From: Amoebidium appalachense
Lineage: Eukaryota; Protista; Ichthyosporea
Length of the DNA: 64,000 nucleotides
NCBI GenBank assembly: GCA_963693365.1
Contig: CAVNZM010000005.1
Coordinates: 6,635,388-6,699,387 of the forward strand
Direction of reading: 5' to 3'
In this document: positions 1-64,000 of the stretch, one piece after another
How the letters are laid out: each line of letters opens with the position of its first letter
Numbering within the stretch: position 1 is the first letter of the stretch
Position numbers and translations under genes: made by a program
The notes under the pieces: model-generated
What the model saw: the letters and a program-made list of their open reading frames with translations, nothing else
Databases searched by the model: none
What the model was told of the DNA's origin: nothing

Positions 1-565
1 GCAAGAGGAGGGGCAATGATGATATGATGGTGGTGGTGGTGGCGGTGGGGGGGGGGGGGGGGGGGGAGGGGGGGGGGGGGAGAGGTTAGGGGGTTGGGTT
101 GGTTGGGGCCGTGGTCGGTGTATGTGCGATGGGGGGGGCGGGGGGGGGGGAGGGGGGGGGGATACAGGGCATCGTTGATAGAGCAGAATTAAGTGTGGTT
201 CTGATGTAAGGGAGAGAAAAGGGACAGGGGGGGGGGGGGGGGACGGAGGGGGGAGGGGGGGGAAGAGAGAGAGAGAGAGAGAGAGGTGGAAGGGGGTGGG
301 GGGGGGGGGGGGGGGGGGTCAGTCGAAAGAGAGGGAATAGGGCAGGAGTGTGCCTCACAGGGGGAGGGGGTAGTGGTGGGGGGTGGGTCGATGGGCGGGG
401 GAGTAGTTTGAGTCACGATGAAAACGGAAATTCGAGCGTGTAATGGGTTAAAAAACCAAAGACTGATCATTCTGTTAGTCTACCGTAGATGTGTAAGGAG
501 TGTTCGAAACTTAAAACAGTTTGATCTATACTGTCAAGCCTAATTCTGCCTATTTCATCTTGCAG

Positions 566-11761
<11,196 letters not shown>

Positions 11762-12670
11762 TCATTTTTCTTCAATTTTGGCCCACCCTCTCCACCCTCA
11801 TCCATTGCCTTAAACCCTCACCGCGCCTACCTGTTTAATACCTCGCCTCACGGACTGGCTGTTAAATCGATGAGTTTGTGGTAATTTTCGGCATACACCC
11901 CAACCCTATTCAGTCCAATTCGTGCTCTTCATGCTGTGACACTCTCTACCCCTCAAGTTTGTACTGTACATAATGAGAAGACAAACACTTGATTGCGCTG
12001 AAAGCAGAGGGTTATTTTGGTTTCCTGTATATATTTGCATATGTCCTGCTTATGTCTGCTTTTCTCTATGTAAATGGGGATTTGTGTCGTGCCATAGTGT
12101 ATTTGCTTGCTGCCCGCCTTGTACATATTCGCGGCCAAAATGGCTTAATTTTCGTGCACATAGCACATACTTATTCGTGGCCAAAATAGTATATATTTTT
12201 CGTGCACATAGCATATACTCAAGTTTCTGTCGGGTGGAGAAAGTATTGCGTGACACGTTTCTCTGTAATTTGATCACTGTTCCATTTGTAAAGGGGCTGT
12301 GCATGTTCTGTATAAACATTGGATTGGTAACTGGAAGCGGGAAATCCCCTTAAGGTCCCCACAAAAAAACAAAAAAACCCAAGTGTAGACGCCATTAGTG
12401 CAATGGTAGTATGTAATTGGTCGACCTGGACCCGAAGTAATCATGACGGTTATCCCGGATTCTGTAAATACCTGCAAAACTATTCTGGAATGAGGCTTTG
12501 GCGCTTAAAGTTTGTACATGGGTAGGCATTTCGACTGTAGATGCATTGTGGTGGAAGGGACTGGATTGCACATCCCCTCCCCCTTTCCCGGCAAATAAAA
12601 CTCGGTGTGGTTTTGGAGTCCCGGGCCTGTGCTCTAACCGCAGTCACGATCATGAATATTACATTTGATC

Positions 12671-12723
<53 letters not shown>

Positions 12724-12741
12724 AAAAAAAGAAAGAAAGAA

Positions 12742-12803
<62 letters not shown>

Positions 12804-13650
12804 ACCACTGGCACCTCCACCACCACTTTGACCTATTTTATCACGTTTTGTTCCCGGAGGGCCTTTTCAGGCCCTCTAGGGAAACTACCGTCTACCACAC
12901 AGCACCGACAGTACACTAGTTAAGGTGCTATCTATGAGTTCAGCTAAGCTAAACCATCCTTCACAACCTAACTATAAGTACACACTTTGCCCAGGGCTAC
13001 TACCCCAGCCACGCCGGCAGGAGGCTCCAGTCCTCCCCTCCATTCAAAACCTAGCAATAAACGTTAACCGAGGGCTCTCATTGGTCGATCTACAGTATTG
13101 GGAAGTCCTAGGTGTTGTGTATAGTATTTACGGTGGGTATGGGTGGATGATGGGGTGTGGTGGTGGTGGTGGCGGGGGGTTGCTGCCTAACATTATGTGT
13201 TGTTGTACGTATGTTGTGGCGATGTTTTTGTGGACTAAAAGGTGGGTTTTACAGGGCACACCGGGTCTGTGTGTGTTCCGGCAGTCAGAACAGGCCGGCC
13301 GGGTGTGTGTGGGGGGTGTATTTGTTGGTGTCTTGGGTTTTTGGGGAGCCATACTTTTCTTTCTACGGGTGGTGGGTATATGGTGGTGTTTTTGCATTTT
13401 GGGGGGGGGGGGGGGGAGTGTTGTGTTCCGTGGGTGCCAAATTTTTGAAAAGAAAAAGGACTGCAACTCTACTGTGATTTTTCCTAAGATGGCCCGGGTG
13501 GTGGTCTTGGTGGTGCCGGTACCACCACTTTGACCGGCTTCCTTAATTAAAATAACAGGAGACCGGACGTATCAAACAGAGGACAAAAAACACTACATGC
13601 ACGCCCACACGCGTGCCCGCGCGCACACACACATACATACACACGCGCGC

Positions 13651-13702
<52 letters not shown>

Positions 13703-14444
13703 ACACACACACACACATGCACACACGCCCGGGCACACGTGCACACGCGCACACACATACACATTATGAAGACCCAACCCAAGCAGCAGAACGAATGAAG
13801 TCTTTGAACTTTGCTATTGCGAGTTGAATTATTCTGCAAAGAGAAGATTGTTTCAGCTAGGAAAAAAGAAGAAGCTGAATACATCTATAATTTAGAAGTA
13901 ATTTTAAAGCAGGACTGTTCGTTCATTAGAGCTGCAGATCTAGAGAGATATTTTGTAAGGTATATCGATATTCGCGATCGGCAAAAATGGATTTATTTTT
14001 CAAAGCCGAAAAATCCTTCTGTAACAAAAACTGCACTTAATCACTAACTTGATAAATACTATTTTTGTCATGCAGAAGCTTGTGGAAATTATACGATCAG
14101 AAAAGCATATACCCATTAGAATGTTTTGCCAGTGGCACAAAGTTTGCTTGATGTGGTTGAGCGGCCTACGGTATCAGTATTTATTCCCGGCCGAGGCTGA
14201 AAGCCGAAGACGGTTTACGAGGGAGCCCTACGCGTCGTACGAGAAAACTCTGCCAAGGGGTATTTTCAACTTAGGTTGCTTCTGTCGGTTTTATTGCTCT
14301 CTTGTGGCTCACACAATCTGGTCCCCGGGACCCCCACTACTACATCAATACATACGGTTACACATGCCTATGGTCGCAGATCGATCAACTTGTATGGACT
14401 AAGTCTGGGCTGTATACACACGTATCCACACTGGCTACGTGCCT

Positions 14445-14495
<51 letters not shown>

Positions 14496-14810
14496 AAAAA
14501 AACACCTACCCTTGCCCCTAAGAGGTACACTAACCCAAAGAAGCTAGACGGGGGACTAAAAAGCGCGGGCGGGAGGGTGGGCTAGAGAGAGCAGCGACGG
14601 GGGACAAAAAGTGAGGGTGATTTAACCATCACCCGCTTTTTATAGTACCCTAAAAAGCTGCTACTGTGCCTATTGGGTGATCACTTCGATCTCCCAATAT
14701 GGCACTACTAAGTTTAGAAAATCTGGATTTCCCAAATCAACGATTTTCAACTTAGGTTGCTAGCTATGTCCATAATTCTGCCAACTACAAGCTTACATAA
14801 CCCAACCTTG

Positions 14811-15154
14811 CTAAGCCAATTCACCTGCGGACGCGGGCGGCCGGGCACCCTGCAACATTCCGAAGTAGAGCCAGTCGTCGGCCGTAGGGATGTGGCCGAG
14901 GCCGTAGTGGGACACGGGGGTGCGGCTGCCAAGCTGCCACACACCCAGCCACGACACAAACGCCTCGTCCACAAGCAGGGCACGACAGGCGCCCACCAGG
15001 CCATGGCGCAGGCAGTGCCACGTGACGCCTGCAGCCTCGGTGGCGAGCACCCCCACATGGCGCAACTCGGCGCGCAGCCAATCGTTTCCCACTTTGGGTG
15101 ACGCTTTGGGCACGAGCAGCGCAGTACGGGAGGGTAGAGCTGCCAGCATGTGGT
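14811..15154 (-). pseudogene. C-terminal fragment of a tyrosine recombinase
   Basis: TWHCLRHG (HxxRxG), LGVW (GxW) and HY (catalytic Tyr position); truncated by the Gypsy LTR starting at 15155. Confidence 0.7.
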
Positions 15155-16682
15155 TGTGGTATATTATACCGGATATCTAGTATGGATGTACACAGGTTGA
15201 GATATACGCGCACGTGTACATGTATATATACCACTGTGTTTGATCTTAGGTAGGCCAGTATGCATGTCCCCCCAAGTCTTGTGCGCATGAGCATGAAGTT
15301 AAACATATGTGCACGTGCAGCTTGCAGGATTATTCATGGGAAAACAGATATAATAGTCACATGGGACCGACACGTAGTAGAGGAACCATGAGCGTTAAGT
15401 TATAGTTTTATCATGGGAAAATATGCAAGTAGCCGTGAGGTATGACTGTGGAATGCATCGATAGTCAAGTACTGTCACCCGATTGGCTCACTAAGTTTAT
15501 TGGAACCGTGATAGCCATTGCCGGAGGCAAGACTTCCCCCTCACTCCCGTCGTGGCTCCCCGAGGTGACCGAGACAAAGAGAAGCAGAAATGCAAGTCAG
15601 TGAGGAATTTTATTATTGATTTTAGCCCTAATAAATAATATCAGTATCTGATCAGAAAACCCCCAAAACCCCCGGATAAACCCCCTAAACCCCAGAACAC
15701 TGTGTGTGTGTGCACACGTGTGTGTGTGTGTATGTGTGTGTGTTTGTGTGTGTATGATAGGCTATTGAAGGAACAGCACTTCCAGCACACAATGGCCGAA
15801 AGAACCCCTTCATCTATCCAAGGGTGGGAGGGAGGGAAGAGAAAGCAAGAGCAAACCGTAAGGCACCAACTAATCAGACTGAGGTCTCAGCTTCTGCCCC
15901 TTTACACAAGGTGCCACCAAACCAAGAAAACACCCAAACAGCCTAATTATTACCTTATCACGTTGCTCCCTCCCCTTTTTTCTTTTCACCTACACACTAG
16001 CTCTAAAAACAAGAACTGAACGAACGACGCCCACAGCCAGCTCTACAAAGCTGGTACGCGGCTCACTCACATTTTTAGAACAGTGGAAAAGCCACCAATC
16101 ATATCACCTATCTACTGATAACTACGGATCACTTCATAACTATACCTGATCTATATCCAATCACTAAAGATACATACGACTGAGCTTAACATTCTACCCG
16201 TTAGGGCCAATCAGCTTGCACCGCTATGTAGCCGTTACCGCCGACTGACCGAACACGTGTCATCTCTCACCGCTGCCTCCTCCCGCTCGAGAACAACATG
16301 CCGGAGGCAAGACTTCCCCCTCACTCCCGTCGTGGCTCCCCGAGGTGACCGAGACAAAGAGAAGCAGAAATGCAAGTCAGTGAGGAATTTTATTATTGAT
16401 TTTAGCCCTAATAAATAATATCAGTATCTGATCAGAAAACCCCCAAAACCCCCGGATAAACCCCCTAAACCCCAGAACACTGTGTGTGTGTGCACACGTG
16501 TGTGTGTGTGTATGTGTGTGTGTTTGTGTGTGTATGATAGGCTATTGAAGGAACAGCACTTCCAGCACACAATGGCCGAAAGAACCCCTTCATCTATCCA
16601 AACCTACCCTACTTGTTTTTATTTTGTGATTGTGTCTTTTAAATAATGTGTGTTGGGTGTGTGTAGTAGAAGCCTGTAGCTG

Positions 16683-17726
16683 CTAATCGTGCGTAATCAT
16701 GTGTGGCCTACGGGCCAAGGATTTTGCCTGGGCTGACAGATGAGCGGGCATTGAAATTGCCAGGAGCATGGCCTTGTTCGTGTCAATGTAGTGGTTGAAA
16801 GGCGTCGTGAAATTACGCCACCGACCATTGATACGAATATGCTCATAGTCCTCCCCTCTGAGTGCTGCTGTGGAGGCTGCCCCGTGCCGTGTGCTGTACA
16901 ATGAGAAGTCGCTATCCAGGCCCACAGCCGTCAGACTCTGTTGCATACGAGTTGCTACCAGCGATGGTGTGTACCCAGGATGAAACAGAGGGTCGGATGG
17001 GCGGGAGCCATGGGGAAATGCACCCACTGCCATGAGCTTCTGCAGCAAATGCAAGCACACTGGATCACGGATCACCACCATCTGATGATTGCCCGTTTTG
17101 GACCGTGGAAGAAGCAACACTGCCCTGCCCGCTGGAGCATTGATTTCAATCAACCGTGGATCATTCGGAGGAATGAAGTCTGCCACCGTGCGCCGCGAGA
17201 GCTCCCCCGGCCGGGTGTAGGTTGCGAATGACATACACAGATAGAGTGCTACGTGCGGCATCTTGTATTCCCACAGAGCCGACACTGCCAAAATCATGTA
17301 GTCGTAGGGGAGTGGTCTGTGGTGATTGGTCGGGTTAGCATGGTCCCACCCCCTTAGGACCCTGGCCGACAGGACCAAGGAGTCCTTGCACTGGGGATAG
17401 AAATGGTGGATGGCTGACAGCACCGTCTTGCAGTGGGCGAGCCCGCTGCGGGTCTCTCCCAACTCTTCGTACATGTCAGCTGCATAGCTCGCAAGCATGT
17501 TATCCACCTGCTCTACCGACTGGAAGGTGCTCACCCCATCTTCCACACACCACGCTACGAATTTGTTCAAGGCGTTGTCGTATTTCGCCACTGTGGGAGC
17601 CGTGACATTGAGATTGAGCATATGCGTGATTTTTGCAGAGGGCGACGTCACGTGACGGCATGTCTGCTGGATTGTGGGCAGAAGGGACCCACACACACGC
17701 CGGTCGAAGTGCGGCTGCACACACAA
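16683..17726 (-). CDS. Tyrosine recombinase of element B (probable ATG at 17621)
   Basis: YTRPGEL, RSKT, YSTRHGAAS, NGRW and HYI catalytic motifs; overlaps the RNase H 3' end as in DIRS-order elements. Confidence 0.9.
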   Translation of the reverse strand: MCVQPHFDRRVCGSLLPTIQQTCRHVTSPSAKITHMLNLNVTAPTVAKYDNALNKFVAWCVEDGVSTFQSVEQVDNMLASYAADMYEELGETRSGLAHCKTVLSAIHHFYPQCKDSLVLSARVLRGWDHANPTNHHRPLPYDYMILAVSALWEYKMPHVALYLCMSFATYTRPGELSRRTVADFIPPNDPRLIEINAPAGRAVLLLPRSKTGNHQMVVIRDPVCLHLLQKLMAVGAFPHGSRPSDPLFHPGYTPSLVATRMQQSLTAVGLDSDFSLYSTRHGAASTAALRGEDYEHIRINGRWRNFTTPFNHYIDTNKAMLLAISMPAHLSAQAKSLARRPHMITHD

Positions 17727-20211
17727 GTGCTGCCACCCGCCGGCACAGATGGTTTAGCCGTCGTGAACTCGATCTACCCTTGGCCACCGCAAACAATAAA
17801 GATGTGTTGTCGATGAGATGAGCTACTCTGGTGCTGTGATTTTGTGGTGCTCGCGTGAAACGTCGTAGTGATAATAGCAGCGCGTGCCCCTCGAGGATGG
17901 TGATGTGATCTTCGTGCCGCCACGGAGTAGATATCGGATGGTGCCACTGCAGACCGTCAACTACTTTCAGAAAAGAGTCGTCGGTCGTGGGGTGGTTCGT
18001 GCTGTCGTTACATTCATCGGCTGAAAGGGCGTTAATCACGAGCTCACCGGTGTCGTCCACAGGCCCCAAGAAGGAATAACCGGGTCTGGACACCGACTGT
18101 GCTAATGCCGTCAACGATTGCTCAGCCGTAACGGACGCAATAGAAACACCTGCTCACTTGGTGGACGCATCTGATGCCAACAGAAGAGAGGCGGGAGCAG
18201 CCGTCAAATCACACACAATGAGAGGTGCCAAATCCACCAACAGGGCCAACTCCCCCTTGACTGCAGAGGGGATTGGGCATGCCGTTAGTGGACATTGGCC
18301 GGCTGACAACGCAAACTGATAACTCGCCTCTAACACAGAAAATAAAGCTCTATTCAAAAGCAACAACCACGCCCAGCCCCCAAGCAAACGAGATAACGCC
18401 CGTGGAGCCACCTCCCGCATGAACAGAACCGCCTTTGTGTCGGCTAGTAGCCGCGCCAACCGTGATGCATCCGGTCGAATAACACCGTCCCGTCCTATAG
18501 CCAACCCAAGTGCTACGGTCTCCGGGTGGTCTCGTGACGCCGTGACCGTTTTGGACGGTTTTATTTCGAATCCGTGTGTCTCTCCAGCGCGCCCGGCTGC
18601 CGTCATCTCGGAATTTACAGTAGATTCCTCCAACCCAACCCCCACCCAATCATCCACGTAGATCAAATGTGCCGTATCCGATTGGTCGGTAATGGAATGT
18701 GCCGGTGAAGAATTCGATTGGATGCATCGTTCGATACGTAAAGGCGGGTGCGTGATGTGCTGGTGAGAACGTTGGGCGACAAACGGTGCCCATTTCCAGC
18801 CCATCGGCATAGACAACACCCGCGGATACACCAACCTATCGACACCCGGCAGTCCCACTGCTGAAGACGAAACCGGCGGAAGCCCTTGGTACCAAGACAG
18901 CCAGTCTGGCACCCGAAAACGGTGGTAGAAATTCGAAAAATCGTACTTGGCCACCACCACCGCTGCGTCCTTCGGAACAATGATACTACACAAATCTGCC
19001 GGACTGGGAAAATTCGGATTGGGCGGGTCTATCATGACTGCATTCATGGGGCGAGCATCCATGATAAGACGGTCTTCCTTCTCATCTTTCTCCACCGCAA
19101 ATAAACCATTGATAATCTTTGGGGGCTCCGAAATTTCTGAAAAAGCAACCATACCACAAACATACATACGCTTAGCCAATATAGGCCACTCCGCAGGCGA
19201 CGCAAATGCATGGACAGGACGCCCGGGCAAAGGGTGGGCTCCTTCAGCACCCTCAGTGGTGCTCTCAGTTGCCAACACGCCCCCAAGCCCGCAAACTCCG
19301 TGACCGTTCGGCTGTCCGACCGCGTCACCCGTGCGATTTGACGCCACCACCAACACGTTTGGCTTCTCCATCATCTCCTTGAGGTCAGGTGGAAGGACCT
19401 CTAGGAGCGGAACTGTTGCCCCAAACCCCTCAGGAGGAAGGGCAATACGCTCAGCAACTATGGGGGTGAAAGCTTTTGAGTGATTGAAATATGGGAAAGA
19501 TTCAGACACAGCCGCTAAGGGGACATTGCTGATCCTGCGGCGCATATCCGCGCAAAAAACGAAAATTCGCTGAATGGATTGTGTCTGTGCCGGTGAGGGT
19601 GCATGAGAAAAGTGCGTGGATTTAGGAAAAGGCGTGGGAAAAAAATGTGTGCTGGTAGGAGGGGAAAATGTTGAAAAGTGTGTGTGATTCTGGGAAGAGG
19701 TGTCGTGCATGTTGTGCCAAACATCGTTCCTAGGAGATTCTACCGAGCCAGGTGGCCCATTATACAACGTGTTGATTGCAGCTATGGTTCTATTAACCAA
19801 CTTTAACACAGCAAATCTCTTGTTGAACCTCCCACGTCTTCTTGGAGAGGACAACCTAACACCATCAAGCAACAGCGGGACTACAAAAAGGGGAAGTGGA
19901 AGTAAATCATTAGACACATGGGGAAACAAGCCTGGCTCAGCCGCGCCCGTGACGCCCTCACCAGGGGTACTAACATGGGGGGCTACGGGCTCACCGGTGT
20001 ACCACTTCCGAGGGAAAGAACCAAACTCAGCTGGTTCCGTGGCAGCTGTGTTCGGGAACGAAGGCTGTGGACCGTGGCCTCCCCTTGCCTCAGCTGGGCA
20101 GCTGCGGGAGGCGCAGGGGGGTACGAATCTGTGGAAGCTGGGCCTAGGCATCCTTGTTGCCATCGAACGGTCCATCCACACACACGCGCGCCACCGTGAT
20201 TCCCCCCGCAC
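17500..20211 (-). pseudogene. RT-RNase H of element B with one in-frame TGA (18154-18156)
   Basis: RT motifs DRLIMDAR, KYDFSNFYH, MPMGWKWAP, YVDD; RNase H motifs SDAS, ILEGHAL, IDN, WVPSAHNPAD. ORFs 18154-20211 and 17500-18114 share one frame. Confidence 0.88.
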
Positions 20212-21450
20212 CTCCCCACAGGGGGAGGCCGTGTGTTTACACCGAGCTCGACTACCTAGTAGAGACCGTGCATTGACTCACAATGTCGTATATAAGAGAG
20301 TTCTGCTCGGGAAGAAGAGAGGCTCACTTGCCCATGTCAAGGAAAGCAGAGCACGTATTTGTAATGCTTGGAGTTCAGAAAGTTCACTGTGACTGTATAG
20401 GCAGAGAGACAGACAAAATTTACGTAGTTTTTCACTCTACAAGACTCCTCAGCGCTAGCGAGCTAAACAACATACTGAAGGGAAAAGACAAATGTAAAAG
20501 TCGTATTAATATCTAGAGCGAAAAAAGGAACCTTGAAAATGAGGAGAACGAGCTGGTTAACGTTGAGTTGCCAGAATTCGTGTGACAATTGCAGAAGTCA
20601 ACAGAAAAAAGGACAGCTAGCTAAGGCAACTAGTTTGTGCGCTTTTACAGTAGCACCACCAAACTTAGTTCAACCAACTAACTCTACAAATCCCTTTTAC
20701 CTCTGATGCCAGACACTCACACAAACGCTAAAACGAAAACCAAAGAGAAAGCAAGAGCAAACCGTAAGGCACCAACTAAACAGACTGAGGTCTCAGCTTC
20801 TGCCCCTTTACACAAGGTGCCACCAAACCAAGAAAACACCCAAACAGCCTAATTATTACCTTATCACGTTGCTCCCTCCCCTTTTTTCTTTTCACCTACA
20901 CACTAGCTCTAAAAACAAGAACTGAACGAACGACGCCCACAGCCAGCTCTACAAAGCTGGTACGCGGCTCACTCACATTTTTAGAACAGTGGAAAAGCCA
21001 CCAATCATATCACCTATCTACTGATAACTACGGATCACTTCATAACTATACCTGATCTATATCCAATCACTAAAGATACATACGACTGAGCTTAACATTC
21101 TACCCGTTAGGGCCAATCAGCTTGCACCGCTATGTAGCCGTTACCGCCGACTGACCGAACACGTGTCATCTCTCACCGCTGCCTCCTCCCGCTCGAGAAC
21201 AACAGGGACAGAACCGTGAACCGTATGTGATTGGCTCTCGTAGCCAAAAAGCACATACCGATGCGCATGTCTGAGCCGCTGTGCGAGCTCCGATATAAGG
21301 GCATGTCGGGGGCTTCAGAGCTCACTCAGTGTGCTCGGCTTACTAGGTGTAAGTAGGACTAGCGCGTAACTAAGCAAAGCGTGGTCTAGTCAACCCCGTT
21401 CATTTATAAACATATTGTTTGTCACAGACACACGATCATATTATACAACA

Positions 21451-21466
21451 GCTGAGCTACACCCCC
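21451..21466 (+). promoter_or_regulatory. Primer-binding-site position of Gypsy copy 1 (GCTGAGCTACACCCCC), complementary to a tRNA-Ala-like 5' end
   Basis: Directly follows the LTR terminal CA; reverse complement is GGGGGTGTAGCTCAGC; identical in copy 2 (31641-31656). Confidence 0.7.
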
Positions 21467-21515
21467 TGCAGCTCTAGTTCTTGCGCTGCAAGTGTGCTCG
21501 TATCAAGCAAGTACT

Positions 21516-23417
21516 ATGTTTTTAGTTGTTTGGGTCCTAACATGTCTAACCACCTTGGTGACGACAATGCCGGCCCTAGCGGCCTGCATGGGGGGGAAGC
21601 TAGAAACGCCGACCTCATTTTCCTTGAAGAACTCGGCTATAATGTCCCCCTTTCCTCCCCCGGCGCTTCACCGTGGTACCCTCCTGGAGCAGACATTCCG
21701 TTGCTCGACCGTGTCTACTTCCGTTCACACGACTTGCAACACGACAATCAATACTGCTTCTCTTTTCGTTCAGGGGAAACCGACTACGGACAATCATTTG
21801 ACCCCGAAGACCTGCCACCTGAAGACAATCGACATTCATCAGTCAACCTTCTCCACGGGCTGGAAGTCGAGGTCAACGCAAACGCAAGCAGAGGCACCAG
21901 ACGCCCTGGTACGCGCCCTAACGGAGTATGCAAATTTGCACAACAAGACGGGCGTGAGCCTGGCAGCTTGGTGCTGGTGCGTTCTTGGGTGTCTCCTTCT
22001 GTTCATGCTGCTGGCATTGTTGGTATCGAAGTTTGCCAGCTGTACAGCGCGCACGGCACTGTACCGTTCGTCGTCGGCACTCACCATGCTCCACCAACAA
22101 CTACTCGCCCTCGCGAATGTATTCACTTCCAGGCAAAACTACGCGTGCCTTTCAGGGCAGTCTTCCCACATCACTAAGTCACATGAATTTATCAATCAGT
22201 TAGTGACTCTTAGTCGTGGTGAGCTCGACCTAGTGGTTACTTATTATGGTGACCGGGGCCCTCGAAAATTTCATCCAAGCATGCTCCCCTCGTGGGTTCG
22301 TGCCGGACGGAGCCCCCGTAAGAACTCTGGCCGAGGTGGTAGGGGTGGACGTGGTGGTGGCCGGGGGGGGCATAACAACCCCCCTCCTGCTGCCAACGAA
22401 AATGGGGATGGTAATGCAGGTGGCGGTGGCCCCCCACCTCCCCCGGACGGTGGTGCTGACGGTGGTGCCGGTGGTGCTAATGGTGCCGGAGGTGCTAACG
22501 GTGCTGGTGGTGCCGGTGGTGGTGGTGGTGATGGTGGTGGCGACGGCGGTGACGGTGGTGATGACGGTGACGGTAACGACGGTAACGGTGACGACCGGGA
22601 GGGGAAGGAAAAGATTCAACACATCCCCTCAGCAGCCATTCAGTCCCGTCCTATGCTCGAGGCAGATGCCGATATCGACGAATTCTACAAACAACTCCAA
22701 CATCGTTTAATTTTCTTTTGTATTATGGAGTTGGTGGGCTTGAATCGCACGTTGATGTTTATTCGCATGTGCATGGGCCCCGGGGACCCCCGAGATGCTG
22801 CCGACAACGTCGACCTTTCCACGTGCACCGGCATCGACGATTTTTGGGCTAAGTTCCTTGAGAAGTATTTAGACAAGGAACGTAAGGAGGAGCATTTAGA
22901 CGAGCTGAACAAGCTTCGTTTTATGCACACTCGGGCCTCGATAAAGACATTCCACAAGAAATTTAATTGCATCGTCTCCAACACGGGTCTCAAGAACATG
23001 CCCGAGGTTGTGCTTCATCATTACCAACGTACCCTCAACGACTACCCGGACCTTTGTTCGGAGGCCTGGGCTGCCACCACCCTCAAGCAAGCCATGGCCC
23101 GTGTCATCCGACGGTATGAGGCTGATGTGGGTGCTCACAATTTAAAATGTAACCGTAATGTGGGTGCTGTAGATGAGATGGGTGGTGGTAGTGGGGGGCA
23201 TGGTGGTGGTGGTGGTGGTCACGGGGGTGGCCACGGAGGTAGTGGGGGTAATGTTGGTGGTAAGGGTAAATCTAATGGGGGGGGCAAATGGGCTAAGGAC
23301 AATAAGAAAGATAAGAGGGGGCCCAATTGTTGGGCATGCAAGCAGCCGGGGCATCGTTTTAAAGATTGCCCCACCCGAGCTGCCAAGAAGAACAAGGGCA
23401 AGCAAAGTGAAAAATAG
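21516..23417 (+). CDS. gag: Gag with N-terminal signal-peptide-like and transmembrane segments, Gly-rich linkers, capsid-like region and CCHC knuckle
   Basis: First ATG after the PBS; MFLVVWVLTCLTTLVTTMPALA; hydrophobic LAAWCWCVLGCLLLFMLLALLV; CWACKQPGHRFKDC. Confidence 0.75.
   Translation: MFLVVWVLTCLTTLVTTMPALAACMGGKLETPTSFSLKNSAIMSPFPPPALHRGTLLEQTFRCSTVSTSVHTTCNTTINTASLFVQGKPTTDNHLTPKTCHLKTIDIHQSTFSTGWKSRSTQTQAEAPDALVRALTEYANLHNKTGVSLAAWCWCVLGCLLLFMLLALLVSKFASCTARTALYRSSSALTMLHQQLLALANVFTSRQNYACLSGQSSHITKSHEFINQLVTLSRGELDLVVTYYGDRGPRKFHPSMLPSWVRAGRSPRKNSGRGGRGGRGGGRGGHNNPPPAANENGDGNAGGGGPPPPPDGGADGGAGGANGAGGANGAGGAGGGGGDGGGDGGDGGDDGDGNDGNGDDREGKEKIQHIPSAAIQSRPMLEADADIDEFYKQLQHRLIFFCIMELVGLNRTLMFIRMCMGPGDPRDAADNVDLSTCTGIDDFWAKFLEKYLDKERKEEHLDELNKLRFMHTRASIKTFHKKFNCIVSNTGLKNMPEVVLHHYQRTLNDYPDLCSEAWAATTLKQAMARVIRRYEADVGAHNLKCNRNVGAVDEMGGGSGGHGGGGGGHGGGHGGSGGNVGGKGKSNGGGKWAKDNKKDKRGPNCWACKQPGHRFKDCPTRAAKKNKGKQSEK
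21542..22177 (+). CDS. Overlapping alternative-frame ORF (~211 aa), unknown function
   Basis: Open in both element copies (copy 2: 31732-32373); starts at the second ATG after the PBS. Confidence 0.35.
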   Translation: MSNHLGDDNAGPSGLHGGEARNADLIFLEELGYNVPLSSPGASPWYPPGADIPLLDRVYFRSHDLQHDNQYCFSFRSGETDYGQSFDPEDLPPEDNRHSSVNLLHGLEVEVNANASRGTRRPGTRPNGVCKFAQQDGREPGSLVLVRSWVSPSVHAAGIVGIEVCQLYSAHGTVPFVVGTHHAPPTTTRPRECIHFQAKLRVPFRAVFPHH

Positions 23418-23496
23418 GTAATTGCCGGTGCTAGATGCACGGATACGGCATGTATTGCACATTGTGACCCAGTGGGTCACGAAAAAGTAATTAAAA

Positions 23497-24717
23497 ATGT
23501 GCCTATACCAAGTGCTTCTGCCCCGGCTTCTTCCGATATCCCCCCCTCCGAGCCCCTTTCCCCCGACCCCCGACCCCCCACCCCCCCACACCCATCCCCC
23601 CCCCACAAAGAAACTTCGAACACTCGATAGAATAAGAAAAGTGTTCGATATAAGTGCCATATGCAATGCAGGAAGACGTATCTATGTTAATGTTACGTTG
23701 AGTAATGAAAAATATTTTGCATTGTTTGACACTGGGGCATCATTCACGGTGGTTAGTGAAGCTGTTTTTTCCCGACACATGCAGGAGTTTGCTTTGCAAC
23801 CCTCGGATGTGATTGTTACTTCTGTAAGGAAAAACGATAAAGCTCTAGCTGTGAGTGGTGAAGTGATGCTCCCGTTATGCCTCGGTTCTCAAACATTCAT
23901 GTGGCCTTGCTTAGTAATTAAAAATATTAAGCATGACATGATTATTGGGAACGATTTTGCCAACAAACACATTGCCACTACTAATCATCAAGCACACTCA
24001 CTGACACTGGTGTCGGGGATGGTGGTGCCGACGTCATCATTGCACACCCCCTACACAATGTGTCCTGTTACCGTCAAGCACGTCGACACCACCGTCAAAT
24101 CTGGCTTTGGATGTGTATTACGTGCAACGGTGCAGGTGACTGCTGCTGCTGCTGCTGCTGGCACCCTCGGTATCTTCGAGCCTACTCGTGGTGAATTTCG
24201 AGATAAGTTCCCCCCCACCATCTGTGAAATTAGTGTGGATAAATCAATTGCTGTTGTGTGCGAAAATGGTGTGGGTCCGGATTTGAACGTGTTCGGTACC
24301 ATCGGTCATTTCGTTCCTACGAGCCGACATGAGTACATACACGAACTGAGTGTTTTGCAAGCCGAACCCCACCCCAGTCGTACACAAACCGTCGTTGGTG
24401 CAATAGCGCAGTGCATCAGGTGGGCAACGGGGGGTGGAGAAGGTTGCCTACCCAATTCACCTCCGGCCGTGCCACCGGGCCGGGTGCCTACCGATAACAT
24501 GTGTGGGCACGAAGGGCATGTGAGTGGGACACGAGGCGGTCCGATACACTCACCGATCGACCAATCAATGTGTGCCGTTGATCATGAAAACCCCCCCCCC
24601 CGCGAAAAATTTCGGAAATTTCGGGTGGGGGTGCACACGATGCCGGCCAGGCTCCCCACGGTTTTGATTGGAATAGGGTGCCTCAGAGTATGCTTCCGGA
24701 TGTCAAGAAACTATTAG
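23497..24717 (+). CDS. Retropepsin aspartic protease ORF of Gypsy copy 1
   Basis: ALFDTGASFTVVS and DMIIGNDF motifs. Confidence 0.85.
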   Translation: MCLYQVLLPRLLPISPPPSPFPPTPDPPPPHTHPPPTKKLRTLDRIRKVFDISAICNAGRRIYVNVTLSNEKYFALFDTGASFTVVSEAVFSRHMQEFALQPSDVIVTSVRKNDKALAVSGEVMLPLCLGSQTFMWPCLVIKNIKHDMIIGNDFANKHIATTNHQAHSLTLVSGMVVPTSSLHTPYTMCPVTVKHVDTTVKSGFGCVLRATVQVTAAAAAAGTLGIFEPTRGEFRDKFPPTICEISVDKSIAVVCENGVGPDLNVFGTIGHFVPTSRHEYIHELSVLQAEPHPSRTQTVVGAIAQCIRWATGGGEGCLPNSPPAVPPGRVPTDNMCGHEGHVSGTRGGPIHSPIDQSMCAVDHENPPPREKFRKFRVGVHTMPARLPTVLIGIGCLRVCFRMSRNY

Positions 24718-27700
24718 AAGCACACTCTCGTTGCTTCATCACTACGGACCCCGACGAATTTCCTCAGATTAAAGGATTCACCATGCACATAGACACGGGA
24801 GATAACCCACCGATTCGATTAAAACAGTGGAGGTTGGAACAAGTGAAAGAGCAGGCTGCAAAGGAGATCGTGGAGGATATGTGTCGTAGAGGGCAGATGG
24901 AACAAGCACACAGTCAGTATAATTCACCCACCTTCGTAATACGAAAACCAAACGGAAAATACCGTCTGCTGACTGATTTTCGTGCTCTTAACAAGCAAAT
25001 TCGAAAATCTGCCTGCCACCCATGCCCAACTTGCAACAACAAATAGAGAAGTTGGCTGGGTATAAGTATTTCTGTAAAGCTGATATGTCGGGTGCCTTTT
25101 ACCAAATACTGCTAGACGCTGAGTCACGTGAAAAAACAGGATTTTCTGTGGCTGGTGTGCAGTATCGTTATTGTGTGGCACCACAGGGGCTAAGTACTTC
25201 CCCGTCCCAGCTAGCATCTATCATGACACAGATTTTGGCCCCTCTGGCCGATGACGTGGTGGTATATGCCGATGATTTAGCTGTGGGTGCACACACCGAA
25301 AAAGAATTAATACAGAAGCTTGACCGACTTTTCACCCGCCTCGGTGAATATGGAGTTAAGCTCGATGGGGCAAAGACATACATTGGGCTCACGGAAATAC
25401 CGTTTTTGGGTTGGATTGTAGGTGTGAATGGCATTCGGCCCGACCCGAAAAAGGTTCAGGCAGTGAAAGATTGGCCGGTACCAAACACACTACATCAACG
25501 TTAACTCCGGGGTTTTCTGGGTATTACTTCGTATCTCCGCCGTCACATTTTAAATTATGCAGAGCGAGCCCGGCCCATGAATGCCGAGTGTTACGGAGAA
25601 AAACACCGACGGTTAAAATGGACGGACGAATTAGATCGCTCGTTTAAAGATTTAAAATCGGCGTTATCGGAGGAAGTGCTTGCCCTGCCCGATCTTTCCC
25701 CCACGGGGGGTCAGTTTCTTATTCGTTGTGATGCTAGTCGGTTCTCGGAAGGGGCTTGCCTGTATCAAAAACAAAAAGATGGCAAGTTCCGCACGGTGGC
25801 ATATGCCTCCCGGATGTTTCAACCTACCGAACGTAGGTGGAGCAACATCGAACGAGAAACGCATGCAATCTATTGGGCCCTGAAAGAGTTTAGGGTGTAC
25901 GTGTATGGTCGAGTGAATACTATTGTGGAAAGTGACCATAAGCCCTGTCTTTCTCTTAAAGGTGTCAAACGGATAGCAAACGAACGGATGCAACGGTGGG
26001 CTTTGGAAATGCAGGAGTATGATTTCGATCTATACTACCGTCCTGGCCCTACCATGCACGATGCTGATGGGTTAAGCCGTATAGGATATATTCTGCATGA
26101 GAACGAAAACATACCACTGGAAAAGTGGGATGTGAAAAAGGAATTACAAGAGGTTCTCACAGCAGATTTATCCGAGCTTAGCTCGAAACCAGCCGAAGTG
26201 TTTGTTGATTGGGGTGATGCACTCGAATTCACACACATTTTCGATCCAGACCGCTTGAAATGTGCACAAATTTCTGCACTCAGTCAAGCCGGCCTGCCCT
26301 CCCTTTCTGTACTCGGTGGTGCCGGCTATCAGAAGGAAGCAATTATGATGGCACAGGGGGGGGACAAAATGTGTAAGGATATAATCACGTGGCTCCGGTG
26401 GCTTGCCTCCCTCGATGCCGAGGCCAAACGGGAATGGCAGGCAGGGGGGGAACGAGCTGCACACGGTCTTAATCTTGAGTATTTCGGATACAAAAAGGTT
26501 AAGAAAATAGCACAAATGTGTGTGATAGAGGATGACGTGCTTTATCATGTGGCTAAGGATGGTCGTCGTTGCCTATATGTGCCCGAAATCCTTCGTGCTG
26601 ATTTATTAAGAAGTGTGCACGACGGGGGGGGTCATACTGGCATTGAACGAACTTACGAAATATTATACAATTACTATTGGCCACGCATGCACAAAGATAT
26701 CACTGCTTATGTGAATGCCTGCACACAGTGCCAAGGCCGTAACGATAACCCACACTTGAGAAGTAGGCCATTTGAACAGAGATACGAAAATTTAAAAATG
26801 TTCTCTCGTGTTTCTGTTGACCTTATGGGTCCGTTCACAGAAACGAAAAATGGTAATACTTTCATTTGTGTGTTTATGGATATGGCAACGAAGTATTTAA
26901 TCACTGTGCCCATCCAATTTAATCATGCCGTTAATGTTGCACATGCACTCATGAATGTAATTTGCTATATACACGGCCCCCCTCGTACACTCTTGAGTGA
27001 TCAAGGATCAGAATTTCTCAATGAGCTAATTGTTGAGATTTGCCGTATAGCAAATATTGCACAAGTGAGCACCTCTGCATATCACCCACAAAGCAACGGT
27101 TCCAATGAACGGTCTCATAGATTTATTAATAATGCACTCTCAAAGTACGTTAATTATGAGCACACTAATTGGGACACTCTGTTGCCGGTGGTTACACATG
27201 CATACAACACAACAACACACAAAATTTTGCAATGTACACCGTATTATCTTGTGTACGGGCAAGAAGCAACACAATTCCCTGACGTTGCCCTTCTTAACAG
27301 TAACCACCCGGCACTCAAGGACCCAGAGTGGAAGGCATACCGGCGAGAGTTACTAGCCCGTCTGCCTCTGCTCCGTGCTGTGGTCCAGCAACGTGCCGTA
27401 CGAGAGCCCCCAGGCCCCTCGGTGGCTCGTGAACTTAAGAAAGGTGCACGGATTCGTGTTCGGAATCAAGCCAAAAATATCGGTGCCTGGGATGTACGGT
27501 GGATTACGGGTTACGAAATCGTCAAAAGGGTCGGCCCGGTCACGTACGAGATCCGAAGCTTAGCAACTATGAAAAAATCTAAGTGGCACGTGGACGATAT
27601 TCAGCTTGAATTGAGTGAGCAAAATAGAATTCGGCCTCAAGATCTCTCTCACCTCCCGGACACGGATGAAAGTCACAATTTCAACAAGGTTCTGCCGGAC

Positions 27701-27928
27701 GAGTGGGTGGTGGAAAAGGTGCTTGACGTAAGAATTCAGAAACGGCGCAAGCAATCCACCCCCTACAAGTGGTACCAGATCAAGTGGGCAGGCAAAGATG
27801 AATCATTCACCTCTTGGGAGTGTGAGAAAGACTTAGCCTGCCCGGACAAGATCCGAGAGTTCCACCAACGCAGAGGTGACCTTGCATCGTTCCACGGATA
27901 CATTGACTCATTGTGTGGAGCATGGTGA
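24678..27928 (+). pseudogene. pol: Pol of Gypsy copy 1 (RT, RNase H, integrase, chromodomain), interrupted by frameshifts and a stop
   Basis: YRLLTDFRALN, YADD, CDAS, SDHKP, integrase HHCC and DDE (VDLMGP, SDQGSEF, NERSH), chromodomain WVVEKVLD...YQIKWAG...SWE; lesions near 24595, 25015 and 25499-25504. Confidence 0.92.
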
Positions 27929-28346
27929 CGTATGTCGAGGACGACATACTTCTTTTTACGGTGGGGCGTGTGGTATATTATACCGGATATCTAGTATGGA
28001 TGTACACAGGTTGAGATATACGCGCACGTGTACATGTATATATACCACTGTGTTTGATCTTAGGTAGGCCAGTATGCATGTCCCCCCCAGTCTTGTGCGC
28101 ATGAGCATGAAGTTAAACATATGTGCACGTGCAGCTTGCAGGATTATTCATGGGAAAACAGATATAATAGTCACATGGGACAGACACGTAGTAGAGGAAC
28201 CATGAGCGTTAAGTTATAGTTTTATCATGGGAAAATATGCAAGTAGCCGTGAGGTATGACTGTGGAATGCATAGATAGTCAAGTACTGTCACCCGATTGG
28301 CTCACTAAGTTTATTGGAACCGTGATAGCCATGGGACAGAACCGTG

Positions 28347-28953
28347 CACGCTGCACCAGGTTGAGCTCGGCCTCTTTCTTTCTTGCCTCCGCAAGGGCCC
28401 TGGACCATCTTGACGAGAGCTGGGGGTAATAGTCGCGCTCCATATTGGCCCGCACGACCTGGGCAAACGCACCACCCTCAGTAGCCCTGATGTGCTGGTA
28501 AGTCACACGGTCGCCTACCAGGTTGAGGATGTCGCCCACCATGCTCCATGTCAGGTCGAGACGCCGCCGCAGGTGGGTAGCTTAGTCTTCATCGGGCAGC
28601 CGCGGCATAGCAGCCACGGCGTTGTAGAGATGCAGGAGGGCGTTGCCCAAGCCCCCAGCAAACTCCACTTCTTCACGGACCGCCTGGCTGAGTTCACTGC
28701 GCTCAAACCCTAGGTGCTCAACAGGAATCGGACCGGGCCCGTTGCTGAGGGAGTCCTCCACCACGAACCGGGCAAAGCCGCCGAAGGCAGGGTGCATGGT
28801 TACCAAAGCTTGGCGTTGCACCGGCACCAACGGCAGTTCGGAGAAGCCCCAGTTGCGCCCAAGTCGCTCACGGCGGGCCTCGTTACTCTCGACAGCATCG
28901 CCAGAAATGAGGCGGCGGAGCTCCGCAAGATAAGCTGAGTAGTTGGCGTCCAT
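28347..28953 (-). pseudogene. Gag-position ORF of YR element A with one in-frame stop (28582-28584)
   Basis: ORFs 28582-28962 and 28279-28542 share one frame; lies just inside repeat A1; truncated by the Gypsy LTR; identity inferred from position only. Confidence 0.45.
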
Positions 28954-30077
28954 TCTAGTCACTACTAGAGTGGCGGGAGCAACGACGTACAGGACGGAAA
29001 GTTAAAAGTATACAGGCGCACTGCCACAAGATTGCTACCTAATCACCAACCGTCACTGCTAGAGAGAGCAGCGACGGGGGACAAAAAGTGAGGGTGATTT
29101 AACCATCACCCGCTTTTTATAGTACCCTAAAAAGCTGCTACTGTGCCTATTGGGTGATCACTTCGATCTCCCAATATGGCACTACTAAGTTTAGAAAATC
29201 TGGATTTCCCAAATCAACGATTTAAGATTGGTCCAGATCGAATCCGGTCCAATCAGATTAGCCATATAAGGATATTTTTAAAAAGAAAACCGTTTTTCCG
29301 AAAGGGAGCCCTACGTCTTTCGACCCACAAGGGATCCGATTCCGGCCCTGACCAATCTCAGCTTGAAGCGCCATCAGCTCGCACTCAGATCAGTTGCCGC
29401 CAATAATTTATGTTCACGAAGCTTCAAAAAATGATCCGACCATAATTCCATGAGGTGCACACGTTTTTTTTTCTTTCACACGTTTTTTTTCTTTCACACG
29501 TTTTTTCTTTCACTCACGTTTTTTTCTTTCTTTACTTTCTCTACTTATTTTTTTTTTATTTTTTTTTTATTTTTTATTTTTTATTTTATCCCGTTTCACT
29601 CCCGGCGAGGCACTGCCTCAGGGGAGCTTACCGTCTTCCGCCTAGACACAGATCGTACTGTATAGCACACTCATAAGTCAGGATTCTAATTGACCCCAAC
29701 TGGCACTATTTTTAGTTACGCCTTATCCCACGGTTCTAGCCGCAGCAACGCTAGTGGGGAAATGAGCACAGCTCACTTTAACAACACCAGCCGGGAGCGA
29801 CCCGGGACACATACACAAACATAAAGACTTGAAAGGGAAGACCCCATGCCCAGGACGCTGACCCGAACCGTGGCCGGTGACTCGGATTGGTCTCCCACTT
29901 GAACGTTGGGCCGGGATGCCCAAGCGGCGCGCCGTCGACGTCAGAGGGCCGGTGCTGTTCATGACGTCATGTCTTACGGCCGGGTGATAACAAATTGGTG
30001 GTGCTGCTTTGACGTGGTCTGGGGTGATGGCTTCTAGGGGGCGGCCAGACCGGTGGACCGTCGAGGCAGAAAAAAAT

Positions 30078-30149
30078 CGGAAGTAACCAGGATCGATCCT
30101 GCGACTTTGAGCTTGACACGCAGAGATCTTACCATTGCACCAACCCGCC
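30078..30149 (-). ncRNA. Degenerate tRNA-derived Pol III unit (possible SINE head)
   Basis: A-box-like TGGTGCAATGG, B-box-like GGATCGATCC, followed by T7; poor acceptor stem. Confidence 0.45.
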
Positions 30150-31030
30150 CCCCTACTTTCTCTACTTAGGCATCCACCTTTACTTAGGCATCCACCTCTA
30201 CTTAGGCCCCTAGAGGGGCAGCTAGAACCCACCCATGGCTTCTCAGGACGTATCCTTGTCCCCGGACCCTCCTGGGACACCGCCTGGGAGCCGCAAACGT
30301 GATACACGGGAGGGAGAATCCCCAGATAAGAGGGTAACTAAACAGAGCCGGGCGGAACAGGTTCCCTTTCCCGAGGTTAAAGCGCCACTGGCCGTGCCGC
30401 CAGCAAGTAGTTTTATTAAGAAAGAACAACTGCACTTGATACCCGAGAAGGCTAGGAAATCCGTGCTCAAACTTATGGCGCATCATGAGCAGCTCCGCAC
30501 CCAAGTCTCCGACTTAACAACCCAAGTAGCTGAGTATAAAGCCAAACAGGACCACACAGACATCCTTGTTCAGCAAATGGAGACGCGCTTACGGCAGCTG
30601 GAAGCTGACCGGGCAACCCCCACCGGCCCTGCCCACGCGGGCCCGGCCCCTGCAGCACAGGCAGCCCCCGATGGGTTACCCACCCCCCCGAGGTCTCCCA
30701 AGTTCATACCCACAACGAACCCTAAGGTGTGTAGTACCGCACTACTGTGGACGCCAAGACCGTGTACGTGTCCGAGAAAGTCAAAACATATGCCGAGTCA
30801 GTGGCCCAGACCTTTGGCAGCCCTTGCCGCAGCGTCGGCACTGCACCCAACCCGCCGCCCTCGGGTGGCGTCTGCCCCTGCCCCTGAGGGTACCGACGAG
30901 TCCGAGTTGACCACTGCAGCCTTCACCATCATGATGGTGCCGGCCAACATCAGCATCATGCGTGACCGTCTTTACACCCTCGGTGTCCTCAACCGAATGA
31001 TTCCCGACATGCTCTTCATTGGCCGTCGCT

Positions 31031-34000
31031 TGTGGTATATTATACCGGATATCTAGTATGGATGTACACAGGTTGAGATATACGCGCACGTGTACATGTA
31101 TATATACCACTGTGTTTGATCTTAGGTAGGCCAGTATGCATGTCCCCCCAAGTCTTGTGCGCATGAGCATGAAGTTAAACATATGTGCACGTGCAGCTTG
31201 CAGGATTATTCATGGGAAAACAGATATAATAGTCACATGGGACCGACACGTAGTAGAGGAACCATGAGCGTTAAGTTATAGTTTTATCATGGGAAAATAT
31301 GCAAGTAGCCGTGAGGTATGACTGTGGAATGCATCGATAGTCAAGTACTGTCACCCGATTGGCTCACTAAGTTTATTGGAACCGTGATAGCCATGGGACA
31401 GAACCGTGAACCGTATGTGATTGGCTCTCGTAGCCAAAAAGCACATACCGATGCGCATGTCTGAGCCGCTGTGCGAGCTCCGATATAAGGGCATGTCGGG
31501 GGCTTCAGAGCTCACTCAGTGTGCTCGGCTTACTAGGTGTAAGTAGGACTAGCGCGTAACTAAGCAAAGCGTGGTCTAGTCAACCCCGTTCATTTATAAA
31601 CATATTGTTTGTCACAGACACACGATCATATTATACAACAGCTGAGCTACACCCCCTGCAGCTCTAGTTCTTGCGCTGCAAGTGTGCTCGTATCAAGCAA
31701 GTACTATGTTTTTAGTTGTTTGGGTCCTAACATGTCTAACCACCTTGGTGACGACAATGCCGGCCCTAGCGGCCTGCATGGGGGGGAAGCTAGAAACGCC
31801 GACCTCATTTTCCTTGAAGAACTCGGCTGTAATGTCCCCCTTTCCCCCCCCGGCGCTTCACCGTGGTACCCTCCTGGAGCAGACATTCCGTTGCTCGACC
31901 GTGTCTTAGACTACTTCCGTTCACACGACTTGCAACACGACAATCAATACTGCTTCTCTTTTCGTTCAGGGGAAACCGACTACGGACAATCATTTGACCC
32001 CGAAGACCTGCCACCTGAAGACAATCGACATTCATCAGTCGACCTTCTCCACGGGCTGGAAGTCGAGGTCAACGCAAACGCAAGCAGAGGCACCAGACGC
32101 CCTGGTACGCGCCCTAACGGAGTATGCAAATTTGCACAACAAGACGGGCGTGAGCCTGGCAGCTTGGTGCTGGTGCGTTCTTGGGTGTCTCCTTCTGTTC
32201 ATGCTGCTGGCATTGTTGGCATCGAAGTTTGCCAGCTGTACAGCGCGAACGGCACTGTACCGTTCGTCGTCGGCACTCACCATGCTCCACCAACAACTAC
32301 TCGCCCTCGTGAATGTATTCACTTCCAGGCAAAACTACGCGTGCCTTTCAGGGCAGTCTTCCCACATCACTAAGTCACATGAATTTATCAATCAGTTAGT
32401 GACTCTTAGTCGTGGTGAGCTCGACCTAGTGGTTACTTATTATGGTAACCGGGGCCCTCGAAAATTTCATCCAAGCATGCTCCCCTCGTGGGTTCGTGCC
32501 GGACGGGGCCCCCGTAAGAACTCTGGCCGAGGTGGTAGGGTTGACGTGGTGGTGGCCGGGGGGGGCATAACAACCCCCCTCCTGCTGCCAACGAAAATGG
32601 GGATGGTAATGCAGGTGGCGGTGGCCCCCCACCTCCCCCGGACGGTGGTGCTGACGGTGGTGCCGGTGGTGCTAATGGTGCCGGAGGTGCTAACGGTGCT
32701 CAGGCTGGTGGTGGTGGTGGTGATGGTGGTGGCGACGGCGGTGACGGTGGTGATGACGGTGACGGTAACGACGGCAACGGTGACGACCGGGAGGGGAAGG
32801 AAAAGATTCAACACATCCCCTCAGCAGCAATTCAGTCCCGTCCTATGCTCGAGGCAGATGCCGATATCGACGAATTCTACAAACAACTCCAACATCATTT
32901 AATATTCTTTTGTATTATGGAGTTGGTGGGCTTGAATCGCACGTTGATGTTTATTCGTATGTGCATGGGCCCCGGGGACCCCCGAGATGCTGCCAACAAC
33001 GTCGACCTTTCCACGTGCACCGGCATCGACGATTTTTGGGCTAAGTTCCTTGAGAAGTATTTAGACAAGGAACGTAAGGAGGAGCATTTAGACGAGCTGA
33101 ACAAGCTTCGTTTTATGCACACTCGGGCCTCGATAAAGACATTCCACAAGAAATTTAATTGCATCGTCTCCAACACGGGTCTCAAGAACATGCCCGATGT
33201 GTTGCTTCATCATTACCAACGTACCCTCAACGACTACCCGGACCTTTGTTCGGAGGCCCGGGCTGCAACCACCCTCAAACAAGCCATGGCCCGTGTCATC
33301 CGACGGTATGAGGCTGATGTGGGTGCTCACAATTTAAAATGTAACCGTAATGTGGGTGCTGTAGATGAGATGGGTGGTGGTAGTGGGGGGCATGGTGGTG
33401 GTGGTGGTGGTCACGGGAGTGGCCACGGGGGTAGTGGGGGTAATGTTGGTGGTAAGGGTAAATCTAATGGGGGGGGGAAAATGGGCTAAGGACAATAAGA
33501 AAGATAAGAGGGGGCCCAATTGTTGGGCATGCAAGCAGCCGGGGCATCGTTTTAAAGATTGCCCCACCCGAGCTGCCAAGAAGAACAAGGGCAAGCAAAG
33601 TGATAAATAGGTAATTGCCGGTGCTGGATGCACGGATACGGCATGTATTGCACATTGTGACCCAGTGGGTCACGAAAAAGTAATTAAAAATGTGCCTATA
33701 CCATGTGCTTCTGCCCCGGCTTCTTCCGATATTCCCCCCTCCGAGCCCCCTTCCCCCGACCCCCGACCCCCCACCCCCCCACACCTATCCCCCCCCCACA
33801 AAGAAACTTCGAACACTCGATAGAATAAGAAAAGTGTTCGATATAAGTGCCATATGCAATGCAGGAAGACGTATCTATGTTAATGTTACGTTGAGTAATG
33901 AAAAATATTTTGCATTGTTTGACACTGGGGCATCATTCACGGTGGTTAGTGAAGCTGTTTTTTCCCGACACATGCAGGAGTTTGCTTTGCAACCCTCGGA

Positions 34001-37000
34001 TGTGATTGTTACTTCTGTAAGGAAAAACGATAAAGCTCTAGCTGTGAGTGGTGAAGTGATGCTCCCGTTATGCCTCGGTTCTCAAACATTCATGTGGCCT
34101 TGCTTAGTAATTAAAAATATTAAGCTCGATGGGGCAAAGACATACATTGGGCTTACGGAAATACCGTTTTTGGGTTGGATTGTAGGTGTGAATGGCATTC
34201 GGCCCGACCCGAAAAAGGTTCAGGCAGTGAAAGATTGGCCGGTACCAAACACACTACACCAACTCCGGGGTTTTCTGGGTATTACTTCCTATCTCCGCCG
34301 TCACATTTTAAATTATGCAGAGCGAGCCCGACCCATGAATGCCGAGTGTTACGGAGAAAAACACCGACGGTTAAAATGGACGGACAAATTAGATCGCTCG
34401 TTTTAAGATTTAAAATCGGCGTTATCGGAGGAAGTACTTGCCCTGCCCGATCTTTCCCCCACGGGGGGTCAGTTTCTTATTCGTTGTGATGCTAGTCGGT
34501 TCTCGGAAGGGGCTTGCCTGTATCAAAAACAAAAAGATGGCAAGTTCCGCACGGTGGCATATGCCTCCCGGATGTTTCAACCTACCGAACGTAGGTGGAG
34601 CAACATCGAACGAGAAACGCATGCAATCTATTGGGCACTGAAAGAGTTTAGGGTGTACGTGTATGGTCGAGTGAATACTATTGTGGAAAGTGACCATAAG
34701 CCCTGTCTTTCTCTTAAAGGTGTCAAACGGATAGCAAACGAACGGATGCAACGGTGGGCTTTGGAAATGCAGGAGTATGATTTCGATCTATACTACCGTC
34801 CTGGCCCTACCATGCACGATGCTGATGGGTTAAGCCGTATAGGATATATTCTGCATGAGACCGAAAACATACCACTGGAAAGGTGGGATGTGAAAAAGGA
34901 ATTACAAGAGGTTCTCACAGCAGATTTATCCGACCTTAGCTCGAACCCAGCCGAAGTGTTTGTTGATTGGGGTGATGCACTCGAATTCACACACATTTTC
35001 GATCCAGACCGCTTGAAATGTGCACAAATTTCTGCACTCAGTCAAGCCGGCCTGCCCTCCCTTTCTGCACTCGGTGGTGCCGGCTATCAGAAGGAAGCAA
35101 TTATGATGGCACAGGGGGGGGACAAAATGTGTAAGGATATAATCACGTGGCTCCGGTGGCTTGCCTCCCTCGATGCCGAGGCCAAACGGGAATGGCAGGC
35201 AGGGGGGGAACGAGCTGCACACGGTCTTAATCTTGAGTATTTCGGATACAAAAAGGTTAAGAAAATAGCACAAATGTGTGTGATAGAGGATGACGTGCTT
35301 TATCATGTGGCTAAGGATGGTCGTCGTTGCCTGTATGTGCCCGAAATCCTTCGTGCTGATTTATTAAGAAGTGTGCACGACGGGGGGGCTCATACTGGCA
35401 TTGAACGAACTTACGAAAGATTATACAATTATTATTGGCCACGCATGCACAAAGATATCACTGCTTATGTGAATGCCTGCACACAGTGCCAAGGCCGTAA
35501 CGATAACCCACACTTGAGAAGTAGGCCATTTGAACAGAGATACGAAAATTTGAAAATGTTCTCTCGTGTTTCTGTTGACCTTATGGGTCCGTTCACAGAA
35601 ACGAAAAATGGTAATACTTTCATTTGTGTGTTTATGGATATGGCAACGAAGTATTTAATCACTGTGCCCATCCAATCTAAGCATGCCGTTAATGTTGCAC
35701 ATGCACTCATGAATGTAATTTGCTATATACACGGCCCCCCTCGTACACTCTTGAGTGATCAAGGATCAGAATTTCTCAATGAGCTAATTATTGAGATTTG
35801 CCGTATAGCAAATATTGCACAAGTGAGCACCTCTGCATATCACCCACAATGCAACGGTTCCAATGAACGGTCTCATAGATTTATTAATAATGCACTCTCA
35901 AAGTACGTTAATTATGAGCACACTAATTGGGACACTCTGTTGCCGGTGGTTACACATGCATACAACACAACAACACACAAAATTTTGCAATGTACACCGT
36001 ATTATCTTGTGTACGGGCAAGAAGCAACACAATTCCCTGACGTTGCCCTTCTTAGCAGTAACCACCCGGCACTCAAGGACCCAGAGTGGAAGGCATACCG
36101 GCGAGAGTTACTAGCCCGTCTGCCTCTGCTCCGTGCTGTGGTCCAGCAACGTGCCGTACGAGAGCCCCCAGGCCCCTCGGTGGCTCGTGAATTTAAGAAG
36201 GGTGCACGGATAGGTGTTCGGAATCAAGCCAAAAATATCGGTGCCTGGGATGTACGGTGGATTACGGGTTACGAAATCGTCAAAAGGGTCGGCCCGGTCA
36301 CGTACGAGATCCGAAGCTTAGCAACTATGAAGAAATCTAAGTGGCACGTGGACGATATTCAGCTTGAATTGAGTGAGCAAAATAGAATTCGGCCTCAAGA
36401 TCTCTCTCACCTCCCGGACACGGGCGATAGTCACAATTTCAACAAGGTTCTGCCGGACGAGTGGGTGGTGGAAAAGGTGCTTGACGTAAGAATTCAGAAA
36501 CGGCGCAAGCAATCCACCCCTTACAAGTGGTACCAGATCAAGTGGGCAGGCAAAGATGAATCATTCACCTCTTGGGAGTGTGAGAAAGACTTAGCCTGCC
36601 CGGACAAGATCCGAGAGTTCCACCAACGCAGAGGTGACCTTGCATCGTTCCACGGATACATTGACTCATTGTGTGGAGCATGGTGACGTATGTCGAGGAC
36701 GACATACTTCTTTTTACGGTGGGGCGTGTGGTATATTATACCGGATATCTAGTATGGATGTACACAGGTTGAGATATACGCGCACGTGTACATGTATATA
36801 TACCACTGTGTTTGATCTTAGGTAGGCCAGTATGCATGTCCCCCCCAGTCTTGTGCGCATGAGCATGGAGTTAAACATATGTGCACGTGCAACTTGCAGG
36901 ATTATTCATGGGGAATCAGATATAATAGCCACATGGGACCGACACGTAGTAGAGGAACCATGAGCGTTAAGTTATAGTGTTATCATGGGAAAATATGCAA

Positions 37001-37336
37001 GTAGCCGTGAGGTATGACTGTGGAATGCATCGATAATCAAGTACTGTCACCCGATTGGCTCACTAGGTTTATTGGAACCGTGATGGCCATGGGACAGAAC
37101 CGTGAACCGTATGTGATTGGCTCTCGTAGCCAAAAAGCACATACCGATGCGCATGTCTGAGCCGCTGTGCGAGCTCCGATATAAGGGCATGTTGGGGGCT
37201 TCAGAGCTCACTCAGTGTGCTCGGCTTACTAGGTGTAAGTAGGACTAGCACGTAACTAAGCAAAGCGTGGTCTAGTCAACCCCGTTCATTTATAAACATA
37301 TTGTTTGTCACAGACACACGATCTTATTATACAACA
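31031..37336 (+). mobile_element. Ty3/Gypsy chromodomain element, copy 2 (internally deleted)
   Basis: 610 bp LTRs at 31031-31640 and 36727-37336; TSD TCGCT; lacks ~1.43 kb (copy 1 23927-25355) through TTAAGC microhomology; gag frameshifted. Confidence 0.96.
34554..36686 (+). CDS. pol: RNase H-integrase-chromodomain portion of copy 2 pol
   Basis: Near-identical to copy 1 ORF 25577-27928. Confidence 0.9.
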   Translation: MAYASRMFQPTERRWSNIERETHAIYWALKEFRVYVYGRVNTIVESDHKPCLSLKGVKRIANERMQRWALEMQEYDFDLYYRPGPTMHDADGLSRIGYILHETENIPLERWDVKKELQEVLTADLSDLSSNPAEVFVDWGDALEFTHIFDPDRLKCAQISALSQAGLPSLSALGGAGYQKEAIMMAQGGDKMCKDIITWLRWLASLDAEAKREWQAGGERAAHGLNLEYFGYKKVKKIAQMCVIEDDVLYHVAKDGRRCLYVPEILRADLLRSVHDGGAHTGIERTYERLYNYYWPRMHKDITAYVNACTQCQGRNDNPHLRSRPFEQRYENLKMFSRVSVDLMGPFTETKNGNTFICVFMDMATKYLITVPIQSKHAVNVAHALMNVICYIHGPPRTLLSDQGSEFLNELIIEICRIANIAQVSTSAYHPQCNGSNERSHRFINNALSKYVNYEHTNWDTLLPVVTHAYNTTTHKILQCTPYYLVYGQEATQFPDVALLSSNHPALKDPEWKAYRRELLARLPLLRAVVQQRAVREPPGPSVAREFKKGARIGVRNQAKNIGAWDVRWITGYEIVKRVGPVTYEIRSLATMKKSKWHVDDIQLELSEQNRIRPQDLSHLPDTGDSHNFNKVLPDEWVVEKVLDVRIQKRRKQSTPYKWYQIKWAGKDESFTSWECEKDLACPDKIREFHQRRGDLASFHGYIDSLCGAW

Positions 37337-40300
37337 TCGCTACACAGTGTTCATTGTGCGTGCCGGCTACCGTGATACCCTCATAAACATCATCCAACGT
37401 GCTACCGACGCCACCTTTCTTGCAGACGTCGATCCTACGGCTCCCTACAACACCACACTTAACCGTGCTGACGCAGAGGCCGCTGCCCGGGCCTCTTGGC
37501 AACGCCGGGTGCTTGCAAGAATGGCCAACGCCCACGCATGGGCTGTCAAGGCAGCCACACTCTTTACCCGGCACACGACAGCCGGGTCAGAACAGCAGCT
37601 GAGGTGCGTGCCTACTGGGAGGCTCAGCACGTGCAGGTCTTCAGCAAGCCCTACGACCCCGCCGCCGCACCAGCCAACTCCCAGTAAGCATGCTCTCCTT
37701 TCTTTTCTGGAATGCTCGTAGTCTAAATAAGAGAAAAGCACAGTTTCTTCTTTCGTTATAGTATCCCAACAGGAGTTCCCGTTTATTGTTGTCGCAGAAA
37801 CGTGGTGGCGAGACCACGCCACACTTCGTCGGTCTGGACGGCTCGTGGGCGAGTCTACTCAGCCTGTGGGCCACAAGCCTCACTCCGGCATAGTGTTCAT
37901 CGCCGCCTCAGCCACTTTGTTAATCGTTGTTCAGTTATAGCACGTACAATACACACACTCACCCTCTCAGTTTGTGGCCATATATGCACTTTTGTTTATT
38001 TTCCACCTACTAGCCTTCCACTGCTAGCACTTAAACACGAACTTAACACCATCGCCCCACATAACCCCACACTACTGTTAGGAGGCTTTAATAGCCCGCT
38101 AGTTACCACACCACACCCCATACACGGCCACCCACAGGCCCTACTTAAACCCAACCACCCACACACGACAACCTTTCACACTTTTGTTACAGCCTTACGC
38201 CTTACTCTTCCATCTGTAGTACAAGTGTAAACAACTGTACACATGAACTGTACATGTTTACTAAAGAATGTTCTACTAGCACACAATTCGTTCTTTGTCA
38301 TGAATATCACATAAATATTATGTCCACACCAATAGGAATCAATCTTACCTAAGAAATGAACCATGTATGATTCTTTAGCTGCATACCACATAAACGAAGT
38401 GAACCAATAAGAGGTTTGCATAAATAGGACAAAGGTCTGACTGGCTCGGACCGCACCAGAATCACGAATGGCATGTTGCCACCCGCGCTGGCCGCGGATG
38501 AACCAATCCTGGGCCTTGATCCGAAACCTGGGGGCTATATAACAAAGCCGTCCCAGTACGGGGATCACATCAGTGAAGTCTGAGACAGACTGAGTCGGCC
38601 CATAGTAAAAGCAACCTGGCCACGTGTGCCTTTCTACCCGTTCTCTGTCTTTATTTTGATTCAGTTGTACTCTGCCTTATCCTAACTAGTCCAACTGTTT
38701 ACATTGGCGACCGCGGCAGGACACTGTTTTACATTGCCAACTGTTTACATTGGCGACCGCGCAGTTCAAGAATCTCGCATCCTTCGAATCTCACATCTTT
38801 CAATCAGTTCAAGAATCTCACATCTTTCAATCAGCTCAAGAATCTCCCATGGCCGATCACAATCCTTTTTACCCCGATGATAGGCACATCTTTCCTTGTC
38901 CGGCTTAGAATATATACACCTACAAGTTTGAAGTGGCCAGCCCACCTACACGGAAAGAATTGAAAGCATGTAAAACTTCTTTTGCTACGACACATCAAAA
39001 ATGTGAAGAAAAACGAATACACAACGAAACAACGAATACACGAACAAACGAATAAAGAATTGCTAACGAAGCAATGAACCAACGAAAAACGAACCATCAC
39101 GAATACGCAATGAAATAAAGAATTAACGACAAACGATTGCATAGAGGAAATACGAAATGAATGCAACACGAAAACAAAACGAAGTAACGAAGTTATCAAA
39201 CGACAAAAAACGAAAAACGAAAGCAAAATGAACTGGAAATACGAAAATGAAAGAACGAATGCACAACACTGCTTGGGTTGCAATGCACACAGCCCCCTCT
39301 ATGTTAGGAAGAAAATAAAACCGTTGCCCTTGCGTGCATTGCCCTATTGCACACTGCCATCGTGTCCATGCCACCGCATGCACGTCCACACTCGCAAGCC
39401 AGATGCACGGCCACTTTCAGCACGAATGCATTTAAAGAAGAAGATAGTCGCTGTTCCTATAGCATTGAGGACATAAGGTGCTGTGAAAGTAGTTTTGCAT
39501 GCATGCTTCGAATTTCTTGCTGTTTTCGAATACAGCATGCCCCATAGTTTAGCGCACAGGATGCACAACATGCGCATGAATGTATGCTGGCATGCCTAAA
39601 CACATTACGAACATATGCCTCATGTATGGCGGCCCTTCCTGGTGCCACGCCCTAACGAATTTGCACTCTTGGTGCACAAAAGGCATGTAATAAAGTCGAT
39701 GCAGAACTTTTGTTCATGCATGTGAAAAACAAAGAAGGTGTTGGGTACGAATTTTAAGGTGAATGCCCGTCTGTGGCAATACTGTGTAACATACCAATTA
39801 CACTGTCAAGCCTTGCACTAGCTGCCGGCACACCCCCACCAGAACAAAAGAATGTGGTATGGGCACCGTTCCCTCACAACCCCAGCATACAGTGTCAGTA
39901 TTTTGGCTGGAAGCCTTTCAGTTTCGAATTACGAATACCCTCCTTCACTACTGAAGAAAGTGACGTGGAAGACGAATACGAATACGAATGCAAGGTGTTG
40001 TTGACTAACACATCGGACCATCATGTGTACCTAGGCCCTGGTACGGAGGTGACCATGTTATTCCCTTGCAATATGATGACACTGTAACAATTTAGCACGT
40101 GCATACCCCACCAATGGGCACATGCGGGAGACAACCCCACAAGCTGCCTTATTGGGCACCTCTGCTAAAACGAATATTCTTCTCACGAAGGAACAGAAGA
40201 ATGCCACGAACACGAACCACACACCCCCCAGGCAGCTACTTACGTCTGATGTATGAAAGTAGTAGGTGTGTGAATGGGGTAACTACATGAACACCAACAC

Positions 40301-40412
40301 GAAAGCAAGCACAGCACAAAGCAGTTCCACGAATACGAATGGTTTTGGTTTTCCACACAACGAACAGAACCAACAGTAGGGCCACCTACAAAAGAAGCAG
40401 AGGATGGGGCAC

Positions 40413-43400
40413 TGTTAAATTTTATAAGTATTTAGGATGTAAGCAGAGACACAGTGGTGCAGTGTGAAAACACCACAGACACACACAACAACAAAACACG
40501 GAACGATCGGAGCAGTGTACACAACAGACATCAATGTTTAGACACGACTGAACTCAATTTATTTTGATCGCTAATAAATACCTGAAATTCCCTTAAGTTA
40601 AATCCATACATGATTTCCGACCAGTCGGAAATCAGATCTATGTCTAAAATAACCAATCACAATTAACTGATTATTTCCCGGATAGATCCGGAGGCACAGG
40701 AACGCACACCATAGGTCACAGCTATAAGAAAGAAAAGAGGTGAAGAGTAACGAGGAAAGAGGTGATGTTTCTAACCTATCATCGGCTACAAAGACTCAGA
40801 CATTTTCTGACTAAGTCCACTGATTGGATATAGTACGGCAACACACAAAACAAAAGTGTTTGACTAAGCTATGAATCATACCTGACAAGCTAAAGTGTAG
40901 CCTAAGTGTTTTTCTACCAATCAAAACATAACGAGTAATATAAATCTACTCAACGTATATTAGTGAGAGAGAAATATAATTATGTGAAAGGAAACAAGAG
41001 AAGAAAGAAAGAGAAAAGAAAGAAGAAGAAAGAGAAAAAAGAAAAGAAAGCAGGACAGAAAACACGAACAGCAAAACACAGTTATAACCGAAGATATTCA
41101 TGTACACATAACATGTACACATGTCTCCCTCACTGGGTAGACTCGTGTACCTATAATCAGTTGCTGTAATCGATATCTAAACACACGAATATAGCCGACA
41201 CAACACGATTACAAGTACTCAAATACACTGGAGATCGATGTCATAATTTACGTACAAGGAGCACATCTTTTTCATTAAGTAAATGAATGAAAACATAACA
41301 CGAACTGAGAAGATCTTACAATATGTAAATACTACGTATTATAACATCCCCACTTAAGACTTTGAAGTTTGTGTTATCATATCCCCACTGAACTAGTGAA
41401 ATCTCCCCACTTGAGAACAGAAACGGAAAAAAAAAAAAAATTAAAGTGTGTACTTTTCCCGGGGGGGGGGGGGGGGGGAGAAGGGGGGGGGGAGGGGGGG
41501 GGGGGAAGGGGGGGGGGGGAAGGGGGGGGGGAAGGGGGGGGGGGAGGGGGGGGGAAGGAACCGGGGCAAAAACAACGAATATATATAACGTGTATAGGCG
41601 GTGTTTGATTAACTGGGTTTTAAACCAGTGAAAGATAGAGTAGAGTGATGGTACGGGTCAAACCTTATATATAAACCCTAAGTGGGCATACCCACAAAGG
41701 CAATACATATGATATAATGATGTTGATAAAGTAAGTAGTACACATGAGAAAATCACTCTTGAAGTAGGTCGGGTCAATCCACAATATCCGGTAAACAAAG
41801 TCGAGCACGATGGTGGACATGACTCGGGCCGGGGAGGGGTTTGGTGAGTATGTCAGCTAAGTTGTGGGCTGACTCAACGTAATGGACAACCACGTCCCCA
41901 CTGGCAATGTAGTCCTTGGTGTTGTGATACCGGACAGCAATGTGTTTGGTACGGTGCTTGATGCCGGTGGAGTTGACGATGGCAATGGTCGACTGGTTGT
42001 CACAGTACACCGGAGTCGGAGCAAGCATGGGACAGCCGAGTTCCTTGAAGAGGTCACGGACCCAAGCAACTTCTTGGGTGCCAGCATTGAGAGCAATCAG
42101 CTCAGCTTCAGTGGTGCTGGTGGCCGTGATGGGCTGGAGTTTGGAGTACCAGATGACGGGCATACCAGCAAACACGATAATGTAGCCGGTGGTAGACTTC
42201 TTGCTGTCGGCACAACCAGCAAAGTCAGCATCCGTGTAGCATTCGAGTATGGGGGACTGGGTGGCCGAGTACTTGTAGTCAATGCCAAGGTCAATGGTGC
42301 CGAGCAGGTACCGGGCCACACGACGGAGAAGGTCCCAGTGAGTCTTGCCGGGGTTGGTGCTGAAACGACCAAGGAAGCCGATGGCATAGGCAATGTCGGG
42401 ACGTGTGCACCGTGCCACCCAGAGGAGACGGCCGAGTAACTCACGGTAGGGCACGGTGAACGGTTGGGGGGGGCAATCAGCCAGGGAGACGGTGGTGCCT
42501 GCAGGGATGGGGGTAGACTTGGACTTGGCATCGGTGAGGTTGAAGTCGTGGATGATATCCATGATGTAAGACCTCTGGTGCATGTGGAGGTGATGGGGAT
42601 CAGAGTGATTAAAATCAACACCGAGCATACGGTCAAATGGACTCATACGACAGCTGGCCATCTTGCTGATGTGGGCAGCCAGGTCACTGGCAGCAGTAGA
42701 ACCCCGGGTGTTGGTGATGGTGGAGTCATCGACGTAGTTACCAGCCCGTACCACATCGTTGTTGGGGAAGAACCGGAGGTAGATGCACGGGTCGGTCTTA
42801 GTACGGGTCAGGCCATGGGCAAGAAGAATGCCGTCGAGGAAGTCGTACCAAGCCTTGGAGGCTTGCTTGAGGCCGTACAGGGCTTTCTTGAGTCTCCAGA
42901 CCTTGCCAAGTGTGGCCATGGTGATGAATCCCGGGGGTTGTTTCATGTAGATGGTCTCGGTGAGTGGGCTGTTGAGAAAGGCCGTAGACACGTCGAGTTG
43001 ATGTATGTCATGACCTTCAACAACGGCCAGAGCTAGGATGGCACGGAGAGCAGCCGGACGGATGACAGGGCTCTCAATCAACTCATAGTCAACACCGTAT
43101 TGCTGACTGAAGCCTTGAGCAACACCACGTGCCTTGATCTTGGTGTCACCAGCCGAGTTGAGAGTTTTCTCGGAGACAATCCACTTGAAGCCGACGATGT
43201 TAGCACCAGGGGGGGGGTCAACAAGTTCAAAGATGTCTTTGTCGACGAAGGCTTGATACTCAGCAGTCAGGGCTGACTTGACCTGATCACCATTGGGTCC
43301 GGAACAGAGTTGACGGACAAGTCATGTATGGATTTAACTTAAGGGAATTTCAGGTATTTATTAGCGATCAAAATAAATTGAGTTCAGTCGTGTCTAAACA

Positions 43401-44183
43401 TTGATGTCTGTTGTGTACACTGCTCCGATCGTTCCGTGTTTTGTTGTTGTGTGTGTCTGTGGTGTTTTCACACTGCACCACTGTGTCTCTGCTTACATCC
43501 TAAATACTTATAAAATTTAACAGGTTATGGGCCCAGGAACGCACACCATAGGTCACAGCTATAAGAAAGAAAAGAGGTGAAGAGTATCGAGGAAAGAGGT
43601 GATGTTTCTAACCTATCATCGGCTACAAAGACTCAGACATTTTCTGACTAAGTCCACTGATTGGATATAGTACGGCAACACACAAAACAAAAGTGTTTGA
43701 CTAAGCTATGAATCATACCTGACAAGCTAAAGTGTAGCCTAAGTGTTTTTCTACCAATCAAAACATAACGAGTAATATAAATCTACTCAACGTATATTAG
43801 TGAGAGAGAAATATAATTATGTGAAAGGAAACAAGAGAAGAAAGAAAGAGAAAAGAAAGAAGAAGAAAGAGAAAAAAGAAAAGAAAGCAGGACAGAAAAC
43901 ACGAACAGCAAAACACAGTTATAACCGAAGATATTCATGTACACATAACATGTACACATGTCTCCCTCACTGGGTAGACTCGTGTACCTATAATCAGTTG
44001 CTGTAATCGATATCTAAACACACGAATATAGCCGACACAACACGATTACAAGTACTCAAATACACTGGAGATCGATGTCATAATTTACGTACAAGGAGCA
44101 CATCTTTTTCATTAAGTAAATGAATGAAAACATAACACGAACTGAGAAGATCTTACAATATGTAAATACTACGTATTATAACA
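40413..44183 (-). mobile_element. Copia element, rearranged (gag, protease and integrase lost; U5+PBS inverted)
   Basis: 3' LTR 40413-41346; 5' LTR part 43534-44183; TSD GGCAC; PPT next to 41346; PBS GGTTATGGGCCCAG. Confidence 0.92.
41774..43320 (-). pseudogene. Copia RT-RNase H, 5'-truncated
   Basis: KARGVAQG, QLDVSTAFLN, LKKALYGLKQA, YVDD, TRPDI, YTDAD, STTEAE, YCDNQS, NLADILTK. Confidence 0.93.
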
Positions 44184-46122
44184 GGCACCATCCAGACCTG
44201 CACTGGAGGATATGATAACACGAAGCGCGCTCACGAAGTTGCTTACAAAAGAAAGGGCGACTCCGACGACTTTTCTTTTTAGGCCAAGCCTCCAGAAGAA
44301 TGTATTATGCCTGGAATCCCCCTGCTCAACGAAAATGGCTGGCAAATGGGATACGAAAACTGCTCACGAATGGAAGCATGTGTTTTCTGAAGGAGGCTTG
44401 CTTTGCCTACCCTCTTCTTATGAATTATGAACCGGGCTTTTACTGGTTCTGACGGGTGATATATTTCTTTATGTCGCCCAACGAAGAACACTTGGGCATT
44501 TTTATTCTGTTTTTCCCAGCTCCGATGATGCAGGGTTAAAGCTGAAAGGAAAGAAGTGCTCTTTGTTCATGAAAGAAGTGGCTTTTCCGGCCATGGTGAC
44601 TCGCCTTACAGTCTTAAGGTAGAACCGGGATAAGGAGCAGCGGCTAAGCCTTGAAGCTATCCACCACTACCTGAGCTACGAAGTGACCTAAGGCTCGAGT
44701 TATATTCATTATCGAATGTTTGGTATGATCATTCATCCACACAACCAAATTACTCGCAATTGAAAACGAATCTGCGGGAGTATCCTAAAAAGGAAAAATT
44801 CCCAAAAAGGAAAATACTACTTCTACAGAAAAGCCAAGCACAGAGACGAAGGCTTAGCGAATTATTCGCACGCACACTCTGCAACAATCTTCGCCACGAA
44901 AATGAAATCACAGAAGAATGCTGCATGAATTTACGTTTTGGCAAATGAAGAAGTGCTCATAGACGTGCACAACTCTATTCCACCGTCCTTGCTCTGTTCT
45001 GTCCAGCAGCTCGGCACACACAAGAATTCTCGCTGAAGGTTGTTTATCGCCTCTCAGCCTGGTGGTTTGCTTGTCTAACGACACCACCAGGCTCCCGACA
45101 AGGGGGGGAGTGTAAACAACTGTACACATGAACTGTACATGTTTACTAAAGAATGTGATCTACTAGCACACAATTCGTTCTTTGTCATGAATATCACATA
45201 AATATTATGTCCACACCAATAGGAATCAATCTTACCTAAGAAATGAACCATGTATGATTCTTCAGCTGCATACCACATAAACGAAGTGAACCAATAAGAG
45301 GTTTGCATAAATAGGACAAAGGTCTGACTGGCTCGGACCGCACCAGAATCACGAATGGCATGTTGCCACCCGCGCTGGCCGCGGATGAACCAATCCTGGG
45401 CCTTGATCCGAAACCTGGGGGCTATATAACAAAGCCGTCCCAGTACGGGGATCACATCAGTGAAGTCTGAGACAGACTGAGTCGGCCCATAGTAAAAGCA
45501 ACCTGGCCACGTGTGCCTTTCTACCCGTTCTCTGTCTTTATTTTGATTCAGTTGTACTCTGCCTTATCCTAACTAGTCCAACTGTTTACAACAAGAACAC
45601 CGCACGGACAGGCTGGGGGGCAGCCTCTGGTCCTTGCACCTTACACGTACACCACAACCTACTAGTACACCCACCACCGTCAGACCACCTACCTATAGTC
45701 TTTCGCACTACACTTAGCCTTTCTACGCCGTCACCACAACACACTTACAGACTTAACGTACGCAAACTTAAAAGCCAGCGCGGCCAAGCAGACACTCGCT
45801 TCTTTTTCCAGACGGTGCAACCGAGTCTATTATCGCTTGTGCGTGATGGACGCCAAACCCCGCTACGCACTGACCAGACCTTCATCGATAGCGTCTGGTC
45901 TACAGTACGAGAAACTTTGTGGTAAAGTGCCCTCGGAGTGGCTAGCCACCATAGTGTTTCCCATCAAGAAAACGGTTGCACGGGGTCCCATTCACGAATT
46001 TCGCCCTATCACCCTTACGTCCGTTGTTCGCCGATTATTCGAAAGTGGCCTTTTACAGGCCTTTTCCCGTGACCCCACCCTTAAGCAGGCTTCCCAGCTG
46101 AGCCCTCTTCAGGCGGCGTTTC

Positions 46123-49100
46123 TGTTGGAGTACACTGGTACTCCCGGCTAGCAATGTCTGTTAGAGAAAGTTTCTGAGCAATTGAATAATTGTTTCAACA
46201 CTCACTCGAGTGCATAGAGCTTTTGTTTACGGTCATATTCATATATGGTAGTTATATGTTTGAGCCAAAACTGTACCAATGACGAGCTTCACTAGCAACG
46301 TGCTAATTGTGCTCATTAATTAATATTCCCGGTTCAGATGATGTCATGTCTATATTTGCCACAGGATTCTATTCTTAGAGTGGTAGTGTGCTTTATTCCC
46401 GGATATTCTCAGAATATTTTTAGTTGTGTGAAGTAAGATTTACGTTTAACTGCAATTGGTGTGTTAAACACGTTTATTTGTGTGCTTTAGTGCAAGTTAA
46501 CTAGCCACTCAACGTGCACAGTTAACTTTTATATCTTTAACGACTTGTTTTCATTGTGCTCTCTTTTCGGCCATGCTGTACATGGCCCACCACCAGGGTG
46601 CACACGAGGCCACCATGAGGTGGCCAACGACTATATAAAGCAGTGCCTCCCATGTCACAAACATGGGAAGCAGAACGTTTGATTTACACTTTTCTACTGT
46701 CGTTTTCAGTGCACAAAACACATAGACAAGTTACCCATCATACACGACACTATGTCTGACAACTTACAGTTGCAGCAACTAGTCCAACTACTGGAGCAGA
46801 GGTTGGCCTCACAAGATGCAATCATTTCTGACTTACAGAAGGAACAACGTGCACTAGAACTAGCTTCTATGAACACGATGTCCAACAGGGTTATGGGCCC
46901 CTCACGTAATGATTCCATCAAGTTCAAGGTCGACATCCCTCTCTTCACTGGCATTGATAATGATTCAGGCACGGACTACCACACATGGGCCGAAACCATG
47001 TATGTCCAGCTTTCTGGTGCTGGTCTTCTCCACACCATCGCGCCCAGTACGGAGCACCCGGCTACCCGTGAACAGGTCGACACTGCCCGTTCCTACCTGT
47101 GGCAAGCACTCTCGGTTGACGTGCGTTGTATCCTAGGGTTAACACGCACCACCACACCTGCGGAGATATGGTCGGCCCTATCTGCCCACTACCTGGAGCA
47201 ATCTGAGGCCAATCAGTACGACCTTATCGGGCTGTACATGAATTCTACGCCTGAACCTACGGACACCGCGACGAAATACGCCATGAAGCTCCGCGGCTAC
47301 GTGCGGCGCCTGGCCGATTACGGCACACAAATTGGTGATGCTCAAGTGCTGACCAAGCTCACCAACGACCTCGGCAAGGTGCCTTACTACGAAATGCCTG
47401 TCATTGCCTACAAGATGACACCCAAGCCTACCGTAATGGGCCTCCTCCAACAGCTACGGGCATATGAGACCAGCCACCCACGTGCACTTGTGACTACCAG
47501 CTCCGGGCCGGCCGCCTTCACCACACGGGCTCCTCAACCTGTCATCTGCCACGGCTGCGGCAAACCAGGCCACATCAAGTCTCAGTGCCCCAACGGCAAC
47601 GGCCAACACAGCAACTCTGGCAACAACCGTGCCAGCACCTACCCCAAGGGTTCCTGCGTCAACCACCCACTGTCTACCAGTCACACTACCGCCATGTGCA
47701 AGGGGGGCAACCGTGCCAACGGCCGCAAACCTAAGGGTGGTCCCCTCCCGCCTGGGTCCTGCATCAACCACCCTGCCTCTACTACCCACACTACGGCACA
47801 GTGCAAGGGGGGGGCTGCCGCTCCCCGGGCTTTCCTCATGTCTAGCAACGACTGTGGCACCAACAAGGTGCTCCTCGACTCTGGAGCCACTGACCATGTG
47901 TGCCCCCGGCCCGATGTGTTCGTCAACATGCGTGATGCGCCTTACTCCACGGTCCAAGTAGCCGACAAGGGTGCATGTGCAGTGCTTGGGGTGGGCGACG
48001 TGTTCTTTTCCAGCACCATCGACGGCGTTACTGCGGTGCATCAGCTGACGGATGTACTCTACGTGCCCTCCATCCCCGACACTCTCATCAGTGTGTTCAC
48101 GGCATCTACCAACAGCGTTTTACCCCGCTTTGACACCCGCGGCGGCGTTAAGTTGTGCTACGGCGATCAAATTCTGGCCACCGGCTCGGCTGTCGGCACC
48201 AAGCTGTACCACATGGCGGTGTCTCTTCTGCGCGCGGACACAACCCCGGACGCCCAAACCACCACTGCTCCGCGTATCCTCAAGGTTACTGCCGACCTCA
48301 ACACGTGGCACTACCGTCTGGGCCATGCTGGCATTGACGCTGTACGCTCGGTCATCAAGTCTGCAGGCCTATTGGTGGGTGGCGGTGCCAAGTCTCCGGG
48401 TGTGTGTGAGCCCTGTGCCCTCGGCAAAGCCCACCGTGTTGCCTTCTCCGAATCAACCAGCCAAGCTCCCCGGGTCCTAGCCAAGGTTCACAGCGACATC
48501 AGCGGCCCCTTCCCTCCCGCGATCGGTGGTGCTCAGTACTTGGCGACGTTCCACGACGACTTCACCGGCCACACCACGGCCGTGCCCCTCGTCAAGAAGT
48601 CGGACACACTGGCTGCATATGTGACGTACCACAAGGCGGCGCTTACCCAACACGGTGTTCCCATGCAGGTGTTTCAGTCCGACGGGGGGGCGAGTACATG
48701 GGCACGGCCTTCGGGGACTACAACCGTGAGCACGGCATTCGCCATCAGATCACTACCACCGGCTCTCCTCAACAGAATGGGACTGCCGAACGACTGAACC
48801 GGACCCTCCTCGACATGGTTCGGGCACTCCTGCAGCAGTCCGGCCTTCCGGTGGGATTCTGGGCCGAGGCAGCTGTGACCGCGGCTTTTATACGCAACAT
48901 GCTCCCGTCGCGAGCCACCGGCAGCCAATCGTCTCCCGCCCTGCTGTGGACCGGCATTCCTCCCGACTACAGCCGGCTCCGTGTCTGGGGCTCTCCCTGC
49001 TACGTCCATCAACAGGATACACCGAAACTGGCGCCTCGTGCCGTCAAGGGCATCTTCGTGGGCTACCCTCCTAACATCAAGGGCTACAAGGTCTGGATTC

Positions 49101-52002
49101 CAGCAGCACACAAGATGACCGTCAGCCGTGACGTGCAGTTCGACGAGGCTGCTATTCTGCACCCCCTCCGTGATGTCCCATCTGATTGGTCGACCGCACC
49201 GGCAATTCATCATTTTTTGGAGTCATCTGATTCGTCAAATCAGCCAGCCAATCACATCGTCCGGAATGATCAGCAATCTGATTCGTCTCGTCTGTCAGCC
49301 AATGGGACAGCGCCGAGTGATCAATTGGACATTCCGATCCTGCCCGAGCCTGCACATCGGCTCCCCCGGACGACCCGTAGTGGCGCTGTGTACAACGACC
49401 AACGTCGAGGCCCGACTGCCAACGTGGCTGCTGCTACGGCCCCCCTTGCCTCCCAGGCTACGGCTCCTGCATCAACACCCATCAAGGCTTCCACCATTGT
49501 TGTCCCCAAGACTGTCCGGGCTGCACTCAAGAGTCCCCAGCGTCTGAAATGGGAGGAGGCTGCACACCGTGAGCTCAAGGCCCTTGAAGACAACGGCACC
49601 TTCACCCTTGTGCCCCGTCCAGAGGATGGCTCCACTGTCATTCCGGTCGGCTGGGTCTTTACGGTCAAGCAGGACAACGTCGGCAACGTCACTGCTTTCA
49701 AGGCCCGGCTTGTGGCCCGGGGCAACTACCAGCAGCCTGGCCAGGACTATTTCGTCACCGAGTCACCTGTGGCTGCGCTGGCTACCATCCGGCTGGTTTT
49801 GGCTACCTCCGTGGCCCAAGGTCTGCCTCTGCGCCACATCGACGTCAACACAGCATTCCTCAACGGCACCGTCAACGAGACCATCTACATTGAGCAGCCC
49901 CCTGGCTTCGTCAACCCCTCGGCCCCCCATGCTGTCGGCTTGCTCCACAAGGCGCTCTACGGCCTAAAACAGGCACCGCGCCAGTGGTATGAGGCCCTCC
50001 GTGACCATCTCCTCGACCAAGGCTTCATTGTGAGTGCTGCTGACCCGTGCCTGTTCATCAAGAATGCCGGGACCCCAACGTTTATTGCCCTTGCTGCCTA
50101 CGTGGATGACTTCACCGTGACGGCCGCCACTGATGCGCTCATCGACGATTTTTTCACCAAGCTGGATGCTCGTTTCTCTGAGAAGGACCTGGGTCGTCCT
50201 ACCCTGCTCATCGGGCACACTCTTACCTGGCTGGAGGACGGGTCTCTGCGTCTGGGCCATCGTCAACACATCATCGACTTGGCTGCCCGTTTTCGTCTCA
50301 CCCACATGTCCGGCACCAAGACCCCCATCGTCCCGGGCCAGGCCAGTGAAAGCAACAAGACCCCAGCCCACAGCAAGACGGAGGACTATGCCAGCCTGGT
50401 CGGTGCCCTGCTGTGGATTGCGCGTACCACCCGCCCCGACATTTCCCAGGCTCTGGGAGTCCTTACTCGACACATTCATGCGCCCACCGTCACCCACTGG
50501 ACTATGGCTACCAGAGTTGTAAGCTACCTGCTGGCCACCATCGACCTGGGTATTGTCTACCGTCCCGGCCCCCCCACCCTTGTTGGCTACTCCGACTCCG
50601 ACTACGCCGAGGACCGCGACACCCGGCGCTCCACCACGGGCTATGTCTTCTTCATCAACTCCTCCCCTGTGTCCTGGGTGTCTCGGCTCCAGTCCATCAC
50701 CACCCACAGCTCCACTGAGGCTGAATTTGTGGCCATGTCTGCTGCTACGAACGAGGCCATATGGCTCAACTATGTGATGGACGACCTGGGCCTTAATCCT
50801 ATCGATGAGCCCACCCCGGTGCCCATCCATGGGGACAATGAGTCTGCCCGGGCCCTGCTGGACACCCTGGGGGTTAAGCCCAAGACCAAGCACATCGACG
50901 TCCGCTACTGCTCCGTCAAGGAACATCACCTGCTGGGCAACATCACTGTGGTCCCGGTGGCTTCTGCTGACAACAAGGCCGACATGTTCACCAAGGCCCT
51001 GTCTGCCTCTTTCTTCACCAAGGCCGTGGGGATGCTCAACATGTGCTGAGCACCCGTCATCAACCAACTGCGCCCTCATACTTCAGGGGGGGGAGAGAGT
51101 TGCATCCGACTGTGCAACTACGTGTACCATACTAAAATTGAGTAGGGGAATCTTTATTGTCTGTATTTTGTGCACCTGAAGCACTCGAGCTCAGTTGCAT
51201 TAATTCATACCACAATTATCCAATTGAGTAGGGGTGTTGGAGTACACTGGTACTCCCGGCTAGCAATGTCTGTTAGAGAAAGTTTCTGAGCAATTGAATA
51301 ATTGTTTCAACACTCACTCGAGTGCATAGAGCTTTTGTTTACGGTCATATTCATATATGGTAGTTATATGTTTGAGCCAAAACTGTACCAATGACGAGCT
51401 TCACTAGCAACGTGCTAATTGTGCTCATTAATTAATATTCCCGGTTCAGATGATGTCATGTCTATATTTGCCACAGGATTCTATTCTTAGAGTGGTAGTG
51501 TGCTTTATTCCCGGATATTCTCAGAATATTTTTAGTTGTGTGAAGTAAGATTTACGTTTAACTGCAATTGGTGTGTTAAACACGTTTATTTGTGTGCTTT
51601 AGTGCAAGTTAACTAGCCACTCAACGTGCACAGTTAACTTTTATATCTTTAACGACTTGTTTTCATTGTGCTCTCTTTTCGGCCATGCTGTACATGGCCC
51701 ACCACCAGGGTGCACACGAGGCCACCATGAGGTGGCCAACGACTATATAAAGCAGTGCCTCCCATGTCACAAACATGGGAAGCAGAACGTTTGATTTACA
51801 CTTTTCTACTGTCGTTTTCAGTGCACAAAACACATAGACAAGTTACCCATCATACACGACACTATGTCTGACAACTTACAGTTGCAGCAACTAGTCCAAC
51901 TACTGGAGCAGAGGTTGGCCTCACAAGATGCAATCACTGTTTCTGACTTACAGAAGGAACAACGTGCACTAGAACTAGCTTCTATGAACACGATGTCCAA
52001 CA
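46123..52002 (+). mobile_element. Full-length Copia element primed by half-tRNA(iMet) (hemivirus-type PBS)
   Basis: LTRs 46123-46887 and 51235-52002, near identical; TSD GTTTC; PBS GGGTTATGGGCCC at 46888-46900, complementary to the iMet anticodon arm; PPT GAGTAGGGG. Confidence 0.96.
46752..51049 (+). CDS. Copia Gag-Pol (starts inside the LTR; one frameshift in the G run near 48684)
   Basis: CHGCGKPGHIKSQC, LDSGAT, WHYRLGH...CEPC, HSDISGP, SDG, QNGTAER, KARLVARG, YVDD, YSDSD, ADMFTK. Confidence 0.93.
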
Positions 52003-54836
52003 GTTTCGGCATCGACACTCATGTTACGCACAAATCCTCAATCTACATAATGCAACTCAAAGTGATACCGAGCACCTCGTATTTATCGATTTTAAGAACG
52101 CGTACGACGCGGTCGACCTCCCTCGCCTGTGGGCCAAGTTGGCCACTCGCGGTGTCCCATTCCAAATGGGTCGGCTACTGGAAGCTATGTTTAAAGTTTA
52201 CACGCGGACGAGCGGTGGTTAATGGGCGGCTATCCCCAGGGTTTACCCGCACGGGCGGGGTGCTTCAAGGGTCCCTGCTAAGCCCCCTTCTTTTCAACCT
52301 GTATATTGATGATTTAGCCGACGCTCTTTCTGCGGCACAAATTGACGGAGGGTTGCCATCCCAGGCTCCCCCCGCCCTCTTTTTTGCCGACGATATTGTG
52401 TTTATGTCATCCGATCCTCTTGAACTACGGCAATACATTCGTGTGGTCGAACATTGGTGCCAGCGCAACGATATGAAGGTTAATGTCAAAAAGTGTGCCC
52501 TTTCATCAAAATCGATACCGGCATGGGACGACGTTTGTATTTTTGGCAGTCCCCTCCCTCGCCCAATCGAATACAAGTATTTGGAGATTCCGGTGGACGA
52601 ATGGGGCATATGTTTCAAACGGATGATCGACCGTCGGGTGGAGAGTGCAGGCAGGTGTCTTCGGTTATTTAGGGATGTGTATCTTGCTACTCTTTCTCAT
52701 ACTGTCCACCTATACAATCGTCTTAGTATATTTCGCACATATATTCGCCCTTTGTCTGAATACGGGTTGCCCTTACTAGCTATGGCACCCCCTGATACTG
52801 TTACTAATGTCCTCAAATCAATAGGGGTTTACGCTGTTTACTCGAGGCAAATCAATAGATGATTTCCACTACACAACTTGTTGTATGTTTCTCACTGGTC
52901 TTTCCACACCTATCCCTAGACGCCTTTTTGATTCTCTCTACGCACTCACACCACCATCACAACACGTACACGAATTAGCCCTTAAATTTCACGAGCACAT
53001 CACCCGCCTGTCCGCTTGTGCCCCGGACCACCCGCTCTTCCGGCTACACGCATCCCCGCCGGACTCGCCCCCGGCCTCTACCTCTTCCCTTCCCCATCGT
53101 CTCTGCCCATTGCCGAGCGTTATGTGGAATGGCTGGCGACCCCACCGGAGGTACGGCTAGATCATAGTGTGAATATGAATAGTTTCGTCTATGGCTGATA
53201 GATATCTTTTTACTCTACGTGTTGAGTCCCTTCCGGTGTTAGGACCGCAAAAACACCAACTACTAGTAGCCTATATGGCGGATACGGTTAGAGAGTCTCG
53301 TTCATACATAGATTCGTTTATTCGTAATGTGGTGTGGTGTAAAAACGCAAAGATGATTATGCCAGTGGATTGGCGGCCCGGGTGTAATCGGTTTCTGGTG
53401 TCTCCTGCTCGTATGTGTAATATGTGTGGGGGGCGGTTTACTCGCGGCTGCATATCTATCAATAAATGTAACCTGTTAGCTAATGTATTAGAACCGGAGG
53501 TTATTGGCGGTTTTATTCTCTTTTCTTCCTCTCTTCCTCGATATATCCGTTTTAATATGACTATCCTAGATCACCTTATTAATGCTGCACAGTATGATAT
53601 TGTGATCCGGTGCCTTAACTTCCTTTCGGAGTATACCGATGCTAGCCTCTGCTTACCCATAATATGTAATAGGGGTGTCGTATACTACGATGGCGCTCAT
53701 TGTTGCCTAGCATGTACATATGTCACTGGCTGCATTTGATTGGCTGTGCTGGAAAACGCAGTAGGCCGTCGAATGTGGCTGGGCCTCCGGCAGTGTCCAC
53801 GCAATGAAAAGTGTGTAAACCCATTGACAGCTCAGCCGCAGTCAATAAAAAAGTTGTAAAAAGAAAGAACTTCTGCGACTATCTTAACTTACTATTTGTC
53901 AAAAAAACAACAAACAATACTTCGACAAAGCGGAGGAAGCCTTCTACTCGTGTTCAAAGATATCCGCACTCGAGTTTGACTGTTATGCACTACAAGAAAA
54001 AAAAAAGCTCGCTCCAGACAGCTTTCTTCTACTCTGCTCTACACCGCGCTGCGTCACAAAGTGATCGACGATATCGTGTTCACCTTTTCATCAGCAAACT
54101 TCCCCGTGGCATTGCCAATATTGTGAGGCTATTATCTATTGCCAATATCGTAAAAACACCAGATTAATACTGAAGTAATATCAATTATCCATTGCCAATG
54201 TATTGCGAGGGTTTTATTTGTGGAAATTATTGACATAAATATTTTTCTGGGTAAACACGTAGGATGGGTGTCCGATATCAACAGGCTTTGTTTCATGTTT
54301 TAGCAGTTCGCGTTCGGCTGCCCGCATACGGGCACCTATTAGCCGATCAAAACATCAGATTCCACAGATCACTAGACCGAGTCTGATTGGCTCAGGATAA
54401 GATTTCACATAACACTAGATCGGTTTTGATTGGCTCAGTTCGGTAGCCGTAGGTATATAAGCACGACAGTTTTTAGCAGATCAGCAGGCAACAACACATC
54501 TTCTGTGTTTAGCACCTACAGCTTTACAGCTATATTTTCTTTTCACCCACCCACCTACACCCTACACTCAACCCCCATTGATCCCCACATACGTGCTGTT
54601 TTTTCACGGGGCGAAGACTTCCCCCGTTTTTTGGGCACAAGGACCTCACGGATCAATAAATTGATGACTGGGGGCCTGCCGTGGTTTACAACCATTGCAG
54701 GTTCACTTTCGTCCAAGGGGATGTCCCCCTAGAGGCAACACACGTCCCGGAGTAGTTTTCATAGATAGAGATTTTCTGTGGTGGGCCACCCACCCATTCT
54801 CACTCCCCCACACTCCCTTCCACACAGCACACACGA

Positions 54837-55045
<209 letters not shown>

Positions 55046-55234
55046 CTCACCTATACACTCTGCAGGCACAGCAAGAATGCTGTCGACATCACGGTCAACA
55101 TGCCAGCTTGCACATCTGCCCTGAGGTCCCCCCGATCGAGGTTCCCCCGACCTGAGGTCCCCCCCCCCCGACCTGAGGTCCCCCCCCCCCCCCCCCCCCC
55201 CTTTTACCCCAGCGAGAAGAGGATGAGAAAAAGA

Positions 55235-55307
55235 TGATCCCGACGGGATTTGAACCCGCGACCCCTCTATCTCCGGTCGAGTGCTCTACCAACTGAGCTA
55301 CGAGATC
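55235..55307 (-). tRNA. tRNA-like gene (anticodon position GGA, class I fold; probably TE-borne and not a translating tRNA)
   Basis: GATCTCG/CGGGATC acceptor stem, TAGCTCAGTTGGTAGAGC D arm, GGTTCAAATCC T arm, then T5; C33 and a mismatch in the anticodon stem. Confidence 0.75.
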
Positions 55308-55604
55308 GGTTAAGATCTCGCAGGCCACCAGCCGATCATGATCTGATTCATGCGATCGGACTGGATAACGATACCATCTTCCAACATCCCCACTCAGGAC
55401 GAATCGCAGAATCAGGTTAGGGTGGACTGCCCCCTCAGTCCCCACTGAACCCCTGTTCATGCTACCATTTTGGATTTCGTCCTGGTGCAGAGACTAGCGA
55501 TCTTGCTAGCCTTGAGATCACAACCTAACCACTGCCGATGGTTGTGATGACGCCAGTAAAGGCGTCCTGGCTTTTACCCCAGCGAGAAGAGGATGAGAAA
55601 AAGA

Positions 55605-55677
55605 TGATCCCGACGGGATTTGAACCCGCGACCCCTCTATCTCCGGTCGAGTGCTCTACCAACTGAGCTACGAGATC
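55605..55677 (-). tRNA. Second identical tRNA-like copy
   Basis: Same sequence as 55235-55307. Confidence 0.75.
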
Positions 55678-56279
55678 GGTTAAGATCTCGCAGGCCACCA
55701 GCCGATCATGATCTGATTCATGCGATCGGACTGGATAACGATACCATCTTCCAACACCCCCCCCCCCCCTTTTCTTTTCACCGTCCGTCCCATTTCCTGG
55801 CATCTCAATTCTATATTCTCCTCTTCTTTCTCCCAACTCTTTGCCCTTCATGCATTGCAAAGTTAACCACCTTGTTCCCTTGTGCTTTTTTTTTCTCCTC
55901 CCTCCATTCCATGTCTTCCCCCCCCCCCCCCCCCCTCTCCTTCACCTCCCTCTCTCCCTTTCCTCCCTCGAATTCCACCGTTTTGGATCATGTTGTGAAG
56001 ATTGACTGTTTTTCCAGGCTTTTGCTTTTCTCCCATGGCTTCGATTTGATGAAGTACACACAAAATTAGACCTGCAGGCATACACACACACACCGGCCAT
56101 ACTCTTGCTTGTCACACCTACGTCCTTGCATATTATCGATGCTTACATGTGTACACCCCACACCTTCCTGCTCACTCACCCACCCTCGCAAACACACAAC
56201 GCACGCACAACACACGTATACCGTTGCACTTCCGCACACAAACACAAGATCCGGACGACACACCTACACACACACACAT

Positions 56280-56317
<38 letters not shown>

Positions 56318-56659
56318 GCACGCACGCACACACGCACACACATACACAAGCACACGGGCACACACACGCACACTACACACACGTGTGTGTGTGTTCGTGC
56401 GCCTGTTTGAAGAAGGATGTTTCCTGTCTGCATGTGTTCCCTTTGTTGTTTTACTTGCGGGACAGAGGGTGGTAAGTTTGATCGTTTTCTTTGATTGACT
56501 TCTGCTGTGCTTGCCTTGCTTCGTTTTGTGTTGTGTTGTGCACAAGGTTTGGCAGAGATGATTGAGTGCACATGTGTACGTAGGTTCATCGGTATACCGC
56601 CACTCTTAACACACTATCACACACACACAATTCGGACAACACACCACCACAAACCTACA

Positions 56660-56777
<118 letters not shown>

Positions 56778-57365
56778 ACACGCACATACACATGTGGGTG
56801 CATGCATGCGCCCCTGACAATGACACACGTGTTTTGTCTGCATGTGTTGCGTTTATTGTTTTACATGCAGGACAGTGTGAACGTTAACGTTGTTTTGAAC
56901 GCTGTATTCGCGGCTTGCCTTGCTTCGTTTTCTGTGTTACGTTGTGCACACGTGCGTTTGCAAGATGGCTGATTCCACGTGTGTGTGTGGTTGTGCTTGT
57001 GCGTGATTAAGCCCACAAGGTGGACACACCAAACAGTTATTAAAGTCCTTGCTTCCACATGCTTATCTAACCTGGGACTCCCCACAGGCACCGCCAGCAA
57101 ACCCTGCAGACTGACAACCCATACGAGCAGTACTCAAGTTTGTTTGTAGCACACGATAAGTTTCGTCGGTGTATATTTTGTGTATTGTGTAGAAGTTCAA
57201 AAGATTCAGGCTGGTCCAGATCATCAGCATGTACTGTAAGGTGAAACATCAGGAAGTGAGGATTAGAGCGGCTAGAATAAAACGTGAATAATGATATATA
57301 CCAGCTGCGCTGGAGTAACCTACAATAAACGTATTTACCGTTCACGTGGTTCCGAAGGCCGCCCT

Positions 57366-57396
<31 letters not shown>

Positions 57397-57774
57397 GCCA
57401 CGGCCAGCAGGCCGGGCCAACTGCAGTGCGCACGTGCGCTTGCCTGGTGCGATCGTGCCCGTGGTATGTGCTACGTCATAGAGAGTCAAATTCCAATGAC
57501 TCATCTCAAGGAATGTGAGGTCTTTTGAGCTGCGAAAATCTGCCGATAGGCTGCCTGCCGCTTTTTTCTATATCTTCCGATAACCTGAGATCATCGCGAG
57601 CCACCGCGGCGGCAACCGCAAGATAATCCCCGATAAAAATCGAAACCAGCCAATCACGAATATTGCCTACTAACCATGGGGTAATCGCGGATCGGCTTTC
57701 GGGCCAGAATCTGCAGATTATCGGGGCTAAATGAGCCCAAAACCGCTACGATTATCTGCAGATTCGGGGGGTAG

Positions 57775-64000: not shown

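Follow-up and report, generated by a model that had tools for sequence, protein, structure and literature searches.

A chromodomain Ty3/Gypsy LTR element of Amoebidium appalachense carries, directly after its 5' LTR, a primer-binding site (PBS) complementary to the first 16 nucleotides of tRNA-Ala. From its sequence we favour, with moderate confidence, a reading in which reverse transcription would be primed by a 5' tRNA-Ala fragment of 14-16 nt, cut in or just before the D-loop, while pairings internal to the element RNA would mask the site. The site itself is real and unusual, and priming by a tRNA 5'-terminal fragment would, if confirmed, constitute a new form of tRNA-fragment priming.

The element and its copies

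The window analysed here is a stretch of 64,000 nt of contig CAVNZM010000005.1 (GCA_963693365.1, positions 6,635,388-6,699,387, forward strand). It contains two copies of the element, with the following features.

15155..15518, + strand: copy 1 5' LTR, first part
21205..21450, + strand: copy 1 5' LTR, second part, with promoter, R, U5 and terminal CA
21293..21300, + strand: predicted promoter, a TATA-like site lying 34 nt ahead of the anti-PBS motif
21328..21340 (31518-31530 in copy 2), + strand: anti-PBS motif that may act as self-primer or mask; its duplex with PBS nt 1-12 has one bulge and one G.U
21451..21466, + strand: PBS of copy 1, perfectly complementary to tRNA-Ala nt 1-16 (to 18 nt if the LTR CA is counted)
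21467..21490 (31657-31680 in copy 2), + strand: hairpin from the first base after the PBS, with 8 perfect pairs in the family's commonest allele
21491..21500 (31681-31690 in copy 2), + strand: second anti-PBS 10-mer, AGTGTGCTCG, closing a local stem on PBS nt 4-12
21542..23417, + strand: copy 1 gag region, two frames, CCHC zinc knuckle at the end
23491..27928, + strand: copy 1 pol region, several broken frames, with protease, RT, RNase H, integrase and chromodomain
27958..27968, + strand: copy 1 polypurine tract adjoining the 3' LTR, preceded by a T run
27969..28346, + strand: copy 1 3' LTR, truncated
31031..31640, + strand: copy 2 5' LTR, intact, 610 bp
31641..31656, + strand: PBS of copy 2, same site
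36727..37336, + strand: copy 2 3' LTR, followed by the 5-bp target duplication TCGCT

The Pfam domain order protease-RT-RNase H-integrase is that of Ty3/Gypsy, with a chromodomain at the integrase C-terminus (PF00385, E 8e-9), and the TG...CA LTRs, polypurine tract and target duplication are those of a Ty3/Gypsy LTR element. No Pfam family matched the gag region. Copy 2 spans 31031-37336 between two 610-bp TG...CA LTRs that are identical at 597 of 610 positions (13 differences), the 3' LTR ending at the same base as the 5' LTR; about 1.4 kb of its pol is missing, and the reading frames are broken in both copies.

Over 610/610 positions the 5' LTRs of copy 1 and copy 2 are identical, and each differs from its own 3' LTR. 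Such identity between separate insertions possibly reflects gene conversion, or an artefact or homogenisation in the assembly, and the two copies therefore count as one observation rather than as independent evidence. Contigs from 4 of 23 sequencing runs reveal a multicopy family with subfamilies. In two runs, contigs have 18 other letters past the end of the LTR, after which its final 72 nt (31569-31640) appear a second time.

The 5' LTR of copy 1 is interrupted by a 5.7-kb insertion (15519-21204) that bears an RT on the minus strand. Its direct repeats are split (15519-15821 equals 16299-16601, and 15837-16298 equals 20743-21204), a layout that, we presume, resembles that of PAT/Ngaro tyrosine-recombinase retrotransposons; Pfam found no recombinase family in the insertion.

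A primer-binding site complementary to the 5' end of tRNA-Ala

The 16-mer GCTGAGCTACACCCCC is present exactly at 21451-21466 and 31641-31656, with no gap after the terminal CA of the LTR, and has no other match in the window at up to two mismatches. Within a few bases of the LTR end, neither copy has a TGG-type site, the hallmark of canonical priming by tRNA 3' ends. The complement of the 16-mer, with either purine at position 5 (G-form or A-form), gave at least 120 matches in viral contigs. Among the matches listed, 91 of 120 begin exactly at nt 1 of a tRNA called by ARAGORN, and 69 of these 91 are Ala (47 among the 72 G-form matches, 22 among the 48 A-form ones), the tRNAs compared being from viral or prokaryotic contigs and not from the host. 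Against one viral-contig tRNA-Ala the pairing reaches 18 nt through the LTR CA. A simple and generous bound, with 1000 tRNA 16-mers and 6 offsets allowed, puts the chance of a 16/16 tRNA match at about 1.4e-6. Complementarity of the PBS to a tRNA anticodon arm was not found, its complement mapping to tRNA nt 1-16 or 1-18. An 18-nt 5' fragment of mouse tRNA-Ala-TGC that starts with the A-form 16-mer is reported in PMC11551137, which indicates that eukaryotic Ala tRNAs with C16, and 5' fragments of this kind, exist.

These results bear out several claims that the earlier note had made from the letters: that both copies carry the 16-mer right after the 5' LTR without a TGG-type PBS, that the match extends when the LTR CA is included, that the complement is the 5' end of tRNA-Ala and stops at G1, and that short 5' Ala fragments exist.

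The two tRNA genes of the window itself have a different 5' end. They are identical (55235-55307 and 55605-55677, minus strand), lie in a 191-bp duplication and carry the anticodon GGA (called Ser); their variable loop is short, position 33 is a C, and the anticodon stem contains a mismatch. They are possibly pseudogenes, SINE-like units or unusual tRNAs.

Self-complementarity of the predicted transcript start

A second candidate partner of the PBS lies within the LTR. The earlier note had described a TATAA at 21294, a TCAGT at 21326-21330 and a 12-bp pairing with one bulge and one G.U, and all were found as described; the LTR holds four TATA-like sites, and the transcript start is predicted. 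Across the entire LTR, the PBS pairs best with the segment 31518-31530, in register with the LTR end (about -18.4 to -18.7 kcal/mol). Equal pairing arose in 10 of 300 shuffled LTRs when any position was allowed and in 0 of 300 at the predicted start, with 5 of 100 in a repeat run. The copia element of the window, taken as a control, gave 18 of 100, i.e. no such pairing. In the folded leader the self-pairing has a probability of about 0.8, and it is present in the minimum-energy and centroid structures.

All of this speaks for Tf1-type self-priming, which is established for Tf1 (PMC7175516) and predicted for 12% of plant elements (PMC6317226). The transcript would start at about 21328, its first 12-13 nt would pair with the PBS, RNase H would free the primer, and the tRNA match would be due to chance or be a relic of earlier capture. 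We nevertheless hold this explanation to be rather unlikely. It leaves the 16/16 complementarity to tRNA-Ala unaccounted for, including the bulged U and the four C's of the PBS outside the self-duplex; at the very positions where the self-duplex has its bulge and wobble, the tRNA matches. The self-duplex is also half as stable as the tRNA duplex (-35.9 kcal/mol over 16 nt).

The wider structure of the Tf1 leader was not found either. Pairing of the transcript 5' end with the PBS is described as the Tf1 signature (PMC7175516, PMC4600332), and Tf1 is reported to need two flanking duplexes (bioRxiv 2022.12.06.519325). In pseudoknot-free folding, no flanking duplex of such a pretzel exceeded chance: the downstream flank was equalled in 282 and 308 of 1000 shuffles, and the U5 flank duplex has 6 bp (p 0.35). 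A pretzel of -27 kcal/mol obtained with one common allele was rejected, since it stands at shuffle level with either natural allele pair, and so was a GAGCT/AGCTC hairpin around the PBS, which depends on a minority allele. The common alleles of the family strengthen two local hairpins instead, a downstream copy of the pairing motif competes with the first, and in the RNase H plus integrase tree the element lies outside the clade of plant and fungal-type chromoviruses. The further argument, that a self-primer would overwrite the PBS, holds in part only: in retroviruses the primer is copied into the PBS, whereas in Ty1 and Ty3 the RNA is the source of the PBS (PMC7472051).

A hairpin and a second anti-PBS motif downstream

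The hairpin that begins at the first base after the PBS is completed to 8 bp by T31663G, the common allele. With this allele it reaches -16.0 kcal/mol (0 of 500 shuffles), against -10.2 kcal/mol with the allele of the window (17 of 500); among the substitutions listed, those at 31666 and 31668 lie in its loop. The single-stranded site between the LTR end and the hairpin is thus exactly the complement of tRNA nt 16 to nt 1.

Just behind the hairpin, the 10-mer AGTGTGCTCG of the predicted transcript start occurs again, a recurrence expected 1.3e-4 times, and it is found nowhere in the window outside these elements. The stem formed by the downstream 10-mer has the same bulge as that of the 5' copy, with a probability of 1.0 locally and of 0.11-0.14 when the 5' copy competes. 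Because it lies inside the RNA, on the 3' side of the PBS, this second 10-mer cannot be a primer, so that the imperfect complement appears to be kept for another job, and the 5' copy weighs less as evidence of self-priming. This job may be to mask the PBS, or to capture the D-stem's 3' strand after opening of the tRNA. Many Ala tRNAs can pair with the 10-mer over 6 bp, at their nt 22-27, and by inspection the mouse 5' half shown in PMC11551137 can do so over 8 bp.

Variation within the family

Variation was read from contigs of four runs at a threshold of 5%, with 40 of 64 substitutions listed. C31652T is the only PBS substitution among the 40, and occurs in two of the four runs, on one contig each. 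It converts the G-form to the A-form, the other common 5' end of tRNA-Ala. Of 124 tRNA-like matches that share the D-arm, four are Ala genes one base from the primer within nt 1-7, and all four differ at this very position. The self-duplex tolerates the change as a terminal G.U (-18.4 to -16.8 kcal/mol), and the variant thus supports the tRNA reading without proving it. Aligning the PBS across family copies, a check proposed in the earlier note, yielded one variant, of the kind expected from a tRNA but compatible with self-pairing as well.

C31652T sits on a contig of a diverged subfamily with 14 differences in 158 nt, and the PBS, with 1 change in 16 nt, is not visibly more conserved there than its flanks. 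The predicted transcript start has no change among the 40 of 64 substitutions listed. None of the 12 indels lies in the PBS or removes the bulge of the self-duplex, and one PBS-spanning contig carries 6 gap letters whose placement is not given. Among the same 40 of 64 substitutions, at a share of at least 5%, no copy has its PBS turned into the exact complement of the self-primer.

Phylogenetic placement and search for relatives

In a FastTree phylogeny of RNase H plus integrase (60 rows, four dropped for short cover), the element falls with support 1.0 in a clade of 10 proteins, made up of unnamed JGI, ENA and Logan proteins and a EukProt protein labelled Awhi. The latter was also the best Pol match in the first search, and we take its label to stand for the ichthyosporean Abeoforma whisleri. 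This clade is separate from the one holding named plant chromovirus-type polyproteins and unnamed SH3_Tf2 proteins, although the deep nodes are weak. In this tree, in which Tf1 and sushi were not included, the element thus appears to lie outside the classical chromovirus clade despite its chromodomain.

No second family with this PBS emerged. Scans of viral and metagenome contigs with single proteins gave no relative with DNA context. The pattern of LTR end plus PBS was matched at 59 metagenome and 18 viral loci, none of which (0/77) has a tblastn match to the seven retroelement frames of the window; as relatives these loci were rejected, being tRNA variants or chance matches. An alignment scan returned 29 Gypsy loci, none closest to the clade of the element and none (0/29) with this type of PBS; the five with a visible LTR pair all have TGG sites. 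A Gag search found no relative, and the translated PBS is absent from the N-termini of 15 related Pol proteins. The claim accordingly rests on one family.

In the same searches, 27 contigs filed in bacterial MAGs were seen to code for Gypsy Pol relatives, and LTR pairs as well as TGG sites occur on several. They are likely to be eukaryotic contamination of the genome bins.

Other retroelements and host sequence in the window

The copia elements of the window, at 46123-52003 and about 43523, have LTR ends followed by GGTTATGGGCCC, presumably a site of the half-initiator-tRNA type. On that assumption, the host probably supports tRNA-fragment priming already. In the segment 40412-44183, a copia RT frame on the minus strand is flanked by a 654-bp direct repeat and a 208-bp inverted repeat, and a primer site lies on the plus strand, an arrangement suggestive of rearranged or nested copies. 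A third LTR family of about 480 bp is found at 38224-38749, 45109-45590 and 58046-58571, with an inverted part at 59374-59555; after its first copy come a TGG-type site and a partial repeat of the LTR end with this site included.

A Pfam search of 97 frames of the window for host genes gave two sub-threshold matches only. The first 15,000 nt (1-15000) are dense in poly-C and CA microsatellites, hold a weak protein-kinase fragment (5472-5828) and are probably a host gene with repeat-rich introns.

Proposed priming mechanism and remaining alternatives

Priming by a 5' fragment of tRNA-Ala is the reading best supported by the identity of the 16-mer with a tRNA end, by a PBS variant complementary to another Ala 5' end, and by a hairpin boundary at G1. 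In the free RNA, the PBS would be masked by one of the two anti-PBS 10-mers, with its four C's left unpaired. The 5' strand of the tRNA, or a ready-made 5' fragment, would then displace the mask, as its duplex is about twice as stable: opening nt 1-16 of the intact tRNA costs a computed 11 kcal/mol or so, against a gain of 36 kcal/mol. A cut would leave a 3'-OH at nt 16, giving a blunt CA end, or at nt 14, giving an end processed by 2 nt, and so yield the primer. The earlier note had proposed a 5' tRNA fragment of 16-18 nt; such a fragment remains the likeliest primer, but 14-16 nt is the more probable length, since an 18-nt primer would cover the terminal CA and remove it from the DNA end unless two ribonucleotides stay.

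The cutting nuclease could be a host enzyme that makes 5' fragments or, more speculatively, the element's own RNase H. Most speculative of all are the ideas that this RNase H would cleave the RNA duplex in the way Tf1 does, only in trans, and that the freed 10-mer would hold the freed 3' strand of the D-stem. Tentatively, the whole could amount to a fourth mode of starting LTR reverse transcription, used by a hitherto undescribed protist clade of chromodomain Gypsy elements: the primer would be the first 14-16 nt of tRNA-Ala, a two-copy decoy mimicking the D-stem strand would close the PBS, strand exchange would take place with the intact tRNA, and the element's RNase H would cut the D-loop, performing the Tf1 reaction in trans. 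We see this extended scheme as possible but doubtful.

Both primers might also be in use, either in a lineage in transition or with self-priming as the default and the tRNA fragment taking over when abundant, for instance under stress. The two complementarities are both above chance and in the same register, and the predicted transcript start is similar to tRNA nt 5-16, from which a single deletion and a single transition separate it. Such dual use is nonetheless improbable in our view: no PBS converted to an exact self-primer complement was found among the substitutions listed, the downstream 10-mer reveals a motif kept for a job other than priming, and no self-priming relative is known in the clade. 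As to the earlier note's idea of a Tf1-type element or a transition between modes, the self-pairing above chance stands; a transition from Tf1-type self-priming is weakened by the position outside the classical chromovirus clade, the missing pretzel and the second 10-mer, which is unable to prime.

Binding of the tRNA or its 5' fragment without priming, whether to remodel the leader or as silencing by host 5' fragments, another RNA serving as primer, would agree with a structural role for the 10-mer, which can form 6 bp with many Ala tRNAs (nt 22-27), and has a parallel in mammalian tRNA 3' fragments that target PBS sequences (PMC7472051), but it is highly improbable, given that the match stops right at the edge of the LTR, the place required for the 3' end of a primer, that no alternative primer site is found there, and that a multicopy family would lose a site serving host silencing alone.

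Comparison with known priming systems

Priming by a 5' fragment of tRNA-Ala would be closest to that of the half-tRNA elements (Drosophila copia, yeast Ty5, Osser, Bryco, Bianca, the rust-fungus elements Copia and Helenus, and Candida Tca), which likewise use a 5' tRNA piece made by an internal cut and a PBS without TGG that abuts the LTR. They differ in that the cut is in the anticodon arm and the primer is of about 40 nt, whereas here the site corresponds to nt 1-16 with a proposed cut in the D-loop. Their tRNAs are iMet, Ile, Tyr, Asp and Arg, in Ty1/copia elements; here it is Ala, in a Ty3/Gypsy element. Rust-fungus and Candida elements with other anticodon-arm or internal sites are reported, among them the internal tRNA-Arg site of Candida Tca (PMC10886601, PMC4139406).

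The Tf1/sushi group (Tf1, Tf2, Tj1, Tosmo, Tcn1) likewise consists of chromodomain Gypsy elements with the PBS right after the LTR CA; their PBS pairs with an LTR segment that follows a TATA-like site, and the short primer comes from the RNA 5' end. The present element departs from this group by an imperfect self-duplex, the missing pretzel, a perfect tRNA complement extending beyond the self-duplex and a separate RNase H and integrase clade. Skipper of dictyostelids shares the chromodomain, a CCHC Gag, separate gag and pol and the lack of TGG after the LTR; compared here by description alone, it differs in a degenerate polypyrimidine stretch that lacks both a known partner and a complement in the LTR (PMC5006619). 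Canonical priming by tRNA 3' ends, as in Ty3 and most Gypsy elements, also draws on host tRNAs but needs a TGG near the LTR, which is absent here. The choanoflagellate chromoviruses Sroscv1-2 of Salpingoeca have TGG sites (PMC6875170).

No PBS complementary to a tRNA 5' terminus is described in the full-text literature searched, which leaves aside Repbase, subscription papers and some supplements. The literal PBS and the G-form complement are printed in none of these texts, and the A-form in two small-RNA papers. The searched supplement text of PMC6317226, probably without its large element table, holds none of the PBS motifs, and the single match in the supplement of PMC6875170 lies inside a coding region. 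In its accessible part, the plant survey PMC6317226 distinguishes three primer types, finds half-tRNA priming in Ty1/copia only and lists 6% of elements as 'no PBS'. A metazoan Gypsy survey appears, from its accessible text, to have looked at tRNA 3' ends only (PMC13524379). Primers are unmentioned in the accessible part of a preprint on ichthyosporean and other DAM-bearing elements (10.64898/2026.05.21.726589). The priming of Skipper, SM-Tcn1 and Tcn2-5 is left unexplained in the accessible texts of PMC5006619, PMC2864245 and PMC7175516.

Implications

As surveys search for three primer types only, they would overlook a complement of tRNA nt 1-16 or file it as self-priming. The finding provides a one-line test for all unassigned LTR elements. 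If it holds true, fragment priming would extend from copia to Gypsy, and short 5' tRNA fragments would gain a pro-transposon role, whereas 3' fragments are known as inhibitors. It would also offer a testable link between self-priming and tRNA priming through the cleavage of an RNA duplex by RNase H. Should the RNase H of the element indeed act in trans, self-priming and tRNA priming would be joined in one mechanism.

Follow-up and report, generated by a model that had tools for sequence, protein, structure and literature searches.

The locus described here raises the question of whether an LTR retrotransposon lacking an envelope gene makes a Gag protein that carries its own membrane anchor, and how the sequence of such a protein would be shared with the ordinary products of gag. 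The window, a stretch of 64,000 nucleotides from the genome of Amoebidium appalachense, contains two copies of the element, 98.4% identical to each other. In copy 1, an initial annotation had proposed a Gag preceded in frame by a signal peptide, a surface domain and a transmembrane helix.

A chromodomain-bearing Gypsy element

The following features delimit the two copies:

15155..15518, plus strand: 5' LTR of copy 1, part 1 (U3); starts with TG, 100% match to 31030-31394
21205..21450, plus strand: 5' LTR of copy 1, part 2 (TATA-like box at about 21294, R, U5; CA end); matches 31395-31640 and 37091-37336
21451..21466, plus strand: primer-binding site; pairs with nucleotides 1-16 of a tRNA, mostly tRNA-Ala, and not with its 3' CCA end (exact matches)
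23491..27928, plus strand: pol, with Pfam matches to protease, reverse transcriptase (RT), RNase H, integrase and chromodomain in that order
27969..28346, plus strand: 3' LTR of copy 1, truncated
31031..37336, plus strand: copy 2, with a partial deletion of pol; frame A (see below) broken, frame B open

The 5' LTR of copy 1 is interrupted by an inserted element (15519-21204), and copy 2 has complete 610-bp LTRs with TG..CA ends, flanked by a 5-bp target duplication. The domain after the integrase matches the Pfam family Chromo (PF00385, E 8e-9). By its LTRs, target duplication, order of pol domains and chromodomain, the element is a chromodomain-bearing Ty3/Gypsy LTR retrotransposon. Its pol is defective in both copies, in copy 1 through a stop at 25502-25504 as well as frameshifts around 24600-25050, and the family is found at high depth in several public sequencing runs. 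The closest relative of its Pol is a protein of Abeoforma whisleri (31% identity), with which it pairs (SH-aLRT 100), apart from the fungal chromodomain clade, in a quick tree of 38 rows that lacks the named reference chromoviruses and has an unresolved backbone. This one relative would by itself make an ichthyosporean or similar protist the likely host. The stretch from pol to the 3' LTR showed no ORF for env. The premise that chromodomain Gypsy elements lack env is not strict, for the available text of one study describes animal chromodomain-bearing Gypsy elements that carry a true env (PMC13524379).

The same primer site lies at the equivalent place in copy 2. Its exact matches in viral contigs fall inside an ARAGORN-predicted tRNA in 76 of 99 cases, 75 at position 1 and 65 in tRNA-Ala. 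From this placement, the primer may be a 5' tRNA fragment produced by cleavage in the D-loop, a predicted mode of priming that is notable regardless of any membrane form of Gag.

Several neighboring features were observed in passing. Immediately after the gag stop, within 23415-23640, come a GT that resembles a splice donor and a stretch rich in C, and the protease ORF lies in a different frame in both copies; Pol could be expressed by way of a second intron, or by readthrough plus a frameshift. The element inserted in the 5' LTR of copy 1 (15519-21204, minus strand) encodes an RT and has split direct repeats (15519-15821 equals 16299-16601, and 15837-16298 equals 20743-21204), a layout that we take to recall DIRS/Ngaro-type elements; its other ORFs gave no recombinase by Pfam. 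Copia elements, nested and with LTR pairs of their own, occupy 38224-52003 and 55201-55761 together with further RT fragments and a 191-bp duplication carrying two tRNA-Ser(GGA) genes.

Two overlapping frames at the start of gag

The gag region contains the following features:

21516..23417, plus strand: ORF A, 633 aa, comprising leader, spacer, helix, Gly linkers, Gag core and CCHC knuckle (open reading frame, stop at 23415-23417)
21516..21581, plus strand: signal-peptide-like leader in frame A (by eye and hydropathy only)
21542..22177, plus strand: ORF B, 211 aa, overlapping A in a different frame; its first ~122 codons are a conserved coding frame
21909..22047, plus strand: candidate GT..AG intron of 139 nt (3n+1), present in both copies; its removal joins B to A
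21960..22025, plus strand: predicted transmembrane helix of 22 residues in frame A, entirely within the candidate intron (by hydropathy)
22596..23165, plus strand: helical Gag core, capsid by position only (variants and a low-confidence model)
23325..23372, plus strand: CCHC zinc knuckle (PF00098, E 0.0018; 18.7 bits, below the Pfam cutoff of 20.8)

Frame A starts at the first ATG downstream of the LTR and primer site and is open throughout, and the leader, two sequons and the 22-residue hydrophobic stretch lie where the initial annotation had placed them. The sequons are at residues 75 and 143, with a third at 410. The 125-residue spacer between leader and helix had been described as rich in Thr, Ser and Cys; with 22 Thr, 13 Ser and 4 Cys, it is so for the first two only. 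Likewise, the basic residues said to follow the helix are present but were overstated, as there are only three within 20 positions. The best 19-residue Kyte-Doolittle mean is 2.67 for the helix and 1.89 for the leader; the latter lacks a basic n-region and is matched in hydrophobicity after 35 of the 919 ATGs in the window (ATG-started 25-mers; 3.8%). At the level of sequence, Gag thus has an in-frame extension at its upstream end that includes N-glycan sites and a predicted membrane helix.

Downstream of this extension, the Gag core has the marks of a conserved protein, with 8 of 13 variants silent and 9 of 13 at third codon positions (pooled, among the variants listed). Its single-sequence model is all-helical with low confidence (pLDDT 39.5). 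Searches of Pfam, PDB sequences and folds gave no relevant capsid match, and Foldseek and VIA-align found only unrelated helical matches to the model (best Z 6.5). The core is accordingly labeled a putative capsid by position, by the low-confidence helical model and by purifying selection, in place of a database match. Separately, contigs of 794 and 1232 nt from the DNA sequencing runs X2 and X7 match only one part of gag (22877-23219, ~88%) and differ from the window upstream of it; they represent a related family.

The case for frame A as the coding frame of the extension had been made from six substitutions between the two copies in the region of overlap. These were counted correctly, three being silent in A and the others exchanging I/V, V/A and A/V, but six changes are too small a sample, and a larger set of variants favors B. 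Of 32 variants at 21500-21800 in public contigs, 22 leave the B protein unchanged (10.6 expected; 0 of 20000 permutations reach this count) and 6 leave the A protein unchanged (10.1 expected). A contig from a diverged subfamily gives the same picture: at 21587-21768, pN/pS is 0.11 in B versus 1.93 in A (26 of the 37 differences in 21556-21798 were assigned by depth, and 3 ambiguous ones were excluded from pN/pS), and the residue is changed in 23 of 26 altered A codons versus 7 of 27 altered B codons, the replacements in A including L>P, F>S and H>P. For 21582-21908 as a whole, 27 of 42 pooled variants are silent in B and 9 of 42 in A (among the variants listed, a subset that includes 40 of 99 variant rows from one source). 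No nonsense variant in B is among those listed, and the codon-position base composition of 21542-21900 fits frame B. In a coding model trained on the other TE ORFs of the window, B scores better as far as about 21810 and A beyond about 22050, and the two differ little in the stretch between.

The two copies differ in a way that bears on both frames. Frame B is open in each, and the 6-bp insertion that stops frame A in copy 2 is in frame for B. The insertion looks private, as the annotation had supposed (no indel is listed for 21500-21800 in X7 at a 1% share), so that the stop is not the state of the family. It is nevertheless not the only defect of frame A in copy 2: frameshifts of 1 nt occur as well, at about 22342 and about 23276.

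We therefore regard it as established, by sequence comparison, that purifying selection in the region of the supposed ectodomain acts on frame B and not on frame A. The predicted ectodomain is an off-frame reading of a conserved protein, and no folded surface domain appears to be under selection. The Thr richness of the spacer probably stems from the Asp, Asn, His and Tyr codons of B, as judged from the frame offset. Lacking constraint, the outer segment is unlikely to serve in receptor binding or fusion. The built-in folded surface domain proposed for this protein is consequently given up: A accepts residue changes freely in 21587-21768, where B is conserved. To hold that A is a gene with a functional folded ectodomain and B an accidental open frame, one can point to the openness of A from the first AUG and to the three silent changes among the six between the copies, but the contrast in pN/pS and the share of altered A codons that change the residue contradict this for A residues 27-84, and we give it almost no credence.

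The product of B resembles nothing that we could find. No homologue appeared among proteins of 116-370 aa or in the ESM Atlas, Pfam, PHROGs, or viral and metagenome contigs, and its single-sequence fold is poor (pLDDT 30.5). Frame A gave no homologue as a whole, in a search where Gly-rich words may crowd the candidate list, nor for its residues 1-265 against 1.84 billion representatives; the ESM Atlas, Pfam, PHROGs and exact look-ups gave none for frame A or its ectodomain. Viral and metagenome contigs yielded three pattern matches, none of which had a tblastn match. B would thus be a conserved Gag-associated domain without a detectable homologue, even if the membrane form is unreal.

A candidate frame-switching intron and a probable membrane form

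The candidate intron lies within the stretch over which the favored frame changes. Its removal leaves a joined B-A frame of 578 codons with no internal stops and no strong helix. The GT..AG pair was singled out by way of X16, a public run whose nature as RNA is a guess and from which the evidence on its use comes. Record 5 of X16 fits 21728-21904 and continues with 30 further letters that do not match; the start of record 6 is at 22044, which leaves 139 nt between the fitted parts, and two other adjacent pairs of X16 records overlap by 30 nt. The contig ends lie 4 nt to the left of the canonical GT..AG sites, which implies either that the subfamily differs at two bases before the donor or that the gap is a plain deletion. 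A junction placed at random has a GT..AG pair no more than 4 nt away in 3% of cases; with the correct phase required as well, the figure is 0.6%. No splice joint is listed for X16 itself, and none for X2 and X7, the DNA runs that cover the stretch. X16 is without cover at 21905-22043, after 23415 and also at 22360-22436, and we do not count these gaps as evidence since the records were filtered. Only one variant lies inside the candidate intron (among the variants listed), and selection on frame A in 22048-22340 is weak (6 of 13 variants listed are silent, P 0.10). In a separate observation, one DNA contig of X2 from a diverged subfamily skips 83 nt at 21472-21556.

On this evidence, we consider a splice across 21909-22047 probable. 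A frame-switching intron inside gag that survives retrotransposition would matter even without a membrane form.

Were there no splicing, B would be a separate 211-aa accessory protein, and Gag would come from A, either anchored and full-length or started at an internal AUG (22086 or 22281). Consistent with this, both copies carry B uninterrupted as far as its own stop, with no nonsense variant among those listed; three of seven variants in 22048-22177 are still silent in B (among the variants listed); X2 and X7 list no joint; and accessory ORFs upstream of gag are known, according to the available texts of PMC11952523 and PMC4408406. However, openness of B past 22048 is cheap (P 0.38-0.59), and the 139-nt spacing in X16 together with an in-frame GT..AG pair would have to be a coincidence (0.6-3%); we regard this arrangement as rather unlikely. 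Far less probable is a programmed +1 frameshift, or another splice, that leads from B to A before the helix and makes a single protein of B domain, helix and Gag. It would account for the same switch of selection from B to A and would explain that the B domain and the helix both look genuine, but neither a slippery site nor a junction was identified, the stretch 21890-22070 folds no better than its shuffles (z -1.5), and the signal in the leader (see below) would be left unexplained.

A splice that removes the helix from Gag makes the status of the helix critical. The locus was chosen because of its helix, and this selection effect applies to the following estimates of chance: such a helix arises with a probability of 0.0004-0.0012 when the B protein is kept and its codons are resampled, of 0.0003-0.0013 in dinucleotide shuffles of the intron and of 0.0016 in a local shuffle. 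Hydrophobicity at the level of the helix occurs in none of 638 windows of other TE coding DNA and in 41 of 1422 background windows (2.9%), which are mostly host DNA. About 2% of shuffles leave the intron free of stops in both frames. In the leader, the diverged contig has 0 of 6 changes at codon position 2 of A versus 18 of 26 just downstream (Fisher p 0.003, in a post hoc test with changes read from a loose contig end of 30 nt). The changes in A are silent or between hydrophobic or small residues; the ATG of B is kept in register, and B residues 2-5 are altered. Other measures are neutral: stops in A number 0 among the 81 pooled variants listed, which is uninformative with 0.27-0.47 expected in the best-sampled part, and the openness of A over the first exon of B (P 0.016-0.48 depending on the codon model) is not decisive.

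The helix and leader thus look selected in frame A. This part of the initial proposal is not refuted, in that the helix is improbable by chance and the changes in the leader spare A, while its ectodomain is rejected. It is conceivable that only spliced Gag is made, the leader, spacer and helix of A being by-products of a T-rich 5' UTR, of the codons of B and of the intron, with no stable protein. The unconstrained ectodomain and the position of the helix entirely within the candidate intron agree with this, as do the frequencies of leader-like 25-mers at ATGs and of helix-like windows in background DNA given above. Against it, several independent coincidences would be needed (the helix at about 1e-3, the two open intron frames at about 2%, the A-sparing leader), and the upstream AUG would compete with the initiation of Gag. 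We judge this outcome unlikely. On balance, we favor the view that some membrane-anchored Gag is made, more likely as a second isoform than as the sole Gag.

The best way to combine these elements is that ribosomes read the start of gag in two frames, B spliced to the Gag core providing the main, soluble Gag and unspliced RNA the membrane form, an arrangement that we regard as a serious possibility somewhat short of an even chance. Removal of the intron would join frame B to the Gag core, producing a soluble Gag with B as its N-terminal domain; ribosomes would pass AUG 21516 by leaky scanning and start at AUG 21542. Both AUGs have an A at -3, and the first AUG on the spliced RNA would give a 182-aa product without the helix. 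From unspliced RNA, initiation at AUG 21516 would yield a predicted type I membrane Gag, with its signal peptide cleaved and its spacer luminal and glycosylated. The spacer would need only to stay open, its sequence being dictated by B. The cytosolic Gag tail could co-assemble with soluble Gag and tether particles to the membrane, the tether serving as an assembly site or as an aid to release. Speculatively, it could also favor the packaging of unspliced RNA, and the retention of the intron in genomic copies might then follow from such preferential packaging. Tethering, choice of assembly site or packaging of unspliced RNA fit better than receptor binding or fusion.

Comparison with known systems

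The nearest functional analogue of the predicted membrane Gag is the glycoGag (gPr80) of MLV. In the available text of PMC12530543, this is an N-terminally extended, glycosylated, membrane-spanning isoform, produced alongside ordinary Gag by initiation further upstream on the full-length RNA; it starts at CUG and is mostly described as type II, with Gag outside, although a type I form is also reported. As described there, glycoGag shares the frame of Gag, without an overlapping conserved ORF or an intron, whereas here there are an overlapping B and a candidate intron. The topology predicted here is type I, in a Gypsy retrotransposon, and the likeness drawn is one of function.

A second comparison is with the sORF2/FAST-like products of the Drosophila MDG1 group, env-less Gypsy elements in which, according to the accessible part of PMC11952523, a transmembrane product encoded upstream of gag co-localizes with capsids at membranes. 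There, sORF2 is an ORF of its own, ~70 aa long, that shows low dN/dS, carries a polybasic tail and in most cases is myristoylated. The present helix belongs to the same 633-aa frame as Gag, to which it is fused, and is preceded by a signal-like leader and an unconstrained spacer of 125 aa. We considered a fusogen of this kind and rejected it: there is no separate short ORF, frame A lacks an N-terminal MGxxxS/T myristoylation motif, and the basic residues after the helix number only three. An env-bearing, errantivirus-like layout was likewise set aside, as A residues 27-84 are unconstrained (pN/pS 1.93) and no family or homologue matched.

Spliced gag RNAs are known from plant elements. The Ty1/Copia element EVD has a spliced subgenomic gag RNA, shGAG (PMC5580714), and Ogre retains an intron whose splicing makes different Gag products (PMC4408406). 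As far as the available texts describe them, these introns lie at the gag/protease or gag-pro/pol boundary; the candidate here is inside 5' gag, changes the frame and bears the helix. Tyl6, considered as a further precedent for a gag intron, is not supported by the part of its literature that is available. In the literature covered, outside which lie most subscription journals and bioRxiv supplements, we found no Gypsy element that combines overprinted frames with a helix-bearing gag intron. Extra ORFs as such are common in LTR elements, according to the accessible text of PMC7264820; 10.64898/2026.05.21.726589 and PMC12992720 provide further background, in the parts available, from which no specific fact is drawn.

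With chromodomain Ty3/Gypsy elements (chromoviruses, Skipper and chromodomain errantiviruses), the element shares the order PR-RT-RH-IN, a C-terminal chromodomain and a 5-bp target duplication, and a non-canonical primer site is common to the present element and Skipper, as the available texts describe the latter (PMC5006619, PMC4007536).

Tentatively, and going beyond the two-frame reading itself, we propose that one frame-switching intron may provide both a soluble Gag, whose conserved N-terminal domain is novel, and a membrane Gag that tethers or buds particles, an independent counterpart of glycoGag with inverted topology and a possible step towards cell exit without env. If the membrane form is real, an env-less retrotransposon would couple its capsid to membranes through an anchor fused to Gag, with implications for the ways in which intracellular elements come to be released or to spread between cells.
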